Assembly (NCBI GenBank): GCA_964480485.1 | Contig: CAYZOP010000005.1 | Span: 124,793 to 188,792 of the forward strand | Origin: an uncultured Desulfobacterales bacterium | Lineage (GTDB): Bacteria > Desulfobacterota > Desulfobaccia > Desulfobaccales > 0-14-0-80-60-11 | Direction: 5' to 3' | DNA: 64,000 nucleotides | Shown here: positions 1-64,000 of the stretch, piece by piece | Numbering within the stretch: position 1 is the stretch's first letter | How the letters are laid out: every line of letters starts with the position of its first letter | Translations under genes and position numbers: made by a program | The notes under the pieces: generated by a model | What the model was told of the DNA's origin: nothing | Database searches by the model: none | What the model saw: the letters and a program-made list of their open reading frames with translations, nothing else

Positions 1-317
1 CGGGCGAAAGGCGGCAGAGTGGCGGTGACCACCACGGAGGCGATGTTTTTCACCTTAAGCTTGTCCTTAACGACCTGGACCCCCAAATGGCTCAGGAAAT
101 TGGCCAGCTCCTGAGTGTTGAAATCCACGTTGGTGCCGTCGCCGGTGCCGTTGAGCCCCACCACCAGGCCGTTGCCCACCAGCTGGTTGGGACGCACTCC
201 TTTGAACGAGGCGATATCCTTCAGGCGAATGGCCCAGGCCGGCGGCGCCCCAGGAGAGGGCGCCAGCAGGGCAGCCAGGACCATGAGCAGGGTGAGGACA
301 CGGCCTCTCAGGTTCAT
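1..317 (-). CDS. flgI: Flagellar P-ring protein FlgI (5' part; runs off window start)
   Basis: Own translation of minus strand: MNLRGRVLTLLMVLAALLAPSPGAPPAWAIRLKDIASFKGVRPNQLVGNGLVVGLNGTGDGTNVDFNTQELANFL, the classic FlgI N-terminus (RxKDI...NQLxGxGLVVGLxGTGD). Follows flgH. An in-frame ATG at 332 is an alternative start. Not in the ORF track. Confidence 0.93.
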   Translation of the reverse strand, partial: MNLRGRVLTLLMVLAALLAPSPGAPPAWAIRLKDIASFKGVRPNQLVGNGLVVGLNGTGDGTNVDFNTQELANFLSHLGVQVVKDKLKVKNIASVVVTATLPPFA

Positions 318-359
318 GTTCGCTTCTCCCATGGCCTGGGGAATCTCGCCATCCCTGGC

Positions 360-1064
360 CTAAATGGGCCAGAGGTGGTCCAGAATCCGGGTCAGCCAGC
401 CTTGCCGCTGTTTGTCGGAGATCACTCCCACCCCGGAGATCTCCAACCGGGCGTCGGCCACCCTGGTGGATGGCACGGTGTTGTTGCGGTCAATATCCGT
501 GGGGCGGACGATGCCGGTGATGGTGACCACCTCGGTTTCGTTGTTGATGCGAAGATGGCGGCGCCCCTGCACCACCAGGTGCTGGTTGGGCAGGACCTGG
601 ATGACCCGGGCGGTGAGGAAGGTGGTGAAGGTGCTTTGCCGTTCGGTCTTGCCCTCACCCTTGGCGGTGTTGCCCACCGTGCCTTCCAGGGCGGTGTCCA
701 CGTTGATCTCTTTATTGCTGAAGGCATTCATGGGAAAGCTCAAGCCGAAGAGGGAGCCCACGGTGGTTTTCACCCCGGAGGTTTTGCTGGTGTCGGTTTT
801 GGCCATCTCGCTGGCCTTGGCTGCTTCGGTGATGCTGATGGTGACCAAGTCCCCCACATTGAGCGCTCGGTGGTCGGCCATCAGGCCGTTGGGCTGGCGG
901 TCCCGCCACAGGGAGCCCTCCGCCGCCGGCGGCAAGGGAGGGAGCGGCGGGGCCAACGCAGGCGCCTCGGGAGGGGCCGAAGTCCGGGAGGCGGTGCCGC
1001 AGCCCTGGAGGGCCGGCACCAGCAGCCATATGAGGGCCAAAAGGAGCAGGAACGTGCGGTTCAC
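360..1064 (-). CDS. flgH: Flagellar L-ring lipoprotein FlgH
   Basis: Lipobox LQGC; D.RA..VGD.VTI.I.E; V..VLPN..L.V.G; GIVRP.DI...N.V.S..VADARLE..G.G; GWL.R motif; position between flgA and flgI. Confidence 0.95.
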   Translation of the reverse strand: MNRTFLLLLALIWLLVPALQGCGTASRTSAPPEAPALAPPLPPLPPAAEGSLWRDRQPNGLMADHRALNVGDLVTISITEAAKASEMAKTDTSKTSGVKTTVGSLFGLSFPMNAFSNKEINVDTALEGTVGNTAKGEGKTERQSTFTTFLTARVIQVLPNQHLVVQGRRHLRINNETEVVTITGIVRPTDIDRNNTVPSTRVADARLEISGVGVISDKQRQGWLTRILDHLWPI

Positions 1065-2035
1065 AGCGTCACCTTTACGGTCTTGTCGTTGATGACCTGG
1101 GCCTGGAACTCCTTTTTACTCTTGGGATTGAGCATGCGAATGGCCTTGCCCGGAAATCCCGGCTCTTTGGCCACCCCTTTGGTGCTGATGGCCAGGCCGT
1201 TTTCCTCCAGTAGGACCGTCACTTCGTCCCCCCGCTGGATGAGGGGCTGTTGGCTAAGGTGCCGGCTGGTGAGGATCTCCTGGGGCCCCAGGGTCTTGGC
1301 CAGGGTGCGGCCCACCACCTGGTCCAGGGCGGTGAAGAAATCATTGGCGTTGAGAGTGGTGACGTCCCGGCGGCAGAGGGCCACATCGGCGGCGGTGATG
1401 AGCTGTTGGGGCTTGAGGGGATGGACGGCGCACACCACCTCCCGCTCCAGGCGCACCCGCCCGGCGGCTTTGAAGCGTTTCTGGGGCTGGCCGCTTTTGG
1501 TGACCACCATCTCCAGGGAAACGTCTCCCAAGAGCCGGCCGCCCTTGGGAGGCAAGGCCTCCAGGCGCACCCCGGCGTCCGGCAGCAGCACCGGCTCTTC
1601 CAGGGGAAAGACCTCGATGCGCAGATTCTTCTCCGGCCACTGGCTGTGCTCCCGGATGTAGCGCTGAAAGGCCTTGGCCACCTCCTCCGGCGCCAGGGCC
1701 ACCCCCTCCTGCTTCACCGGGATGGCGGCCGGCAGCGTGGGCCCGGCCAGCTCCTCCAAACCCAACTGGACCAGGCGGAAGCGAAGGAAGTCGCCGGTGA
1801 GGGTATAAATCTGGCCGGGGGGCGGCGCGCCCCAGATGGGGATGGGGCCCAGGCTGGCCGCCGCCTCCGGCGGCAGTTCGGCCAAATCGGCCAGGGTGAT
1901 GGTGTCCCCCGCCACCCGAGCCTCGGCCCGAAACCTGATCTCCTGAACGGTGGCGCCGGCGCGGGGCGCGGCAGTCAGCAGGATGGCCGCCGCCAGGAAA
2001 GCCGCTAAAAGAGCGCGGTGAACTCCTTGGTTCAT
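1061..2035 (-). CDS. flgA: Flagellar P-ring formation chaperone FlgA (long deltaproteobacterial form)
   Basis: Signal peptide; C-terminal SAF/FlgA region (VVGRTLAKTLGPQEIL...IQRGDEVTV...ISTKGVAKEPG..GKAIRMLNPKSKK); synteny flgG-flgA-flgH. Confidence 0.9.
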   Translation of the reverse strand: MNQGVHRALLAAFLAAAILLTAAPRAGATVQEIRFRAEARVAGDTITLADLAELPPEAAASLGPIPIWGAPPPGQIYTLTGDFLRFRLVQLGLEELAGPTLPAAIPVKQEGVALAPEEVAKAFQRYIREHSQWPEKNLRIEVFPLEEPVLLPDAGVRLEALPPKGGRLLGDVSLEMVVTKSGQPQKRFKAAGRVRLEREVVCAVHPLKPQQLITAADVALCRRDVTTLNANDFFTALDQVVGRTLAKTLGPQEILTSRHLSQQPLIQRGDEVTVLLEENGLAISTKGVAKEPGFPGKAIRMLNPKSKKEFQAQVINDKTVKVTL

Positions 2036-2047
2036 GGCTCAAACTCC

Positions 2048-2830
2048 TCAGGTTTTCAGGTGGTAGGCCCGCTCCATCATGGCGTCCGCCGTCTGGATGG
2101 CCTTGGAATTCAGCTCGTAGGCCCGTTGGGCGATGATCATGTTCACCATTTCCTCCACCACGTTGACATTGGAGACCTCCAAATAGCCCTGGGCCAGGGT
2201 GCCCACCCCGTCCACCCCGGGCCGGCCCTCGGCCGGTTCCCCCGAGGCCTCGGTGGCCTGGAAGAGATTGCGGCCGATACTCAGCAGGCCCGCCTGATTG
2301 GGAAAGGTATAAAGGCTGATTTGGCCGGAGGCCAGGGTCTTGCCGTCCGGCCCGAAACAGGTGATCTTGCCGGCTGAATCGATGCTGGTGTAAACGGTTT
2401 CCGGCGGGACGGTGAACTCGGGTTGCAGCCGGTCCCCTGCCGGGGTGGTGAGGAAGCCGTCCTTGTCCATTTTGAAGTTTCCGGCGCGGGTGTAATACTC
2501 CACGCCGTTGCTCAAAATCTTGAAAAACCCCTTGCCCTCCACCGCCAGATCCAGATCGTTTTCCGTATGGACATAATCGCCCTGGGAAAAGACCTTGGAG
2601 ATGCCCACCGGCCGCACCCCCAGGCCCACCTGGAGACCGGTGGGGACCTGACCGCCGGAGGGCCGCTCCCCTCCGGCCTGGCGGATGGTCTGATATACCA
2701 GGTCCTCGAAATCCCCCCGGCTCTTTTTGAAGCCGGTGGTGTTGACGTTGGCCAGGTTGTTGGCGATGACGTCCAGGCGCAACTGCTGCGCCCCCATGCC
2801 GGTGGCCGCCGAGAACATGCCGCGAAACAT
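2048..2830 (-). CDS. flgG: Flagellar distal rod protein FlgG
   Basis: 260 aa; AATGM.AQQ..LDVIANNLANVNTTGFKKSR..FEDL.YQ; GYLE.SNVNVVEEMV.MI.AQRAYE.NSKAI. Confidence 0.97.
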   Translation of the reverse strand: MFRGMFSAATGMGAQQLRLDVIANNLANVNTTGFKKSRGDFEDLVYQTIRQAGGERPSGGQVPTGLQVGLGVRPVGISKVFSQGDYVHTENDLDLAVEGKGFFKILSNGVEYYTRAGNFKMDKDGFLTTPAGDRLQPEFTVPPETVYTSIDSAGKITCFGPDGKTLASGQISLYTFPNQAGLLSIGRNLFQATEASGEPAEGRPGVDGVGTLAQGYLEVSNVNVVEEMVNMIIAQRAYELNSKAIQTADAMMERAYHLKT

Positions 2831-2967
2831 GACGGTTGACTCCTTATCAGCTGTCAGCGGTCAGCGGCGGCTGACAGCAGGCAGTTCTTCCATTCGGGTT
2901 GCGGGTTACCCGTTTTCCGGTGTGCCGCCAGGGACTGGCCGGTCCTGGCTCAGAGCGGACAGCCTCC

Positions 2968-3681
2968 TCACCCCTGCCCCACTTCCTCCACCACCTTGCG
3001 GTCGTTGGCCGTGAAGGTCTCCAGCACCTTGAGGTAGGCCTCGAACCCCCGCTGGATGGTGATGAGCTTGACCGATTCTGACACCGGGTCGATGTTGCTG
3101 GCCTCCAGCATCCCCTGGAGCACCCGGGCCCCCCGGGCCTCCCGCTCCTCGCCGGCCTCCGGGCCCAAAGCGAAGTAGGTCTGACCCTGGGGGCGCAGAT
3201 CCTGGGGATGGTCGAAGTCCACCACCAAAATCTGGTCAGCCAGGGAGTTGTCCAGATGCACGCCGCCTTCCTCGTCGATGGCGAACTGCTGGTCCAGGGC
3301 GTTCAGGGTGACGGGGCCGCCTTTGCCCAGGACCAGGTAGCCCTCTTTGGTAACCAGTTGCCGGTCGGCGTTCAGGCCGAAGGCGCCGTTGCGGGTGTAA
3401 CGCACCCCCTGGGGGGTCTCCACCTTGAAGAACCCGGGGCCGTCGATGGCCAGGTCGGTGTCCCCCCCGGTGACCTGCATCGCCCCCTGGCCCAGGTCCC
3501 GGCAGATTACATCCACATAGGCAGCCGCCTGGTGCGGAGCTTCCGGCGGGAGGCGCCAGAGGTTTACAAGCTCCCTTTTGAAGCCGGCAGTGGCGGCGTT
3601 GGCCAGGTTGTGGCTCACCACCGTCAGGAGGCGTTCCGCTCGGGCGCCCATGTAGGCCGCCATGTCATAGCCGCTGCTCAT
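2968..3681 (-). CDS. flgF: Flagellar proximal rod protein FlgF
   Basis: SHNLANAATAGFKRE; DLAIDGPGFFKVETPQGVRYTRNGAF; QGMLEASN; lies directly upstream of flgG. Start set at MSSGYD (3681), downstream of the sigma54 promoter. Confidence 0.88.
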   Translation of the reverse strand: MSSGYDMAAYMGARAERLLTVVSHNLANAATAGFKRELVNLWRLPPEAPHQAAAYVDVICRDLGQGAMQVTGGDTDLAIDGPGFFKVETPQGVRYTRNGAFGLNADRQLVTKEGYLVLGKGGPVTLNALDQQFAIDEEGGVHLDNSLADQILVVDFDHPQDLRPQGQTYFALGPEAGEEREARGARVLQGMLEASNIDPVSESVKLITIQRGFEAYLKVLETFTANDRKVVEEVGQG

Positions 3682-3719
3682 GTGAGTCCTTTCCGAAACC
3701 ATCCTTGGGCTTCTGAGAT

Positions 3720-3736
3720 AGCAATGGCAGTGCCAA
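3720..3736 (-). promoter_or_regulatory. Sigma54 (-24/-12) promoter of the flg operon
   Basis: Minus strand TTGGCACTGCCATTGCT matches TGGCAC-N5-TTGCW with exact GG-N10-GC spacing, about 40 nt upstream of the flgF ATG. Confidence 0.85.
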
Positions 3737-3941
3737 TCCATAACTAATTGATATTCAAGGCTAATAAATGGCTTGCGGGGACGTTTGGTCCACATCGGCG
3801 GCAATTCTTGCCCACCGGGCGGGTGGGCCGGGGGCCCCCGGCTTGGAAAAAATCCGGGTATTGGCGATAATGGCTAGGGCGGGAGGAAATGCCGGACCGG
3901 CCTCCGCCTTCCGGGAGCCGTCCCTCCCGGGTGGGTGAGGA

Positions 3942-6900
3942 ATGCCAGAGACGGGGGGTGGTCCCGGACGTTCTCCTTCCTTCGCCCAACATCTTTACTG
4001 CGTTTCATTTCCCTTGGACGAATTCTTCCCTGCGGGAGCCCGCTGGCAGGAGGTCGCCCCAGCCCTGACCCTGGGTGGGGGCGAGGTGCGTCTGAGCGGC
4101 CTGACCGCCTCGGCCGGGGCCTATATTCTCAGTCGGCTGTTCGCGGCCTGGCGGCGGCCCCTGCTGGTCATCACCCCGGATGCCGCCGGGCAGGAAACCT
4201 TGCTCAAAGACCTGGGCTTTTTTCTGCAAGAGCCCAGCGGGGATTCGGCGGCGGGGTGGCCTCGGCTGGCGGGGTTTTCGGCTCACGAGCTGCTGCCTTT
4301 TGAGGAACTGACCTTCGACGCGCCGGTGTGTGCCGCCCGGGTGGGGGCCGCCTGGCTGGCCCTCACCGCCCGGGAACCGGTGCTTCTGGTGGCCCCGGCC
4401 CTGGCCCTGAAAGAGCGCCTCCTGCCCCCGGAGGCCTTGCGGCAGGCCTATCAGTATGTGGTGGTGGGTGATCAGCTGAACCGGGGGCAGTTCCTCCGGC
4501 AGCTCCAGGAGGGCGGCTACGAACGCCGGCCGGTGGTGGAGGACCGGGGGGAATTCAGCGTCCGGGGCGGCATCATTGACCTCTTTCCGCCGCTCTACGA
4601 GCATCCGGTGCGCCTGGAGTTTTTCGGCGACGACCTGGAATCCATCCGCTTTTTTGACCCGGCCACCCAGCGGTCCCAGGGCGCTTACCTGGAGGAGCTG
4701 GTGGTGCTGCCCGTGGGCGAAGTGGTGCTCACCCCTAAGGTGCGGGAACGGGCCCTGGCGGGGACCAGCCGGCGCCGGGACCCGCGGTTCTGGCAGCACG
4801 TGCAGGAAGGTCAGCACTTTCCTGGCATCGAGCGCCACCTGGCGGAGTTTTATCCTGAACCACGGACCCTCTGGGACTACCTGCCGGCGGAGACCGTGGT
4901 GGTGCTCTGGGACCCGGTGAACCTGGCCCGGGAGGAGGCCAACCTCCTGGCCTGCGCCGATCCCGGGCTCTCCGGCTGGCTGGACCTGACGCCGGCGGCC
5001 TCCCGGGCCTCGCGATATCCTGTGGTCCGGGTGGAGTTTCTCCCCTTCCAGGAACCCGGGGGACAGGCGGCCTTCGCTTTTCGCACCGGCCGCCTGGACG
5101 GCCTGGCGCCGGAGCTGGCAAGGCAGGGGGGGGACGACGGTCGGCTGCTGCCGGCCCTGGCCCGGCGCCTGGACGACTGGCGGCGCCAGGGGGCCCATAT
5201 CCTCCTGGTGGCTATCAACCGCCACCGGGCCCAGCGCCTGGCCCAGCTCCTGGCCCAGGAGGGCCTCAGCGCAGAGCTGGTCCCCCGACTTGGATTTCAC
5301 CCCGGCGGCCAGGTGCAGATCGCCGTGGGGGAGATTTCCGCCGGTTTTCGCCTGGACGCCGAGGGGCTGGTGGTGCTCACTGAGGACGAGGCCCTGGGGT
5401 TCAAGCCGGAGCGGCGCCGGCGCAAAGAGGCCGCCCCCCTGGAACACTTGACCAGCCTGGCGGACCTGAAGGAAGGGGACCACATCGTCCACCTGGATCA
5501 CGGCATCGGGATTTACCGGGGTCTGGTGAAGCTCACGGTGGGGGCCGAGGTCAACGACTTCCTGGAACTGGAATACCAGAGCGGAGACCGCCTCTTTCTC
5601 CCGGTGGACCGCCTCAACCTGGTGCAGAAATACCTGGGGGTGGAGGGGGTGCCCCCCAAGGTGGACCGGCTGGGTGGCAAGTCCTGGGACAAAGCCAAGA
5701 AGCGGGTGAGAAAGGCGGTGGAAAAGATCGCCCGGGAACTGGTGGACCTCTACGCCGCCCGCCGGGTCCTGCCGGGTCACGGCTTTTCCCCCCCGGACCC
5801 GGTCTTCCGGGAGTTCGAGGCCTCCTTTCCCTTTGAAGAGACGCCGGACCAACTTAAGGCCATCGCCGAGGTCCTGATGGACATGCAGGGGGAAAAACCC
5901 ATGGACCGGCTCATCTGCGGCGACGTGGGCTACGGCAAGACCGAGGTGGCGGTCAGGGCGGCCTTCAAGGCGGCCATGGACGGCAAGCAGGTGGCCATGC
6001 TGGTGCCCACCACGGTGTTGGCGGAACAGCACTTCGACACCTTTGCCCGGCGGCTGGCCCCGTTTCCCCTGGAGGTGCGGGTCCTGTCCCGCTTCAAATC
6101 CCCGGCCGAACAACGGCGCATCCTGTCGGACCTGGCCAGAGGCGCGGTGGACATCATCATCGGCACCCACCGCCTGCTCTCCAGGGATGTCCACTTCAAG
6201 GACTTGGGGCTGCTCATCGTCGACGAGGAGCAGCGGTTCGGGGTGAAGCAGAAGGAGCGTTTGAAAGAGCTCAGAAAAACGGTGGACGTGCTCACCCTCA
6301 CCGCCACGCCCATACCTCGGACCCTGCAGTTGTCCCTCACGGGCCTGAGGGAGCTCAGCCTCATCAATACGCCGCCGGAAAACCGCCGGGCCATCCGCAC
6401 GTATCTCTGCCGGCCGGAGCGGGCGGTGATCCAGGCCGCCATCCGCCGGGAGCTGGCTCGCCGGGGCCAGGTCTTTTTCGTGCACAACCGGGTCCAGACC
6501 CTGGGCCGCTGGGTGCGCTTCGTGCAGGAGCTGGTGCCCGAGGCCCGGGTGGCCATGGCTCATGGGCAGATGCCGGAGCGCCAGTTGGAGCAGGTGATGG
6601 TCAAGTTCTGGCGGGGAGAAGTGGATGTGCTGGTATGCACCGCCATCATCGAGGCTGGGCTGGACGTGCCGGCGGCCAACACCATTATCGTCAACCGGGC
6701 CCACACCCTGGGGTTGGCCCAGCTTTATCAACTGCGGGGCCGGGTGGGCCGCAGCGAAGCCCAGGCCTATGCCTACCTGTTGGTCCCGGATGAGGCGGGG
6801 CTCTCCCCCGAGGCCCAGAAGCGGCTCAAGGCCCTCATGGAATTCACCGAGTTGGGGAGCGGCTACAAAATCGCCCTGCACGACCTGCAGATTCGGGGCG

Positions 6901-7478
6901 GCGGCAACATCCTGGGCCAGGCCCAGTCGGGCCACCTGGCCGAGGTGGGCTACGAGCTCTACCTGCAGCTCCTGGAGCAGGCCATTCGGGAATTCAAGGG
7001 CGAGGCCCCGGAAGACCTCACCCCCGACCCTGAACTCAGGGTGCCGGTGTCCGCCTATCTCCCGGAGGATTACGTGCCGGACGAACAACAGCGCCTGGCC
7101 CTCTATCGGCGCCTCTCCGGCCGCCTCACCCCCGAATTGGTGGACGAACTGGAGGGCGAGCTTTTGGACCGCTTCGGGCCTCTGCCCCCCGAAGGCCGGG
7201 ACCTCCTGGAGGCGGTGCGCCTCAAGTGCACCCTGCGACGCCTGGGCATCAAACGCCTGGAGATGCAAAACGGCGTCGCCGTCATTCAGTTTGCCGCGCC
7301 CGAACGCCTGAAACTGGAAGTGCTGCTGGAATTCCTGCGCCGGCGGCCCGGGCAGGCCCGGTTGACTCCGGACCAGAGTCTCCGACTTAACCTCAGCGGG
7401 GACGGTCCCCCGTGGCCCCGGCTGCGAAACTGCTTGAAAGAAGTGGAAATATTTGTTAAGGGGGAGGGAGAGGGATAG
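3942..7478 (+). CDS. mfd: Transcription-repair coupling factor Mfd
   Basis: UvrB-like N-terminus (GEFSVRGGIIDLFPP), CarD/RID region (GDHIVHLDHGIGIYRG), SF2 helicase motifs GDVGYGKTEVA, DEEQRFGV, TATPIPRT, QLRGRVGRS, and TRCF C-terminus. True start may be somewhat downstream of 3942. Confidence 0.98.
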   Translation: MPETGGGPGRSPSFAQHLYCVSFPLDEFFPAGARWQEVAPALTLGGGEVRLSGLTASAGAYILSRLFAAWRRPLLVITPDAAGQETLLKDLGFFLQEPSGDSAAGWPRLAGFSAHELLPFEELTFDAPVCAARVGAAWLALTAREPVLLVAPALALKERLLPPEALRQAYQYVVVGDQLNRGQFLRQLQEGGYERRPVVEDRGEFSVRGGIIDLFPPLYEHPVRLEFFGDDLESIRFFDPATQRSQGAYLEELVVLPVGEVVLTPKVRERALAGTSRRRDPRFWQHVQEGQHFPGIERHLAEFYPEPRTLWDYLPAETVVVLWDPVNLAREEANLLACADPGLSGWLDLTPAASRASRYPVVRVEFLPFQEPGGQAAFAFRTGRLDGLAPELARQGGDDGRLLPALARRLDDWRRQGAHILLVAINRHRAQRLAQLLAQEGLSAELVPRLGFHPGGQVQIAVGEISAGFRLDAEGLVVLTEDEALGFKPERRRRKEAAPLEHLTSLADLKEGDHIVHLDHGIGIYRGLVKLTVGAEVNDFLELEYQSGDRLFLPVDRLNLVQKYLGVEGVPPKVDRLGGKSWDKAKKRVRKAVEKIARELVDLYAARRVLPGHGFSPPDPVFREFEASFPFEETPDQLKAIAEVLMDMQGEKPMDRLICGDVGYGKTEVAVRAAFKAAMDGKQVAMLVPTTVLAEQHFDTFARRLAPFPLEVRVLSRFKSPAEQRRILSDLARGAVDIIIGTHRLLSRDVHFKDLGLLIVDEEQRFGVKQKERLKELRKTVDVLTLTATPIPRTLQLSLTGLRELSLINTPPENRRAIRTYLCRPERAVIQAAIRRELARRGQVFFVHNRVQTLGRWVRFVQELVPEARVAMAHGQMPERQLEQVMVKFWRGEVDVLVCTAIIEAGLDVPAANTIIVNRAHTLGLAQLYQLRGRVGRSEAQAYAYLLVPDEAGLSPEAQKRLKALMEFTELGSGYKIALHDLQIRGGGNILGQAQSGHLAEVGYELYLQLLEQAIREFKGEAPEDLTPDPELRVPVSAYLPEDYVPDEQQRLALYRRLSGRLTPELVDELEGELLDRFGPLPPEGRDLLEAVRLKCTLRRLGIKRLEMQNGVAVIQFAAPERLKLEVLLEFLRRRPGQARLTPDQSLRLNLSGDGPPWPRLRNCLKEVEIFVKGEGEG

Positions 7479-7481
7479 CAC

Positions 7482-8441
7482 ATGAACCGATTTCTTGGCT
7501 CCATGGTCTGGGGGGCGGGCCTGATCCTGGGGTTGGCGCTTCAGTGGGGCAATCCGGCGGCGGCCGAGGTGGTGGACCGCATTGTGGCGGTAGTCAATGA
7601 CGAGGTGATCAGCCTGTCGGAGCTGGAATTGATGGCTAAAAATATCCAGGCCCGACCCGGCCAGGAAAGCAAAGTCAAAGACCAGGCATTCCAGCGCCAG
7701 ATGCTGGAGGCCCTCATCGATCAGAAACTGGCCAATGCCGAGGCCAAGCGCCGGGGCATCAGCGTCAGCGACAAGGAACTGGAGCAGGCCCTGGCGGATT
7801 TCAAGCGGCAGAACCGCATCCCGGACGATGCTGCCTTGCAGGCGGCCTTGGGCCAGGCCAACATGACCTTAAACGAATTGAAGCAAAAGCTCCGGGACCA
7901 GATGGTCCAGCAACGCCTGATGGCGGTGGTGTTGGGCGGCAAAGTGCCCGCGGTCTCCGACAGCGAGGTGCGGCGCATTTATGAGACTGAGTTTCCCAAG
8001 GAAAAGGCTGGCGTCCGCCTCCATCTGAAAATGCTGAACCTGCCTTATCCGCCTCAGGCCACGGCCTCCCAAAAGGACGAAATCACCAAAAAGGCGGAGG
8101 TCATCCTTAAGGAGCACAAACAGGGCGCTTCCCTGGAAGACATCAGCCAGCGCTACTCCCTGGCCCTCAGGGACCTGGGTTTTATCGCCGAGGCCGACTT
8201 GGACCCGAAGCTGGCCGCCTTTTTGAGCAAATTGAAACCCGGCGAGGTGGCCCCCATCCAGAGCCCCCAGGGGTTCCAGCTGGTGGGGCTGGCGGCGCGC
8301 AAAACCGCCAGTGAAACGCGCAGCTTCGACGAGGTCGGCCCCCAGATCCGGCAGATGCTCATGCAGCGGGAGCTGGGCAAGCGTTTCGGAGAGTGGGTCA
8401 AAACGCTCCGGGACAAGGCCCACATTAAAATTCTGCTGTAG
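7482..8441 (+). CDS. surA: SurA-like periplasmic chaperone / PpiC-type peptidyl-prolyl isomerase
   Basis: Signal peptide; VVDRIVAVVNDEVI.LSEL; parvulin-like DLGF...DL..KL...L..LKPGEV.PI.SPQGFQLV; C-terminal W...LR.KA.IK. Confidence 0.8.
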   Translation: MNRFLGSMVWGAGLILGLALQWGNPAAAEVVDRIVAVVNDEVISLSELELMAKNIQARPGQESKVKDQAFQRQMLEALIDQKLANAEAKRRGISVSDKELEQALADFKRQNRIPDDAALQAALGQANMTLNELKQKLRDQMVQQRLMAVVLGGKVPAVSDSEVRRIYETEFPKEKAGVRLHLKMLNLPYPPQATASQKDEITKKAEVILKEHKQGASLEDISQRYSLALRDLGFIAEADLDPKLAAFLSKLKPGEVAPIQSPQGFQLVGLAARKTASETRSFDEVGPQIRQMLMQRELGKRFGEWVKTLRDKAHIKILL

Positions 8442-8593
8442 GGCGGCAGACGGTGGAGGCGGCCCCTGGAGGTCGGCACCGGGGGTAGGCGGGTTCCCCC
8501 AGCCCACCGGCCCGGGCGGTTGGCCCGGCAGCCCATGGTCAGCCAGCGGAGACCGCCGGGTCGGCTGGCCGCCCATTTTCAGAGGCGGTCACC

Positions 8594-9904
8594 ATGACAC
8601 CAGAGATACCCCAGGTAACAGTCATCAGCGATTTGCCCCACCACGCGGGGCGTTCCGTCACCCTCCAGGGGTGGGTCTATCACCTGCGCTCCAGCGGCAA
8701 GGTGCGCTTCGTGGTGGTCCGGGACGGCACCGGCCTGGCCCAGGGGGTCTTGGTGAAAGGCCATCTGCCCGAGGCGGATTTCCAGGCATTTGAGGAACTG
8801 ACCCTGGAGTCCTCCCTGAGGCTGACCGGCAGGGTGAAGGCCGAGCCCCGGGCTCCCGGGGGCTTCGAGCTGGAGGTCACCGGCCTCAGCCCGATACACC
8901 TCGCCGAGCCCTACCCCATCCAGCCCAAGGAACACGGGGTGGGTTTCCTCCTGGACCATCGTCACCTGTGGCTCAGGTCCCCCCGGCAGCAGGCCATCCT
9001 GCGCATCCGGGACGAGGTGGCCCGGGCCTGCCGGGATTTTTTCCACGCACGCGGATTCGTGTTGGTGGACACCCCCATCCTCACCCCCACCGCCTGCGAA
9101 GGCACCACCACCCTGTTTGCCACCGAGTACCTGGACCGGGGCAAGGCCTACCTTTCCCAGAGCGGCCAGCTTTATCTTGAAGCTGCGGCCATGGCCCTGG
9201 GGAAGGTTTATTGCTTCGGGCCCACCTTCCGGGCCGAGAAGTCCAAGACCAGGCGGCACCTCATGGAGTTCTGGATGGTGGAGGCCGAGGCCGCCTTCTT
9301 CACCCTGGAGGACGTGCTCCACCTGGCCGAAGAGCTGGTGCGGGCCGTGGTGCTTCGGGTGCTCAGCGAGCGCCGGCGGGAGCTGGCGGTGCTGGAGCGG
9401 GACGCGACCCCCTTGGAGGCTGTCTTTAAGCCCTTCCCCCGCCTCACTTACCAGGAGGTGCTGGCCCGGCTGGCGGATGCAGGCCGGGAGTTGCCCTTCG
9501 GCGAGGATTTGGGAGGCGATGAGGAGACCTTGGTCTCGCAGATGTTCGACCGCCCGGTGATCATCACCCACTACCCCTTGAGCTGCAAGGCCTTTTACAT
9601 GGAGGCCGACCCGGCTGACCCCCGGCTGGCCCTGTGTGTGGACCTGCTGGCCCCCGAAGGCTACGGCGAGATCATCGGGGGCTCCCAGCGGGTGGCGGAC
9701 CTGGCCACCCTGGAACAGCGCCTGGACGATCATGGCCTGCCCCGGGAACCCTTCGCCTGGTACCTGGATTTGAGGCGGTTCGGCAGCGTCCCCCACGCCG
9801 GGTTCGGCATGGGCCTGGAACGGGTGGTGGCCTGGGTCTGCGGCCTGAAACACGTCCGGGAAGCCATCCCCTTCCCCCGCCTCTTGGACCGCCTGTATCC
9901 CTGA
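8594..9904 (+). CDS. asnS: Asparagine--tRNA ligase
   Basis: OB-fold [22 protein letters not shown]; HRHLWLRS; [11 protein letters not shown]; [22 protein letters not shown]; EIIGGSQR; [11 protein letters not shown]. Confidence 0.96.
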
Positions 9905-10052
9905 GGGGAGTGTGGGAACCAGATTGGGGAGCAGGGGCCAGGGGCCGACGGCCCCAGCCTACTCCCCCACCCCCTTATGGGGAGGTGGGAAGGGAGCTTG
10001 AGGGGGAGGGCGGGGGGTCGGCGTTTTCCCGCCCCTTCCCTGCAAAACCTTC

Positions 10053-11219
10053 ATGCCAGAACCAAGCTATCTTCGGCTGCAGGCGCTGGTTTTTTTCCTG
10101 GTGGCCGCGGCCATCAGCAATATGTATCTGACCCAGCCGGTTTTGCCGGTATTGCAGCAGGAATTCGGGGTCAGTGCTCCGGTGGCCTCCCTCACGGTGT
10201 CGGCGGTGATTTTGGGCATCGCCCTGGCGAATCTGCCCTTCGGCTGGCTGGCGGACCGCTATCCGGTGCGGCTCATCATTCTCGCCGGGGCGGCGGCGGT
10301 GGCGGTGGGCGGTTTGATTGGCGCCCTGACCCGCGTGTTTGCGATGTTGGTGGCGGCGCGCCTCCTCCAGGGACTGTTCATCCCGGCGCTCACCACCTGC
10401 CTGGCCGCCTATCTCTCCCGCACGCTGCCGGTGGACCGGCTCAACGTGGTCATGGGCTCCTACGTGGCGGCTACGGTGGCCGGGGGGCTGGGGGGGCGGC
10501 TGTTGGGCGGCTGGCTGCACCCGCCGCTGCACTGGCGCTATGCCTTCCTCACCTCCGCCGGGCTGGTGGCGGCGGCGGCCCTGATGGCGTGGCGCTGGCT
10601 GCCGCAGGAAGGCGGCGGCGGTGGGGCGGGCGAAGCCGGTGAAGGCTTCCTGTCCTTACTGGCCCGGCGGGAACTGCTGGGGTCCTTTTTGGCGGCCGCC
10701 AGTGGGATGTCGGTCTTTGCGGCGGTGTTCAACTATCTCCCCTTTTATCTGGCCGGGCCGCCTTTTCTGGCCTCTACCCAGACCATTACCCTGATGTATC
10801 TCACGTATATCACGGGGATCGTAGTGGGGCCCACCGCAGGTCAGTTGAGCAATCGGGTGGGGAACGGCGCCACCATGGCCGGGGGGGCCGGCATCATGGC
10901 CCTGGCCCTGCTGGTCACCCTCATCCCGGCCAAAGCCGCGGTGGTTTTGGCCCTGGTGCTCATGTGCACCGGCTTTTTCGCCCTGCACGCGGCGGCGGCC
11001 GGGGCCCTAAACCGCAAGTTGACCGCCGGCCGGGGCCGGGGCAATTCCCTTTATGTGCTCCTGTATTATGCCGGGGGCGCCCTGGGCATTACGGCGAGCG
11101 GCTTTTGCTACTCCGGGGCGGGCTGGCCGGGGGTGGTGGGCCTGGGTCTTGCCACCCTGGCCGCGCCTCTGGCCGCAGGAATGCGGGAGCGGCGATTGGA
11201 GGCTTCCGGGCCGGAGTGA
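10053..11219 (+). CDS. MFS transporter (YnfM-like)
   Basis: About 12 hydrophobic segments; MFS motif GWLADRYPVR; Y.TQP.LP; NSLY.L.YY.GG.LG as in YnfM-type exporters. Confidence 0.85.
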   Translation: MPEPSYLRLQALVFFLVAAAISNMYLTQPVLPVLQQEFGVSAPVASLTVSAVILGIALANLPFGWLADRYPVRLIILAGAAAVAVGGLIGALTRVFAMLVAARLLQGLFIPALTTCLAAYLSRTLPVDRLNVVMGSYVAATVAGGLGGRLLGGWLHPPLHWRYAFLTSAGLVAAAALMAWRWLPQEGGGGGAGEAGEGFLSLLARRELLGSFLAAASGMSVFAAVFNYLPFYLAGPPFLASTQTITLMYLTYITGIVVGPTAGQLSNRVGNGATMAGGAGIMALALLVTLIPAKAAVVLALVLMCTGFFALHAAAAGALNRKLTAGRGRGNSLYVLLYYAGGALGITASGFCYSGAGWPGVVGLGLATLAAPLAAGMRERRLEASGPE

Positions 11220-11406
11220 GGGGGGACTGGCCGAGGGCCGTCTTGGGGCGGCCCCCGAAAGCCGGCCCTTGGCCCTTTCGCCTGGGGGCAAAGCGGGGTA
11301 TAGTGAAAGGCAGGAACCCACCGCCAAGGTGATGCGGGGAGTTTATCAAAGTGAGAAATTTTCCCTTAGCTTCTTTAACATCCCAGGCACCGGAAGGTCT
11401 AATCCA

Positions 11407-12021
11407 ATGAGGCCCGGTGAGGAGGCGCCATGGACCGACCCTCACCTGGTTACCCGGGCGCAGCAAGGGGACCTGGCGGCTTTTGAAGCGCTGGTGAAGA
11501 AGTATCAGCGGGAAGTTTACGGCTTGGCTTGCCGGCTGGTGAACGACAGCGAAGAGGCCCGGGACCTGACCCAACAGGCGTTTTTGCAGGCCTTTGTGCA
11601 TATCCGGGAGTTTCGCCAGCAATCAGCCTTTCGCACCTGGCTGTTCCGGATTGCCATTAACCAGTGCTACAATTTTTTGAAGAACAAGAGGAAGTATGGC
11701 GAGCCGGCGGATGTCCAGAGCATGATCCTGGAGTCGGAAGACTCCCCGGAAACGGATCTGGCGGCTGAAGAGGAGCGGGCCCGGGTTTACCAGGCCCTGG
11801 CGAAACTCCCGGCAAAGCAACGGGCAGTCATTACCCTGAAGCTGGAGCAGAATCTTTCCTACCAGGAGATCGCCCAGGTGGTGGGGGGAACGGCCGGTGC
11901 CGCCCGGGTCAATTACTGCCAGGGTCTCAAAAATTTGAAAAAGCTGGTGCAAAGCGAGCAGGACCATGACGTGGAAATGCGCTCTTATCCAAAGGTGGCT
12001 CCCCGAATATCCCGACGCTGA
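11407..12021 (+). CDS. ECF-family RNA polymerase sigma factor (RpoE-like)
   Basis: GD.AAFEALV.KYQ; A.DLTQQAFL.A; F.TWLFRIA.N; region 4 LP.KQR.V..L...LSYQEIA. Start placed at MRPGEE. Confidence 0.93.
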   Translation: MRPGEEAPWTDPHLVTRAQQGDLAAFEALVKKYQREVYGLACRLVNDSEEARDLTQQAFLQAFVHIREFRQQSAFRTWLFRIAINQCYNFLKNKRKYGEPADVQSMILESEDSPETDLAAEEERARVYQALAKLPAKQRAVITLKLEQNLSYQEIAQVVGGTAGAARVNYCQGLKNLKKLVQSEQDHDVEMRSYPKVAPRISRR

Positions 12022-12604
12022 GCCTTCGGGATGGCGGAAACGGCTGGCGGCCAGGCATCTTAAGCACTGTCCCGAGTGTCGCCGGGAGCTCGGGGAGCTT
12101 CAGGCGACCATCCGTCTGCTGCAATCCCATCCGGTGCCGGACCCCGGGAAGGAGTTCTGGGAGGCCTTCGACCGGGAGCTTCATGTGAAGCTGGCCCAGG
12201 TGAATCAGGCCCACGCCCCGGCTCCCCGGCACTGGCGCCTGCCGTATTATCTGGCCGGCGCGCCGGTCCTGGTGGTTTTGCTCCTGTGGCTGAGCGGCCA
12301 GCTGGGCCCCCTCCCCTGGCAGGCGTCCAGACTGGCTGAGGCTCCCCGGGAGAGCGTCCCGGCGCCGGCTTCCCTGGCCCGCCAGGCGACCCGCGCCACC
12401 GAAGCCGAGGTGGAGCTGGCGGGCCATTCCAGGGCCGGGGCCAACCACCAGCCTGGGCCGGAAAAGGTCCTGTATGCCGGCATCGATGAGGGCTTGTGGG
12501 AAGACGATGTGGTGGTGAATTGGGAGGTGGACCCGGTATTGGCTGACCTTTCCCCCCAGGAACGGGAGACGCTGGCCCGGAAGTTGACAGGGAGAGAACC
12601 ATGA
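11966..12604 (+). CDS. Zinc-finger (HxxxCxxC) anti-sigma factor with a single TM segment
   Basis: N-terminal C...HLKHCPEC (ZAS/zf-HC2 type); hydrophobic APVLVVLLLWL; overlaps the end of the ECF sigma gene. Confidence 0.82.
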   Translation: MTWKCALIQRWLPEYPDAEPSGWRKRLAARHLKHCPECRRELGELQATIRLLQSHPVPDPGKEFWEAFDRELHVKLAQVNQAHAPAPRHWRLPYYLAGAPVLVVLLLWLSGQLGPLPWQASRLAEAPRESVPAPASLARQATRATEAEVELAGHSRAGANHQPGPEKVLYAGIDEGLWEDDVVVNWEVDPVLADLSPQERETLARKLTGREP

Positions 12605-13134
12605 CGAGACATCTGGTCCTGAGAATTTCTGCCGCTTGCCTGCTTCTGGGCTGGCTGGCCGGCATGGCCGCAGCCCAGGGCTTCGACCCGCCGGACTCCA
12701 TGGATCGTTATCAGGCGGAGGTGAAGCGGACCAAATTGGGACCGGCTCTAGGGGTGGATCAGCGGACGGTGGACACCCTTCTGAAAATTGACCAGAAATA
12801 CCGGCTCCAAAAGGACCAGGCCAAACGGGAGGCCCTGGCGTCCTTCCAGCAACTCCAGCAGGCCATGAGCAAACCGAACCCCTCGGACCAAGAGGTGCAG
12901 GTCATTTTGGACCGAATGATGCACAGCCGGCAGGAAACCCTGAATCTGCAACAGCGGCAGTTTCAGGAGGAAATGAGCGTGCTCACCCCGGTGCAGCAGG
13001 CCCGTTACCTGATGTTTCTCATGAGTATGCGAAAACAGGTGGCCCAGGAAGCCCTGGAATTGAAAAGCGGCCCCAAGGCGGCCAGGCCTCTGGCGCCTCC
13101 CCGGGAACTGCCGGTGACGCGGCCCAACCCTTAA
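12601..13134 (+). CDS. Spy/CpxP-like periplasmic protein (LTxxQ motif)
   Basis: Signal peptide; helical, Q/M/R-rich; VLTPVQQARY motif; ATGA-coupled to the anti-sigma gene. Confidence 0.7.
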   Translation: MTRHLVLRISAACLLLGWLAGMAAAQGFDPPDSMDRYQAEVKRTKLGPALGVDQRTVDTLLKIDQKYRLQKDQAKREALASFQQLQQAMSKPNPSDQEVQVILDRMMHSRQETLNLQQRQFQEEMSVLTPVQQARYLMFLMSMRKQVAQEALELKSGPKAARPLAPPRELPVTRPNP

Positions 13135-13493
13135 AGGGCAAGCCCCCATCGGAGAAAGCCGGCAGGGACCGGCCTTCCCCCAGCCAATTGCCCAGGTTCA
13201 GCAGTCTTGCGGCGCCGCTTCCGGACCGGACCCAACCGGCTCCCGAGGCAGTCTGCGGGTCCTGCCTTGGCCGGTTGTTCGCTGGCACTCCTCCCAGGCT
13301 GCCGGTCATCAACCGGTGGCCGACCCTCCCGCTTAAAAACGACGTTCACCTTCCCCGGGGCAGTGCCCCATCCACCGTGACTGAGCCCCCGGGGCTGAGG
13401 CGCCTGTTGGGCAGGGAGCACCCCCGGGTGGTTTGGCCATGGAGGTTTTCCCGGAGGCGCCGTCCGGTTGGCGGCGGGGGATTGCAAAAGCTC

Positions 13494-13523
13494 TTGTCAA
13501 GAGGGGAAGCCTGACGGTAAAAT
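13494..13523 (+). promoter_or_regulatory. Probable sigma70 promoter of tRNA-Leu
   Basis: TTGTCA-18 nt-TAAAAT ending 10 nt before the tRNA 5' end. Confidence 0.5.
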
Positions 13524-13532
13524 ATGCCCAAT

Positions 13533-13620
13533 GCCGGAGTGGTGGAATGGGTAGACGCAGGGGACTCAAAATCCCCCGGGCCGCGGGCCTGTGCGAGTTC
13601 GAGTCTCGCCTCCGGCACCA
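13533..13620 (+). tRNA. tRNA-Leu(CAA)
   Basis: GCCGGAG/CTCCGGC acceptor stem, D-loop GGTGGAATGGGTAGAC, anticodon arm GGGGA-CTCAAAA-TCCCC, long variable arm, GTTCGAGTC T-loop, encoded CCA. Confidence 0.96.
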
Positions 13621-13758
13621 CAGCTGCCAGGAAATAAGGGAGGGCCTCGGCCGCCCGGCCGGGGCCCTGTTGGTCTCGGGATGCGCCTGAAGCCGGATGG
13701 AGGCCAGGACCCGGGAACTCCGGATTCAGGTTGCGCCGGGCAGGGTGATGATCCTGGC

Positions 13759-15114
13759 CTATTCCTCCTCCTCTTCCAGCTCGATGCCGTCCCGTTCGAA
13801 CTGCTCGGCCCTAAGAGCCCGGGCCGCCTCGATCTCCGCCTCGCTCCAGGGTTCGTAGTCCAGGCAATTGGCCACCAGTTCCCAGAGATAGAGCGTTTCC
13901 TTATAGTGGCCCATGTCCATTTGGCCTTTCTTGACCTCGCCCCCCAGGCCCTTTAAGATCTGATCCCGGCAGTTATGGCAGGGAGCGATGACCAGCTCGG
14001 CGCCGGTGGCCCGGATCTGGTCGGCCTTCATGCGGCCGTAGGCCAGGCGTTCCTCATCGTAGGGCATGGCCCAGGCCCCGCCCCCGGCGCCGCAGCATAA
14101 ATTGTTCAGCGGATCGTCCGTCATCTCCCGGTAGAGGGCGGGGTCGATACACTGCTGGGCGATCCAGCGGGTCTGATAGGCGGTGTGCTCTCCGAAGGCC
14201 ATGTGGGATTTGCGCACGTAATTGCACGGGTCGTGTACCGTGTAAGTTTCGTGATAGGTGCGGGTATTGAGCCTGATCCTGCCTGCCTTGATATATTCCT
14301 CCAGCAGGTCCATGACGCTCACCACCCTAAACTCTTCAAAAACTTCCGGAAACCAGTTTTGGAACCCGAACCGGGTCGCATAGTAGGCGTGCCCTCATTC
14401 GGGGTATAAGATAGTCTTGCATTTCAATCGCCGGGCGTTTTCGATGACCCGGGCCACCTGAGCCTTCATGGACTCGTCGTCCCCGGAGAACAGGCCCCAG
14501 TTGACTCCTTCCCAGTTGATGGAGGAGACGGTCCAGTCCTCCCGGGCGGCGTAAAAGATGCGCCACCAGAACTTCATGTCGTCGGGCTCGCCGAAGGGCT
14601 CCTTGGAGTTGACGGTGACAATGAGGTTGGCCCCTTCCTTGTCCACCGGCACATAGAACCCGGGACAGGGCTGGGACTCGTCGTTTTCCATCTCCACGCC
14701 CAAATCCGCCAACAGGAACAGGAAGTCATCCCGGGGAATCCCCAGGTTGTTGCCCCGCTCCAAGTTCATCATGGTGCCCTTGTGGATGGGACCCGGCACC
14801 TGATCCCGGTCCCGGGCGGTGCGGCAGGCCCGGAAGGCCTTGAGGAGCTGGATGCCCATGGGGCACTGATACTGGCAGCGGCCGCACAGGGTGCAGACCC
14901 AGGGCCACTTGGAGTCGATGACCTCCTGCTCAAGCCCGAAAACAATGGCCCGGATGGCCTTGCGGGGGTCCCACCCCGGCACCAGGCCGGAGGCGGGGCA
15001 GCCGCCGGAGCAGGTGCCGCAGGTATAGCAACGGTCCGCCACCTCGGGGCTGAGCCCGCCGATGCGCCGCACCCGACGGTCCACGCTCACCCACGGAAAA
15101 GCCTCTTCTGCCAT
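13759..15114 (-). CDS. HdrD/GlpC-like Fe-S oxidoreductase (2x[4Fe-4S] + CCG domains), probable selenoprotein (UGA at 14395-14397)
   Basis: ORFs 14395..15156 and 13759..14325 are in one frame separated only by TGA. Read-through gives ILYPE-U-GHAYY where the family has PECGH. CYTCGTCSGGCP and CTLCGRCQYQCP ferredoxin motifs; HDPCN, CCGAGGG, PCHNC CCG motifs. GGAGG RBS before ATG 15114. Confidence 0.88.
14363..14377 (-). promoter_or_regulatory. Candidate bacterial SECIS hairpin
   Basis: mRNA: UGA + 17 nt + G-ACCCG-[GUU]-CGGGU-U, a 5-6 bp stem with G first in the apical loop. Confidence 0.65.
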
Positions 15115-15253
15115 GTTCCCTCCAAACGTACGCTTGATTTGGGGAGAGGAGGCCAAAGGTGGGCGGTCCCTCCCCCCCTCCCCCCCTGCCGATCTACAGG
15201 GGGGAGAGGCGCTCGAAGGGAGGACCGGCGGCTCCTGGCCCTCCCCGCAATCT

Positions 15254-18187
15254 TCAGCCGGTGTGGAGAAACTCTTTTACCAGGCGGCTCCAGCCCAATT
15301 CCGGATAGTGGCCGAAGACGTCGTCGATGAGCGCGCCGCCGGACTGGAGGGTGGCGCCCACCGAGGGCTCCAGCATGCCGATGAGCCTTAGGGTCTCCTG
15401 TTCCATCCAGGGGAGGCAGGCCGGGCCGGAAAGCAGGTTTCCCAAATCCTGGCTCAGTTCCGTGGGAGCCACCATGATCAGCCAGCCGTCGCCGTAGGGG
15501 TCGTCATGCACCAGCCCCGGCCGGTTTAGAACCTTGGGGTTCACCGCTTCGATGATCCCATAGACCGGGCCCAGGACCGCAGCCTGCTCTTTGCCGCGAT
15601 GCAGGGCCAGCGCCGCTTGCTCCCGGCGGATCTCCTGGCCGACCTTGGGCAGCCGCAGGCTGTCGCCCGGCCCCAGGACTTTCTGGGAAAAATCGTCCAT
15701 CCCCAGGCGCAGCCGGCCGCCGGATTCCAGGGCCACCCACGTATGGCCCCGGTGGAGAAAGCGGGAGGTGGGCACCTTGAGGCCGAAGACTTCCTCAAAC
15801 TCCTCCATCATCTTGGCCAGAAAGACGGCCAGAGCCCGGTATTCCGGAGTTTGCTCCAGGACCTCCCGGGCCCCCCCGGTCAGCCGCTTGACGGCCTCCT
15901 GCTGGCCCCGGGAGGGCAGGAAGGCGTTGCCTGGCCGCAGCCGTCGGTTCACTACGGCGGTGGCCAGGACGGATTCGCCCCCGTTTTCCACCGTAAGGAA
16001 ATCCCCTGGCTGGATGCCTAAAGAGTGGGCATCCTGGGGATTGAGTTCAACGATGACTTCTTCGTTTTCCCGGAAGGGCACCGGCGGTTGCCCCACCTGA
16101 GAAACGCCGGGGTGCCGGGCGAAGGCGGTGCCGATGGTCAGCCAGAAGGGGTGGGCGGGATCGATGGCGGTGGCTTGGGGCCCCAGATTGGCCACGAAGT
16201 GGTCCAGGGTGTCCAGGAAATCCCCCGGAGCATTGGCTGCCAGAGAGTGAAACAGCAGGCGGTTTGGGTCGATGCCGGCCTCCGCCAGCAGGGCCTGGAC
16301 CTGCTCCACCCCCCGGGCGGCGCACAGGTTGCCATGGGAGGACTTGCAGTTGTCCGTCGGGCAGGAGAGCACCATGACTCCGTCGGCTCCGGCTTCGAAG
16401 GCCTGGAGCAGGTATTCCGGATCAACCTTGCCGGCGCACGGCATCTTGATGGGGGTGAAGCCCAAGGGCAGCGACGCGGCATGCTGACGGGTCGTTGTCT
16501 GCCAGGCCTCCCAAGCGGAGTTGCGGCACAGGAAGGCAACGATGCGCGGGCGGAGGTGGGGATCCAGGGCAGTAAGCTGCGCCATCACCTGATCGTCGGC
16601 ATAGTTCCGCAGTTGGATGGCGTCGTTGGGGCACTGGCTGGCACAGGTGCCGCAACCCTGGCAGGCCAGCTCATGGATGATGGCTCGACTGTCCCAGGTA
16701 ATGGCCCCATGCGGGCAGAAGCGGTGGCAGGTGAGGCACAGGACGCATTTACCCCGATCCACCACCGCCCGGCCCGCCGGGGCCACCGCCTGACCCTGGC
16801 CCAAGAGGTCCTGAACCGCCAGGAGCGCGGCGTTGACATCGGCATCAGTATCCTCCAGATCCATGAGGCCCCGGGCGGGCCCAACCACGAAAATCCCCCG
16901 GCGGTTGGTGGCCACCGGGATATAGTGGACGTTGTCATCCTGGAGAAAGCCCCGGGGGCCCAGGGGCAGGCGGAGGAGTTCGGCCAGCCGGGCATTGTCC
17001 TCCGTGGCCCGGTACTGGTCGTCCAGGACCACCAGGTCGGCCATCAGGGCCATCTCCTCACGCAGGGTGGGCTCATAAAAGGTGAGGCGCACTCCGGCGT
17101 CCGTCAGGCTGAAGATCGGGCAGTCCCGGAGCTTGATGAACACCAGGCCGGCTTCCTGGGCCTCCCGAAGAGCCCGCTCGATTCCCTTGCCGGCCAGCTT
17201 GGTGTTGCCCACCAGGAGAAACACCCGGCTGCCGGCTTCCAGCATCTTGGCGGCGGCCTTGAGAGCCCGGCCCAGAGATAAGGGGTGGCTCTCCCCGGCC
17301 AGCCCTACCAGAAAGGCGACGCTGCCCGGGAGGGCGGCGCCGGCAGCCAGCTTGGCCTCCAGCCGTCTCTGGGAGATGATGCCGGGGTGCTCCGGCGCCC
17401 CGTGGCAGTTGCGGGCGCTCTGGCGTTGCAGTTCCGGGGCCAACACCACGGCGCCCACCGTCTCCCGCAGCTGGCCTTGGGGGGTGGCGAGGCTTACGGT
17501 GAAGGCGCCGGTGACGCCGCCGAAGTCCCGGATAGTTGCCTCAAACACCCTCTGGATGAGGGGATGGTCCTGTATCTGCCGGGTAAGGCTGGCCAGCAAC
17601 TCCGATCCCGCAATTCCCAGGGCATATTCGAAGGCCAGGGAGCTGGGCTCAGGGTTGGGACTGGCCAAGAGGACCGGATAGTCCATCTGGGCCAATTCCC
17701 AGGCCAGGCGCCAGGCGGCATAGGAATCCCCCCACACCAGAACCCGGCGGCTGACCGGCACGGTTTGGGAGCTAAGGGGCACGGCCCGGCTGACCTGGGC
17801 GGCCGCCAGGTGGATCATCTCCAGGCTCTTGGCGGTGCGGGCCGCCGGATCCGGGTATTCCAGGGCGAGGGTCAGGTCCACTTCCTGAAAGCGGGCGGGG
17901 TTCACCCCCACCTCCTCCAGCAGGAAGCGGGCCACCCCGGCGCCCCGGTGTTCCGGATCCTTGGCCACCAGGAGCACCGGTCCCGCTGCCTGGTCCGGCG
18001 GGAACAGGGGACGCAGCAGTTCCGCCTGCCGGTGGGCCGGCAGCGCCGGGTCCACGGGGATCACCTGGCAGTCAGGGAGGCGGGCCTCCTCATGGGAAAA
18101 CTTTTGGGGGTCCAAGCCGGCCTGGGCCAGTTCCGGGCCGTGCATGACCAGGATATGCAGGGTGCTGTCGGGGTGTGCAGGGTTCAC
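15254..18187 (-). CDS. Multidomain fusion: degenerate HdrA-like half + 2x[4Fe-4S] + MvhD + molybdopterin-dinucleotide-binding-fold domain + GcvH-like domain
   Basis: HdrA-like segments (VGAVVLA, GFLQDDNVHYIPVATNRRGIFVVGPARG); CVLCLTCHRFCP and CQGCGTCASQCP; MvhD (IVAFLC, MPCAGKVDPEYLLQAFEAGADGV.V.SC..DNC...GN); VELNPQDAHSLGIQPGDFLTV...PGNAFLP; GHTWV...GMDDFSQK...GPVYGIIEAVN...DDPYGDGWL. GTG start overlaps the upstream stop (GTGA) after a GGAGG RBS. Confidence 0.85.
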   Translation of the reverse strand: MNPAHPDSTLHILVMHGPELAQAGLDPQKFSHEEARLPDCQVIPVDPALPAHRQAELLRPLFPPDQAAGPVLLVAKDPEHRGAGVARFLLEEVGVNPARFQEVDLTLALEYPDPAARTAKSLEMIHLAAAQVSRAVPLSSQTVPVSRRVLVWGDSYAAWRLAWELAQMDYPVLLASPNPEPSSLAFEYALGIAGSELLASLTRQIQDHPLIQRVFEATIRDFGGVTGAFTVSLATPQGQLRETVGAVVLAPELQRQSARNCHGAPEHPGIISQRRLEAKLAAGAALPGSVAFLVGLAGESHPLSLGRALKAAAKMLEAGSRVFLLVGNTKLAGKGIERALREAQEAGLVFIKLRDCPIFSLTDAGVRLTFYEPTLREEMALMADLVVLDDQYRATEDNARLAELLRLPLGPRGFLQDDNVHYIPVATNRRGIFVVGPARGLMDLEDTDADVNAALLAVQDLLGQGQAVAPAGRAVVDRGKCVLCLTCHRFCPHGAITWDSRAIIHELACQGCGTCASQCPNDAIQLRNYADDQVMAQLTALDPHLRPRIVAFLCRNSAWEAWQTTTRQHAASLPLGFTPIKMPCAGKVDPEYLLQAFEAGADGVMVLSCPTDNCKSSHGNLCAARGVEQVQALLAEAGIDPNRLLFHSLAANAPGDFLDTLDHFVANLGPQATAIDPAHPFWLTIGTAFARHPGVSQVGQPPVPFRENEEVIVELNPQDAHSLGIQPGDFLTVENGGESVLATAVVNRRLRPGNAFLPSRGQQEAVKRLTGGAREVLEQTPEYRALAVFLAKMMEEFEEVFGLKVPTSRFLHRGHTWVALESGGRLRLGMDDFSQKVLGPGDSLRLPKVGQEIRREQAALALHRGKEQAAVLGPVYGIIEAVNPKVLNRPGLVHDDPYGDGWLIMVAPTELSQDLGNLLSGPACLPWMEQETLRLIGMLEPSVGATLQSGGALIDDVFGHYPELGWSRLVKEFLHTG

Positions 18188-19422
18188 GTCTTTGCCTCCA
18201 GATAGTGGCGCACCTGCCGCACCGTCTGGGTGGCGTCGGCGATGCACTCCAGAATGCCCAGGGGGCCTTTGGCGGTTCCCACCAGGAAGACGCCGGGAGG
18301 TGCGCCTGAGGCCCCGTTTTGCAAAAAGCCGTCCGCCGTCAGGGGCAGGTTTAACAGGTCCGCCAGCCTGGCGTTGTCCAGCCCCGGGGAGATGCCCACC
18401 GCCAGGACCAGGAGGTCCACCACCCGGAACAGGGCCTGCCCGCCGGCCTCATCGAAGAAGCGAAGCTTCAGGCTGCCGTCGGCGGTGGGCGCCAGGTCCC
18501 CGGGCAGGACCCGGATGAGCTCCAGTTCCTGTTGCACCGCGGCTTCGAATCCCAGGGGGTCGGGCCCCACGTTTTGCAGGTCCATGTAAAAGGTGGTTAC
18601 CTGGACCTCGGGCCAGCGATGCCGGATGAGCCGGGCCAGGCGCAGGCCGTAGGCGCAGCAGACCCGGGAGCAGTAGGAATGCTCCCGGTCCCGGCTGCCC
18701 ACGCACTGGATGAAGGCCACCCGCCGCACCCGGCGGCCGTCCTGGGGCCGGAGGAGGGGGCCGCCCTGGCGCAGGATCTCTTCCAGCTCCCAGCCGGTGA
18801 TGATCTGGGGGAGGTGGCGGGAGGCGGCGATGGAGCGGGCCGGCGGCGCTGCGGGCTGATACCCGGTGGCCACCACCAGGCTGGAGGTTGTCAGGCTCAC
18901 CGTGGTCCCAGGGCGGGTCAGGTCGATGGCCTGGGTGGGGCAGCTCTCCTGGCAGCGCCGGCAGGAACCGTCCTGGAAGTAGAGGCAGACCGCCGGATTC
19001 ACCGCATAGCGGGGGTGGTTCTCCGCCGAGGCCGTGGTGAGCAGGGCTCCCGGCACCGGACACTCCTCCAGGCAGAGGCCGCAGTCCAGGCAGCGGTGGG
19101 GGTCCACCGGCTGGGGGCTGGACCGCAGGGTGAGATCCAGCCGGCCATGGTCCCCCCGGGCGGCCGTCAGATCCGTGTTGGGATAGCGGGTGATGCCCGG
19201 CGTGGCAAACAGGTCCCGGAGCGCCTGCTCCACCCGGCAGGCCCCGCACTTCTGGCAGACCTCCGTGGCCTTGCACACAAAGCTGCCGGCCCGTCCGCCG
19301 AAAAAGGGGCTTTTCTCCACCAGGGCCACGTCCCATCCGCCCCGCCTCAGCTCCAGGGCGACGGTGATGCCGGCAATGCCGCCGCCCAGGACCACCACCG
19401 GATAGGTAGGTTCGCTTTTCAT
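18184..19422 (-). CDS. HdrA-like FAD/Fe-S protein (short, QmoA-sized)
   Basis: VVVLGGGIAG FAD motif; CLDCGLCLEECP and C.RCQESCP ferredoxins; FIQCVGSRD...YCSRVCC HdrA cluster motif; GVFLVGTAKGP. Confidence 0.88.
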   Translation of the reverse strand: MKSEPTYPVVVLGGGIAGITVALELRRGGWDVALVEKSPFFGGRAGSFVCKATEVCQKCGACRVEQALRDLFATPGITRYPNTDLTAARGDHGRLDLTLRSSPQPVDPHRCLDCGLCLEECPVPGALLTTASAENHPRYAVNPAVCLYFQDGSCRRCQESCPTQAIDLTRPGTTVSLTTSSLVVATGYQPAAPPARSIAASRHLPQIITGWELEEILRQGGPLLRPQDGRRVRRVAFIQCVGSRDREHSYCSRVCCAYGLRLARLIRHRWPEVQVTTFYMDLQNVGPDPLGFEAAVQQELELIRVLPGDLAPTADGSLKLRFFDEAGGQALFRVVDLLVLAVGISPGLDNARLADLLNLPLTADGFLQNGASGAPPGVFLVGTAKGPLGILECIADATQTVRQVRHYLEAKT

Positions 19423-19458
19423 AGGGATTCCGTTCGACCTCGTGGTGCAGGCCGGATC

Positions 19459-20343
19459 TTAGGCGCCTGCGGCCTGAATCACTTCCGCCAGCAGGTCGCT
19501 TTTGCCCTTGGCCTTGACATAGGCTCCGTCCGCCAGCTTCTCTGCTCTGATTTGCCTGAGCAGCCGGCCGACTAAGGCGGCGCCCCGGTGCAGCACCTCT
19601 TCGGGGTCGCTGCCCGCCAGTTCCCGGATGACCTCGGGGGGCAGGGAATAGACCTTGCGCAGCTCGCCTTGGGCGGCCTTGTCCACTTCCTCGGCGCTGG
19701 GCACCTTGACGCAGGCCAGGAGCTTGGCGCCGTTGAGCTCCAGTCCCTGCCGGAAGCGGCGGAATTTCTCCAGGTCGAAGACCGGGGCGGTGACCAGAAA
19801 CTGGGCTCCGGCGGCCAGCTTCTTTCGGATCTTGAGCTGCTGGGGCGCCAAGGGGTCGGCCTCGGGGATGGCCACCGCGCCCAGGAAAAACTGGGGATTT
19901 CCCTGCAGGGCGTGGCCGGCGCTGTCCTGGCCCGCCATGAGTCCCTGGGCGATCTTAAGGAGCTGCACCGAGTCGGCGTCGTAGACCGGCTTGGCGTCGG
20001 GATGGTCCCCGAGGGTGACGTAGTCGCCGCTCAGCATCAGGAGGTTTTCCACCCCCAGGGCGGCAGCCCCCAAGAGATCGCTCTCCAGGGCCAGGCGGTT
20101 GCGGTCCCGGCAGGTCATGAGGAGCAGGGGCTCCCCCCCGGCTTCCTGCACCAGCCGGGCCGCGGCCAGGGCCGAGACCCGCATCTTGGCATGCTCGTTG
20201 TCCGGGACCCCGAAGGCCGCGACGGTGCCGTTCAGGCCGCGCACCGGAGCCAGCATGGCCTTGAGATCCACCCCCTTGGGAGGCTTGATTTCCGCAACGA
20301 TGGGGAACCGGCCGCCTGCCAACGCTTCCTTGAGCTTACCCAT
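19459..20343 (-). CDS. metF: Methylenetetrahydrofolate reductase large subunit MetF
   Basis: AEIKPPKG; PDN; MTCRDRNRLALESDLLGA..LGVEN.L..SGD....GDHP.AKPV.D.DS.QL; KK..AGAQF. Confidence 0.93.
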   Translation of the reverse strand: MGKLKEALAGGRFPIVAEIKPPKGVDLKAMLAPVRGLNGTVAAFGVPDNEHAKMRVSALAAARLVQEAGGEPLLLMTCRDRNRLALESDLLGAAALGVENLLMLSGDYVTLGDHPDAKPVYDADSVQLLKIAQGLMAGQDSAGHALQGNPQFFLGAVAIPEADPLAPQQLKIRKKLAAGAQFLVTAPVFDLEKFRRFRQGLELNGAKLLACVKVPSAEEVDKAAQGELRKVYSLPPEVIRELAGSDPEEVLHRGAALVGRLLRQIRAEKLADGAYVKAKGKSDLLAEVIQAAGA

Positions 20344-21016
20344 GGGTGCCGTATCTCCTCAGATAGCCCGGGTGGATCACCGTGCCGGGATGGGTGCTCC
20401 GTCCATGCGGATGGAGGGGCAGGATGGCCTCGATCTCCCCCAGCCGGCCTTGCCGGGCCAGTTTTTCATAAATCTCGCACCAGGCGCAGGCCCGGTCCTG
20501 GTTGACCTCGCACTTCCCCTGGATATTGCCGCCGCAGGGGCCGTTCAAGAGCCCCTTGGGGCACATGGTCTGGGGGCAGACGCCGCCGGTCAGGCCCAGA
20601 TAGCACTGGTGGCAGGCCCGGCAGCGCTCGGTGTAGAGCCCCGCAGCCTCGTTCACCCCGATGAAGGTGGTGTTCAGGGCCGGGAAGACCGGCTTCATCT
20701 CGGGCATGGCCGCCAGGAATTGCACCCCGGCGCCGCAGGCCGTGGAGATGACCGCATCGTAGTCAGCCGCCAGGTCTCTGAGAGGCTCAATGAATTCCCG
20801 GTCGCACTGTCGTTCCACCGTGATCTCTCCGATACGGCCGTTCTGGCCCGCCAGTTTGCGGGCGAGTTTGAGCTGCGAGGCCAGCAGCCCCACCTCCTTC
20901 TCGCCCCCCGCCAGGCAGACCGCCACGCAGGTGCCGCAGCCCACAATGAGCAAATGCTCATAAGGGGCCACCATGTCCTTGATTTCCTGAAAAGGCTTGC
21001 GCGCTGCGATAATCAT
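20336..21016 (-). CDS. metV: Methylenetetrahydrofolate reductase small subunit MetV (Cys-rich Fe-S/Zn)
   Basis: GCGTC..VC..GGEKEV; ERQCD.EF; ACGAGVQ; ERC.AC..C.LG.TGGVCP...CPKGLLNGPCGG...GKCEV; overlaps the metF start. Confidence 0.92.
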   Translation of the reverse strand: MIIAARKPFQEIKDMVAPYEHLLIVGCGTCVAVCLAGGEKEVGLLASQLKLARKLAGQNGRIGEITVERQCDREFIEPLRDLAADYDAVISTACGAGVQFLAAMPEMKPVFPALNTTFIGVNEAAGLYTERCRACHQCYLGLTGGVCPQTMCPKGLLNGPCGGNIQGKCEVNQDRACAWCEIYEKLARQGRLGEIEAILPLHPHGRSTHPGTVIHPGYLRRYGTHG

Positions 21017-21516
21017 GATGCCACCGCCGTTTGAGGTTCTGCCGGGACCGCCTCCGGGCGTCCCCAGGCCGGGTTCAAGGGGCTGGGACCCAGGGCCTTG
21101 ACCCGTTCGGTCATTTCCTTCACCACCGCCACGAACTTGGGAGCGTCACTGGCCGCGATCTCGTACATGGCCAGCCGGTCCGCACCTAGGCCGACCTCGT
21201 CCAGCAACTGCCGGGCATATTCCACTCGCTCTCGGGCTCTGAGATTTCCTTCCAGGAAATGGCAGCTCCCGGCCTCTCACCCGCCCACGAAGATGGCGTC
21301 CGCCCCGGCTTCAAAGCCCTTCAAAATGTGGATAATGTCGATGCGGCCGGTGCACAGGTACTTGACGATGCGCACCGTGGCCGGGTACTGCATCCGGGCC
21401 GAGCCCGCCATGTCCGCGGCGGTGTAGGTGCAGTAGGTGCACACGAAGGCCAGGATCTTGGGGCTGAACTCCGCCCCGACTGCCGGGGCGGCGGCCGTCT
21501 CTCGCGCTGCTTTCAT
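21013..21516 (-). CDS. mvhD: MvhD/FlxD-type [2Fe-2S] subunit, probable selenoprotein (UGA at 21277-21279)
   Basis: ORFs 21277..21594 and 21013..21225 are in one frame. Read-through gives KILAFVCTYC...CTGRID...KGFEAGADAIFVGG-U-EAGSCHFLEGNLRARERV, with UGA at the GCxxxxCH cysteine. Confidence 0.92.
21244..21260 (-). promoter_or_regulatory. Candidate bacterial SECIS hairpin
   Basis: mRNA: UGA + 16 nt + AUUUCCU-[GGA]-AGGAAAU, a perfect 7-bp stem with G first in the loop. Confidence 0.75.
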
Positions 21517-21523
21517 GGGATCC

Positions 21524-24500
21524 CTACCTTGTCTCTGCGCCCATCGCCGGCCAGGACTCGCGGATGGCGGCGATTTTGGCGATAAACTGCTCATCCAGGT
21601 TGTGCTTCACCGCGATGGCCTTGCGGGGGCAGGCGCTGGCGCAGTTGCCGCACCCCTGGCAGGCGGCGGCGTCAATCTGCACCACGCCTTCGCTTTCATC
21701 CATACGCGGCACCCCGTAGGGGCAGGTGCGCACACAGGTCAGGCAGGCCACGCACTTTAAGGGGTCCACCTGGGCCACCGAGCCGGCCACGTACATCTCC
21801 TCCTGGGCCAACACCCCCATGGCCCGGGCCGCCGCACCCCTGGCCTGAGCCAGGCTTTCCTCCAGGGTCTTGGGGCCGTGGGCCAGGCCGCACAGAAAGA
21901 CGCCCGCGGAGGCGAAGTCCAGGGGTCTGAGTTTCAAGTGCGCCTCCATGAGGAAGCCGTCGGCGTCCGGGGGCAGCTTGAAAACCCGGGCGATGTCCTG
22001 GCTGGCCGGGTGGGGCCGGATGGCCGCGGACAGCACCAGGTAGTCGGCGGGCAGGGCCAAGGCAGCCCGGAGGGACGGATCATAGACCTGCACCTCCAGC
22101 CCCTGGGGCCCCGCCTTGACCTCGGGCCGACGGTCCGCGTCAAAGCGCACAAACTGCACCCCCAGGTCCCGGGCCTTCTTGTAGTAGACTTCTTTCAGGC
22201 CGTAGGTCCGGATGTCCCGGTAGAGGATGAAGATCTCCGCCCGGGGGTTGAGTTCCTTGAGCCGGATGGCATTTTTCACCGCCTCGCCGCAGCAGACCCG
22301 GCTGCAATACGGGTGCTCCGGCTCCCGCGAGCCGACGCACTGGATCATCACCACCCGGGCTTGGCCCTGGAAATCCTGGGGGCCCTCCCAGAGCAGATGC
22401 TCAAACTCCGTTTGGGTGAGGACCCGGGGATTTTGGCCGTAGAGGTATTCCTGCGGCTCGTACTCCTGGGCGCCGGTGGCGACGACCACCGCACCGTACG
22501 TAAGTTCCCGACGGAACTGCCCGGCGGCCACGGTGCTTGTGAACTTGCCGATGTGCCCGGAGACGTCCAGGACCCGGGTGTTGGGAAGCCACTCGATCAA
22601 GGGGTGGTCTTCCACCCGCCGCACCAGATCCTCCAGAAAGGGCTGCACCGGGTGCCCCTCCAGGGTGTGGTGCAGCCGCCGGGCCAGGCTGCCGGAAAGC
22701 TTGCCGTCCTGCTCCGTCAGGTAGACCTGGTAGCCGCCGTCGGCGATGGTCAAGGCTGCGGTGAGGCCGGCCAAGCCGCCTCCCACCACCAGGGCCTTTT
22801 GGGTCACCGGGAAAAGCAGGTCGCCGATGGGTTTCAAAAGGGCCGCCCGGGCCACCGACATGCGCACCAACTCCTTGGCCTTCTCGGTGGCCAGTTGGGG
22901 GGAGCCCTGGTGGACCCAGGAGTCCTGGTCCCGAATGTTGGCCATTTCAAAGAGATACTTGTTCAGCCCCGCCTTGCGCAGGTTTTCCTGGAACAACGGC
23001 TCGTGGGTCCGGGGGCTGCAGGAGGCCACCACGATGCGGTTCAGGTTTTCCGCTTCGATGACCTGGCGCATGTTGTCCAGGGAATCGGTGGCGCAGGTGA
23101 AGGTGTAATGGTCGGCATAGGCCACCTGCGGCAGGCCGCGGGCATAGTCGGTGACCGCAGCCACGTCCACCACGCCGGCGATGTTGATGCCGCAGTGGCA
23201 GATGAACACGCCGATGCGGGGTTCCGCCCCCAGGATGTCCTTTTCCGGCGGATATGCCTCTTTGGTCACCAGGGTGCCCCGGGCCTCCGCCAGGGAGGCT
23301 GCGGCGGCGCCAGCCGCGCCCGAGGCCTGTCCCACGGTCTCGGGGATGTCCTTGGGGGACTGGAAGGCGCCGCAGGTGAAGATGCCCGGCCGGGAGGTGT
23401 GCACCATTTCCATGGGCGGGCTCTTGACAAAGCCCCAACGGTCCGTGTCGATGCCCAAGTGGCGGGCCAGCTCCCGGGTGGCCGGGTGGGGGTTCAAACC
23501 CACCGAGAGCACCACCATCTCAAAGACCTCGCTCTGAACCGTGCCGGCTTCGTCCACGTAGCTCAGTTCCAGATCGTGGGTGCCGGGGTCCTGGGCCACC
23601 CGGGAAATCATGCTGCGCACGTAGCGCACCCCGTGATCGGCCTTGGCCCGCTCGTAGTAGCGGTCGAAGCCTTTGCCCTGGGCCCGAAAGTCAATGAAGA
23701 AGATGGTGGGTTCAATGTCGGCGTCGTGCTCCCGGGCAATGATGGCCTGCTTGGTGGCGTACATGCAGCAGACATAGGAGCAGTATTCCCGGCCGCAGGA
23801 GGCGTCCCGGGAGCCCACGCACTGGATCCAGGCCACCTTCCGGGGGGCCCGGCCGTCGCTGGGACGAAGCACGTGGCCGCCGTAGGGGCCCGTGGCGGAG
23901 AGCAGCCGCTCGAATTGCAGGGAGGTCACCACGTTGGGGTAGCGGCCGAAGCCGTACTCGGCCTTTTGGGCGGCGTCGAAGGGCCGAAAGCCCGGGGCCA
24001 GGATCAGGGCCCCCACCTCAAGTTCCCGTATTTGCGGCTGCATGCTGTGGTCGATGGCCCCGGCCTGGCAGGCGGTGACGCACTGCATACATTCGGAGCA
24101 GCCGCCGCAGTTGATGCAGCGAGCCGCTTCGTCCACCGCCTGGTCTTCTGCGAACCCCAGGTTGATTTCCTGAAAGCCCTGGGTCCACTGGTCAGGGGGC
24201 AGCTCCGGCATGCGGGCCCGTGGTTTTCTGGCCGCCTTTCCCGGGATGGGGGTCCAATGACCCTCCTCTTTGGGGAGGGGCCGCAGGGGAAAGTCCCGGT
24301 TTGCGGTGAGGTCACGGCCGTTGATATAGCGGTGGATGGACTCCGCCGCCTCCCGGCCTGCGGCCACTGCGGCGATGGCGATGTAGGGCCCGGAGACCAC
24401 GTCGCCGCCGGCAAAGACGCCTGCCCGGCTGGTGGCCAGGGTGAGGGGGTCGGCCTCGATGAGCCCCCGGGGGGTGAGCTTGAGCCCGTCCGCCTCGGTG

Positions 24501-25999
24501 AGGAAGTCCAGGTGGGCTTTTTGGCCGATGGCCAGGATCACCGCATCGGCACGGCGGGTGACGGTTTCCTCTTCCCGGTAGGTGGGGGCGAAGCGGCCCT
24601 GCTCGTCGAAGACCCGCTCCACCGCTTTGAGCACCGCGCCGGTCACCGCTCCCTGGGGTGCCAGAATCTCTTTGATCCCGAAGCGGTGCCAGATCTCGAT
24701 GCCCTCCCGTTGCGCTTCGGCCACCTCCCAGGGGGAGGCGGGCATCTCCGATTCGCTCTCCAGGCAGACCACCGTGACCCGGCCGCCTTGGCGCCGGGCG
24801 GTGCGGGCCACGTCCATGGCCACGTTGCCGCCGCCGATGACCAGGACCTCCTGGCCCTGGAAGTCAAAGCGCTCCCCGGAGGCCGAGGCCTTGAGGTATT
24901 CCACGCCCCAGAACACCCCCCGGGCATCGGCGTTGGGCACCGGCAGACGGATGGAGTCCTGGGCGCCCACACCCACGAACACGGCCCGAAAGCCCTTCGC
25001 GGTGAGGAGATCGTTGATGGTGCAGCCGGGGCCGCCGATGGGAGCGTTATAATGGATCTCCACCCCAAGCCGGTTAATGTAGTCCACCTCCCGGTCCAGC
25101 ACCTCCCGGGGCAGACGGTATTCCGGAATGCCGTAGCGCAGCCAGCCGCCCGCCTGAGCTGCGGCCTCGAAGATCTCCACCCGGTAGCCCCGGCGGGCCA
25201 GGTGATAGGCGCAGCTCAAACCCGAGGGTCCCGCCCCCACCACGGCCACGGCCTCCTGCCGTTTCTCCACCTGGGGGACCGGCAGCGTCTGCCAGTCCAC
25301 CTGGTCGGCCACGAAGCGCTTCAGGGCGCAGATGGCCACCGGCTCGTCCACCTCCTGGCGGCGGCAGGCGGTCTCGCAGGGGTGGGGGCAGATGCGGCCG
25401 ATGGTGCCGGGCAGCGGCAGACGCTCCATGATCAGGGCCAAGGCTTCGGGGAATTTCCCCGCCTTGACGAGCTGTACGTAGCCCTGCACGCTCAGGTTGG
25501 CGGGACAGGTCCGCACGCAGGGCGCCCGGTCCAGCTTCTTGATGGCGAAGGTGGCGGGAATGGCCTGGGGAAAGTGGCGGTAGGCCGCCGGCCGCATCCC
25601 CAGGCCCTCGTCAAAGCTGGAGGGCAGCTTGACGGGGCAGGCCTCGGCGCAGGCCCCGCAGGCGTTGCATTTGGCCCGGTCGATGTAGCGCGGCTCCTGG
25701 CGCAGGGTGAGGGTGAAGTTCCCCGCCTCGCCCGCCACCCCCGCCACCTCCGACTGGGTGATGATCTCGATGTCCGGGTGGCGGGCCACCTCGATGAGCT
25801 TGGGGGAGATGAGGCAGGTGGAGCAGTCGTTGGTGGGGAAGGTCTTGTCCAGTTGGGCCATGACCCCCCCGATGGAGATGTCCCGCTCCACCAGGTAAAC
25901 CTTAAACCCGGCGTTGGCGGCGTCCAGGGCGGCCTGCATGCCGGCGATGCCGCCCCCCACCACGGCGATGGCGCCTGTTTTGGTGCGTTCGCTAGTCAT
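21524..25999 (-). CDS. HdrL-type large flavoprotein: tandem HdrA halves with an inserted GltD/NfnB-like NAD(P)H oxidoreductase
   Basis: HdrA N-terminus GGGIAG..AALD, LDKTFPTNDCSTC; GltD-like insert (APC..TCP, GRICPHPCE..C.R, GAGPSG, GGWLRYGIPEYRLP, IGGGNVAMD, EAARCINC); two QCVGSR..YCS.VCC motifs; ASCSPRTHE; C-terminal 2x[4Fe-4S]. Confidence 0.9.
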   Translation of the reverse strand: MTSERTKTGAIAVVGGGIAGMQAALDAANAGFKVYLVERDISIGGVMAQLDKTFPTNDCSTCLISPKLIEVARHPDIEIITQSEVAGVAGEAGNFTLTLRQEPRYIDRAKCNACGACAEACPVKLPSSFDEGLGMRPAAYRHFPQAIPATFAIKKLDRAPCVRTCPANLSVQGYVQLVKAGKFPEALALIMERLPLPGTIGRICPHPCETACRRQEVDEPVAICALKRFVADQVDWQTLPVPQVEKRQEAVAVVGAGPSGLSCAYHLARRGYRVEIFEAAAQAGGWLRYGIPEYRLPREVLDREVDYINRLGVEIHYNAPIGGPGCTINDLLTAKGFRAVFVGVGAQDSIRLPVPNADARGVFWGVEYLKASASGERFDFQGQEVLVIGGGNVAMDVARTARRQGGRVTVVCLESESEMPASPWEVAEAQREGIEIWHRFGIKEILAPQGAVTGAVLKAVERVFDEQGRFAPTYREEETVTRRADAVILAIGQKAHLDFLTEADGLKLTPRGLIEADPLTLATSRAGVFAGGDVVSGPYIAIAAVAAGREAAESIHRYINGRDLTANRDFPLRPLPKEEGHWTPIPGKAARKPRARMPELPPDQWTQGFQEINLGFAEDQAVDEAARCINCGGCSECMQCVTACQAGAIDHSMQPQIRELEVGALILAPGFRPFDAAQKAEYGFGRYPNVVTSLQFERLLSATGPYGGHVLRPSDGRAPRKVAWIQCVGSRDASCGREYCSYVCCMYATKQAIIAREHDADIEPTIFFIDFRAQGKGFDRYYERAKADHGVRYVRSMISRVAQDPGTHDLELSYVDEAGTVQSEVFEMVVLSVGLNPHPATRELARHLGIDTDRWGFVKSPPMEMVHTSRPGIFTCGAFQSPKDIPETVGQASGAAGAAAASLAEARGTLVTKEAYPPEKDILGAEPRIGVFICHCGINIAGVVDVAAVTDYARGLPQVAYADHYTFTCATDSLDNMRQVIEAENLNRIVVASCSPRTHEPLFQENLRKAGLNKYLFEMANIRDQDSWVHQGSPQLATEKAKELVRMSVARAALLKPIGDLLFPVTQKALVVGGGLAGLTAALTIADGGYQVYLTEQDGKLSGSLARRLHHTLEGHPVQPFLEDLVRRVEDHPLIEWLPNTRVLDVSGHIGKFTSTVAAGQFRRELTYGAVVVATGAQEYEPQEYLYGQNPRVLTQTEFEHLLWEGPQDFQGQARVVMIQCVGSREPEHPYCSRVCCGEAVKNAIRLKELNPRAEIFILYRDIRTYGLKEVYYKKARDLGVQFVRFDADRRPEVKAGPQGLEVQVYDPSLRAALALPADYLVLSAAIRPHPASQDIARVFKLPPDADGFLMEAHLKLRPLDFASAGVFLCGLAHGPKTLEESLAQARGAAARAMGVLAQEEMYVAGSVAQVDPLKCVACLTCVRTCPYGVPRMDESEGVVQIDAAACQGCGNCASACPRKAIAVKHNLDEQFIAKIAAIRESWPAMGAETR

Positions 26000-26062
26000 A
26001 TGGGCTCAGTCGTTTGGTCGGGCGGACGGGGGGCGAACCAGAGCGCCGCCCCGCCCCGGGGT

Positions 26063-26893
26063 TCACAGCAATCCCTTGCCTTTAAGCAGGGGCCGGGGAT
26101 CCACCAGGTGCCGGGCCAGCCAGCCGGGGGCGTCGGGATGTCCCAGGGCCAGTCCCATGAGCTCGGTGAAATAAAACACCGGCAGATAATAGGGTTTGCC
26201 GGTCCGCCGGGAGATCCGCCCCTGGGTCAGATCCAGATTGGCCTGGCACATCTGGCAGGCCACCACGAAACACTCGGCCCCGGCCGCCAGGGCCCGGTCA
26301 TAGAGGCGGGCCGCCAGGGTGTCGATGAGGTCCGGCCGGGCCATGGCCAAGCCGGCCCCGCAGCAGTCGGTCTTATAGGACCAATCCCGGGGGTCGGCCT
26401 GGAGGACCTCCAGGAGCCGGTCCAGGCCGGTGGGGTTCTCCCAATCCGGTTTGTCGGTGATGCCCGGGGGCCGGGCCGCCAGGCAGCCGTAGTAGCCCAC
26501 CGCCTTGAGGCCGGTAAGGGGCCGCACCACCTCCTTGGCTAAGGCGGCCAGAAAGCTCTCCTGGGTGAGAAAGTCCAGCAGGTCCCAAATCTTCACCCCC
26601 GTCTCCCGCTCCCCGGGGGGCGCCTGCTTTTCGGCGGCTTTGAGCCGGTTGAAGCAGAGGGCGCAGGGCACCACCACGTCCAGGCCGACCTGCCGGGCCA
26701 GGGCCAGGTTGCGGGCCGGCAGCGCCACCGCCAGGTGGTGATTGAGGCTGTGGGCGGCGCTGGCGCCGCAACAGTTCCAGTCCTCCAACTCCTCCAGATC
26801 CACTCCCATAATGGGCGCCACGGCGTGGATGGAGGCGGCGTAGTCCGCCGCGGTGCCCTCCAGGGAACAGCCGGGATAATAGGATACCTTCAT
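26063..26893 (-). CDS. hdrB: Heterodisulfide reductase subunit B
   Basis: YYPGCSL, DWNCCGA, PCALCFNRL, YYGCL..RP, CCGAG, ACQMCQANLD (two CCG domains). Confidence 0.95.
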   Translation of the reverse strand: MKVSYYPGCSLEGTAADYAASIHAVAPIMGVDLEELEDWNCCGASAAHSLNHHLAVALPARNLALARQVGLDVVVPCALCFNRLKAAEKQAPPGERETGVKIWDLLDFLTQESFLAALAKEVVRPLTGLKAVGYYGCLAARPPGITDKPDWENPTGLDRLLEVLQADPRDWSYKTDCCGAGLAMARPDLIDTLAARLYDRALAAGAECFVVACQMCQANLDLTQGRISRRTGKPYYLPVFYFTELMGLALGHPDAPGWLARHLVDPRPLLKGKGLL

Positions 26894-26900
26894 GCCTGCC

Positions 26901-27482
26901 TCACACCCCCGCGTCTTGAAAGATTTTGGCCAGATCGTTCCGCCCCTTGAGAGGCTTGGGGCCGATGGGGCGCAGCCTGCCACGGCGCAATAGCCCCCAC
27001 CCCAGCTTGGCGTTCTCCCAGAGTTCTTTCAGGTCAGGTCGCCGCCTGAGCTTATACAGGGTGAAGCGCTGCATGAGGGCCATCTCCCCCAGGCGCCCTC
27101 CGCTCCGGCGAATGCTCTCCAGAAAGAAGCGGTGGAAAACGGCCACCTCCGGCTGTGCCACCGCCTTCCCTTGGCGCAGGGCCTCCTCTTTGAGCCAGTC
27201 CATGACGCCGGCGATGTCGATGCCGTTGGGGCAGCGGGTGGTGCAGGTGACGCAGGCGGCGCAGACCCAAATGGTGCGGCAGGTGAGCAGCGTCTCCGTC
27301 TGACCCAGGAGCGCCAGGCGGATGACCCGGTCCGGCAACAGATCCATGGCGAAGGTCAAGGGGCAGCCGGCGGAGCACTTTTTACACTGAAAGCAGGAGG
27401 AAACCGGGGTGGGAAAATGCCTGGCCAGGCTTTCGGATAACGTAAAGGATGGGACCAGCGGTTGGTCGAGGTTGCGTTCCAT
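26901..27482 (-). CDS. hdrC: Heterodisulfide reductase subunit C
   Basis: CFQCKKCSAGCP and IWVCAACVTCTTRCPNGIDI; F...FLESIR..GR..E; precedes hdrB. Confidence 0.95.
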   Translation of the reverse strand: MERNLDQPLVPSFTLSESLARHFPTPVSSCFQCKKCSAGCPLTFAMDLLPDRVIRLALLGQTETLLTCRTIWVCAACVTCTTRCPNGIDIAGVMDWLKEEALRQGKAVAQPEVAVFHRFFLESIRRSGGRLGEMALMQRFTLYKLRRRPDLKELWENAKLGWGLLRRGRLRPIGPKPLKGRNDLAKIFQDAGV

Positions 27483-27485
27483 CAA

Positions 27486-27815
27486 AATAGGCTCCTCACC
27501 TCGCGTTATGAGACCTCTGTGGACATTTCCGCCTCACTCAGAAGCCCTGGTTGGGCCGGGGCGCCAGTCCGGAACCTGCGTGCGCCCTTCCCTAACCGAG
27601 CTGCCGGGGCGGCGCTTACAGCCCATCCGGGCAGCGGTCAGGCATTGGGTTGCCGCCGGGTCTGCCGGATCGAAAAAAAAGCTTTTGAGCCCCGGGCCTC
27701 ACCCTTTTTGGCGTGCGGCACCCGTAACCCCTCCCCTGTCCCTGAAGCTCAGGCAGAGGATGACGGCCAGCCTCTCGTTCACAGTCTTCCCGGGCCTTAG
27801 GAACACGGGATGCTA
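27486..27815 (-). ncRNA. Long, apparently structured 5' leader of the hdr-metVF operon (class unassigned)
   Basis: About 330 nt between the predicted sigma54 start and hdrC. Hand-found helices GCAUCCCGUG/UACGGGUGC, UUCC/GGAA, AGAGG/CCUCU and CCUGA/UCAGG, then a hairpin and a U8 tract. No recognisable known riboswitch consensus. Confidence 0.35.
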
Positions 27816-27825
27816 CCCCTAGGTA

Positions 27826-27842
27826 GGCAAGGCACATGCCAA
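27826..27842 (-). promoter_or_regulatory. Sigma54 (-24/-12) promoter of the hdr-metVF operon
   Basis: Minus strand TTGGCATGTGCCTTGCC with exact GG-N10-GC spacing, followed upstream by an AT-rich tract. Confidence 0.78.
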
Positions 27843-27915
27843 ATCCCTCAAAATATTTAACTATCTGTATTTATTCAACATTAAGATGGCGCCCCTGGTT
27901 CTGAGAAGCAGGTCA

Positions 27916-27998
27916 TTTGTCGGATAAGCCGACAAAAACAGCAAAATAGGACTAACCAAGGAATATCACTCATTTTTCTTTTGTTGGATAATTATACA
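27916..27998. promoter_or_regulatory. Two TGT-N11-ACA sites: candidate enhancer-binding-protein UAS
   Basis: Perfect inverted repeat TTTGTCGG-ATAAG-CCGACAAA (27916-27936) and a related copy TGTTGGATAATTATACA (27982-27998), 64 bp apart and about 75-155 bp upstream of the sigma54 site. Confidence 0.6.
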
Positions 27999-28196
27999 GG
28001 CAACACCGGTTCGTTCCTGAAGGCTCTCAGTGACAGAAAGATGCATCGGCAGGATACCTGGAAACCGAGGCGGGGCGCGCCTGGGCGGCTTGGGCCGAAA
28101 CCGGGGGGATGACCCAAGGCCGAAGGCAGGCGGTGACGGAAAGGTTATGGTTTCTGGCGGTCTGAATCCGGGCGGCGGCCGGCCGTTTGGGAACGG

Positions 28197-29651
28197 TTAC
28201 CGATCCGGCTTGGCGTCCTGGGCTGCGGGCTGGCGAACCCGGGGAGCGGGTTGCCAGCCGCCCCCCAGGGCGCGGTAGAGGGCGATGACGGCCAGGAGTT
28301 CGTTGGTCCGGTCCTGGGTGAGCCGAAGCTCGGCCTCAAAGAGCTCCCGGTCGGAGTCCAGGACTTCCAGGTAGGGGGTGACGCCCCCGAAGTAGCGCTG
28401 ATAGGCCAGTTCGGTTTGCTGGCGCAGGGACTTGACCCGCCGTTCAGCCTCGATGCGCACCTCCCGGAAGCGCTGCACCGCCACCAGGGCGTCGGAGACC
28501 TCCTGGAAGGCCGATTGGATGGATTTTTTGTAGACCAGAAGCGCCTCTTCCTTGCGAGCCTCGCTGGCCCTCACATTGGCCCGGAGCCGCCCGGCCGTGA
28601 ACAGGGGTTGGAGGACGCCGGGGGAAACCACATCCCAGAAGCTGGCCGGCCCGGTGAACAGGCCTTTCAGGGCCGCAGATTCCCAGCCCGCCGCGCCGGT
28701 GATGCGGATGTTGGGGAACAGGAGGGCCTTGGCCTCGCCGATGCGGGCGTTGGCCGCCACCAGCTGCTCTTCGGCGGCGCGGATGTCGGGCCGGCGCTCC
28801 AGGAGCGCGGAAGTGAGGCCCGGCGGAATGGTGACGGTCAGATCCTGCTCCAAAAGCGACTTGCCCCGGCGGATGGGGCCGGGGTTGCGCCCCAGAAGCA
28901 CGCTGATGCGGTTTTCCTGCTGCTCGATGGCCCGTTTCAGGTTGGGGACTGCGGCCCGGGCGCCGTACAGCAGATTTTCGGTCATGAGCACCGGCGTCTG
29001 CGAATCCCAGCCATAGTCGAAGCGGGCCTGCACCAGCTTCAAGGACTCTTCCCGGGTCTTCACGGTGCGCTGGCTGATCTCCAGCTGCTGGTCCAGGGAC
29101 CTGAGCTCGATGTAAGCCCGGGCCAGGTCGGTGACCAGGGTCTGGACGACGAAGTTGCGGTTCTCTTCGGAGGCGAAAAACTCGGCCCGGGCGGCCTCGG
29201 TGGCCCGGCGGAGGCGCCCGAAGAAGTCCAGCTCCCAGGAGAGGTCGCCGAAAAGAAGGCCGGCGGTGCGCTCCAGCCGCGGCTGCTGGGGAGTGAAGCC
29301 CCGCTCCGAGGTGCGCAGGCTATCCAGCTGGCCGCCGGCGTTCAGGGTGGGGAAGAGAAACGACCGCTGGATGACCACCTGCTCCCGGGCCGCCAGCACC
29401 CGTTGGGCGGCGATCTGGACGTCGTAGTTTTCCTTGAGCCCGATCCTGATCAACTCCTGGAGCTGATCGTCCTTGAAGACCTCGAACCAGGCCAGGTCGC
29501 CGAAGGAGGCGTCGGCCGGTTCCTTGGGGAGCTCCGGCCCCTGGCCCCGGAAACGTTCCGGCACCGGGTAGCCGGGCCGCCGGTAGTCCGGGCCCACGGC
29601 GCAGCCCCACAGCAGCATGAGCATCAGAGCGGTGGCCAGCCAGGTCCTCAT
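28197..29651 (-). CDS. RND efflux outer-membrane lipoprotein (OprM/NodT family)
   Basis: Lipobox [12 protein letters not shown]; [11 protein letters not shown]; [16 protein letters not shown]; LYRALGGGW. Start set at MRTWL. Confidence 0.95.
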
Positions 29652-32600
29652 GACTTTTCTCCTTGATGGCCGCCGGGGTTGGGGGAGGCCGGGGCCGGCG
29701 CCGGATGCTCCTTGGCCTTGCGGTGGGTCAGCTTCTCCACCACATAGAAGGTCACCGGGATCAGGAAGATGGCGATGAGCGTGGCCGCCAGCATGCCGCC
29801 GATGACCGCGGTGCCCATGACCTTGCGGGCGACGGCGCCGGAGCCGGAGGCCAGGGCCAGGGGCACGCACCCCAGGATGAAGGCGAAGCTGGTCATGAGG
29901 ATGGGACGGAGCCTGAGGCGCGCCCCCTCCAGGGCCGCATCGGCGATGTCCTTGCCCTTCTCATACTCCACCTTGGCGAACTCCACGATCAGGATGGCGT
30001 TTTTGGCCGCCAGGCCGATGAGCATCACCAAGCCGATCTGGGCATAGAGATTGAGCTCCATGCTGCGCAGGAAAATCCCCAGGAAGGCCCCGAAGATGGC
30101 GATGGGCGTGCCCAGGAGCACGCTGAAGGGCAGCGACCAGCTCTCGTACTGGGCCGCCAGGATCAAAAAGACGAAGGTCAGGGACAGGGCGAAGACCACC
30201 CAGGCGGGCACGCCTTCCTGGGCCTTTTTCTCCTGGAAGGACATGCCCAGATAGTCAAAGCCCATCTCCGGCGGCATGGTCTCTTTGAAGACCTGCTCCA
30301 GGGCCCGCATCCCCTGGGCGGAGCTGTAGCCCGGGGCGTTGACGGCATTGATCTGCACCGAACGGTAGAGGTTGTAGCGCATGGTGAACTCCGGCCCGGC
30401 GCGCTGCTCCAGGCTGGTGAGCGCCGCCAACGGCACGGCGTCGTTGTTCTTGTTGCGCACATAGAACTGGCCCAACTGCTCGGCGTTGGTCCGGAATTCC
30501 CCCTCGGCCTGGACGTAAACCTGCCACTGGCGGCCGAAACGGTTGAAATAATTGACGAAGTAGCCTCCCATGAAGGCTTGCAGCACCCGGTAGACCTCGC
30601 TGATGTCCACCCCCTGCTTCAGCACCTTGTCCCGGTCCACCTTGACGAAGATCTGGGGCACCGTGGGCACGAAGGTGGTGGTGACCCGGGAGAGTTCCGG
30701 CCGTTTTTGGGCGGCAGCCAGGAATTTCTGGGTGTTGTTCCACAGGTAGGGGATGTCCTTGCCGGCCCGGTCTTCCAGGATGAAGGTGACCCCGCCCGCG
30801 GTGCCGATGCCGGGGATGGCCGGCGGCGAAAAGGCGAAGGCCACGCCTTGGGGCAGTTGGGCCAGCTTTTGGTTCAACCCGGCCATGATGGCCTCGTACT
30901 TCTCCTCGGGCTTATGCCGCTCGTGCCAGGGCTTCAGGGTCACGAAGAAAAAGCCGCTGTAGGTGTTGCTGACGCCGGAGAGCATGCTGTAGCCGATGAC
31001 ACTGGTGACGAACTCCACCCCCGGGGTGTTCATCATAATCTCTTCGATGTGGCGGCAGACCTCGCTGGTGCGCTGCAGGGAGGAGGCGTCGGGGAGTTGC
31101 ACGCCGGCGTACAAATACCCCTGGTCCTCTTCCGGCAGAAAGCCGCCGGGGAGCCTCCCGCCCACCAGGCCGGTGAGGCCGGTGACCAGGAGGAGAAAGA
31201 GGAGGCTCATCCCCGCCTTGCGGATGAACGCCCCGCACCAGCTCACATAGCCGGTGGTGGCGCGGCCGAAGAGGTGGTTGAACCAGCGGTAGAAGCCTCC
31301 CAGAGGACCGCCGGAGCCCTTCTTGGGCTTGAGCAGCAGGGCGGACAGGGCGGGCGACAGGGTCAGGGCGTTGAAGGCGCTGATGAGCACGCTGATGGCG
31401 ATGGTGATGGCGAACTGCTGATAGAGGCGGCCGGTGATGCCGGGGATGAAAATGGTGGGCAGAAAGACCGCGGAGAGCACCAGGGCGATGGCCACCACCG
31501 GTCCGGAGACCTCCTCCATGGCCTTGATGGTGGCCTCCTTGGGGGTCAGGCCGTGCTCGATGTGATGCTCCACCGCCTCCACCACCACGATGGCGTCGTC
31601 CACCACCAGGCCGATGGCCAGGACCAGCCCCATCAAGGCGATGGTGTTGATGGAGAAGCCGATGAGGGGAAAGAGGGCGAAGGTGCCGATCAAGGACACG
31701 GGCACCGCCAGGGCCGGAATCAGGGTGGCCCGCCAGCCCTGGAGGAAGATGAAGACCACGATGATGACCAGCACCAGGGCTTCAAACAGGGTGTGGAGGA
31801 TTTCTTTGATGCCCTCCCGCACCGCCTGGGTGGTGTCCAGGGCGACGACGTAGTCCATATCCGGCGGGAAGGACTCCTTGGCCCGCTCCATGAGAGCCTT
31901 CACCCCGTCCACCGCCTGGATGGCATTGGTGCCGGGGAGCTGGTACAGGGCCAGAACCGCCGCGGCCTTGCCGTTCAGGCGGCCCTGGATGGCATAGGTC
32001 TGGGACCCCAGCTCGATCCGGGCCACGTCCTTGAGGCGCACCAGGGAGCCGTCCGGGTTGGCCCGGAGCACGATCTGCTCAAACTCCTCCGGATTTTCCA
32101 GGCGCCCCTGGGAGCGGATGGCGTAGGTGTATTCCTGGCCCGGCGGGGCCGGCTCCGCCCCCACCTGGCCGGCGGGGTTCACGGTGTTCTGTTTCTGAAT
32201 GGCCTCCACAATCTCGGGAATGGTGATGTTCAGCTTGGCCAGCTGGTCGGGCCTGACCCAGAAGCGCATGGCATACTGGCCGGCCCCGAAGACGGTGACG
32301 CTGGCGATGCCGGGCACCCGGGTGATCTGGTCGTTCAGGTTGATGTAGGCGTAGTTGGCCAGGAAGACGGCGTCGTAGGTGCCGTTGGGGGAAATGAGGT
32401 TCACCACCATCAGGGGCGCGGCCGTGGACTTCTTGACGGTGATGCCGTAGTTGCGCACGTCCTCCGGCAGCTTGGCTTCGGCCTGGGCCTGACGCATCTG
32501 GGCCAGCACCTGGGCGGTATTGGGGTCCATTTTGACGTCGAAGTTCACGTACAGCTTCAACTCGCCGTTGTTGGCGTTCAAAGAGTACATGTAGTTCATG

Positions 32601-32821
32601 TTGTCCACGCCGCTCATCTCCTGCTCGATGGGCGTGGCCACGGACTGCTCCACCGTCTGGGCGTCGGCGCCCACATAGGTAGTGTTGATGAAGATTTCCG
32701 GCGGGACGATGTTGGGGTATTGGGCAATGGGCAGCCCCAGAAGCGCCACCACGCCCACGATCACCATGACGATGGCGATGACGATGGCCACGATGGGCCG
32801 GTTGATGAAAAAGCGCGCCAT
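29648..32821 (-). CDS. RND multidrug efflux permease (AcrB/HAE1 family)
   Basis: [11 protein letters not shown]; PIAQYP.I.PP; [13 protein letters not shown]; [10 protein letters not shown]; RLRPILMTS. Confidence 0.97.
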
Positions 32822-32827
32822 GGCCTC

Positions 32828-34039
32828 TTACCTTTCCTGCTTTCCGCCGGCCGGGGGCTCCTGGTGCAGCTTGGGGGTCACGGCCATGCCGGCCCTGACC
32901 TTCTGGAGGCCCTCCACGATCACCCGCTCCCCGGGCTTGAGGCCCTCCTCCACCACCCACAGGGAGCCGGCCCGTTCGCCCACCTTCACCCAGCGCAGGT
33001 CCACCTTGTGGTCCGGGCCCACCACCGCCACCTGGAACCGGCCCTGGAGCTCTTTCACCGCCCGCTGGGGCACCAGGAGCGCGCCCTGCTGCGTCTCCAG
33101 CAGAGCCCGCACCTTGGCGAACTGCCCGGGCCTAAGGAGATTGCCGGGATTGGGGAAGAGGGTGGCCACCTTGATGGTGCCGGTGCGCTCATCCACCTGG
33201 CGGTCGGCGAAGGAGACCCGGCCTTTGTGGGGGAAGACCCGGCCGTCCGCCAGGACCAGCTCCAGGCTGGGCCCTTCCCGGTCGGATTTCTCTTTGCCTT
33301 CGGCCGCCCGGGTATAGTGCATATATTCCTGCTCGCTGATGGGCACGTACACCTTGATGGGATCAACCGTGGACACGGTGGTGAGCTCCGGCCCCCCGGT
33401 GCTTCCCACCAAGTCGCCCAACTGGGCCTTGGCGATGCCGGCGATGCCGTCAATGGGGGAGGTGATCCTGGTGAAGCTGAGGTCGATCTGGGCCTTTTGC
33501 ACCGCGGCCTTGGCGGCCTGCACCGCGGCCCGGGAGGAGGCCTCCCGGCCGATGGCGTCGTCCAGGTCCTTCTTGCTCACGGCGTTCACCTGGGCCAGGG
33601 GCCGGATCTTCTCCAGATTGGCCTTGGCGGTGTAGAGCTGGCCCTCAGCGATGGCCAACTGGCCTTTGGCCTGCTCCAGGGCCGCCTGGAAGGGCCGGGG
33701 GTCGATCTCGAAGAGGACCTGACCCTTCTTCACCACCGAGCCTTCCTGATAGTTCTGCCTGATGAGATAGCCCTGGACCTGGGCGTTGATCTTGGCGTTC
33801 ACCAGGCCGTCGGTGGCGCCCACCCACTCCCGGACGATGGGGACGTCCTTGACCACCACCTCGGCCACCTCCACCGGGGGAGCCGCCGGGGACGCGGCCT
33901 TTTTCTCGCCGCAGCCGGCCAAAAGGCTGACGGCCAGGCAGACTGCCGCCAAAAGATGAGCTGCCGGCCGCGGGGTCGGGACGCCGGGGGACGGAGTCAG
34001 AGGGGCGGCCTCAAGTCTTTCAGATTTGGTAAGTTTCAC
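32828..34039 (-). CDS. RND periplasmic adaptor (membrane fusion protein)
   Basis: Lipobox LAGC; VQGYL...Y.EGS.VKKGQVLFEIDPRPFQA; L.FTRITSPIDG.AG; NP...LRPGQF; LVPQRAV. The GTG start overlaps the stop of the upstream channel gene. Confidence 0.93.
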   Translation of the reverse strand: MKLTKSERLEAAPLTPSPGVPTPRPAAHLLAAVCLAVSLLAGCGEKKAASPAAPPVEVAEVVVKDVPIVREWVGATDGLVNAKINAQVQGYLIRQNYQEGSVVKKGQVLFEIDPRPFQAALEQAKGQLAIAEGQLYTAKANLEKIRPLAQVNAVSKKDLDDAIGREASSRAAVQAAKAAVQKAQIDLSFTRITSPIDGIAGIAKAQLGDLVGSTGGPELTTVSTVDPIKVYVPISEQEYMHYTRAAEGKEKSDREGPSLELVLADGRVFPHKGRVSFADRQVDERTGTIKVATLFPNPGNLLRPGQFAKVRALLETQQGALLVPQRAVKELQGRFQVAVVGPDHKVDLRWVKVGERAGSLWVVEEGLKPGERVIVEGLQKVRAGMAVTPKLHQEPPAGGKQER

Positions 34040-34728
34040 GGTTTTTCCTTTTGATGCATAATTGCCAGTGAGACCAGCGAGGCCAGGACAATGGCCGGAT
34101 AGAGCTGCCCCACCAAGGCCTCCAGCATGGCCAGGGTGCGGGCCACCGGGTGCACCGCGGTAACATCGCCGTATCCGGTGGTGGTGAGGGTGACGAAGCT
34201 GAAGTAGGTCAGCTCCCGCCTCAGGGCGTCCGGGTCGCCGGCCTTTACGCCCTCCGGCAGGCGGAAAGCCTGGGGGATGGTCAGGGCTGCCACCTGATAC
34301 ATGAAGGCCCACAACACCCCCAGGATCAAATAGATGACGATGGCGCCCCGAATCCGGTGGGCCGTCACCGGACCCTCCTGAAAAACCTGGGTGATGACCA
34401 CCACCAGCAGGCTCCCCAAAAAGATCAGGTTGAGGCTGTTGGTCAGAACCCCCAGGGTCGTTACCAGCCGGATTCTCTCCGCCCAATTGAGGGCCAGGAT
34501 GGCCGCCGCCAGAATGATAATGAAAAAGCTCAGCCACCTCTTCTGGAACGTGGTCAGCACCCCGGCCACAATAACGAGGGAGAAAAAGATCTGGGCCAGC
34601 AGCCGCCCGAAACCGAACTCGCTCAGGGAGTTCAGGAGGATGAAATAACCCAGGAAAAAAATCAGCAGCCCCGTGAGGCCGGTTTCATTAGACCAAATCT
34701 TTTGAGGACGCAGGGTTGACAGCTTCAT
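34036..34728 (-). CDS. Potassium-channel-family membrane protein (two-pore-helix Ion_trans_2 type, no RCK domain)
   Basis: Several TM segments then YFSFVTLTTTGYGDVT selectivity-filter motif and AR.L...EA..GQLY. Confidence 0.85.
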   Translation of the reverse strand: MKLSTLRPQKIWSNETGLTGLLIFFLGYFILLNSLSEFGFGRLLAQIFFSLVIVAGVLTTFQKRWLSFFIIILAAAILALNWAERIRLVTTLGVLTNSLNLIFLGSLLVVVITQVFQEGPVTAHRIRGAIVIYLILGVLWAFMYQVAALTIPQAFRLPEGVKAGDPDALRRELTYFSFVTLTTTGYGDVTAVHPVARTLAMLEALVGQLYPAIVLASLVSLAIMHQKEKP

Positions 34729-34815
34729 GCAGGGCTTTTCAAGTCAACCTTTTCAGTTTCCGGGAACGCCGGGCGTCCCCACCTGCCTGCAGACCGACCC
34801 AGAACTTGCTTATCC

Positions 34816-35916
34816 CTAATGGGAGCCGGGCAGAAAATAAAACATCACCGCCATGATAACGTAGACCGTTATTAATTGCACCCCCTTGAACCAATTGGCC
34901 TTGCCGTCTCCCGCCACCATGACCCCGATCAACACAGTCAAAAATACCCCCCCCAACAGGCCCCGGCTAAACACCAGATTAAGGGGCTGGGGAGCCATAA
35001 AGTAACTGGTCAGCACCAGGACCGGGGCCACAAACAAGGCTATCTGGATGGAGCTGCCGATGGCGATGGAGACGCTGAGGTCCATGCGGTTTTTTATTCC
35101 CATGGCCACGGCGGAGCTGCTCTCCGCGGCGCCGCCCACCACGGCCAGGACCACGATGCCGATGAAGGCCTGGGACATGCCCAGGGTCTTGGCCGTCTCC
35201 TCCACCGCCCCCACCAGGATTTCGCTCATGAAGGCCACTAAAACCGAAGTCAAAAGGAGGGTGATTGCAGCTCGAGGCAGGCTCCACCTCGCTTCAGCGC
35301 CGTGTTCCGCCGCCTCCCCCATGCTTTCAAAGAAGTCGGGGTGGGTTTTCAACATGAAGACCAGGCTCAAACCGTAGGTGACTAACAGCGCCAGGGCCAC
35401 CGCCAGGTTGACGTACTGCTCGTGCTGAATGGTGTCAACGGTGACAAAGTTGTGGAAGGTGCTGGGAATGGCCAGGCTGATGACCGCCAGGAGCATCATG
35501 GTCATGTAATTGCGGGAGGCCACCGGGTTGAACTCCTGGACGTGGCGGCGATAGCCCCCCAACAGAAAGGCCATCCCCAGACCCAGGAGCATGTTGGCCA
35601 GAATGGCGCCGATGATGGAGGCCTTGACCATGTCATAGAGACCGGCCTTGAGGGCCACCAGGGCGATGATCAGCTCCGGGGCGTTGCCGAAGGTGGCGTT
35701 CAAAAGACCACCGATGGTGTCTCCGGTGTAGGTGGCCAACTGCTCGGTGGAGTGCACCAGGAGGGCCGCCAGGGGAAAAATAGCCACCGCGGCCAGGAAA
35801 AACAACACCGGCTGCGGCACGCCCCCCATCCTGTCCAGGACGACGGTCAAAGGTATGAAGAGCAGCGCCAGTCCGAAAAAAATCTTCTGCAGGAGCTTCA
35901 AGGGTTCTCCCTCCAT
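34816..35916 (-). CDS. Ca2+/H+ exchanger (CAX/ChaA family)
   Basis: GGLLNATFGNAPE alpha-1 repeat; GGAAE alpha-2 repeat; MDLS..IAIGSS.QIALFVAP; NWFKGVQL. Confidence 0.92.
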   Translation of the reverse strand: MEGEPLKLLQKIFFGLALLFIPLTVVLDRMGGVPQPVLFFLAAVAIFPLAALLVHSTEQLATYTGDTIGGLLNATFGNAPELIIALVALKAGLYDMVKASIIGAILANMLLGLGMAFLLGGYRRHVQEFNPVASRNYMTMMLLAVISLAIPSTFHNFVTVDTIQHEQYVNLAVALALLVTYGLSLVFMLKTHPDFFESMGEAAEHGAEARWSLPRAAITLLLTSVLVAFMSEILVGAVEETAKTLGMSQAFIGIVVLAVVGGAAESSSAVAMGIKNRMDLSVSIAIGSSIQIALFVAPVLVLTSYFMAPQPLNLVFSRGLLGGVFLTVLIGVMVAGDGKANWFKGVQLITVYVIMAVMFYFLPGSH

Positions 35917-36036
35917 CAGTCCGGGGCCTCAGCGCCAAGCTCCAGGAGGCGGCGGGCCTGGCCGTCTCTCAAGCTCCGCCTCGCAAGGGCCCTCGATCAG
36001 CTCCGGCCGGACGCCTCCTGGATGACGGCATTATCG

Positions 36037-36543
36037 TTACGGGGCCCCAGGAGGGGGTGGCACCTGCTGATAGACCACTTCGCTGCCCTGGTAGACCGGC
36101 CGATAATAAACCCCGCTGGCCACATAGTAGGTAACCCCGGCCACAGCTACGGCTCTGGCCCCCACCGGCACGGTCCGCACCACGGCGGTGCCGCCCCCGG
36201 GCCCCTGAACGGCTGCTCCCCGGGGGCCCACATAAGCCTCGCCGCCCCGGGGGCCTTCCACATAGGCCCGGCGGGGCCCTGCGGTCACGGTGGCGCTCCC
36301 GGAATGCACATAATTCCGGGGGGTGGCGGCCACGGCGGTGCCGCCGGGGCCCACAGCCGCGGTTCCCCGGGGGCCGGAGACCGCCGCGCCTCCCCGGGGA
36401 CCCCGGGCGGCGGCCGCGGCCCCGGCTTCCTTGATGAGCATACTTCCCAGGGGACTGACTGGCAGCAGCCCCGAAAGCGCCACCAGTGACAGGATCAACG
36501 GCAAGGCTTTGGGCAACATCGCCTTAGGGTTCGCAACGTGCAT
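36037..36543 (-). CDS. Exported hypothetical protein with GPRG repeats and a C-terminal YYxxxGVYYxP segment (DUF6515-like)
   Basis: Hydrophobic N-terminal signal; about 8 V/A-x-GP(R/G)G units; GVTYYVASGVYYRPVYQG..VVYQ.VPPP tail; RBS GGAG before ATG 36543. Confidence 0.7.
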   Translation of the reverse strand: MHVANPKAMLPKALPLILSLVALSGLLPVSPLGSMLIKEAGAAAAARGPRGGAAVSGPRGTAAVGPGGTAVAATPRNYVHSGSATVTAGPRRAYVEGPRGGEAYVGPRGAAVQGPGGGTAVVRTVPVGARAVAVAGVTYYVASGVYYRPVYQGSEVVYQQVPPPPGAP

Positions 36544-36561
36544 GGCTATCTCCTCCCTCAC

Positions 36562-37347
36562 TTATCGCTTCGGTTTTTGCCGGGGTGCAGCCGGCGCCGG
36601 GAGAATGTCGATTTTTTCGGCCTTTTCGGGAGCTACGAAGGTGAACAGGCCGTCTTCCAGGGGGGCCGAGGTGTTCCATTGGGAGAAAACCGCAGCAAAC
36701 TGCAGACCCTGGGTCTTCTTGTCGGTGATGAGAAACTTGCGGGGCACCGGGGTTGAACTGTTCTCAATCCAGATCTGCCAGTCGATGTCCTTCTGTCGGA
36801 AGGCCAGGTGATGGCAGGGCACCCCCTGAACCGTGCTCTCTCCCACGTAAAAGCCGGAAAGCACCCCTGCCGTCAGATATTCGCAGGCCCTGGTGTAGAT
36901 CAGATCAGCCAGCGGGGCCCGGAGATTGAAGGCCTGGATGCCGTGCTCCAGGGCGGCAGCGATCTCTGGAGGGGCGGCGATGGTGGTATAAAAGTTCTTG
37001 CTCCGGTCCAAGAGGGTGATGGTCTTGCCGTCGAATACCATCAGGCGGTTGTCCGCATCTCCCACGGATTCAGCCCGAAAGCGGTCGGGGCGCCGCACCG
37101 CGGCCTTCAGGTGCCGGCCGTACTGGATTCTTTGACCGGAGTGCAGCAGCACGTCCTCGGTGATCTCTGCCTGGAGGGAAAATTGTTGGAGATTCTTGAG
37201 ATAATCGCACATCTGCCGGAGAGTTTCCCCGGCCTTGGCCTCAATGACCGGGGCTTTGGCTTTCTTGGGCGCTTCCACGCCCCAGGCCGGCGAAATCACC
37301 ACTTGCCAGGAGAACAGTAAGATACCGAGAAGTGGGTAAAATCGCAT
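36562..37347 (-). CDS. Predicted periplasmic protein (DUF2092-like, LolA-like fold)
   Basis: Signal peptide; VRRPDRFR; FDGKT.TL; HLAFRQ..IDWQIWI....TP.PRK..IT; W......D..FTF.AP..A.KI. Confidence 0.75.
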   Translation of the reverse strand: MRFYPLLGILLFSWQVVISPAWGVEAPKKAKAPVIEAKAGETLRQMCDYLKNLQQFSLQAEITEDVLLHSGQRIQYGRHLKAAVRRPDRFRAESVGDADNRLMVFDGKTITLLDRSKNFYTTIAAPPEIAAALEHGIQAFNLRAPLADLIYTRACEYLTAGVLSGFYVGESTVQGVPCHHLAFRQKDIDWQIWIENSSTPVPRKFLITDKKTQGLQFAAVFSQWNTSAPLEDGLFTFVAPEKAEKIDILPAPAAPRQKPKR

Positions 37348-37637
37348 ATGGCATTCCTCCTTATTTCTCTTGCAAAGGCGATCCCTGCCTCGATGTTCTT
37401 CTCTGGCAGCCATGCCCTTCCCTGGCTGCGTCCAATCAAGCCTTAGGGGCCTTCCCCTGGGGACAGCCTGAGGAGGCTCCTATTGTAGGTCTCGGGCAGT
37501 CGGGCGAGAAAGTCAGCGTGGACGAGGCCCTTCCAGGGGGCGACCTCGGTGAAGCGCTGGGGGATGCCGAGGCGGGCGGAACCACAGGGGAGAGCCTGGC
37601 CGGCAGCCCTGACCCTCCCCTCGGTCTTGGTCCACCC

Positions 37638-40199
37638 CTACCGCCGGCCCCCGCGGCCGCCGCCACCCCGGCCGCCGCCCCCGCCTCCGCCGCGGAAACC
37701 GGCCCCGCCACCGGAGGGCCGGCTCATGCCGCCCCCCCCGAAGGACGGGGAGCTCTGGGCTCGCTGGAACTGTTGGGTGCGGGCCTGGCCCCGGTCCCGG
37801 GCCTGGAACTCCCGGTTGAGGCGGTTGGCGTCAAACCCAGGCTGGGGGCTGGGGCGGGCCGCCTCGGGTCGGGCCGTGGGTCGGGTTTCCGGCCGGGTGG
37901 GCCGCTGGGTGATATCACCCGGCCGTTGGGTGGGCCGGGTGGCCGGCTGGGCTTCAGGCCTGGCCCCGGGCCGCTGGGCTCCCGCCTTGGCCCACTGGTT
38001 TCCCTGGCGCTGCTGCAGGTTGCCCTGATTGTCCTTCCGGTAAACATTGCCGCTGCGGTCCGCCACCACGTTGTTCTGGCCGCCTGCCGGCCTCACCTGG
38101 GGCTGGGCCGGTCGGGCGGCCGGCTTGGTGCCGGGACGGGCGGACGGCTGGGAGGGACGGGCCGCGGGACGCTCCCCCGGACGGCCGGGCCGGTCGGCCA
38201 CCGCGCCGCTCACCGGCCGGGTGGCGGGCCGGCCGGCCAGGTTCCCCTGGTTCCAGGGCCGGTTGTACAGGTTATTGCCATAGGGCGTGGGCCGCGCCCC
38301 GGGGCGATCCCCCGGACGATAACCCGGCCAACGGTCCCCGGGCCGCTCCCCGGGCCGCTCCCCGGGCCAGCGGTTGCCGGCGTTCCAGTTGCGGTTGTTG
38401 ATGTAGTTGTGGTTGATGTTGACGTTGTTGTAGTGGTAGCCGCCGCCGCCCCACCAACCGCCGCCGTAGTGATAGTCATGGTTGCCCCAGAGGGCGTAGC
38501 CGGTGAGCATGCCGGCGCCAAAGCCTACCAGGCCGGGGCCCAGCCAGCTCCAGGGGCTGTAGTAGGAGGGCTGGTAGCCCCAGGTGCTGGCGTAGGGGTC
38601 ATAGGTGGCGGCATAGCCGTAGGTGGACTGGTAAGGGATGTAGGCGGTTTCCGTGGAGTAGGACGGGTAGTTGTAGCCCGTGCCGTACACTACCGTGCCG
38701 TTGTCCACGTAGGAGCCGGTGTAGCCGGGGGTGTAGCCCACGGTCACCGTGTCGTCGGTGGAGTCGTAAACCTTGACGTACTTGGTGTTGTAGTGCGGGT
38801 TGCTGGGCGGCAGCTTGCCCACCTCCTGGGGCGCCCGGTCGGACACCTTCCAGGGGCCGGTGGGGGAGTCCGCCTCATACCAGACCCCCTGCTCCACTGC
38901 ATAGTACTTGGTGCCTTCCTTGAACACCGCGGTGCCGGTGTTCACCGCGTACTCCAGGTCGGTGCCGGCCACCTTTTCGAATTTAGGCTCGCCGGCATAC
39001 TTGACCGTGGCCTTGGCCTTTTTGCGGTCAATGACCGCGGTCTGGGGGATGGAGTTGTCCAGCACCGCCTCCTTGGCCTGGGTGGTTTGGGCCACGTTCA
39101 CCAGCACAAAGCCCTTGGTGGACTCCGGCGGGATCTTGGCGAAGTCGGCGGGTAGCTTGTCCGGGGCCACATAAGCGTAAGGGCCATCCGGCAGCGTCTT
39201 GGTCTTGAACCAGCGGCCGGAGAGCAACGTATAATATTCCTGGGTGCCGGTGTCCAGGAAGATGTTGCTCTCGGTGTTGCTGACGAAGAGCAAGCCCGTG
39301 CCCGGAATTGGGGTGAACTGGGGCTCGCCTTCGGTCACCAACAACTCGGCGGGCACGGTGCTGACAATGATTTCCGGCAGCTTGCCGGCCTTTTTCTCCA
39401 CTTCCTTTTTGGGCGGCTGCCCCCCCTTTTTCTTGGCAGCTTCCGCCCTCTTTTCCTCCACCCTGGCCATCAGCGCCTTCAGGTCCGGGGGCAGGGAGGC
39501 CAGGTCCTTCCACGGGCCGGCCACCTCGGCGGCGCTCAGCCATTGGTCTCCACCCTTGAGGTAATAGGACCGGGCCGCCGGGTCATACAGCATGGCAAAA
39601 GGAGTGTTGGCCACCTGCATGAGCTTGGAGTCCGGGATGGGCAGCAGCTTGGGCTCCCCGTCCAGCAGCACCAGCACCGCCGGGTTGGTCCGGAAGATGA
39701 CCTTGGGCGGCTCGTGGTTCAGACCCTGATCGCCGGCCTGGGCCTTCTCCAGAGTTTCCGCCGCAGCCACCAGCCGGTCCAGGCCGATGGGGATGGACCA
39801 GTCCGTCATCTCTTCATTCAAAAACTTCTTGATTCTTTCCAACTGCTCCGGCTTGGCGTCCGGGAACTTGACCGCCGTGACCTTGACCTGATCAATGGTG
39901 GCCAGGCGGGTGTCTCGGTCTGCCGTCACCCGGGCCGCCAGCCACACCGCCCCGAAGACCGGCTGCTTCATCTCCTTGGTCTGGCCGGAGATGGCGGCGA
40001 TGGCCGTGAGCTTGTCGTTTTCCAGATCCTCCAGCTGCGGCTGGTACATGACCAACGTCCCCTTGGGGTGTTGGAACCGTTTGGGCCAGGGATCCTGGGC
40101 CGCCAGGACCGACCCCCCGGACAACCAGATTCCCGCCAGGATTGTAAAGATGCCGACTCCCACCAGTTTCCTTGCCGAAGGTCTGCCGTTCATGACCAA
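37638..40199 (-). CDS. Large exported hypothetical protein with Tyr-rich beta region and R/G/P/Q low-complexity tail
   Basis: Signal peptide; WP...YQPQLE; repeated LL..DGEP..PI..T.L..V.NT motif; YGTGY.Y..Y region; RPGERPGERPGD repeats; GGGRGGGGRGGRR end. Codon usage is consistent with a real gene. Confidence 0.75.
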   Translation of the reverse strand: MVMNGRPSARKLVGVGIFTILAGIWLSGGSVLAAQDPWPKRFQHPKGTLVMYQPQLEDLENDKLTAIAAISGQTKEMKQPVFGAVWLAARVTADRDTRLATIDQVKVTAVKFPDAKPEQLERIKKFLNEEMTDWSIPIGLDRLVAAAETLEKAQAGDQGLNHEPPKVIFRTNPAVLVLLDGEPKLLPIPDSKLMQVANTPFAMLYDPAARSYYLKGGDQWLSAAEVAGPWKDLASLPPDLKALMARVEEKRAEAAKKKGGQPPKKEVEKKAGKLPEIIVSTVPAELLVTEGEPQFTPIPGTGLLFVSNTESNIFLDTGTQEYYTLLSGRWFKTKTLPDGPYAYVAPDKLPADFAKIPPESTKGFVLVNVAQTTQAKEAVLDNSIPQTAVIDRKKAKATVKYAGEPKFEKVAGTDLEYAVNTGTAVFKEGTKYYAVEQGVWYEADSPTGPWKVSDRAPQEVGKLPPSNPHYNTKYVKVYDSTDDTVTVGYTPGYTGSYVDNGTVVYGTGYNYPSYSTETAYIPYQSTYGYAATYDPYASTWGYQPSYYSPWSWLGPGLVGFGAGMLTGYALWGNHDYHYGGGWWGGGGYHYNNVNINHNYINNRNWNAGNRWPGERPGERPGDRWPGYRPGDRPGARPTPYGNNLYNRPWNQGNLAGRPATRPVSGAVADRPGRPGERPAARPSQPSARPGTKPAARPAQPQVRPAGGQNNVVADRSGNVYRKDNQGNLQQRQGNQWAKAGAQRPGARPEAQPATRPTQRPGDITQRPTRPETRPTARPEAARPSPQPGFDANRLNREFQARDRGQARTQQFQRAQSSPSFGGGGMSRPSGGGAGFRGGGGGGGRGGGGRGGRR
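38335..38368. repeat. 12-bp tandem repeat (CCCCGGGCCGCT, about 2.7 copies) encoding RPGE
   Basis: Directly visible inside the low-complexity tail of the 37638..40199 gene. Confidence 0.7.
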
Positions 40200-40247
40200 C
40201 CGCTCCTTAAAAAGATTTGCCCAAACCTTATCATCACCAGCGGGGGC

Positions 40248-41528
40248 TCAATCCATCATGCCGAGGCGCCGGCTCAGGCGTTCCACCACCTTGACCCCTT
40301 GGGCCTCCAGCTGGCGGCGGGCCAGGGGGGACACGGCGCCGGTGACCCAGAGCTCAAACCCGGCCGGGGTCCGGCTGGTTTTTTTATAGCTGGCAAGGGT
40401 GTTCTTCACCACCTTTTCGGCCCGCACCGTCCAGACCCCATAATCCAAGGGAAAGGGAATGACCACCGTGCCGTTGGCCGCACGGGCCAGAATGATCCCC
40501 GGCGCCGTGATCTCCTGGATGGGAGAGACGGTTTGCTGATAGGCCACCAGGATCTCGGCCAGATTTTGCATAAAATTGGCCGAGTCCTCGTCATGCGCCT
40601 GCAAGGCAAAATTGATCAAGGCTTCCCGCCCCCGGGCTCCGGAAAGCTTTTCCAGGCTGGCCACGATGACGGTTTTGTGGCGGGGACTGAGCTGGTTGTG
40701 GTTGAGGAAGCGCTGGGTCAGGCCCGGGTCAACTCCCATGGCCTGAAGCTTCCGCTCGTTGAGGTTGCGCAGGCTGCTGGGCGATTCGTCCCGGAGCAGG
40801 CGGTTGACTTCGCCGGCGGTTTGCGACATGCGGCTGAGGCTCACGGCGGTGCCCCCGCCGTAAGGGATGGCCGCCGTCACTCCCAGGGACCCCAGGGCCT
40901 GGGCTTTGCCCAGGCTGTCCAACTCGTTTTGCAGCACCCGGTTGCTGGAATAGACGTCCACTCCCAGGTCATAGGCGAGTTTCCGCTTGGCCTCCGAAAC
41001 CTGGAGGAGCTGCTGCCCCACGGGGTCCCGGCGGGCCTCCCGGGGCTTTTGTACTCCGGTGGCGAGGTTGTCGAAGAGCTTGGCCACCCCCTGGGGCACG
41101 CTGGCCAGGGTGCGGCCGGGGTCGGTGACGAGATTGGCCCCGAAATCCAGGGTGTCCTGGGCCTTGCCCTTTACCCCCTCCACAAAAGCCTCGCCTTTGC
41201 TCATCTGCCTGAGGGCGGCGATGGCCTGAATCTCCCTGATGAGCTTTCTAAGCCCATATTCGCCGGTCACCGGAAAGGTGCCGTAATCCGAGTTCACCGT
41301 GAAGCGCAGCATGTAGCCGTCCGCCGCCACCCGGTCCTGCACCTGGAAATGCGGGCCGGATCGGAGATCCGCCGGCAACACCTCGGCGGCCCGCCGGTCG
41401 CTTGGCACTTCATATCTGGCCGCCGCCGCCGCCGTTCCGGTTGCGTCAGTCAGAAAAAGCAGGAGGGCGGCTCCACCCATCAAAAGGCCGTTTCCCGTTT
41501 TGGCCAACGTTCGGCCCCACTTTCCCAT
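40248..41528 (-). CDS. Exported conserved hypothetical protein
   Basis: Signal-like N-terminus; LRSGPHFQVQDRV..DGY...FTVNSDYGTF....LRKLIREI.AIAAL; GC3-rich codons; co-directional first gene of the cassette. Confidence 0.7.
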   Translation of the reverse strand: MGKWGRTLAKTGNGLLMGGAALLLFLTDATGTAAAAARYEVPSDRRAAEVLPADLRSGPHFQVQDRVAADGYMLRFTVNSDYGTFPVTGEYGLRKLIREIQAIAALRQMSKGEAFVEGVKGKAQDTLDFGANLVTDPGRTLASVPQGVAKLFDNLATGVQKPREARRDPVGQQLLQVSEAKRKLAYDLGVDVYSSNRVLQNELDSLGKAQALGSLGVTAAIPYGGGTAVSLSRMSQTAGEVNRLLRDESPSSLRNLNERKLQAMGVDPGLTQRFLNHNQLSPRHKTVIVASLEKLSGARGREALINFALQAHDEDSANFMQNLAEILVAYQQTVSPIQEITAPGIILARAANGTVVIPFPLDYGVWTVRAEKVVKNTLASYKKTSRTPAGFELWVTGAVSPLARRQLEAQGVKVVERLSRRLGMMD

Positions 41529-42258
41529 CAGCGATACCCCCTTTGTTATGGAGATGCCGGTTTCTTAAGGAACATCTTCCCCGCCGCCCCTGGTGAAAGG
41601 AGCACCCCAAGCCTTCTGGTGGGCCTGCAAGGGGCCGGCCCACCCTTGGTTCCTGTTGCCGCCTGCGGGCTGCTATCAGGTTGGCGGATCCCGGCCGACC
41701 CCCGCGTGTTCCGGTTTCCCTACCTACTGCAAGACCGCCCGGGCATGCCACGTTATCCGTAAAGGTGGCGGCTTTGGAGTTTTCCGGGTTCGGTGCCGCG
41801 TGAAGTTCAGCCAAGATCCAGGGGCTCAGGTTGGTTCAGGCACGGCATCCAGGATTGCAGGACTTCCCAAAATTTCCCCGGCAGGGCTTGGAGGGTGAAA
41901 AGAATGGATAATATGGCGGGCCCCGGTTTACCCTGATGAATCACCACAGACTGCCTTGATCTCTGGGTGAAGTTTTAGGCCAAGGAGCCCCATCGGATTA
42001 TTTCGTTGGTTAGGAATATTATATGAAATGCAGGCGGTCCGCTATAGAAATTTTGAGCCCTTTCTTCATGGTGGTAGGGGGTTGGGGGAGAGGAACGTTG
42101 AGAACACCCCGTCCTTTCCCAAAATTACGCCCTCACCCTTCCCCACCGGTGGGGAGGGAACCAGAGGCTTTCTTTTGGGAAAGCTATTCCTGAAACGATA
42201 TCCTGGAAGGGATGTCCGGGAGGAGGGAGACCTTGCAGGAATACGGCGTTGATAGGGT

Positions 42259-42336
42259 TGGGGTGAGCGACGGGATTTGAACCCGCGGCCTCCGGGGCCA
42301 CAACCCGGTGCTCTAACCAGCTGAGCTACGCCCACC
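42259..42336 (-). tRNA. tRNA-His(GTG)
   Basis: Minus strand G-GTGGGCGTAGCTCAGCTGGTTAGAGCACCGGGTTGTGGCCCCGGAGGCCGCGGGTTCAAATCCCGTCGCTCAC-C-CCA; GTG anticodon; G-1:C73 His identity. Confidence 0.96.
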
Positions 42337-42630
42337 ACATACTGGACTTTATACCACAACCTTGAAGACCTAGGAAGTCTCCCACATTTCCCCGGGTTTG
42401 GCAAGGGAAACTTCGCCGCTCCGTTTTCTCCGGCACCTTCTGGCGGGACTCTTAAAGGAAGTGGGCGCCTCTTTGCGGTTGGGCCCTTTACAACCCCGGC
42501 TCAGGGCCATACGTTATGCAGTAGAATGTTGATAAAGATTTCCGGTGAAGTGCGGCTGCTGGACACCGTTACAACTCCCCGGCCACCCCAAACCGACGGT
42601 CACCAACAAAAGGATGCCTCGAGGGATGCC

Positions 42631-43644
42631 ATGAAGGAAGCCCGATTCTACGAAGTCCGGGAGGAACAGAAGGTGCAGTGTCACCTCTGCGCCCACGAAT
42701 GCAAAATCGACCCCGGCAAACGCGGCCTGTGTCATGTCCGGGAAAACCTGGAGGGCAAGCTTTACAGTCTGGTGTACGGCCGGGTGGTGGCTGAAAACCT
42801 GGACCCCATTGAAAAGAAGCCGCTCTTTCACTTTCTGCCCGGGTCCCGCTCCTATTCCATTGCCACGGTGGGCTGCAATTTCATGTGCCTGCACTGCCAG
42901 AATTACGACATTTCCCAATATCCCCGGTCCCACGGCGGCAAAATCATCGGCGAGCCCCGCACCCCGGAGCAGATCGTGGCCTTCGCTCAGGACAGCCGGG
43001 CAGCCAGCATCTCCTATACCTACGTGGAGCCCACCATCTTCATGGAGTTCGCCCAGGACATCGGGCGACTGGCCCATGAACGGGGCATCAAAAACGTTTT
43101 TGTGTCCAACGGCTATATGACCCCGGCCTCCGCCGACGCCCTGGCGGCGTTTGTGGATGCGGACAATGTGGACCTGAAGAGCTTCTCCGACGACTTTTAC
43201 CGCAAAGTCTGCAAAGCCCGCCTGCAACCGGTGCTGGACACCATCGTCCGCCTCAAGGAAAAGGGGGTCTGGCTGGAGGTTACCACCCTGGTGATCCCCG
43301 GACTGAACGACTCCGACCAGGAACTCACCCAGGTGGCCCGGTTCATCAAGGGCGTGGACCCTGGGATCCCCTGGCATGTGAGCGCCTTTTACCCCACCCA
43401 CCAGATGCTGGACCGGCCCCGGACGCCGGCCAGCACCCTCATGCGGGCCCGCCAGATCGGTTTGGCCGAGGGCTTGCGCTATGTCTATACCGGCAACATT
43501 CCCGGCCAGGGGGGCGAAGACACCGTCTGCTACCAGTGCGGCGAAACCCTTATCGCCCGGGTGGGCTACCAGATCCGGGGTTTCATCTTGAAAGACGGCG
43601 CCTGCCCCCAGTGCGGGGCGGGCATTGACGGCGTGTGGCGGTGA
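42631..43644 (+). CDS. AmmeMemoRadiSam-system radical SAM enzyme (PflA-like)
   Basis: VQCHLCAHECKI..G.RGLC.VREN..G.LYSLVYG; DPIEKKPLFHFLPGS; GCNFMCLHCQNYDISQ; TYVEPTIF.E; C..CG..LI.R.G; CP.CG..I.GVW. Confidence 0.9.
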   Translation: MKEARFYEVREEQKVQCHLCAHECKIDPGKRGLCHVRENLEGKLYSLVYGRVVAENLDPIEKKPLFHFLPGSRSYSIATVGCNFMCLHCQNYDISQYPRSHGGKIIGEPRTPEQIVAFAQDSRAASISYTYVEPTIFMEFAQDIGRLAHERGIKNVFVSNGYMTPASADALAAFVDADNVDLKSFSDDFYRKVCKARLQPVLDTIVRLKEKGVWLEVTTLVIPGLNDSDQELTQVARFIKGVDPGIPWHVSAFYPTHQMLDRPRTPASTLMRARQIGLAEGLRYVYTGNIPGQGGEDTVCYQCGETLIARVGYQIRGFILKDGACPQCGAGIDGVWR

Positions 43645-43692
43645 GGTGGGGGTTCGGGGGTGGGGACAAGGGTCCCGGCCACGACCCCTCTT

Positions 43693-44229
43693 CTACCATT
43701 CGATGCCCCGGCGGGCGGGAAGGTCCACCTGCCAGTAATGCTTCAGGGGGCGCATTTCGGTGACCAGGTCGGCGGCGTCCAAAATTTCCTGGGGAGCGCT
43801 GCGGCCGGTGAGCACCACTTCCACGTGGGGCGGTCGTTTCTTGAGGTTCTCCAGGACCTCGGCCAGGGGCACCAGGTCATAGGCCAGGGCCACGTTGATT
43901 TCGTCCAGAACCACCAGGTCATGGTCACCGGCGGCGATGACGCCGGTGGCCAGGTCCAGGGCCTGCCTGGCCAGGGCCAAGTCGTCGGGGGCGGGGTTTT
44001 TCAGATTTACCAGCCCGGGGCGGCCGAAGGCCCGAATGGTGAACTCCGGGGCCAGGCGGGGCGCAGCCTTGAGCTCCCCGGTGTCCCGGCCCTTCAGGAA
44101 CTGCACGATGAACACCCGGAGCCCCTGGCCCACCGCCCGAAACGCCAACCCCAGGGCGCAGGTGGTCTTTCCCTTACCGTCGCCGGTATAGACCTGGATA
44201 CAGCCCCGCACCAGCCTGTCAGTGGCCAT
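43693..44229 (-). CDS. cobO: Cob(I)alamin/cobyrinic acid a,c-diamide adenosyltransferase
   Basis: QVYTGDGKGKTTCALGLA.RA.G.G; QFLKG; DLVVLDEIN.A; EVVLTGR.AP; ADLVTEM...KHY. Confidence 0.95.
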   Translation of the reverse strand: MATDRLVRGCIQVYTGDGKGKTTCALGLAFRAVGQGLRVFIVQFLKGRDTGELKAAPRLAPEFTIRAFGRPGLVNLKNPAPDDLALARQALDLATGVIAAGDHDLVVLDEINVALAYDLVPLAEVLENLKKRPPHVEVVLTGRSAPQEILDAADLVTEMRPLKHYWQVDLPARRGIEW

Positions 44230-44311
44230 ATGGTCTCCTTAAGAAGATTCTTGAGGGGAGGGCGGGGGAGCAGTGGCCCCCCGCCCCCTCAGACTCCCCT
44301 TTGCGCAACCA

Positions 44312-45454
44312 TCACGTCTTTAGCAGTTCCCTGGCGATAATGAGGCGCATGATTTCGTTGGTACCCTCGTAAATCTGTCCGGCTTTGGCGTCCCTCAGGA
44401 GGCGCTCCACCGGGTGTTCCTCCAGGAGGCCATAGCCACCGAAGATCTGCACCGCCTCCAGGGAAGCGCCCAAGGCGGCGTCGGTGGCGTATTTTTTGGC
44501 CATGGCCGCAGCCGTGCCATAGGGCCGCCCTTGATCCCGGAGCCAGGCGGCCTTGAGCGTGAGGAGGGCGGCGGCCTCCACCTCAGTGGCCATGTCCGCC
44601 AGCTTCCACTGGATGGCCTGGAGCTGGGCCAGAGGCTGGCCGAACTGGTGACGGCGGCGGGCATAGGCCAGGGCGTGCTGCAAGGCCGCCCGCCCCAACC
44701 CCACGGCCTGGGCCGCGGCCCCCACCCGGGCGCCGTCCAGCGCGGCCAGGGCGATTTTTAACCCCTGCTCCGGCGCGCCCAGGAGGCTGTCCACCGGCAC
44801 CGGCGCGTCGGTAAACTCCAGGGTCACCGAGGATGCCCCCTTGAGGCTCATCTTGGCCTCGGGAGCCCCACGCGTAAGACCGGGGGTCGCCTCCAAATCC
44901 ACCAGGAAGGCGCTGATGCCCTTGGGGCCTTTTTCCGGAGCGGTCAGGGCCATGATGATGCCGAAGGTGGCCCGGTCGCCGGCGGTGACGAAATTCTTGG
45001 TCCCGCTAAGGAGGTAATGATCACCCTCCCGCCGGGCCACGGTCCGAAGACCTCCTGGGTCGGAGCCGGCTTCGGGTTCGGTGAGGGCAAAGCAGGCGAT
45101 GGTCCGGCCCTGGGCCACCTGCGGCAGATAGCGCTCTTTTTGCGCCGGGGTGCCGAAGTGGGCCAGGGTGGCGCCCACCAGGGAGTGGTTCAGGTGGAGC
45201 AAGAGCGCCGACGTGGGGCAGGCCTGGGCCAACTCCATCTGAGCCAGGCAGTAGGACACGTAATCCAGCCCGCGGCCGCCGTATTCCGCCGGCAGGGCCA
45301 GGCCGAACATCCCGGCCGCGGCAAAGCGGCGAAGAATGGGGTCGGGAAAGCGGCTTTGCCGGTCCAGGTGGGCCGCTTCCGCCGCCGCCTCTGCAGCCAG
45401 GCTTTGGGCGGTTTCCCGAACGGCTTGCTGCTCCGGGGACAGATGGAAATTCAT
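44312..45454 (-). CDS. Acyl-CoA dehydrogenase (short/butyryl-type)
   Basis: P.EYGG.G; FALTEPEAGSD; L.G.KNF.T; LD..R.G.AAQA.G; R.QFGQP....QAIQ.KLADM; QIFGGYG...E.PVER..RDAK..QIYEGT.EI. Confidence 0.95.
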   Translation of the reverse strand: MNFHLSPEQQAVRETAQSLAAEAAAEAAHLDRQSRFPDPILRRFAAAGMFGLALPAEYGGRGLDYVSYCLAQMELAQACPTSALLLHLNHSLVGATLAHFGTPAQKERYLPQVAQGRTIACFALTEPEAGSDPGGLRTVARREGDHYLLSGTKNFVTAGDRATFGIIMALTAPEKGPKGISAFLVDLEATPGLTRGAPEAKMSLKGASSVTLEFTDAPVPVDSLLGAPEQGLKIALAALDGARVGAAAQAVGLGRAALQHALAYARRRHQFGQPLAQLQAIQWKLADMATEVEAAALLTLKAAWLRDQGRPYGTAAAMAKKYATDAALGASLEAVQIFGGYGLLEEHPVERLLRDAKAGQIYEGTNEIMRLIIARELLKT

Positions 45455-45678
45455 CTCGGCACCCCTTGCATTGCCAAAAGTGTCAAGGTGGTCAAGGAGG
45501 GCGGCGGGGTCGGATGGCGCCGCCGGTGGCCCCTGGCCGCTATGATTTCAAATTTCTGTGGGAGGGTCAATGGGAAAGGGCACTGCCAAAGGCCGGAGGG
45601 TCAAGGCGGGGGAGAAAGGGCTTGTGCTCTTTGGCCTATGGGGATATGTTTGTATCGTTTTGGGAAGTCCGCTTGGCA

Positions 45679-46218
45679 ATGACCCTACCTGCAACCTTCC
45701 GGGTGGCCCTGATTCTGGGCGGAGCCAGGAGCGGCAAAAGCGGCCTGGCGCAGCGGCTGGCCGAGAGCCGGGGCGCGCCTCTGCTTTACCTGGCCACCGG
45801 CGCGCCCGGAGACGAGGAAATGGCGGCCCGCATCGCCCGGCACCAACGGGAGCGGGGACCGGCCTGGGAGACCAGGGAGGCGCCCCTGGCCCTGCCCGAG
45901 GCCATTGCGGCGGCCCAGGGCCGGTTCCGGGCCGTTCTGGTGGACTGCCTCACCCTGTGGCTCACTAATCTTATCATGCAGGAGGCGGGGGAGCAGGATC
46001 TGGAAGCGGCCTTTGACCGGCTGCTGGCGGCGGCGGCCCAGGCCGCCAGTCCGCTGCTGCTGGTGAGCAACGAAGTGGGGTGGGGCATTGTGCCGGACAA
46101 CGCCCTGGCCCGCCGCTTCCGGGATCTGGCCGGCCGTCTGAACCAGCGCCTGGCGGCCCAGGCCGACCTGGTCGTCCTGGTGGCGGCCGGGCTGCCCTTA
46201 ATTTTAAAACAGGCGTAG
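45679..46218 (+). CDS. cobU: Adenosylcobinamide kinase / phosphate guanylyltransferase
   Basis: LGGARSGKS..A; YLAT....D.EM..RI..H..ER...W.T.E; VDCLTLWL.N; VSNEVGWGIVP.N.LAR.FRD.AG..NQ. Confidence 0.96.
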   Translation: MTLPATFRVALILGGARSGKSGLAQRLAESRGAPLLYLATGAPGDEEMAARIARHQRERGPAWETREAPLALPEAIAAAQGRFRAVLVDCLTLWLTNLIMQEAGEQDLEAAFDRLLAAAAQAASPLLLVSNEVGWGIVPDNALARRFRDLAGRLNQRLAAQADLVVLVAAGLPLILKQA

Positions 46219-46340
46219 GGGGGGCGGAGGCTTTCCCCACCTGCTTCCCTTCCTCTCAGGGATGGGGGGAGGGAGGGCGATGAGGGGGCGGCGAGCCCTG
46301 GATCCCTCCCTCAACATGGTCATGGAAAAGGATTGCCCTG

Positions 46341-47399
46341 ATGGAATATGAGCTGCACCAATTCATCGATCAGATCGCGCCGGTGGATCTCGCCTGGCTG
46401 GGGAAGGCCCAGGCGCGGCTGGACTCCCTCACCAAGCCGCCCGGCAGCTTGGGACGTCTGGAAGAGCTGGCCGCCCGGTATGTGGCCATTCGGGAGCAGG
46501 AGATGCCACCGTTGCGCAAGAAGCGGGTGGTGGTCTTCGCGGCCGACCACGGGGTGGTGGCCGAGGGGGTGAGCGCTTATCCTCAGGAAGTTACGTTCCA
46601 GATGGTGCTCAATTTTCTCCGGGGAGGGGCGGGCATCAACGTGCTGGCCCGGCAGGTGGGCGCCGAAGTGGAGGTGGTGGACATCGGCGTCAACCACGAG
46701 TTTGAGCGGGATCTCAACCTGGTGTACCGCAAGATTGCCCCCGGCACCCGCAATCTGGCCCGGGAGCCGGCCATGAGCCGGGAGCAGGCCCTGGAAGCTC
46801 TGTGGGTGGGCATCGAGCGGGCCAAGGAGGCGGCGAGCGCCGGCGTGGATGTCCTGGCCGCCGGTGACATGGGCATCGGCAACACCACCCCGGCCGCGGC
46901 CCTGGGGGCGGTGTTCTCCGGGCGGCCGGTGGCGGCCCTCACCGGCCGGGGCACCGGCATCACGGATGACACCCTGCGCCACAAGATCGGGGTGATCAAC
47001 CGGGCCCTGTCCATTCACCGGGTGGATGCCGCCGACCCCGTGGGGGTGTTGGCCGCGGTGGGGGGACTGGAAATCGCCGGCATCGCCGGCCTCATGTTAG
47101 GAGCGGCGGCGAGCCGCCGGCCCCTGGTAATGGACGGCTTTATCGCCACCGCCGGAGCCCTGGTGGCCGCCCGACTGGCCCCGCCGGTGACCGACTACCT
47201 CATCGCCGCCCACCGCTCTGCCGAACCCGGCCACCAGATTATGCTGGACACCCTGAACCTGAAGCCGTTGCTGGCCTTCAACCTCCGTCTGGGTGAGGGC
47301 ACTGGCGCTGCACTGGGGATGGTCCTGTTGGAAGCCGGGTTGAAAATCTACCGGGAAATGGCCACCTTTGCCGAGGCGGGTGTGGCGCAGAAGGAGTGA
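46341..47399 (+). CDS. cobT: Nicotinate-nucleotide--dimethylbenzimidazole phosphoribosyltransferase
   Basis: [12 protein letters not shown]; [18 protein letters not shown]; GDMGIGNTT; VGG.EIA; DGFI; LRLGEGTGA; MATF.EAGV. Confidence 0.97.
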
Positions 47400-47572
47400 G
47401 CGGTGGGAAGTGGTCAGCAGTGAACACGCCGGTTTCCGCCGACGCCAAAGAGTACAGGAAAAAGGCAACCCCAAGCGTCATGGGCCCCCTCATCTTCATG
47501 CCAATCGTCAATCACCTCTTCATTGATCCGCTGGCCACGGACCACCGGCTCCTGACTGCCGGCCGCTGACCC
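47397..47572. repeat. Inverted degenerate heptamer arrays (TGGTCAG / CTGACCA type) flanking about 105 bp between cobT and cobS
   Basis: Left: TGAGCGG TGGGAAG TGGTCAG CAGTGAA. Right: CTGGCCA CGGACCA CCGGCTC CTGACTG CCGGCCG CTGACCC. Confidence 0.5.
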
Positions 47573-47574
47573 TC

Positions 47575-48318
47575 ATGCCCTGCACCTTTCCCCTGGCCCT
47601 GACCTTCCTCACCGTCATTCCCTGGCCCCGGCTGAAGTTGGCCGGGCCGAAGGAGTTGGCGCAGGCGCTCTTCTGGTTTCCCTGGGTGGGGGCCTTGCTC
47701 GGAGGGCTTTATGCCGCCGCGGCCCTGAGTCTGGGGAGCCTCTGGCCCCTGCCGGTTGCGGCCGCCCTGGTGACGGCCCTTACCGTGGTCCTTACCAGGG
47801 GTCTTCATCTGGATGGCCTGGCGGATACCCTGGACGGCCTGGGCGGGGGTCGGGATCCGGCCAGCCGGCTGGCAGTCATGAAAGACTCCCGTCTGGGGGC
47901 TTTCGGCGCCGTGGGCCTGGTGGTGGTGCTGCTCCTCAAATATGCCCTGCTCCTGGCCCTGCTGGAAAAAGGAAGATTTGCCGGCTTGGTGCTCTTTCCC
48001 GCCGTCAGCCGCTGGGGCCTGGTGCTCCTGGCATTTCTTTCACCCTATGCCCGTCCGGAGGGCGGTCTGGGCCGGGCCATGATCGAGGGGGTCACCTCCC
48101 GTACTCTGACGGGCGCCACCCTGGCCGCCCTGGGGCTGAGCCTGGTGCTCTTCCGGATGCAGGGTCTGCTCGTCCTGGCGGCGGCCGGGCTCTTGGTCCT
48201 GGCCTGGAGCCGCTTTTTCCAGCGAACCTTGGGAGGGATAACCGGCGATGTTTTGGGAGCCGCCAATGAGCTGCTGGAGGTGCTGGCCTTGGGTGGGCTG
48301 ACCTTGGGGCAGGGCTGA
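47575..48318 (+). CDS. cobS: Adenosylcobinamide-GDP ribazoletransferase (cobalamin synthase)
   Basis: FLT.IP; FPWVG; GLHLDGLADT.DG; MKDSRLGAFG; GGITGDVLGA.NE. Confidence 0.96.
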   Translation: MPCTFPLALTFLTVIPWPRLKLAGPKELAQALFWFPWVGALLGGLYAAAALSLGSLWPLPVAAALVTALTVVLTRGLHLDGLADTLDGLGGGRDPASRLAVMKDSRLGAFGAVGLVVVLLLKYALLLALLEKGRFAGLVLFPAVSRWGLVLLAFLSPYARPEGGLGRAMIEGVTSRTLTGATLAALGLSLVLFRMQGLLVLAAAGLLVLAWSRFFQRTLGGITGDVLGAANELLEVLALGGLTLGQG

Positions 48319-48715
48319 AGCCAGGCCCATGGGGCCAGGGGGGCCGCCGGTATTTGTTCCGACGGGGGGTTGGCGGAGAGCGTTTTGTTTGATAATATAT
48401 AAATTGATGTGGCAGCGACTTCCCGGTTTTCCCTGACATTGCTCTGACCCTGCCGAGGCGGCCCCTCGGTGTTCCATCCGTTCCTCTTTTTCATACTCCC
48501 AGACAGGCAGAAAATGGGGAAGGCCTCCGGCCGGCCCTGCAGTGCCGGCGAAATGTCTTCGTAAGGGGTCGGAGGTTGCGGACCCCGCCCCATAGCTTTT
48601 GTCCTTTTTTGTTCCTCCGGCATCGGGGGGTGGGGAAGAGAGGTTGGGGAGGGGAGGGCAAGACTTCTTTGACCCTCCCCTGCATATAACTCGCGTATGT
48701 TTATAGGAGGCGGCC

Positions 48716-49823
48716 ATGTTGCCGGATGTGACCGAAACCCGTGTCAAGCTCAAGCAATTCCGCGACAAGTTAACCCAGCTCCGAGGTCATCTTTGATTTA
48801 GACGGCAAATTGCGGCGCGTGCAGGAGCTGGAGGACATTATGAGCAAGCCCGGCTTCTGGGACGACCCGGCCCAGGGTGCGCCGGTGCTCAAGGAACGGG
48901 CGGGTCTTCTGGCCGCGGTGGAGGACTACCACGGCCGGGAAAAGCAGGTGGAGGACCTGGAGATCCTGCTGGACCTGGCCCAGGAGGAGGAGGACCAGCA
49001 GGCCCTGAAGGACGTGGTCCGGGAGATGGCCGACCTGGAGCGGGACTTCCGAGACTGGGAGCTCAGGCTCCTCATGGCTGCGGAAGAGGATCAGAAAAAC
49101 GCCATCATCACCATCCACGCCGGCGCCGGCGGCACCGAAGCCCAGGACTGGGCCGAGATGCTTTTGCGCATGTATCTGCGCTACGCCGAGCGCAAGAACT
49201 TCCAGACCGAGACCATCGACCTGCTGCCCGGCGACGAGGCCGGAGTGAAGAGCGTTACCTTTACGGCCTCGGGCCCTTATGCCTACGGCTACTTCAAAAG
49301 CGAAAACGGCATCCACCGGCTGGTGCGCATCTCGCCCTTTGACGCCAGCGGCCGCCGGCACACCTCCTTTGCCGCGGTCCAGGTGCTGCCGGAAGTGGAC
49401 GACCGCATTGAGGTGGAGATCAACGACAAGGATCTCAGGGTGGACACCTTCCGGGCCAGCGGCCCAGGAGGGCAGCACGTCAACAAGACCAGCTCCGCGG
49501 TGCGCCTCACCCACCTGCCCACCGGCATCGTGGTCAGCAGCCAGTCGGAGCGTTCCCAACACCGCAACCGGGAGTTGGCCATGAAGGTGCTCCGGGCGCG
49601 CCTCTATGACCTGGAGCGGCGAAAGCGGGAAGAAAAACGGCAGGAGTTGCAGGATACCCAAAAGGAGATCGCCTGGGGCAGCCAGGTGCGCTCCTATATC
49701 ATGCAGCCCTACCGCCTCATCAAGGATCACCGCACCAAATACGAGGCAGGCAACGTGGAGGCAGTGCTGGACGGCGACCTGGACGGCTTTGTGGAGGCGT
49801 ACCTGCTCAATCCGGAGAACTAG
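48716..49823 (+). CDS. prfB: Peptide chain release factor 2 with +1 programmed frameshift
   Basis: GGAGG RBS; ATG 48716 gives 26 codons ending CTT then TGA (48794). Shifting +1 gives GAT TTA GAC and joins ORF 48810..49823 ([25 protein letters not shown]). An SD-like AGGT lies 3 nt before the slip site. Confidence 0.96.
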
Positions 49824-49922
49824 GCCCACGCCGCGCCGCCAGCCGGGCGGAATGGAGGGGTGAAGGGGTCCCGCCGGCATTGGGGGTCAGGCAGCGGGAC
49901 CCTGAGGGGAGGCGAAGCCGGC

Positions 49923-50159
49923 TCAGCTCTCCGGCACCGCTTTGGGTTTACACAGAAAGTCTTCCGAGGTGGCCAGCCGGCCGCACTGTTCACAAACGTA
50001 TTTGATGTCCTCCAGTTTGCCTTTGCAGTAATGCTTGGTGTGAGGGGCCTTCTCCCCACAGTAGGCGCAGGTCATGGCCTCGCCTTTGGGGTTGCACAGG
50101 TGGCCCGGCTCATCGGCCAACGCGCCGCAGGTTTCGCACACATACACCCTTTTTGCCAT
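49923..50159 (-). CDS. Small Cys-rich protein with an internally duplicated zinc-finger-like motif
   Basis: 78 aa: YVCETCGALA...LCNPK and YVCEQCGRLA...LCKPK flanking CAYC...H.C; GGAGG RBS; TTGACA-16-TATCTT upstream. Confidence 0.75.
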   Translation of the reverse strand: MAKRVYVCETCGALADEPGHLCNPKGEAMTCAYCGEKAPHTKHYCKGKLEDIKYVCEQCGRLATSEDFLCKPKAVPES

Positions 50160-50279
50160 AATGCTGTTCAGACCTCCTTCCTTCCATTTGCTAAAAGATA
50201 AGGACACCCGCCTTGGTGTCAAGGAGGCCAAATCTGAGGGCCATGGCCGACCCCCGGGAGGTGCGGCGGCAAAGGCGCC

Positions 50280-51185
50280 TCAGGAGGTGAGAATCAGGCG
50301 GGCCGGGCTGGAGTCCAGGCAGGCGAGGGCGCCCAGGGGCAGGGTGAAGTTGTCCGGCTGATGGCCCACCGGCAGGCCGGCGAGCACCGGCACGCCCAGC
50401 GGGGCCAGGGCCTGGGCCATGACCTCCAATGCCAGGGCGGCGTCGCCGGCGGAGTTGGTGAAGGCACCCAGGACCACCCCGGTGATCCCCTCCAGGCACC
50501 CGGCCAATAACAGATGGTGCAGGAGCCGGTCCAGACGGTAGGGGGCCTCGTTGTGGTCTTCCAGGAAGAGGATGGCCCCGGCCAGCCGGGGCATGAAGGG
50601 CGTGCCCACCAAGTGGCACAGGGTGGTGAGGTTGCCGCCCAGCAGAGGGCCCGCCGCCGTCCCGGCGTGGAGGACGGTGAGACCCTCAAAGGTGCGGGGC
50701 TCGGGGGCGGAAGCCGCCAGCCAGCGGAAAAAATCCTCCCGGGCGGCCGGCGTCAGGGCAGGCAGGTGGGCCACCGTGGGGCCGTGGAACGCCATCACCC
50801 CCGCCTTGGCCTGGCAGAACAGGAGCAAGGCGGTGAGATCGCTGAACCCCACCAGGCGTTTGGGCCGCTGCCGCAGGAGCCCAGGGTCCAAATGGCGCAG
50901 AGTCTTGAAGGAACCGTAGCCGCCCCGGGCGCCGATGACGGCTTTGACCTGGGGGTCATCCCAGGCCGCCAGAAAGGCCCGGGCCCGCTCCCGGTCCGCC
51001 GCTTCCCCCCAAGGACGGGTCTGAGTGGCCTCGGGGCCCACCTGCACCCGGTAACCGGCCTCCGTGAGCAGACGCACCCCGTCGGCCAGAAGGCGGCGGT
51101 CCACCGGGCTGGCCGGCGCCGCCACCGCCACCAGGTCGCCGGGTTCAGCCGGCGGCGGCCAGAGAGCGACAGGAGCAGGTGCCAT
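50280..51185 (-). CDS. LD-carboxypeptidase (peptidase S66)
   Basis: GD.VAVAAPAS; AVIGARGGYGS; VGFSDLTAL; FHGP; GGNL..L..L.GT; LFLED.NE..YR.DR; PVGH. Start set at MAPAPV. Confidence 0.93.
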   Translation of the reverse strand: MAPAPVALWPPPAEPGDLVAVAAPASPVDRRLLADGVRLLTEAGYRVQVGPEATQTRPWGEAADRERARAFLAAWDDPQVKAVIGARGGYGSFKTLRHLDPGLLRQRPKRLVGFSDLTALLLFCQAKAGVMAFHGPTVAHLPALTPAAREDFFRWLAASAPEPRTFEGLTVLHAGTAAGPLLGGNLTTLCHLVGTPFMPRLAGAILFLEDHNEAPYRLDRLLHHLLLAGCLEGITGVVLGAFTNSAGDAALALEVMAQALAPLGVPVLAGLPVGHQPDNFTLPLGALACLDSSPARLILTS

Positions 51186-51348
51186 GGGTTCCCAACCTCC
51201 GAAGCCCTGGCCCTGCCTTTCACGGGGACCAGGGGGACGCGCGGAAACCGGATAAACAAATTTGTGCACCACTTGGTCTAAAAGATAGCTTATAATATCA
51301 CCGATTTCCACCCGAAGCAGGGAAAACCCGATTCTGGGGAGGCCTTGC

Positions 51349-52917
51349 ATGCACCAAACCTGCCGCTGGAGGCCCTGGCCGATTCCGGGGGCGCCGTTGG
51401 CGCTGGCGCTCTGTCTGGGCGCTGCCCTGATGTTTCGCCTGGCCGACCTGGGAGCCCGGAACCTGTGGACCGACGAGGCCTGGTTGGCCCTGGCGGCGCT
51501 CAAGGCCGGTCCGGCTGAGGCCCTGGCGGCGGGGCAGTCCACGCCGCCTTGGTATCTCCTGACTGTCTGGGCTCTGGCCCAGGTCTTCGGTAGCGGCGAG
51601 GCGGTCCTCCGGTCCCTTTCCCTGATCCTGGGGATGGGCGCGGTCCTGCTCATGTGGCCCCTGGCCCGGCGCCTGGCTCCTGGCGGCGCTGCCTGGCTGG
51701 GGCTGGCCGCCGTGGCGGGTTCGCCGGTGCTCGTCTATTTTTCCAAGGAATTGAAGCAATACAGCGGCGACGCCTTTTTTGCAATGCTCCTGGCGTTGCT
51801 GGCCGAGCGCTGCCGGGAGCGCCCCACCCGCAGCCGCCTGGCCCTGCTCACGGCGGCGGGGTCGGTGGGCCTGGGCTTCTCCCACCCCCTGGTCTTCATC
51901 CTGCCGGTGGTGCTGGCGGTCCTGAGCTTTTCTCTGCCCCGCCCCTGGAGGGGAGGACTGGCTCTGACCGGCCTGCTGTGGGGGGCGGCGTTTCTGGGGT
52001 ATTATCACTTTTTCTTCAGCCGGCAGGTGGATCCCGGTCTCCTCACGTATTGGGCGCAGGACTTCCCGGACTTCACCGGCGTCGCCGCCTTTTGCACCTG
52101 GCTCGGGGGGGCCCTGGCCCGGTATTTTCACTATTTCTTCGGCGATGGGGGGCTGTGGTGGGCGCCCCCCCTGCTCCTGGCGGGTCTGGTCAGCCTTCAC
52201 CTCCAGGGCCGGCCCCGGCTCTTGCTCTATTGGGCCGGCCCCCTGCTCGTGGCCTTTGTGGCTGCGGCGCTCCACCGCTATCCCTTCATGGGCCATTACA
52301 ACGGCAGCCGGCTCATGCTGTTTTCCGCTCCCTTTCTTTACCTGGGGGTGGCGGCGGGGGCAGCCACCGGCCTCACCTGGCTGTGGGGCCGGCAGCGCCT
52401 TTTGGCGGGCGCCGCGGCGGCGGCGCTGGTGTTGAGTTTGAACCCGGTGGCCGTGGTCCGGGAAAACCTGCACCCCTCCATGAACCGCCGGCAGATCAAA
52501 CCGTTGGTGGACAGGCTGGCCCGGGAAGCAGGCCCCCGGGATTATGTCTATGTCTATTATTACGCCACCTATCCGGTGAAGTATTATCTCCCCGACTGTC
52601 AGGGTCGGGTCGGGTGGGGGAAGTCCTGTGTGGAGAGAGGCCTCATCATCGACGACGATGAGGATGATGAGGATGAAGATCAGTTTCCGGCCCGGGTGTG
52701 GCTCATCGCCGCCCACTTCCCCGATGTGGCCCATATGGAACAGTTTGCCGATGAGCTTTTGGGACCCTCATGGCAGCGCACCCGCCAGTTCACCGAACCC
52801 GGGGCGGTGCTGATGTGCCTGGAGCGCCGGGCCAAGACCTGGGCTCAGAACCATCCCCGGCCAAGACCGCCTGTATCTTCCGCTCCAGTTCCGCCATCCG
52901 AAAAGGCTTCTGAATAA
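51349..52917 (+). CDS. Multi-pass membrane glycosyltransferase (GT-C / family 39-like)
   Basis: LW.DEAW; PP.Y; E..LR..S; S.ELKQYS.D; many TM segments. Confidence 0.7.
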   Translation: MHQTCRWRPWPIPGAPLALALCLGAALMFRLADLGARNLWTDEAWLALAALKAGPAEALAAGQSTPPWYLLTVWALAQVFGSGEAVLRSLSLILGMGAVLLMWPLARRLAPGGAAWLGLAAVAGSPVLVYFSKELKQYSGDAFFAMLLALLAERCRERPTRSRLALLTAAGSVGLGFSHPLVFILPVVLAVLSFSLPRPWRGGLALTGLLWGAAFLGYYHFFFSRQVDPGLLTYWAQDFPDFTGVAAFCTWLGGALARYFHYFFGDGGLWWAPPLLLAGLVSLHLQGRPRLLLYWAGPLLVAFVAAALHRYPFMGHYNGSRLMLFSAPFLYLGVAAGAATGLTWLWGRQRLLAGAAAAALVLSLNPVAVVRENLHPSMNRRQIKPLVDRLAREAGPRDYVYVYYYATYPVKYYLPDCQGRVGWGKSCVERGLIIDDDEDDEDEDQFPARVWLIAAHFPDVAHMEQFADELLGPSWQRTRQFTEPGAVLMCLERRAKTWAQNHPRPRPPVSSAPVPPSEKASE

Positions 52918-53254
52918 CCCCCGAGGCTCCCTGGCGCCGCAGACGCTCCTGCTCCCGGGAAGAAACAAACCCCGAGGCCAGGAGCACCCGGGCCTGGGGA
53001 TCCAGGGATTGGAGGGCCTGCAGCACTTCGGTGCCGGACAGGCCGGGAAGATGGTAATCCAGGATCACCAGGTCCACCTGCCCTGCCTCGCCATACTGCT
53101 GCAGCGCCTCGGGTCCGGTCCGGGCCACCGCCACCCGGTACCCCAACCGCTCCAGCACTTCCCGGGCCAGCCGGCAGATCGCCGGATCATCGTCCACCAG
53201 CAGGATGTGGGCCCGGGGGGCGCCTGCTCCGGCTAGGCGCGGCCTGAGGGACAT
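52790..53254 (-). CDS. Single-domain response regulator (receiver)
   Basis: ILLVDDD; DLVILDYHLPGLSG (phospho-Asp); LLASG; IQKPF. Confidence 0.9.
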   Translation of the reverse strand: MSLRPRLAGAGAPRAHILLVDDDPAICRLAREVLERLGYRVAVARTGPEALQQYGEAGQVDLVILDYHLPGLSGTEVLQALQSLDPQARVLLASGFVSSREQERLRRQGASGVIQKPFRMAELERKIQAVLAGDGSEPRSWPGAPGTSAPPRVR

Positions 53255-53432
53255 GCCAGTCTGTTCCTTTCTGCACTCATAACCTTAATAGGGCAATGCC
53301 TCGGGGCCAGGTCGGTCCGCCCCCCCCTGCTTCCTTATCGGCAGGAAGTTCCCCAATCTTAAGGGCTTGGCGGTGCCGATCAACGATTGCCGGAAGCCGC
53401 CCCAGAGCGGCAACCTTCCCGCGCTCGCGGGA

Positions 53433-53747
53433 TCAATCCGGACCCGGGAGGAAGCGCACCTCCCGAACGATGCCGGGCCCCAGGACCCTGGCGATTTCCG
53501 CCACCAGCCGGGGCTGGAGAAATTGAAGCTCCTGCATGACAGGGCTGGCCGCCACCGACACCCGGAGCTCGCCCCGCTTCAGGTCCAGCAGCCTGGCCTG
53601 GGCCCTGAGGGCCGGCGGCACCACCCGCTCCCAGACCTCCCGGATAAGGTGGCGCTGCTGAAGGATTTGCCAGTCCCCGGGTTTGAGGAGGCCGTTCAGC
53701 ACCTCCTTCACGGGCACCGGTCGGTTCGTTCCCTGCCGCCTGGACAT
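53433..53747 (-). CDS. DUF721 / DciA-like protein
   Basis: V.EVL..LL; W..VV; L.V.VAAS..MQELQF....L...I...LG..IV.E.RF. Start set at MSRRQG. Confidence 0.72.
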   Translation of the reverse strand: MSRRQGTNRPVPVKEVLNGLLKPGDWQILQQRHLIREVWERVVPPALRAQARLLDLKRGELRVSVAASPVMQELQFLQPRLVAEIARVLGPGIVREVRFLPGPD

Positions 53748-53843
53748 GCGCGCTCCTGGTAGAGAAGTTGGCGGATGAGGGACCCAGGGTCGTTCCCCGC
53801 GGCCACCGTTCCCCCCTCTGCCCACCCCTTTTCGAGGGGAGGG

Positions 53844-53896
53844 GAGCCTGAGGAGAGGGCGGGGGAGCCAGGCTCTCTCGCCCTCCCCTCAGGCTC
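53844..53896. repeat. Best copy of a dispersed about 45-55 bp GAGGGGAGGGCGGGGGAG...CTCCCCCGCCCTCCCCTC palindromic repeat family
   Basis: GAGCCTGAGGAGAGGGCGGGGGAGCCAGGCTCTCTCGCCCTCCCCTCAGGCTC. Related copies at about 9998-10045, 44251-44292, 46266-46316, 48645-48682, 55111-55147 and 57263-57314. Confidence 0.6.
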
Positions 53897-55077
53897 TAAT
53901 CCATGTCCCGCAGCGCTTGGGCGAAACCGGAGGCGGCCCGTTCGATGGTGGCCTCGGGGACGCAGAAGGCCAGGCGGAAGAAGCCTCCCCGGCCAAACCC
54001 CCGGCCCGGGACCGCCAGGATGTTTTCCTGCTTCAGGCGCTGCACGAAGGCCAGGTCGTCGCCGCCGGGGGCCTGGGGAAAGAAGTAGAAGGCCCCCTTG
54101 GGCATGACGAACTCGTAGCCGGCCTCTTGAAGGATCCGGGCAAGGAGATCCCGGCGCCGGGCATAAGGGGACAGGTCCACCGCCACCCCGGGCAGGGCCG
54201 CCACCACCCGCTGCATCAGGGCCGGGGCGTTGACGAACCCCAAGATGCGGTTGGCCAGCACCATGCCGGCGATGAGCTCGTCCTTGTCCTTCGCCGCGGG
54301 CGACACCGCCGCGATTCCCAGGCGCTCCCCGGGAATGGAGAGTTCTTTGGAGAAAGAGGTGACCAGGATGGTGTGGGGGTAGGCGGCAAAGATATTGGGC
54401 AGGGTGAGATCGTCATAGACTAAGCGGGAGTAGGGTTCGTCGGCAATGAGATAGACGGGCTCCCCCCGTCGTTGCCCGTGCGCCAGCAGGAGGTCCCCCA
54501 ACTCCCTAAGGGAGGCGGCGTCATACACCTGGCCGGTGGGATTGTTGGGGGAGTTGATGATGACCACCCGGGTCCGGGTTCCCAGGGCGTCGGCCAGACG
54601 GTTCAGGTCGAGCCGAAAAGAGGGATCGGTCTCCACCACCCGGGGGACGCCGCCGTGATTGTCGGCGTAGAATAGATACTCCGGGAAAAAGGGGGCGAAG
54701 ACCAGGACTTCATCCCCGGGATCCAGGAGGGCCTTCAGGGCGACGTTCAGGCCGCCGGCGGCGCCGCAGGTGAGCACCAGGTCGACGGGGCCGAAGGGTT
54801 GCCCGTACTGCCGCTGCAATTGGGCCGCCAGGGCCCGGCGGGCAAACAGCAGCCCGGCATTGGGCATGTAACTGTGCAGGCCGGGGGTGCGATCGGCGAC
54901 TGCCGCCGCCAGGGCCTCTTTGAAGCGGGGTGGCGGCTCCAGGTCAGGATTCCCCAGGGTGAAATCATAGACGTTTTCCGGTCCCAGCCGGGCCTTGAGT
55001 TCCGCTCCCTCTTCAAACATGCGCCTGATCCAGGAAGCGCTTTCCATGGACGCCTTAATCTTGCGGGAAACACCCAT
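53896..55077 (-). CDS. PLP-dependent aminotransferase class I/II (aspartate aminotransferase-like)
   Basis: SWIRRMFEEG; DFTLGNPD; INSPNNPTG; DEPY; SFSK..S.PGERLG; PGRGFG. Start set at MGVSRK. Confidence 0.93.
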   Translation of the reverse strand: MGVSRKIKASMESASWIRRMFEEGAELKARLGPENVYDFTLGNPDLEPPPRFKEALAAAVADRTPGLHSYMPNAGLLFARRALAAQLQRQYGQPFGPVDLVLTCGAAGGLNVALKALLDPGDEVLVFAPFFPEYLFYADNHGGVPRVVETDPSFRLDLNRLADALGTRTRVVIINSPNNPTGQVYDAASLRELGDLLLAHGQRRGEPVYLIADEPYSRLVYDDLTLPNIFAAYPHTILVTSFSKELSIPGERLGIAAVSPAAKDKDELIAGMVLANRILGFVNAPALMQRVVAALPGVAVDLSPYARRRDLLARILQEAGYEFVMPKGAFYFFPQAPGGDDLAFVQRLKQENILAVPGRGFGRGGFFRLAFCVPEATIERAASGFAQALRDMD

Positions 55078-55142
55078 TGAGTCCTCGAAAGTTGTGAAAT
55101 CTGGCTTATTAGAGGAGGGGAGCCGGGCTCCCCAGCCCACCC

Positions 55143-55874
55143 TCAGGTCGATTTCTTCAGCCGGCGGCCGCGGCGCAGGTCCTGGGCGGCCTGGGGCGGC
55201 AGTCCGGCGGCCAGGAGGGCTTCGGCGGTGCGCTGCACGTCGTAGTCCACCCGGCGGATTTCCACCTGCAGGTCTATTTGCATGGTAAGCAGGGCCCAAC
55301 TGGCCCGGTAATCCCCGTCTTTGGGGAAGCCCACGCTTCCGGGGTTGATGAGCCATTTGCCCGCCACTTGGCGCACCAGGGGAAGGTGGGTGTGGCCGGT
55401 AAGCAGGGCTTTCTCGACGATGCCCTCCAGCACCGGCCGAAGTTCCGCCTCCCCCAGATGGGGGCGCAGGTATTCCCGGATGTTCCGGGGGCTGCCGTGA
55501 GTCAGGAGGATTTCCATGCCGTTGAGCTTCAGGCTGAGGCGGTCCGGAAGGCCCAGGAGGAAATCCCGGGTTGCCGCGGTGACCTGGGTCTGCGTCCAAC
55601 GGTAAATGTCCCTGGCCAGATCGGTGATGGCGGGATTAAGGTAGGTGGCGATGGGGTCAGGGACGTCGGCGGCCACCGCCAGGTCGTAGTTGCCTGCCAC
55701 CCCCTGAAGGTTCAGGTCCCTCACCATGGAGACCACTTCGTTGGGAAAAGGGTTGTAGCCCACCAGATCGCCCAGGTGCCAGGTGGCATCCACCCGTTGG
55801 GCGGCAATGTCGGCCAGCACCGCCTCGAGGGCGGGGAGATTCCCATGAATGTCGGAAATGATAGCCAATCTCAT
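55143..55874 (-). CDS. Metallophosphoesterase (calcineurin-like)
   Basis: SDIHGN; LGDLVGY; GNYD; HGSP; GHTH; NPGSVG. Confidence 0.92.
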   Translation of the reverse strand: MRLAIISDIHGNLPALEAVLADIAAQRVDATWHLGDLVGYNPFPNEVVSMVRDLNLQGVAGNYDLAVAADVPDPIATYLNPAITDLARDIYRWTQTQVTAATRDFLLGLPDRLSLKLNGMEILLTHGSPRNIREYLRPHLGEAELRPVLEGIVEKALLTGHTHLPLVRQVAGKWLINPGSVGFPKDGDYRASWALLTMQIDLQVEIRRVDYDVQRTAEALLAAGLPPQAAQDLRRGRRLKKST

Positions 55875-55952
55875 AGGTTCGAAGCTGTCGCCTCATGCTC
55901 CGGCAGGGTCTGGGCCCGGGGGCGGCCTGGTCCTTCCCGGCTCCCCGGCGCC

Positions 55953-57164
55953 TCAGGCCGGCGGCTTAGGCTCCACCCGGTAGCCGGCGGCCTTGAGGCC
56001 AGCTACCACTTCCTCAGCGTGGGCGCCGCTCTTGGTCTCCAAATGGAGTTCCACCCGGGTCAGGTCCAGGGGCAGGTTCTGGGCCATGCGGTCATGAAAG
56101 AGGTGCAGGATATTGGCCTGGGTTTCCCCCACCAGGGAGGCCAGGCGGCCCAGGGACCCCGGGCGGTCTGCCAAAACCACCGTCAGGGTGAGGAGGCGTC
56201 CCCGAAGGAGGAGGGCCCGCACCAGCACCCGCTCCAGCAACGGGATGTCCATATTGCCGCCGCTCACCACCAGGACCACCCGGCGGCCCAGGTCCCGGCC
56301 CGCCAGCGGCCCCAGGAAGGCGGCGGTGGTCACCGCCCCGGCCCCTTCGGCCAGGACCTTTTTGCTCTCCAGGAGCACCAGCACCGCCTGGGCGATGTCC
56401 CCTTCACTCACGAGCACCACTTCGTCCAGATGCCGTCGCAGGACCGGAAAGGGGTGCCGCCCGATGAGGGGCACGCGGATGCCGTCCGCCAGAGTCTCCC
56501 GGGCCGGCACCGGACTGGGCTGACCCTGGTTGAGGGCCTGGACCAGGGATGGGACCTGGGCGCTTTGCACCCCCAGCACCCGGACCTCCGGCCGCAGGGC
56601 CTTCAGGGCCAGGGCCGTGCCCGCGGCCAAACCGCCGCCCCCCACCGGCAGGAGGATGGTGTCAATCCGGGGCAGGTCATCCAGGATTTCCAGGCCCAAT
56701 GTGCCCTGGCCGGCTATTACCTCCAGGTCATCATAGGGATGGATGAAGACAAAGCCCTCCGCCTCCAGGGCCTTGGCCCGCTCCAACGCCTGGGAGAGGT
56801 CGGAACCATAGAGTTCCACCCGGGCGCCATAGCCCTGGGCCGCCAGTTGCTTGGAGAGGGAGGCCCCCTCGGGCATGATGATGACGGCCTCCAGGCCCAG
56901 GGTGCCGGCGGCGAAGGCCACCGCCTGGCCGTGGTTGCCGGCCGAGGCGGCCACCACCCGGCGGCCTTCCCCCCGTTCCAGAAGCAGGCTGAGGCGATTC
57001 AGGGCCCCCCGGAGTTTAAAGGACCCGGTGGTTTGCAGGTTCTCCAGTTTGAGGTGGACTTCGCCGCCGGAGAGACGGCTCAGCGTCCGGGAATAGACCA
57101 GGGGGGTGTGCAGCGCCACCCCCTTGAGCCGCTCCCGGGCTGCCAGAAGGTCGGATACGGTCAT
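55953..57164 (-). CDS. ilvA: Threonine ammonia-lyase (PLP, C-terminal ACT domain)
   Basis: KLENLQTTGSFKLRGA; ASAGNHGQ; HPYDD; PVGGGGLAAG; ADGI; EGAGA; SGGN; ACT DRPG.L. Start set at MTVSDL. Confidence 0.9.
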   Translation of the reverse strand: MTVSDLLAARERLKGVALHTPLVYSRTLSRLSGGEVHLKLENLQTTGSFKLRGALNRLSLLLERGEGRRVVAASAGNHGQAVAFAAGTLGLEAVIIMPEGASLSKQLAAQGYGARVELYGSDLSQALERAKALEAEGFVFIHPYDDLEVIAGQGTLGLEILDDLPRIDTILLPVGGGGLAAGTALALKALRPEVRVLGVQSAQVPSLVQALNQGQPSPVPARETLADGIRVPLIGRHPFPVLRRHLDEVVLVSEGDIAQAVLVLLESKKVLAEGAGAVTTAAFLGPLAGRDLGRRVVLVVSGGNMDIPLLERVLVRALLLRGRLLTLTVVLADRPGSLGRLASLVGETQANILHLFHDRMAQNLPLDLTRVELHLETKSGAHAEEVVAGLKAAGYRVEPKPPA

Positions 57165-57330
57165 GGTGGTTGGGGATCTCGAGGAAGTGGCCACGGATGG
57201 TGCCCCAGAACCCTTTCCCGCGCCCTCCATCCCTATTTTATGGTAACAAATTCCTCATTGCGGGTGAGGAGGGAAGGGGGGAGGGCAGGGCTTCCAGACC
57301 CCCGGCCCTTCCCCACGGACTCATAGGTAC

Positions 57331-57768
57331 TTACGCCCGTTGGGTCTTGCGCCAGCCCGCGGCCTTGAGGCCCTCGACGTAGGCCAGCCACTCCTCCCGC
57401 AGGGTTTTCAGGTAGCGGGGCAGATCCTCCTTGCTGAGGGGCTGAAGACGCTGGTGCAAGGCGGCGTTCACTTCCAGGTCGTGAGGAGAGAAGCCCTGCC
57501 AGCTGAGATAGCCTTCGTCGAAAAGAAATTCCGGAGTGACCTCAGCGCGGACGCCCCGCTGTTCCAGCAGGAAACGGGCCCCTTCCAGGTCGTACTCCAT
57601 GATCCAGCCGCAGTCCTCCACCATGCAGGCCCCATCCCAGGCGACCTGGTGGCGGCATTCCGGACAGTAGAGCCCTACCAGTATCTCCGGCGTGAGGATG
57701 TTGTCATAAAAATTCAGATGAGCCGTGTGACGGCCGCACTGACAAGCGCGGCTCTGCTGCATGCACAT
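57331..57768 (-). CDS. Conserved hypothetical protein with CxCG and CxxC motifs
   Basis: 145 aa with a plausible RBS (GGAC/GAGGGGGA); C.CG, LYCPEC, GW..EYD motifs; GC3-rich codons. Confidence 0.65.
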   Translation of the reverse strand: MCMQQSRACQCGRHTAHLNFYDNILTPEILVGLYCPECRHQVAWDGACMVEDCGWIMEYDLEGARFLLEQRGVRAEVTPEFLFDEGYLSWQGFSPHDLEVNAALHQRLQPLSKEDLPRYLKTLREEWLAYVEGLKAAGWRKTQRA

Positions 57769-57876
57769 GGCGGTCCCCCTCTTGCGAAGCTTATCTGTTC
57801 TTACTAGTTTTTGGGAGAGAAGACAAGGATTCAGGGAGTTGGGGCAGGTTTGGCGCTTCGGGTCGGAGGTGCGGGC

Positions 57877-58611
57877 ATGGACGTCATGGCGGCCTTATTG
57901 GGGAAAGTGCCGGGGAGCTTTTCCCGGGAACTGGGGATCGAAGTGGCCCAAGGACCAATAGAGCGCCAGAAATGGTTTCTGGCGGCCATTCTGTTCGGGG
58001 CCCGCATTTCCGGCAGTCTGGCGGCCCGCACCTACCGGGTCTTTGCCCGAGAAGGGGTGGTGACCCCGGCGGCCATCCTGGAGACCGGCTGGGAAGGCCT
58101 GGTGGCCCTGCTGGATGCCGGCGGTTATGCCCGCTACGATTTTAAAACCGCCACCAAGCTCCTCACCATCATGGAAACCCTGACCCGGGACTATGGGGGC
58201 GACCTGGAGCGCCTGGCTGCCTGCGCCCGGGACCCGGCAGACCTGGAGGGGCGGCTCATTGCCCTGGGAAAGGGCGTGGGTCCGGCCACAGTGAATATCT
58301 TTCTCAGGGAGCTGCGGGGAGTGTGGCCCCTGGCCCAGCCGGCCTTGAGCCCTCTGGCCCGGCTGGCAGCGGAGCATCTTAATTTGCTGCCGCCCGGCCT
58401 CCATCCTTCAGCGGCCCTGGAGGAGCTCATTCGGCGCTGGCAGGCGGGGCCGGTGCCTGGCGCCTCCTTCGTGGATTTGGAGGCCGCCCTGGTGCGCCTG
58501 GGCCGGGACTATTGCCGGAAGGTCCGACCCCGTCCGTGCCCCATGGGCCAGGTGTGCGGCAGGCCTGCCGGCGGAGCGCCTGAGACCGCCCTGGGAAAGC
58601 CTGGGTCTTGA
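57877..58611 (+). CDS. HhH-GPD-superfamily DNA glycosylase-like protein
   Basis: WFLA.ILFGARIS; GYARYDFKTA; helix-hairpin-helix KGVGPATVNIFLREL; GGAGG RBS before ATG 57877. Confidence 0.7.
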   Translation: MDVMAALLGKVPGSFSRELGIEVAQGPIERQKWFLAAILFGARISGSLAARTYRVFAREGVVTPAAILETGWEGLVALLDAGGYARYDFKTATKLLTIMETLTRDYGGDLERLAACARDPADLEGRLIALGKGVGPATVNIFLRELRGVWPLAQPALSPLARLAAEHLNLLPPGLHPSAALEELIRRWQAGPVPGASFVDLEAALVRLGRDYCRKVRPRPCPMGQVCGRPAGGAPETALGKPGS

Positions 58612-58730
58612 GGGCCTCAAGTCTGGGCCCTCCGCGCTCCCCCTTCCGGCAAGCATGGGCGATGGGCAAAAAATGCCGCCCTGGCAAACCAATTATGCCA
58701 TATTAACAGTGATACCAATATGTTGAATAA

Positions 58731-58748
58731 TTGGCATCAGTTTTGCTT
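58731..58748 (+). promoter_or_regulatory. Sigma54 (-24/-12) promoter
   Basis: TTGGCATCAGTTTTGCTT with exact GG-N10-GC spacing, in an AT-rich tract about 35 nt before an AAGGAG RBS and GTG 58782. Confidence 0.8.
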
Positions 58749-58781
58749 AAGATAACGGCGACACCCTCCAAGGAGAGCACG

Positions 58782-59102
58782 GTGGAAATTTCGGGTTCTT
58801 GCACGTATGACACTTTGGGTTTGTCCGAGGCCGAATTATGGCGGTCGTCGTCGCCGACCACCGCCGGGAAGCCCCACGACCCGGCGGCAGCCACCCCGGC
58901 GGAGGATCGGCTGGAGTTGGTGAGGTCCCAAAATCTGGATTCCTTGCACCCGGAACCGGAAGATATGCAGCAGGCCCGGGAGCTTTTGGGGCAGGTGGGC
59001 CGCCTCCTGGGAGGCATGGGGAAAGCGGCATTGCGGGAGGTTTATCAGTTTGACCGCCTGCGGGAGCTGTGTTGCCGGCTGCAGGAGTCAAACGGGGTCT
59101 GA
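58782..59102 (+). CDS. Small hypothetical protein (sigma54-controlled)
   Basis: AAGGAG RBS then GTG; helical C-terminal half; first gene after the sigma54 site. Confidence 0.55.
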   Translation: MEISGSCTYDTLGLSEAELWRSSSPTTAGKPHDPAAATPAEDRLELVRSQNLDSLHPEPEDMQQARELLGQVGRLLGGMGKAALREVYQFDRLRELCCRLQESNGV

Positions 59103-59138
59103 GAGGCTTGCTGATGCCTGAAGGGTGGGATTTCCCTT

Positions 59139-59570
59139 ATGAAGATTGAAGACCTGCTCCTCCTCCCTTCTCTGGCGCCGGGACCGGTGTCATCCGGTCA
59201 CCGCCAGGGAGATTTTACCCGGTATCTGAAAGAGGCCCTGGGGGGGGGCCCATCCCCGGCAGCCGGGGGTGCCCCCAGCCTTGGCGCCCCGGGTGAGGTG
59301 ACGCCGGTGGCCCCGACTCCGGAACGTCTCTCTTCCCTGGTGGAACCTGCCCTGGACCGGCTGGAGGCCTTCGCCCGGGGGCTTGAGAATCCCGGCACCA
59401 GTCTCAGGGATCTGGCCCCCTTGGCCCGTGAACTGGAAGAGGACAGCCGACGGCTGGCAGCGTTGTCCCTGACCCACACCGGAGCCTCCCCCCTGCGCCC
59501 CCTGTTGGAGGAGGCCGCTGCCCTGGCCTATGTGGAGAGCCTGAAGTTCCAACGCGGGGATTACCTCTAG
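59139..59570 (+). CDS. Small helical hypothetical protein ending in FQRGDYL
   Basis: MKIEDL start; low-complexity linker; helical tail LLEEAAALAYVESLKFQRGDYL, resembling deltaproteobacterial hypotheticals recalled near flagellar genes. Confidence 0.65.
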   Translation: MKIEDLLLLPSLAPGPVSSGHRQGDFTRYLKEALGGGPSPAAGGAPSLGAPGEVTPVAPTPERLSSLVEPALDRLEAFARGLENPGTSLRDLAPLARELEEDSRRLAALSLTHTGASPLRPLLEEAAALAYVESLKFQRGDYL

Positions 59571-59734
59571 CGGCGACGGTGCCGTTGGGTTGGGAATGGA
59601 AGGCTTGGGCCGGGGATACCGCCTCAAAGACCGGTCTTGATTCTTCAAAACGTTCGCCTGACCGGCGGGGATTATATCCGAATAGGCGGCAGGCCGGGCC
59701 AGGCGGCTGCCAGCGGCCCGTGGCGGTGGACGCC

Positions 59735-60322
59735 TCAGGGACGGGAGAGGCCGCCCCTGGTCACCGGTGTAGGGCTTTCAGAATCGGCTTCCCGGTTAAG
59801 GGGAAAGCTCTTCTCTAATATCGGGATGCCATCCGCCAGGCGGCGAATCTCCACCCAAATCTCGCGGGGGGCAACGTCCAGCAGGGCAAAGGTGGCGGGA
59901 GCGCCCCGGTCCACCGGGCTTTTCAGGTGTCCGGGATTGAGCCACCAGCCGCTCTCCCGCTTTTCCAGGGCGGGAACATGGGTGTGGCCATAGAGCACCA
60001 GGTCAACCTCCCAAGCGGCGTCCTGGGGGTCCGGGTCTTCCGGGCGGTCGTGGCGGTGGCGGGTCTCCGTGTGGGTGAGGAGCAGCCTGACCCCGCCCAG
60101 CTCAAGGATGAGGCGGTTGGGAATGCGGGACGAGGCGTACTCCGGGCAAAAGACCCCGGGAACCCCGATGACCTCAAAGCCCTGGGCCTGCAAAAAGCCC
60201 AGGTCCCGGTAGTCATCCCCCAGGTGGAGGATGGTGGCAATTTTCATTTCCTTGAGCATTCCAGCCAACCGCTGCATTGCGCCCTGATTGCCGTGGGTGT
60301 CGCTCACCAGCGCCACCAGCAT
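59735..60322 (-). CDS. YfcE/MJ0936-type metallophosphoesterase
   Basis: VSDTHGN; HLGDD; LLTH; YGHTH.P; NPG. Start set at MLVALV. Confidence 0.88.
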   Translation of the reverse strand: MLVALVSDTHGNQGAMQRLAGMLKEMKIATILHLGDDYRDLGFLQAQGFEVIGVPGVFCPEYASSRIPNRLILELGGVRLLLTHTETRHRHDRPEDPDPQDAAWEVDLVLYGHTHVPALEKRESGWWLNPGHLKSPVDRGAPATFALLDVAPREIWVEIRRLADGIPILEKSFPLNREADSESPTPVTRGGLSRP

Positions 60323-60668
60323 GATCAGCCCTCCCTTCCTGGCCGGTCTCGGTACAAGCCGTTTTGCCGCCCGCCGCTTTTTATTATAATAGCAAAATTG
60401 ATGCCGTTGGCGCTCTGCCAAAGGCCTCCTTGGCGTCTTGCCGGGACGGGGGGCAGGCAGGTCCACCCCGTCGCCCCTCCCCCTTTCGGCGGTGGGGGAA
60501 GGCGCCGAGGCAGGTCCCCGGCCTGGATCGGACCTACCTGCACCTATGAGGGGAGCATCCTTGGGGAGGAAGTTCAGGTTGCCGGCCTGTCAGCTCCAAA
60601 CGGGCAGGCTTTTTCACGGCACTGAAGCTAGCCGCCATACGGGGACCCGGACCGGACAGGGGAGGATT

Positions 60669-61106
60669 ATGCGGGACTGCATTTTTTGCCGCATCGTGAC
60701 GGGGCGGCAGCCATGCGTCAAGGTACTGGAGACCACCGGGGTATTGGCCTTCCTGGATATTGCCCCGGTGCATTATGGGCACACCCTGGTAATTCCCAAG
60801 GAGCACTATCAGAACCTCCTGGACCTGCCCGATCCTTTGTGGCTGGAAATGGGCCAGGTGTGCCGCCGGGTGGCCCAAGCCCTGCAACAGGCCCTCCACG
60901 CCCGGGGGTTCAACGTGGGGATGAACAACTTCGACGCCGCCGGCCAGGTGGTCTATCACGCCCACCTGCACGTCATCCCCCGGTTCTTGAGCGACGGGTT
61001 GCACTTTTTCCCCCAAGGGGACTATCGGCCCGGAGACATGGAAAAGGTGGGGCGGCAGCTGCGGGAGGCGCTGGCGCGGACAACCGGAGCAGCCGAAGGG
61101 GGGTAA
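60669..61106 (+). CDS. HIT family nucleotide hydrolase
   Basis: DCIFCRIV; AFLDI.P...GHTLVIPKEH; AGQVV.HAHLHVIPR. Confidence 0.95.
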   Translation: MRDCIFCRIVTGRQPCVKVLETTGVLAFLDIAPVHYGHTLVIPKEHYQNLLDLPDPLWLEMGQVCRRVAQALQQALHARGFNVGMNNFDAAGQVVYHAHLHVIPRFLSDGLHFFPQGDYRPGDMEKVGRQLREALARTTGAAEGG

Positions 61107-61131
61107 AGTTCTCCTGGGAGCGGGCGGGAGG

Positions 61132-61983
61132 TTAACCCGCGGCCAGGGCCGCGGTCAGGCAGCCTTCCAGAAAACGGCCGGCTTCCGGATTGGCGGGCAG
61201 CGGCCGGCCGTCCAGCGCCGCCACCGGCATGAGCCCCATGAGGGAGTTGACGAGCCAGATGCCCTGGGCAGCCGCCAGGTCCTCCGGGCGCAGCGGCACC
61301 GCCGCCAGTTCCCGGCCTTGACCGGCCAACTCCCGGGCCAGAGCTGCCAGGGTCACGCCCGGCAGGGCGCTGGGCGCGGCAGGGGTGGCATAGCGGTCTT
61401 CCCGGGCTATCACCAGGTTGGTGGCGGCGCCCTCCGAGACGAGGCCGTCAGCCTCCAGCACCAGGGCCTCCCGGGCTCCCTGGTCCAGAGCGTATTGCCG
61501 GGCAGCCAGATAGAAGAGATAATTCAGGCTCTTGTGGCGGCCCAGGAAGGTGCTGCGGCGTTCCGGAAAGGTGACCAACGGCCAGCCGGCGGCGTATTCC
61601 GCCGGCGGGGGGGGCTGGTAGCGGCGGGCCAGGAGGACCAGAGTAGGCTGTCCCCCGATGGGCAGACCCGGAGCCGGGTCTCGCCCCCGGGTAAAAAGGA
61701 TTTTCACCGCCGCCAAGCCGGCCAGAAGGCCGTTGGCCGCCAGAAGCCGCTTCAGCCGGTCCTCCCAGGGCAGGTGGTCCGGAAAGGGCAGGCGGAATTC
61801 CCGGGCCGAGGCCCTCAGACGTTCCAGGTGGGGAGCCAGCAGTTGCACCCGCCCGTCTTCGGCCCGCAGGGTCTCAAAAAAGCCGTCCCCATAGAGAAAG
61901 CCCCGATCCTCCACCGACACCCCGGCCTGGGCCACGGGGATGAGCTCATCGTTGAGCCAACAGAAGGCCTGGGTGGAGTTCAT
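61132..61983 (-). CDS. pabC: Aminotransferase class IV, probable 4-amino-4-deoxychorismate lyase
   Basis: DRGFLYGDGFFETL; HLERL..SA; HKSLNY; EGA..N; LPGVT; NSL.G..PV; directly downstream of pabB. Confidence 0.8.
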   Translation of the reverse strand: MNSTQAFCWLNDELIPVAQAGVSVEDRGFLYGDGFFETLRAEDGRVQLLAPHLERLRASAREFRLPFPDHLPWEDRLKRLLAANGLLAGLAAVKILFTRGRDPAPGLPIGGQPTLVLLARRYQPPPPAEYAAGWPLVTFPERRSTFLGRHKSLNYLFYLAARQYALDQGAREALVLEADGLVSEGAATNLVIAREDRYATPAAPSALPGVTLAALARELAGQGRELAAVPLRPEDLAAAQGIWLVNSLMGLMPVAALDGRPLPANPEAGRFLEGCLTAALAAG

Positions 61984-63443
61984 GCCGGCCTGCCCTCTGA
62001 ACCACAGGGAGCCCCTGACCCGGGTATTTCCTGCTGTGGGGCTGCCTTCCCCTCCAGCAGCCGGAATAAGGTGCGCCCCTTGTGCAGGGTCTCCTCGTAT
62101 TCGGCCACCGGGTCCGAGTCATAGACCACCCCGCCGCCCACGGCAAAGTGGGCCATACCCCGGGAAACGATGGCGGTCCGGATCGCGACGTTCAGATCCA
62201 GGGTGCGGTTCAGGCCCAGATAGCCGATGGCCCCGGTATAGACGTGCCGGACGGCGGGCTCCAGTTCGTCGATGATTTCCATGGCCCGGATCTTGGGGCA
62301 GCCGGTAATGGAACCGCCGGGAAAGGCGGCCCGGAGCAGGTCCACATGGCTGCATCCGGCCGCCAGTTGCCCTACCACAATGGATACCAGGTGGTAGACA
62401 TTCTGGTAGGCCTCCAGGCGTTTGTGCTCTTTGACCTTCACCGTCCGGGGCCGGCAGACCTTGCCCAGATCGTTTCTCAAGAGGTCCACGATCATGGAAA
62501 GCTCGGCGTCGTCCTTGGGGCTGGCAGCCAGCTCCCGGCGGTTGGCCTCGTCCTCCGCCGGGTTTTGCCCCCGGGGGCGGGTTCCTTTGATGGGCCGGGT
62601 TTCCACATAATCACCCTGCCGGAAGAGAAAGCGCTCCATGGAGGTAGACAGGATCACGAAGTCACGGCAGTTGAGGTACGCAAAAAACGGGGCGGGGTTG
62701 AGCGCGAAAAGCCGGAGGAACAGCCCGTAGGGGTCGCCTGCCAGAGGGAAGGAGAACCGCTGGGAGAGGTTGACCTGATAGACGTCGCCTTGGCGGATAT
62801 ATTCCCGGATGCGCCTTACCGCGGCCAGATAGGCCCCCCGGGTGAAATTGCTGTTCAGGGACCCCACCCGGAAGTCGCCGACCAAGCGGGGGCCGGCGGG
62901 AAGCGGGGAACCTGGCGGCAGCCGCCGGCCGGACCGGTCCTCCACCACCACTTCCACCTCGGTAAACCGGCCGTCCCACCGATCGTGCACCAGGAGCCGC
63001 CGGGGAAAGGCCAGCACCATCTCCGGCAGCCCCAGGTCATCCGCCGCCGTAGTGGGCAGCCGCTCCAAGTGGTTTTTCAGGTCATAGGCGAAAAACCCCA
63101 GGCCGCCGGCGGCCAGGGGTGGCAGGGGCGGGGGCCCCGGCAGTTCCAGGGCGCCCATCAGGTCGGCAAGCACCGTAAAGGGATTGGCAGAGAGGAGGGC
63201 AGGCTCCGGGTCCAACCCCAGAGAGAGGCGGGGTCCCTTGGCCCTCACCACCAGGAACGGGTCCCAGCCCATGAGGGAGTAGCGGGCACAGTCCAGCCCG
63301 CCGCCGCTCAACAGGAGCATGGCGTACGGGCGGTGCCGCAAGGGCAGGAACAGCTCCGCCAGCCCGTCAATCCCCGGCCCGGGGGTGTACGGCCGCATGG
63401 CCAGGTCAACGATCCGTCCGAACATTGCTGAAGCATTCTCCAT
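61980..63443 (-). CDS. pabB: Aminodeoxychorismate synthase component I
   Basis: GDVYQVNLSQR; NPAPF.A; SMERF; TRPIKGTRPR; KD.AEL.MIVDLLRNDL; FPGGSITGCPKIRAMEII.ELE; R.VYTG.IG; IRT. Confidence 0.9.
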   Translation of the reverse strand: MENASAMFGRIVDLAMRPYTPGPGIDGLAELFLPLRHRPYAMLLLSGGGLDCARYSLMGWDPFLVVRAKGPRLSLGLDPEPALLSANPFTVLADLMGALELPGPPPLPPLAAGGLGFFAYDLKNHLERLPTTAADDLGLPEMVLAFPRRLLVHDRWDGRFTEVEVVVEDRSGRRLPPGSPLPAGPRLVGDFRVGSLNSNFTRGAYLAAVRRIREYIRQGDVYQVNLSQRFSFPLAGDPYGLFLRLFALNPAPFFAYLNCRDFVILSTSMERFLFRQGDYVETRPIKGTRPRGQNPAEDEANRRELAASPKDDAELSMIVDLLRNDLGKVCRPRTVKVKEHKRLEAYQNVYHLVSIVVGQLAAGCSHVDLLRAAFPGGSITGCPKIRAMEIIDELEPAVRHVYTGAIGYLGLNRTLDLNVAIRTAIVSRGMAHFAVGGGVVYDSDPVAEYEETLHKGRTLFRLLEGKAAPQQEIPGSGAPCGSEGRPA

Positions 63444-63539
63444 TTAGGAGGCCCAGGCGCCAACGGATGAGGGGCGGCTGCCGGCGGGGTGCCGGGTGCC
63501 TTCGCCCGCCATCCCGGGAGGGCGGCGCCTTCGGTCACG

Positions 63540-64000
63540 TCATCTCCCCAGGCTCAGGAAATTGGCCGCCAGCCAAGCCCCGTGGCTGGTAAGAAAAGAT
63601 TCCGGGTGAAACTGGACCCCGTGCAGGGGATAGTCCGGATGGCTGCACCCCATGATGACGCCGTCTTCGGTCCAGGCGGTGATCTCAAGCTCAGGACTTG
63701 GTGGTGCGGCCATCAGGGAATGGTAGCGGGCCGCCGGGAAAGGAGAGGGAAGCCCCTGAAAAATCCTGGTGCCCCGGTGAAAGACCTGATAGCGCTTACC
63801 GTGCACCGGCACCGGCGCCTGGGAGGTGGCTCCTCCAAAAGCTTCGTTGATGGCCTGGTGTCCCAGACAAACCCCCAGAATGGGGATGTCCCGATAGTAG
63901 CGGGCGATGACGGCCTTGCTGACGCCGGCCTGGGCCGGCGCCTTGGGGCCGGGGGAGATGCACAGCCAACGGGGTCTCAGGGCGCCCACTTCCTCCACGG
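63540..64000 (-). CDS. pabA: Glutamine amidotransferase, anthranilate/ADC synthase component II (3' part; runs off window end)
   Basis: ISPGP..P; PILGVCLGHQAI; ARYHSL; GVQFHPESFLT. Confidence 0.9.
   Translation of the reverse strand, partial: VEEVGALRPRWLCISPGPKAPAQAGVSKAVIARYYRDIPILGVCLGHQAINEAFGGATSQAPVPVHGKRYQVFHRGTRIFQGLPSPFPAARYHSLMAAPPSPELEITAWTEDGVIMGCSHPDYPLHGVQFHPESFLTSHGAWLAANFLSLGR

Follow-up and report, generated by a model that had tools for sequence, protein, structure and literature searches.

The nine genes on the minus strand of the window (the whole 64-kb stretch of DNA analysed here) probably constitute an Hdr-type (Moorella-type) methylene-THF reductase operon to which a Qmo-like pair of HdrA paralogues has been added, with a selenocysteine (Sec)-containing HdrD-type protein encoded next to it in this genome. 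The nine ORFs run from 27482 down to 13759, exactly at the coordinates of the initial annotation, and their Pfam and NCBIfam domain assignments are far beyond chance. In operon order, the features are:

26901..27482, minus strand: gene 1, hdrC, 193 aa, ferredoxin-like subunit (Pfam Fer4_8/17)
26063..26893, minus strand: gene 2, hdrB, 276 aa (Pfam CCG in two stretches, 4.5e-20)
21524..25999, minus strand: gene 3, hdrL (long HdrA), 1491 aa (Pfam and NCBIfam)
21013..21516, minus strand: gene 4, mvhD, 167 aa (FlpD 2.6e-46, the match spanning an in-frame TGA)
20336..21016, minus strand: gene 5, metV, 226 aa (Pfam DUF5981 'MTHFR C-terminal' 1.6e-32), start overlapping the mvhD stop by 4 nt
19459..20343, minus strand: gene 6, metF, 294 aa (Pfam MTHFR 8.8e-18), overlapping metV by 8 nt
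18184..19422, minus strand: gene 7 (type A'), 412 aa, HdrA-like
15254..18187, minus strand: gene 8 (type B'), 977 aa, GTG start overlapping the gene 7 stop
15257..15799, minus strand: GcvH-like tail of gene 8 (aa 797-977)
15115..15253, minus strand: gene 8-gene 9 spacer, 139 nt, G+C-rich, with strong hairpins (CCCCCCUG...CAGGGGGG) and no U-tract
13759..15114, minus strand: gene 9, 451 aa, soluble HdrD/DsrK-type protein

The spacers from hdrC to gene 9 measure 7, 63, 7, -4, -8, 36, -4 and 139 nt, with 4-nt stop/start overlaps at mvhD-metV (ATGA) and gene 7-gene 8 (GTGA). The overlapping or short spacers described in the initial annotation are thus found throughout genes 1-8, and not ahead of gene 9 (139 nt). 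The flanks hold RND efflux genes and an anti-sigma/tRNA region. No acs, fhs, folD or other Wood-Ljungdahl pathway genes, and no sel, apr or dsr genes, were found within the 64-kb window. An Rfam scan of the whole window returned two tRNAs only, with no riboswitch or SECIS family match, and scans for sigma-70 promoters and intrinsic terminators in the 714 nt upstream of hdrC on the minus strand gave nothing useful.

The first six genes carry the cofactor motifs of a complete Hdr-MetVF core. HdrC has two CxxCxxCxxxC motifs, at residues 30 and 74, and matches the NCBIfam HdrC model at 4e-15, below its cutoff; HdrB has two complete CCG motifs (9-80 and 137-216, by regular expression). In methanogen HdrB, two CCG motifs supply the ligands of two non-cubane [4Fe-4S] clusters, and HdrBC here hold complete ligand sets for two such clusters. 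In HdrL, the inserted ferredoxin domain of the first thioredoxin reductase (TrxR)-like HdrA module is interrupted at ~157-656 by an NfnB/GltD-like FAD and NAD(P)H module (Fer4_20 and Pyr_redox_2, with HdrA matches on either side). A second HdrA module starts at ~925; it lacks the inserted ferredoxin domain and has no Cys motif between 1078 and 1196, and the C-terminus carries a 2x[4Fe-4S] domain. PDB matches of HdrL are HdrA (5e-184), NfnB-type 4ylf_B (1e-76) and StnC 8oh5_C (1e-93). Mapping through the motifs of 5odc_A placed Glu/Lys pairs at E697/K750 and E1200/K1242, so that the signature marking bifurcating HdrA flavins is present in both modules. MvhD, the start codon of which is uncertain (the ATG at 21594 is likewise open), is the usual [2Fe-2S] connector. 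MetF, matched by NCBIfam MTHFR models below cutoff, is the predicted catalytic subunit of methylene-THF reductase and MetV its putative iron-sulfur/zinc partner, the two together forming the methyl-/methylene-THF site. The folds and cofactor motifs of HdrA, HdrB, HdrC and MvhD are shared with methanogen HdrABC-MvhAGD (PDB 5ODC and relatives); unlike there, we found no hydrogenase and no CoM-S-S-CoB metabolism, and the HdrA part has undergone duplication and splitting, with degeneration of some modules.

The set and order of these six genes are those of the HdrCBA-MvhD-MetVF cluster of Moorella thermoacetica (Mock et al. 2014, per PMC9430772 and PMC6085437), which bears out the Moorella-type core proposed in the initial annotation. 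The same annotation listed HdrL, in place of a plain HdrA, among the extra parts. The Moorella prototype HdrA, however, already has 1,490 residues and a built-in NAD(P)H module: it is a 162.8-kDa protein into which a GltD (FAD/NAD(P)H) module is inserted; its second HdrA module spans aa 922-1487, and the Glu/Lys residues are E696/K750 and E1204/K1246 (PMC9430772). Length and domain plan are therefore shared, the Glu/Lys signatures stand at nearly equal residue numbers, and Moorella HdrB likewise contains two CCG motifs. Genes 1-6 are no expansion over the Moorella cluster; the real addition is genes 7-8. The clusters differ in that MvhD is here a selenoprotein and in that two further HdrA paralogues follow metF. 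They also differ in host: Moorella is a Firmicutes acetogen, whereas the DNA studied here comes from a Desulfobaccales-type member of the Thermodesulfobacteriota, and the physiological direction is therefore probably oxidative. For Moorella and Sporomusa, purification has yielded no tight Hdr-MTHFR complex, and neither a second redox partner nor a function of HdrBC has been assigned (PMC9430772).

The assignment of both in-frame TGA codons as selenocysteine sites is well supported. The column of the mvhD codon (21277-21279; Sec at residue 80) contains TGA in 17 matches and Cys in 51 others, including the MvhD domain of gene 8 homologues; in the solved methanogen VhuD chain 9sfi_K, in which Sec has the same position, a non-standard residue X stands opposite it. 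The gene 9 codon (14395-14397; Sec at residue 240) is retained in the related locus L002 and replaced by Cys in L037. Hairpins, candidate SECIS elements, lie downstream of both codons, 8 nt after the TGA in mvhD. None of selABCD was found within the 64-kb window.

Gene 7 encodes an HdrA-like protein with an intact GGGIAG FAD motif, a CX5CX2CX2C motif, a CVGSRD...CC cluster motif and, as an insertion, the 2x[4Fe-4S] ferredoxin domain that is missing from the second module of HdrL. Its PDB match is HdrA (5e-51, aligned to HdrA residues 143-564). Among 122 homologues E214 is invariant, and R261, at the position of K409 of bifurcating HdrA, is Arg in 121; with Arg in place of this Lys, the gene 7 flavin may not bifurcate. 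The domains of gene 8 were delimited with Pfam (FlpD 1e-28, Molydop_binding 1e-10, GCV_H 4e-19), an alignment of 19 orthologues (A1) and a motif census in ~90 homologues. Residues 1-545 form an HdrA scaffold with no invariant Cys before 481 and no conserved cluster ligand in the first 470 residues. These are followed by a 2x[4Fe-4S] domain (481-519), an MvhD domain with four invariant Cys (~549-668), a molybdenum-enzyme domain-IV beta-barrel (~700-785) and a GcvH-like domain with a conserved 45-aa extension (797-977). In gene 8 and ~85 members of its clade, the degenerate dinucleotide motif WGDSxAA replaces GxGxxG and the following strand ends without an acidic residue; judging from this loss of the flavin motif, we infer that the gene 8 product lacks FAD. 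The AlphaFold2 model of gene 8 is of moderate confidence (pLDDT 67), falling below 50 in the ferredoxin, beta-barrel and tail regions, which is too weak for domain packing. Its top Foldseek matches are full-length HdrA chains (~646 aligned columns). Gene 8 is thus a whole HdrA scaffold, not one half of a split HdrA pair as was first proposed, and the TrxR-like HdrA-type modules of the cluster number four instead of the three counted before: HdrL contributes two, gene 7 one, and gene 8 a fourth that is degenerate.

The closest architectural parallel to genes 7-8 is the QmoABC complex of sulfate reducers, reportedly described by Pires in 2003. In QmoABC, two subunits are HdrA-like and the second has an MvhD-like domain, QmoA and QmoB both binding FAD (Ramos 2012, PMC3333476). 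Genes 7-8 share this subunit plan, including the MvhD-like domain, and in both systems the paralogues are adjacent, the first of ~410 aa and the second larger with C-terminal ferredoxin and MvhD-like domains. FAD in both subunits is not predicted here, gene 8 having no FAD motif. Genes 7-8 also differ from QmoABC in being always linked to metVF, and gene 8 adds the beta-barrel and the GcvH-like tail.

Genes 1-8 are found in this order in ~25 Desulfobaccales/Syntrophobacterales MAGs; it is complete in 16 genome loci and consistent in ~10 more that are broken by contig ends. Two further metagenome contigs have the same order with a gene 7 product only 51-54% identical. Desulfobacterales MAGs contain a minimal four-gene unit, metV-metF-A'-B', which occurs by itself, unaccompanied by an NAD(P)H module or HdrBC. 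From this independent unit it follows that A'/B' travel with MetVF in two operon contexts, and this makes them concrete candidate subunits for methyl-THF electron handling in acetate-oxidising anaerobes. In every related locus examined metF directly precedes genes 7-8, which supports the earlier view that these genes belong with the core; such synteny would indicate a functional link, not a physical association. Locus L021 has no hdrCB beside hdrL, nor has L054, where only ~350 nt of upstream sequence were covered, and in L027 HdrL lacks the NAD(P)H insert; the modules are thus separable.

The genome paper on Desulfobacterium autotrophicum already names a Sec-containing MvhD, a Sec-containing HdrD4 and HdrL (Strittmatter 2009, PMC2702500). 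There, HdrL is a fusion of HdrA and glutamate synthase followed by mvhD, HdrA is found in two or three genes, HdrL adjoins dsr or fdh genes, and metF is treated as a separate group (PMC2702500). The protein types are the same, but the eight-gene arrangement is not described in that paper. We found no description of the metVF-A'-B' arrangement in the literature on MetF/MetV with Qmo, HdrL, Desulfobacca or Desulfobacteraceae, a search that did not extend to the likeliest source, Pereira et al. 2011 (Front Microbiol 2:69). The MetF of Desulfobacca acetoxidans has been counted among putative bifurcating Met complexes (PMC6085437). A short form of gene 8 occurs in the lineage of this species.

The assembly is most likely an oxidoreductase that interconverts methyl-THF and methylene-THF reversibly and is linked to NAD(P)H and ferredoxin, the mechanism of which we infer from its parts. 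The methylene-/methyl-THF step has an E0' of about -200 mV and, to our knowledge, no redox reaction of the Wood-Ljungdahl pathway is less well understood; we know of no sulfate-reducing or syntrophic acetate oxidiser in which the electron acceptor of methyl-THF has been identified. By analogy with the HdrA homodimer, the products of genes 7 and 8 may form a QmoAB-like pseudo-dimer that would wire MetVF and HdrL to an additional one-electron partner. Ferredoxin is the likeliest candidate and could be contacted via the ferredoxin domain inserted in gene 7. The non-lipoylated tail of gene 8 would serve as a docking domain, and HdrBC, together with the Sec-HdrD where present, could offer a thiol/disulfide site. 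Bifurcation or confurcation in the reverse Wood-Ljungdahl pathway, as suggested in the initial annotation, is a reasonable inference: in an acetate oxidiser the assembly would run backwards, electrons from methyl-THF (~-200 mV) and reduced ferredoxin being confurcated to reduce NAD(P)+, which is the reverse of the direction proposed for Moorella. A bolder reading, to which we give little credence, holds that, in Thermodesulfobacteriota using the Wood-Ljungdahl pathway, the MetVF-linked QmoAB-like pair is the site, so far missing, at which electrons leave or enter the methyl branch. As a soluble module, the pair would pass electrons from methyl-THF oxidation directly to ferredoxin, to a thiol-disulfide carrier of the sulfate-respiring chain (DsrC, or, by a contact like that of QmoA, APS reductase), or to both, with the tail as a new kind of docking domain. 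If true, a fifth type of MTHFR subunit would thereby be defined, in addition to the four known from acetogens.

The place of gene 9 in the system was considered separately. Its product has two CxxCxxCxxxC motifs and one complete CCG motif (297-382, by regular expression), i.e. the layout of HdrD, DsrK, HmcF and TmcB, with two [4Fe-4S] ferredoxin motifs and a C-terminal CCG domain. Sec replaces the first Cys of the degenerate first CCG half ('YPEUGH' vs 'YPGC' of HdrB). The NCBIfam matches HmcF (9e-53), TmcB (5e-44) and DsrK (7e-37) reach 127-180 bits against cutoffs of 400-750, below the equivalog level, and no gene for a membrane cytochrome partner (HdrE, DsrM, HmcE or TmcC) is adjacent. The spacer ahead of gene 9 folds at -74 kcal/mol (z = -1.7) and has GGAGGG before the ATG; scans for sigma-70 promoters and intrinsic terminators found no consensus in it on the minus strand, and it could act as an attenuator or stabiliser. 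Gene 9 could be an integral ninth subunit of one supercomplex, its Sec-containing CCG site being the terminal disulfide reductase. We consider this somewhat unlikely, even though gene 9 lies on the cluster strand with its own strong ribosome-binding site behind a spacer without terminator consensus, and a homologue with 85% identity occupies the same position in L002. Against it stand the 139-nt hairpin-rich spacer, the presence of HdrBC in the cluster already, the absence of gene 9 behind gene 8 in all other loci with downstream flank, and the unrelated gene context of its closest full-length homologue (P0098, 72%). The terminal selenoprotein, initially taken as a cluster member, is adjacent only here and in L002 and is not a conserved component.

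Relatives of gene 9 do occur beside HdrA elsewhere. In the HTH-HdrD-like - HdrA - MvhDGA clusters of Desulforhabdus amnigena and Desulfobulbus (L049-L051), the HdrD-like proteins are 47-59% identical to gene 9, have the same Fe-S and CCG layout and are encoded directly beside HdrA and MvhD genes; unlike gene 9, they have an N-terminal HTH_17 domain, Cys for Sec and a [NiFe] hydrogenase partner. The family partners HdrA-MvhDGA hydrogenase clusters elsewhere. This partnership, which also speaks for the ninth-subunit reading, would fit a separate soluble Hdr-like enzyme (HdrA'/HdrA''-MvhD-HdrD) made of genes 7-8 with gene 9 here and, in other genomes, with an HdrD-like protein encoded elsewhere. 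Without involving NAD(P)H, such a Qmo-like shunt would carry methyl-THF electrons from MetVF to the sulfate-reduction machinery, either DsrC or APS reductase. The QmoA/QmoB-like pairing with its MvhD domain and the lone metV-metF-A'-B' unit of Desulfobacterales, which has neither NAD(P)H module nor HdrBC, are consistent with it, and by established redox values electron transfer from the methyl-THF couple (-200 mV) to APS or DsrC could be exergonic. We nevertheless regard the shunt as unlikely: apr, dsr and qmoC are near no locus examined, gene 9 adjoins the cluster in the window and L002 alone, and the Desulfobaccales clade, having lost the B' flavin motif, has kept HdrL with its NAD(P)H module.

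That genes 7-8 are simply the QmoAB of the organism, donating electrons to APS reductase, is highly improbable: the JGI annotation calls some homologues QmoB and the two-paralogue architecture with an MvhD domain fits the published description (PMC3333476), but neither the membrane haem-b subunit gene qmoC nor aprBA was found in the window flanks or adjacent in any related locus examined, metF always precedes the pair, and the B' flavin motif is lost vs two FAD in Qmo. P0096 was rejected as a true QmoB reference, since it sits in an HdrA-MvhD-HdrCB cluster beside an FAD_binding_2 protein and a small ferredoxin and not in a qmo operon.

The tail is the best conserved part of gene 8 (62-73% identity vs 53-62% overall). 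The column of the lipoyl-lysine, in a gap-free alignment with E. coli GcvH, contains Lys in 3/19 orthologues and in 9/146 members of the wider family, where it is most often Gly, and the ESVK context is absent. The protein-bound dithiol of the initial annotation fails on this count, and a lipoylated swinging arm reduced by HdrBC/HdrD, comparable to LbpA in sHdr systems, can be practically dismissed despite the Pfam match (GCV_H 4e-19), the Lys that gene 8 of the window itself has at the aligned position (HRGKEQ) and the fusion of GcvH-like domains to CCG proteins elsewhere (P0256). In the sHdr-LbpA system of sulfur oxidisers a GcvH-fold protein is likewise associated with Hdr-like proteins, but LbpA acts through a lipoylated lysine, which is not conserved in the gene 8 tail. 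The tail was also compared in concept with DVU0851, which closes the qmo operon of Desulfovibrio; a correspondence was rejected, as DVU0851 is reported to be Desulfovibrio-specific. We also rejected the idea that short-form loci encode the beta-barrel/GcvH tail as a downstream gene of its own: the 289-aa and 433-aa ORFs of L054 resemble no protein of the window, and no free GcvH-like gene was found within 10 kb of short-form loci. Domains of the GcvH fold that lack the lipoyl-lysine make up a large family associated with Hdr/CCG redox proteins, which annotation pipelines currently call glycine-cleavage H protein. One free GcvH-like gene copy is located upstream of hdrC in locus L012.

Raw ORF lists were noisy because the G+C content of the window is 66%, but the ORFs retained after GC3 filtering form an uninterrupted series of minus-strand genes from position 27482 down to 13759, exactly the coordinates proposed in the initial annotation. 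Translation of this run gave nine proteins, and their Pfam and NCBIfam matches agree with the list drawn up there, so the nine-gene cluster is confirmed as an observation. The genes, in operon order, are:

Gene 1, minus strand: HdrC, two ferredoxin motifs
Gene 2, minus strand: HdrB, two CCG motifs
Gene 3, minus strand: HdrA (HdrL, a long HdrA), 1491 residues, with a glutamate-synthase/NfnB-like insertion
Gene 4, minus strand: MvhD (Pfam/NCBIfam)
Gene 5, minus strand: MetV, DUF5981
Gene 6, minus strand: MetF (Pfam/NCBIfam)
Gene 7, minus strand: HdrA-like protein, 412 residues (Pfam/NCBIfam)
Gene 8, minus strand: 977 residues, with Fer4, FlpD/MvhD, Molydop_binding and GCV_H domains
Gene 9, minus strand: HmcF/TmcB/DsrK-like protein, 451 residues (Pfam/NCBIfam)

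The intergenic spacers from gene 1 to gene 9 are 7, 63, 7, -4, -8, 36, -4 and 139 nt. An RND efflux operon (OEP, AcrB) forms the upstream border, and a convergent tRNA-Leu together with plus-strand genes the downstream one; this tRNA-Leu(CAA) (13533-13620, plus strand), 139 nt past the gene 9 stop on the opposite strand, marks the cluster end. A tRNA-His lies farther along (42259-42335, minus strand). The remaining window is of housekeeping character (flagellar rod/ring genes, mfd, surA, lysS, MFS and RND transporters, prfB, trpE-like and ilvE-like genes) and includes cobO (ATP:corrinoid adenosyltransferase), cobT (DBI_PRT) and cobS at 43693-48318, beside a radical-SAM gene and an acyl-CoA dehydrogenase gene. 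These corrinoid lower-ligand and assembly genes are as expected for corrinoid-dependent C1 metabolism. Four large ORFs with coding-like GC3 (869, 438, 256 and 542 aa; 37638-41564, minus strand, and 50511-52917, plus strand) had no Pfam match at E <= 1e-4 or 1e-5. The 64-kb window lacks acs, fhs, folD, sel, apr and dsr genes.

Genes 1-6 are of the already known Moorella type. The HdrA of the Moorella thermoacetica hdrCBA-mvhD-metVF cluster is a 162.8-kDa protein, in which a GltD domain binding FAD and NAD(P)H interrupts the N-terminal TrxR-like domain, and residues 922-1487 form a second HdrA unit without the inserted ferredoxin domain; E696/K750 and E1204/K1246 are the Glu/Lys flavin signatures of this HdrA (Kremp, Roth and Müller, PMC9430772). 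The 1491-residue HdrL of the window matches it closely in domain plan and signature positions, with an NfnB/GltD-like block at 157-656 and a second HdrA unit from ~925 (Pfam, NCBIfam), and signatures E697/K750 and E1200/K1242; its PDB matches are HdrA (5e-184), 4ylf_B (1e-76) and StnC (1e-93). Enzymes of this type therefore have HdrL as their standard subunit, and it is not an extra part replacing a plain HdrA, as had been suggested. The MetF of Desulfobacca acetoxidans was earlier listed among putative bifurcating Met complexes (PMC6085437), and MetF-Hdr adjacency in sulfate reducers has been noted before (PMC10553843). The initial interpretation is partly supported: it holds for the Moorella-type core, whereas HdrL as an addition, a split HdrA, a lipoyl dithiol and gene 9 as a core component are not upheld. 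What is new is a conserved Qmo-like pair, genes 7 and 8 (products and relatives: A' and B'), with a GcvH-like tail predicted to be non-lipoylated. No earlier description of the metVF-A'-B' arrangement was found in the literature that could be searched.

The gene 7 product aligns with HdrA residues 143-564, a stretch that holds both the flavin and the inserted ferredoxin domain. Across 122 homologues, GGGIAG, CX5CX2CX2C, the eight Cys within the ferredoxin insert and CVGSRD...CC are kept; the E356-equivalent Glu is invariant, and the K409-equivalent is Arg in 121 of the 122. Gene 8 had been regarded as one half of a divided HdrA, but it has a whole HdrA scaffold: its AF2 model (pLDDT 67) aligned in Foldseek over ~646 columns with full-length HdrA chains. 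Essentially all of the ~85 clade members carry WGDSxAA as their dinucleotide motif, and the orthologue alignment contains no invariant Cys before residue 481, so residues 1-470 probably hold no flavin and no clusters. The C-terminal 2x[4Fe-4S] motifs are invariant, as are four Cys in the MvhD domain. The two-paralogue pairing is the same as in QmoA/QmoB (PMC3333476), and the JGI annotation calls some gene 8 homologues QmoB. Identity with Qmo was nevertheless rejected, since neither QmoC nor aprBA is encoded close to the pair, the FAD motif is missing from the B-type protein, and metF invariably precedes the two genes. Elsewhere, locus L058 (3170-10789) carries, in this order, a sulfate/Na symporter, a FAD_binding_2 protein (585 aa), a small ferredoxin (107 aa), an HdrA-MvhD fusion (779 aa), hdrC and hdrB; here, too, an Hdr module is connected with a flavoprotein, one resembling AprA/fumarate reductase.

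Mapping of the nine proteins onto 44 loci from species-representative genomes revealed the complete order hdrC-hdrB-hdrL-mvhD-metV-metF-A'-B' in 16 of them; ~10 further loci, cut by contig ends, are consistent with it. All these hosts are Desulfobaccales, Syntrophobacterales or Thermodesulfobacteriota MAGs. Two additional contigs carry the same eight genes with a gene 7 product only 51-54% identical to that of the window. The HdrL orthologue of L027 (4391-7357) lacks the NfnB/GltD-like NAD(P)H insertion, its matches being confined to query residues 22-162 and 610-1479; otherwise, its mvhD-metV-metF-A'-B' surroundings are identical. Variant L054 has additional genes within the cluster, a 433-aa ORF without Pfam match between hdrL and mvhD (4852-6153) and, between metF and A', a gene with a CGGC domain (8276-8698), neither resembling any window protein. 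No adjacent hdrCB is present in L021, nor in the ~350 nt of upstream flank covered for L054. In L003, a second, divergent cluster directly behind the first (13761-22895) contains metF-like (39%), hdrL-like pieces (43-57%), mvhD (45%) and metV (47%) genes in a different order; therefore, paralogous Hdr-Met systems occur in one genome.

More distant Desulfobacterales MAGs contain a free-standing four-gene unit, metV-metF-A'-B', whose shorter B' mostly retains GxGxxG. There are therefore two independent operon contexts in which A'/B' occur with MetVF, the strongest available evidence for a joint function with MetVF. The sequences themselves show a MetF/MetV site and an FAD module that binds NAD(P)H. 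They also show three additional HdrA-type FAD motifs, all intact (HdrL has two and gene 7 has one), complete sets of non-cubane cluster ligands in HdrBC and two MvhD-type [2Fe-2S] modules. In the mechanism we propose, the products of genes 7 and 8 would form a heterodimer mimicking the HdrA homodimer and, by supplying the inserted ferredoxin domain absent from the second HdrL module, would provide a ferredoxin port. The reversible reaction would be 2 NAD(P)H + Fd(ox) + methylene-THF <-> 2 NAD(P)+ + Fd(red) + methyl-THF, and would proceed oxidatively in an acetate oxidiser. The main alternative is that A'/B' and an HdrD-type protein pass electrons from methyl-THF straight to DsrC or APS reductase, a route somewhat favoured by the stand-alone four-gene unit.

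Residues 700-785 of gene 8 correspond to the beta-barrel that forms domain IV in molybdopterin enzymes (Pfam 1e-10; FdhF 7qv7_S 8e-10). Residues 797-977, a GcvH fold with a conserved extension of ~45 residues, are the best conserved part of the protein (62-73% identity). In a gap-free alignment with E. coli GcvH, the lipoyl-lysine column is K in 3 of 19 orthologues. An exhaustive HMMER search detected 1513 proteins of the tail family (E <= 1e-10), many of them stand-alone (220-310 residues) with the same extension, and in this wider family the column is mostly Gly (K in 9/146). P0256, a 1391-aa homologue, fuses three non-canonical GcvH-like domains with FAD_binding_4/FAD-oxidase_C, a ferredoxin domain and two CCG domains, linking the family to Hdr-type chemistry elsewhere. 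Because of the rarity of K and this fusion, the tail appears to be a non-lipoylated GcvH-like module recurring with Hdr/CCG redox proteins, and the protein-bound dithiol postulated for it is unsupported. Gene 8 products fall into three length classes (~977, ~790 and ~676 residues), indicating that the tail is optional. In L012, upstream of hdrC and in opposite orientation to it, there is a lone GcvH-like gene (4-444, minus strand) with 48% identity to the tail.

Selenocysteine-containing MvhD and HdrD were reported earlier from Desulfobacterium autotrophicum (PMC2702500). The mvhD TGA (21277-21279) lies within the FlpD domain and aligns with the non-standard residue X of the solved VhuD chain 9sfi_K; related loci have TGA at this column in 17 matches and Cys in 51 others, the latter including the MvhD domain of gene 8 homologues. 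The gene 9 TGA (14395-14397), read directly from the sequence, occupies the position of the first Cys of HdrB's first CCG domain ('YPEUGH' vs 'YPGC'). Hairpins are found downstream of both codons. In L008 (6457-7477), a tandem mvhD pair has TGA at the Sec position in one copy and Cys in the other.

The terminal CCG selenoprotein of the initial annotation stands as to its in-frame TGA, kept in locus L002 and replaced by Cys in L037, but not as a core component: gene 9 follows gene 8 only in the window, L002 and L001 (a Logan-assembled contig from run SRR12686701 with genes 100% identical to the window), and unrelated genes lie downstream of gene 8 in the other loci. The 139-nt spacer contains many hairpins but no U-tract, and a separate GGAGGG site serves gene 9. 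Most of the 818 family members detected have ~485 residues and carry HTH_17 at the N-terminus; in Desulforhabdus amnigena and Desulfobulbus the order is hycI, HTH-hdrD-like, hdrA (~1025 aa), mvhD, mvhG, mvhA. The neighbourhood of the nearest full-length relative (P0098, 72%) is unrelated. Given the HdrA-MvhD neighbours of its relatives, its sporadic presence behind gene 8 and the P0098 context, gene 9 is a plausible candidate partner of HdrA/MvhD but accessory to the cluster. The excisionase-type HTH_17 of the HdrD-like subunit in the HdrA-MvhDGA hydrogenase clusters (L049-L051; Desulforhabdus, Desulfobulbus) is an odd case of a DNA-binding fold on a redox subunit. In L052 (6001-9870), and also in L053, an HdrD-like gene precedes a 225-aa ORF without a Pfam match; next comes a further HdrD-like gene, split by gene calling into 249 and 159 aa, which is probably another TGA/selenocysteine copy.

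Follow-up and report, generated by a model that had tools for sequence, protein, structure and literature searches.

A selenoprotein gene was predicted at positions 13759 to 15114 on the minus strand of the 64-kb window, i.e., the whole stretch of DNA that was analysed. The gene is almost certainly a genuine selenoprotein gene, in which an in-frame UGA is read as selenocysteine (Sec). The protein is a soluble HdrC-HdrB fusion and HdrD/DsrK-like, as predicted from the sequence and a structural model. Sec insertion itself is what we infer from the gene structure, the Sec/Cys column, its conservation, the downstream hairpin and the fold. The earlier note on this DNA had proposed a hidden HdrD/GlpC-like selenoprotein, and this main proposal was supported by the Cys/Sec column in homologs, by TGA in all related loci, by the constrained half 3' of the TGA and by the constraint on the hairpin. 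As a whole, the explanation by a cytoplasmic Sec protein of the HdrD/DsrK type, together with the mechanism given below, is likely. This standing is driven mainly by the Sec call, and the full mechanistic statement is rated lower.

The frame from 15114 to 13759 was translated into 451 sense positions with exactly one in-frame TGA, which bears out the earlier claim that a lone TGA at 14395-14397 splits an intact 451-codon gene. The residues around the TGA are ...KTILYPE-TGA-GHAYYATRFGF. The start codon was assigned as the ATG at 15114, with a GGAGGG Shine-Dalgarno just 5' of it. The alignment of relatives begins at residue 1 of this reading, which supports the ATG. The following features were assigned.

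13759..15114, minus strand: complete gene, predicted selenoprotein, 451 codons including one UGA (Sec240), TAG stop at 13759-13761.
14851..15039, minus strand: HdrC-like domain, aa 26-88, matched by Pfam Fer4_8 and Fer4_17, with two CxxCxxCxxxCP motifs and two predicted [4Fe-4S] clusters.
14251..14667, minus strand: degenerate first CCG-fold half, aa about 150-288, in which U240 is the only invariant Cys/Sec position.
14395-14397, minus strand (TCA on the plus strand): in-frame UGA, predicted Sec codon 240, in the motif YPE-U-GH; Cys in homologs, TGA in 81/81 loci.
14360..14380, minus strand: SECIS-like hairpin UG.GACCCG-GUU-CGGGUU.CA, core stem 14363-14377, apical loop GUU at 14369-14371.
13960..14244, minus strand: intact CCG domain, aa 291-385, Pfam PF02754 with E 7.7e-10, wholly 3' of the UGA.
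13762..13857, minus strand: C-terminal acidic helical tail (EPWSEAEIEAARALRAEQFERDGIELEEEEE), from the alignment, with a helix at 418-435 in the model.

Homologs of the protein were searched in the protein database, and 784 were recovered at E<=1e-10. In an alignment of 21 homologs, the TGA column was occupied by Cys in most (LLLPE-C-GHAYYATR), by Ser in P0011 and P0014, and by Thr in P0092. The TGA therefore replaces the Cys of the PECGH motif, as had been claimed, with Ser or Thr only in a few of the homologs. A second truncated gene call was recognized by its signature in entry P0080, a protein of 248 aa (77% identical, 33 member sequences) that stops exactly at ...LLLPE.

The nucleotide loci were scanned with one genome per species, giving 80 loci of 63-85% amino acid identity to the window gene. 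They originated from Desulfobaccales, Syntrophobacterales, Desulfobacterales or Thermodesulfobacteriota MAGs. TGA was found at the identical codon in 80/80 loci, i.e., 81/81 with the window, all from different species. The comparison of homologs suggested by the note thus returned Cys in most full-length homologs and TGA in all of the related loci. Mean identity to the window gene was 83% 5' of the TGA and 72% 3' of it, the median length of open frame beyond the TGA is 208 codons, and at least 78/81 sequences retain C297, C340, C341, C379 and C382, the CCG-motif cysteines, every one of which is encoded 3' of the TGA. Because of this identity, the open frame and the kept CCG cysteines, the part 3' of the TGA is clearly translated. 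Judged from these sequences, a TGA at the same codon in 81/81 with an intact frame after it is far beyond chance.

The G-loop hairpin ACCCG-GUU-CGGGU, which the first reading had placed about 18 nt 3' of the TGA, was confirmed with a spacer of 18 nt (GGGCACGCCUACUAUGCG). Its apical loop GUU (3 nt, G first) begins 23 nt 3' of the UGA. According to the bSECISearch criterion attributed to Zhang and Gladyshev (2005), bacterial SECIS elements reportedly carry a small G-containing apical loop at about 16-37 nt from the UGA; the GUU loop at 23 nt is of this size, composition and distance. By minimum free energy (MFE) folding in a 42-nt context, the stem was extended to G-ACCCG/CGGGU-U plus UG/CA, i.e., 8 bp interrupted by a 1x1 internal loop. 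The 42-nt MFE structure of the window and of five diverse relatives was a hairpin with a G-first loop starting 23-24 nt after the UGA. Over the 61 nt after the UGA, the MFE structure was another fold (z +0.2), and the folding energy was no better than that of shuffled sequences (z +0.30 to -2.22, not significant). Thermodynamics alone cannot support the hairpin element.

In the main clade, the stem is invariant apart from one position that shifts from G-C to G-U, while the loop and the residue that it encodes vary (F, V, A, Y, S, and G). At the same place, the divergent clade (L067-L080) shows another sequence, ACCA-GGGU-UGGU, over a lower stem of GCG/C(U)GC. For 19 representatives, the RNAalifold consensus was nearly empty (-1.4 kcal/mol), and pair counting gave zero double-sided changes. 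No covariation signal arose because the main-clade stem hardly varies and the divergent clade is out of register by one base. A search of the gene against Rfam (E<=10) returned only noise and no SECIS family. The strongest evidence of RNA constraint is the conservation of synonymous sites, which overlies the hairpin. Among 101 conserved codons of 4- or 6-fold degeneracy, Thr247 (ACC in 81/81) is the sole invariant codon. Normalised codon entropy, taken along the whole gene in windows of five codons, has its four lowest values all at codons 243-251.

The domain composition was examined by profile, structure and model searches. Among solved structures, HdrC chains matched aa 14-130 (E about 1e-14), while aa 288-396 were matched by the second CCG domain of HdrB. 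The intact CCG domain is predicted to bind a single non-cubane [4Fe-4S] cluster through C297, C340-C341, C379 and C382. The first CCG half had been described as degenerate, and this was found to be so: the isolated half (aa 150-288) had no CCG match in Pfam at E<=10, and four of the five cysteines of the motif are absent. The other cysteines of this half are poorly kept (C150 in 53/81, C232 in 40/81). Having no other conserved Cys, the first half is unable to ligate a cluster by itself.

The structure was considered through the Cys homolog P0001, which is 72% identical to the window protein. Its AlphaFold2 model, built with 117 sequences, reached pLDDT 93.4 and pTM 0.92, and has two alike beta-alpha-beta-alpha-beta halves. 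In the model, Cys238 of P0001, which corresponds to U240 of the window, lies at a helix N-cap after strand 3 of the first half, and this position parallels C377xxC380 in the second half. By Foldseek, mycobacterial EtfD (E 2e-11) and LutA were matched, HdrB chains were aligned over 290-320 columns (TMt 0.57-0.64), and HdrC matched the N-terminal domain. Since HdrB aligned across 290-320 columns, both halves are of the CCG fold. The first and second halves were paired by hhalign with a probability of 2%; sequence methods cannot pair U240 with a specific CCG cysteine, so the equivalence rests on the predicted topology and on the HdrB fold matches.

The family assignment was made by NCBIfam profiles. 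The top matches were HmcF (E 8.8e-53), TmcB (5e-44) and DsrK (7e-37), spanning aa about 61-386. All of them scored far below their equivalog cutoffs, i.e., 180 against 750 for HmcF, 150 against 735 for TmcB and 127 against 400 for DsrK. Of the earlier label HdrD/GlpC-like, the HdrD-type architecture stood. The GlpC part did not, as GlpC is a loose COG label and the GlpC equivalog TIGR03379 gave 16 bits against a cutoff of 280; the relatives are HmcF, TmcB and DsrK. No glpAB genes were found near the gene. By alignment, the acidic C-terminal tail is common to P0001, P0112, P0114 and P0120, and is typical of the HTH-less subfamily.

The role of Sec240 was considered in the light of these relatives. 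In the work on DsrMKJOP of A. fulgidus, DsrK, HmcF and TmcB were described as proteins with a single CCG motif, in which the Cys of a (T/G)ECGH motif is strictly conserved (PMC10861901). This lone Cys of the single-CCG proteins was regarded there as the remnant of the missing cluster motif and as probably catalytic (PMC10861901). The probable equivalence of U240 to Cys329 of DsrK rests on motif identity and on HMM alignments across the site. By analogy with that study, Sec240 may bind the remaining cluster transiently or may act as a free redox-active selenol (PMC10861901).

The proposed mechanism is as follows. The hairpin 3' of UGA240 would recruit SelB-bound Sec-tRNA(Sec), by the standard bacterial mechanism, and the UGA would be decoded as selenocysteine and not as a stop. 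The product would consist of an HdrC-like part with two [4Fe-4S] relay clusters, a ligand-less CCG half, and a CCG half with one non-cubane [4Fe-4S] cluster. Sec240 would be the last surviving residue of the lost cluster motif, matching the strictly conserved (T/G)ECGH Cys of DsrK, HmcF and TmcB. Electrons may enter through the HdrC-like clusters, from ferredoxin or from a flavoprotein module of the HdrA/MvhD type, and pass to the non-cubane cluster. A disulfide or trisulfide would then be reduced in two one-electron steps by this cluster acting jointly with the selenol(ate) of Sec240. A transient selenenyl-sulfide of Sec with the half-substrate, or a bond of Sec with the cluster, could stand in for the second cluster of HdrB. 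A plausible substrate is the disulfide or trisulfide of a DsrC-like protein, or a low-molecular-weight disulfide. The cluster content and the electron path are predictions, and the donor and the substrate are guesses, because the gene neighbourhood is not conserved.

The note had inferred that Sec may sit directly on the catalytic cluster. In this alternative, Sec240 could be a permanent ligand, i.e., a sixth, exchangeable one that keeps the non-cubane cluster 'open', rather than a free selenol. In the model, residue 240 would be the topological equivalent of the leading Cys in the CxxC pair with which HdrB ligates its non-cubane cluster. Also, DsrK and TmcB showed an 'open' cluster EPR signal without substrate, and it was suggested that the conserved Cys might bind the cluster (PMC10861901). 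However, the four other ligand positions of the first half are not Cys, so this half would have no cluster of its own, and Ser or Thr occupies the column in some homologs. Permanent ligation is therefore considered unlikely, although it keeps some weight. The Ser and Thr in a few homologs also mean that Cys or Sec at this column is not indispensable in every paralog. A Sec that works together with the single cluster, whether as a free selenol or by binding the cluster transiently, is preferred.

The possibility that the TGA is a true stop was also weighed. The TGA would then mark a pseudogene, stem from an error in sequencing, or part two genes, one for an HdrC-like fragment and one for a separately initiated HdrB-like fragment. 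The note had expected gene callers to split the gene, and they did: the ORF listing of the window divides it into two ORFs (14395..15156 and 13759..14325), and truncated entries such as P0080 are found in the database. In addition, genes of this genome usually end in TGA, which is the commonest stop codon of the confident ORFs in the window (18/30). Against a true stop, the TGA is at the same codon in all of the different species, and conservation extends to the downstream frame with its CCG cysteines. It is also high over the 23 codons that follow the TGA up to the next possible start (GHAYYATRFGF.NWFPE). In the Cys homologs this stretch is continuous, and the break would, according to the model, cut inside a folded domain. 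This explanation is very improbable and effectively refuted.

Support for Sec decoding was sought elsewhere in the window, by a scan for frames that a TGA divides into two parts, both of coding-like GC3. One further case was found, the MvhD/FlpD gene at 21516..21013 on the minus strand, whose in-frame TGA (21277-21279) belongs to the motif FVGG-U-EAGSCHF. It fills an apparent gap between a giant HdrA-like gene and MetV, 7 kb from the HdrD/DsrK-like gene. Read through the TGA, the product matched the FlpD profile over 1-123/123 (E 2.6e-46). The UGA is followed by a strong hairpin of -18.9 kcal/mol, of which the 3-nt loop GGA starts 23 nt after the UGA. Among the MvhD relatives in the fetched loci, this codon was TGA in six and TGC or TGT in 11. 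The hairpin recurs in the relatives of the Sec form, where the stem differs from that of the window by a compensatory change (U:A to A:U). MvhD/FrhD is a classical selenoprotein (PMC1794560), and this probable Sec-type gene gives indirect support that the organism decodes Sec. The TGA at 40248 was rejected as a Sec candidate, being a case of two adjacent genes that share a frame; the remaining TGA-split frames were rejected for low GC3 on one side.

Readthrough of the UGA without Sec, i.e., suppression by near-cognate Trp- or Cys-tRNA or lineage-wide recoding, would fit with the Sec machinery not being seen in the window, in which none of selA, selB, selC (tRNA-Sec) and selD was found. However, TGA ends 18 of the 30 confident ORFs, and as an ordinary stop of this genome it must be recoded locally at codon 240. 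The recoded codon aligns with the Cys of a redox motif, a conserved hairpin of SECIS geometry lies 3' of the UGA, and MvhD, the classical selenoprotein, has the same pattern. Moreover, the family is already listed as a selenoprotein with the UGH motif (PMC13188914). Decoding without Sec is, for these reasons, a highly improbable explanation, and decoding of UGA240 as Sec is retained.

The gene neighbourhood was compared among the loci. In the window and in locus L052, the gene follows hdrC-hdrB-hdrL-mvhD(Sec)-metV-metF-hdrA-(HdrA/MvhD/GcvH fusion). In L067-L079, it closes an HdrL-MvhD-FeS-FeS-PyrK-like (Flx-type) cluster, in the place usual for HdrBC. In most loci, the gene stands among housekeeping genes. 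The Hdr-MetFV cluster was considered as a fixed partner and rejected, since L052 alone has the synteny, with L056/L057 and L067-L079 having part of it. Genes of membrane partners (DsrM, HmcE, TmcC, i.e., cytochrome b or NrfD-type) were not found near the gene, and neither were hydrogenase subunits. Within the window, no other ECGH protein, e.g., a bona fide DsrK, was found.

Sec-containing GlpC-type oxidoreductases had been said to be reported in deltaproteobacteria, and this is correct. 'Fe-S oxidoreductase (GlpC)' was tabulated in 2006 among 25 bacterial selenoprotein families (PMC1794560) and is included in reviews (PMC9312934, PMC13188914), of which the 2026 review gives its Sec motif as 'UGH' (PMC13188914). 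The published Sec GlpC/COG0247 family (reference WP_174406253.1), as compared by its description, has the same ferredoxin and CCG parts, a single Sec and the UGH motif. It also belongs to the same broad lineage, Deltaproteobacteria/Desulfobacterota (PMC1794560). The operon glpC-hdrA-frhD-frhG-frhA is typical of the published members, though not strict, whereas the window gene is without it. Relatives of HdrA and MvhD lie upstream only in the window and some loci, and the gene is mostly stand-alone.

DsrK, HmcF and TmcB share with the window protein the two [4Fe-4S] clusters, the one CXnCCGXnCXXC motif and the lone ECGH Cys, here PE-U-GH. They differ in having a membrane partner and Cys, whereas the window protein has Sec and a distinct acidic tail, and its scores are below the cutoffs. 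As far as the description of Hdr paralogs in the genome report of Desulfobacterium autotrophicum goes, this sulfate reducer is rich in such paralogs, and its HdrD4 (soluble, Sec) and HdrF2 are annotated as selenoproteins (PMC2702500). By that description, HdrD4 and HdrF2 can be likened to the window protein as soluble selenoproteins with HdrC and HdrB domains (PMC2702500). HdrB/HdrD of methanogens have the same fold in both halves and the same HdrC-like domain for electron entry. They contain two CCG motifs and two non-cubane clusters. With one complete CCG motif and a lone Sec in its first half, the window protein cannot work by the two-cluster homolytic mechanism.

The selenoprotein family and the 'UGH' Sec motif have been catalogued since the mid-2000s, and no new principle is involved. 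In a literature search, no paper joining 'DsrK' and 'selenocysteine' was found, and the link between DsrK and selenocysteine seems not to have been drawn explicitly yet. Three points are apparently not spelled out in the searchable literature, i.e., that a DsrK/HmcF/TmcB-like assignment is better than GlpC, that Sec is fixed in a stand-alone subfamily of at least 80 species, and that 'UGH' is the catalytic ECGH Cys of DsrK-type enzymes.

Sec in a protein marks the residue where the chemistry occurs. Its fixation at the lone ECGH in at least 80 species supports that this residue and the single non-cubane cluster carry out disulfide or trisulfide reduction in DsrK-type enzymes. The fixed Sec (81/81 species) at the orphan (T/G)ECGH position could be taken as a natural-variant argument for a redox-active nucleophile that replaces the second cluster of HdrB, and for a Sec-DsrK-like reductase that is soluble, stand-alone and widespread in Desulfobaccales, Syntrophobacterales and Desulfobacterales. 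This reading is put forward tentatively, as a real possibility. If true, it bears on the way in which enzymes of the DsrK type, with their single cluster, break a disulfide or trisulfide. The protein, a soluble single polypeptide of about 51 kDa without membrane partners, would be a tractable model of the DsrK-type class.

The finding has a meaning for annotation as well. In this family, split or truncated gene calls are routine, and P0080 stands for 33 truncated entries. The CCG domain with the catalytic cluster lies wholly after the UGA, so a truncated call loses the active site.

A second selenoprotein candidate was recognized in the window, inside a gene cluster of the Hdr-MetFV type.

21013-21516, minus strand: unannotated MvhD/FlpD-like selenoprotein candidate, with an in-frame TGA at 21277-21279
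19459-27485, minus strand: Hdr-MetFV type cluster

The candidate gene occupies a seemingly empty stretch flanked by the giant HdrA-like gene and MetV, and the motif at its TGA is FVGG-U-EAGSCHF. In the profile search, the FlpD profile was matched in full, through the TGA. A strong hairpin was found 3' of the UGA, with its loop 23 nt from that codon, and comparison with relatives showed a compensatory change in the stem. Among the MvhD relatives, TGA was found in six and a Cys codon (TGC or TGT) in eleven. The cluster encodes HdrC, HdrB, an 'HdrL' fusion, i.e., a 1491-aa HdrA/NfnB(GltD)-like protein, MvhD(Sec), MetV, MetF, and an HdrA-like protein of 412 aa. It appears to couple a methylene-THF reductase to an Hdr bifurcating module.

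Beside the HdrD/DsrK-like selenoprotein gene (the Sec gene), a large fusion protein is encoded.

15254-18247, minus strand: 997-aa fusion protein

Its N-terminal region showed weak similarity (22-27% identity, tblastn) to HdrL/HdrA genes of other loci, and is followed by a 2x[4Fe-4S] region, MvhD (FlpD) and Molydop_binding domains, and a C-terminal glycine-cleavage-H (GCV_H) domain. The same fusion was found in L052, a locus of another species. A Lys (HRGKEQ) presumably corresponds to the lipoyl-lysine of GcvH, as judged from an alignment by eye. A lipoyl-type carrier joined to an Hdr module recalls the LbpA/sHdr systems, and this carrier could be a disulfide substrate.

In the divergent clade, the Sec gene is placed last in its cluster, as in locus L068.

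2245-7296 of L068: Sec-gene cluster, one gene partly masked by a run of N

The genes before it encode HdrL, MvhD (Cys form), an Fe-S protein, a Fer4_22 protein, and a PyrK-like FAD/NAD/[2Fe-2S] protein. The arrangement is like that of Flx-Hdr, but the HdrD-like selenoprotein sits where HdrBC would be.

In most Cys-containing database homologs, about 480-500 aa long, the DsrK-like Fe-S protein is preceded by a fused N-terminal DNA-binding domain of the HTH_17/excisionase type. This domain is absent from the window's subfamily. Several databases name these fusions 'excisionase family DNA binding protein', and they may be redox-sensing regulators. At the U240 column, Ser was found in P0011 and P0014 (PE-S-GH) and Thr in P0092 (PE-T-GH). 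Either these homologs are inactive or regulatory paralogs, or they are a sign that the Sec/Cys residue is sometimes dispensable.

The window also encodes release factor 2, which reads UGA.

48810-49823, plus strand: prfB (release factor 2)

The profile was matched from position 22 onward only, consistent with the programmed +1 frameshift that is usual near the prfB 5' end. In other loci prfB is often among the neighbours of the Sec gene, probably by coincidence.

The Sec gene converges with a tRNA gene, leaving 139 nt between that gene and the Sec-gene stop.

13533-13620, plus strand: tRNA-Leu(CAA) gene

Upstream of the Sec gene, the intergenic stretch 15115-15253 is rich in C/G runs (ccctccccccctccccccc).
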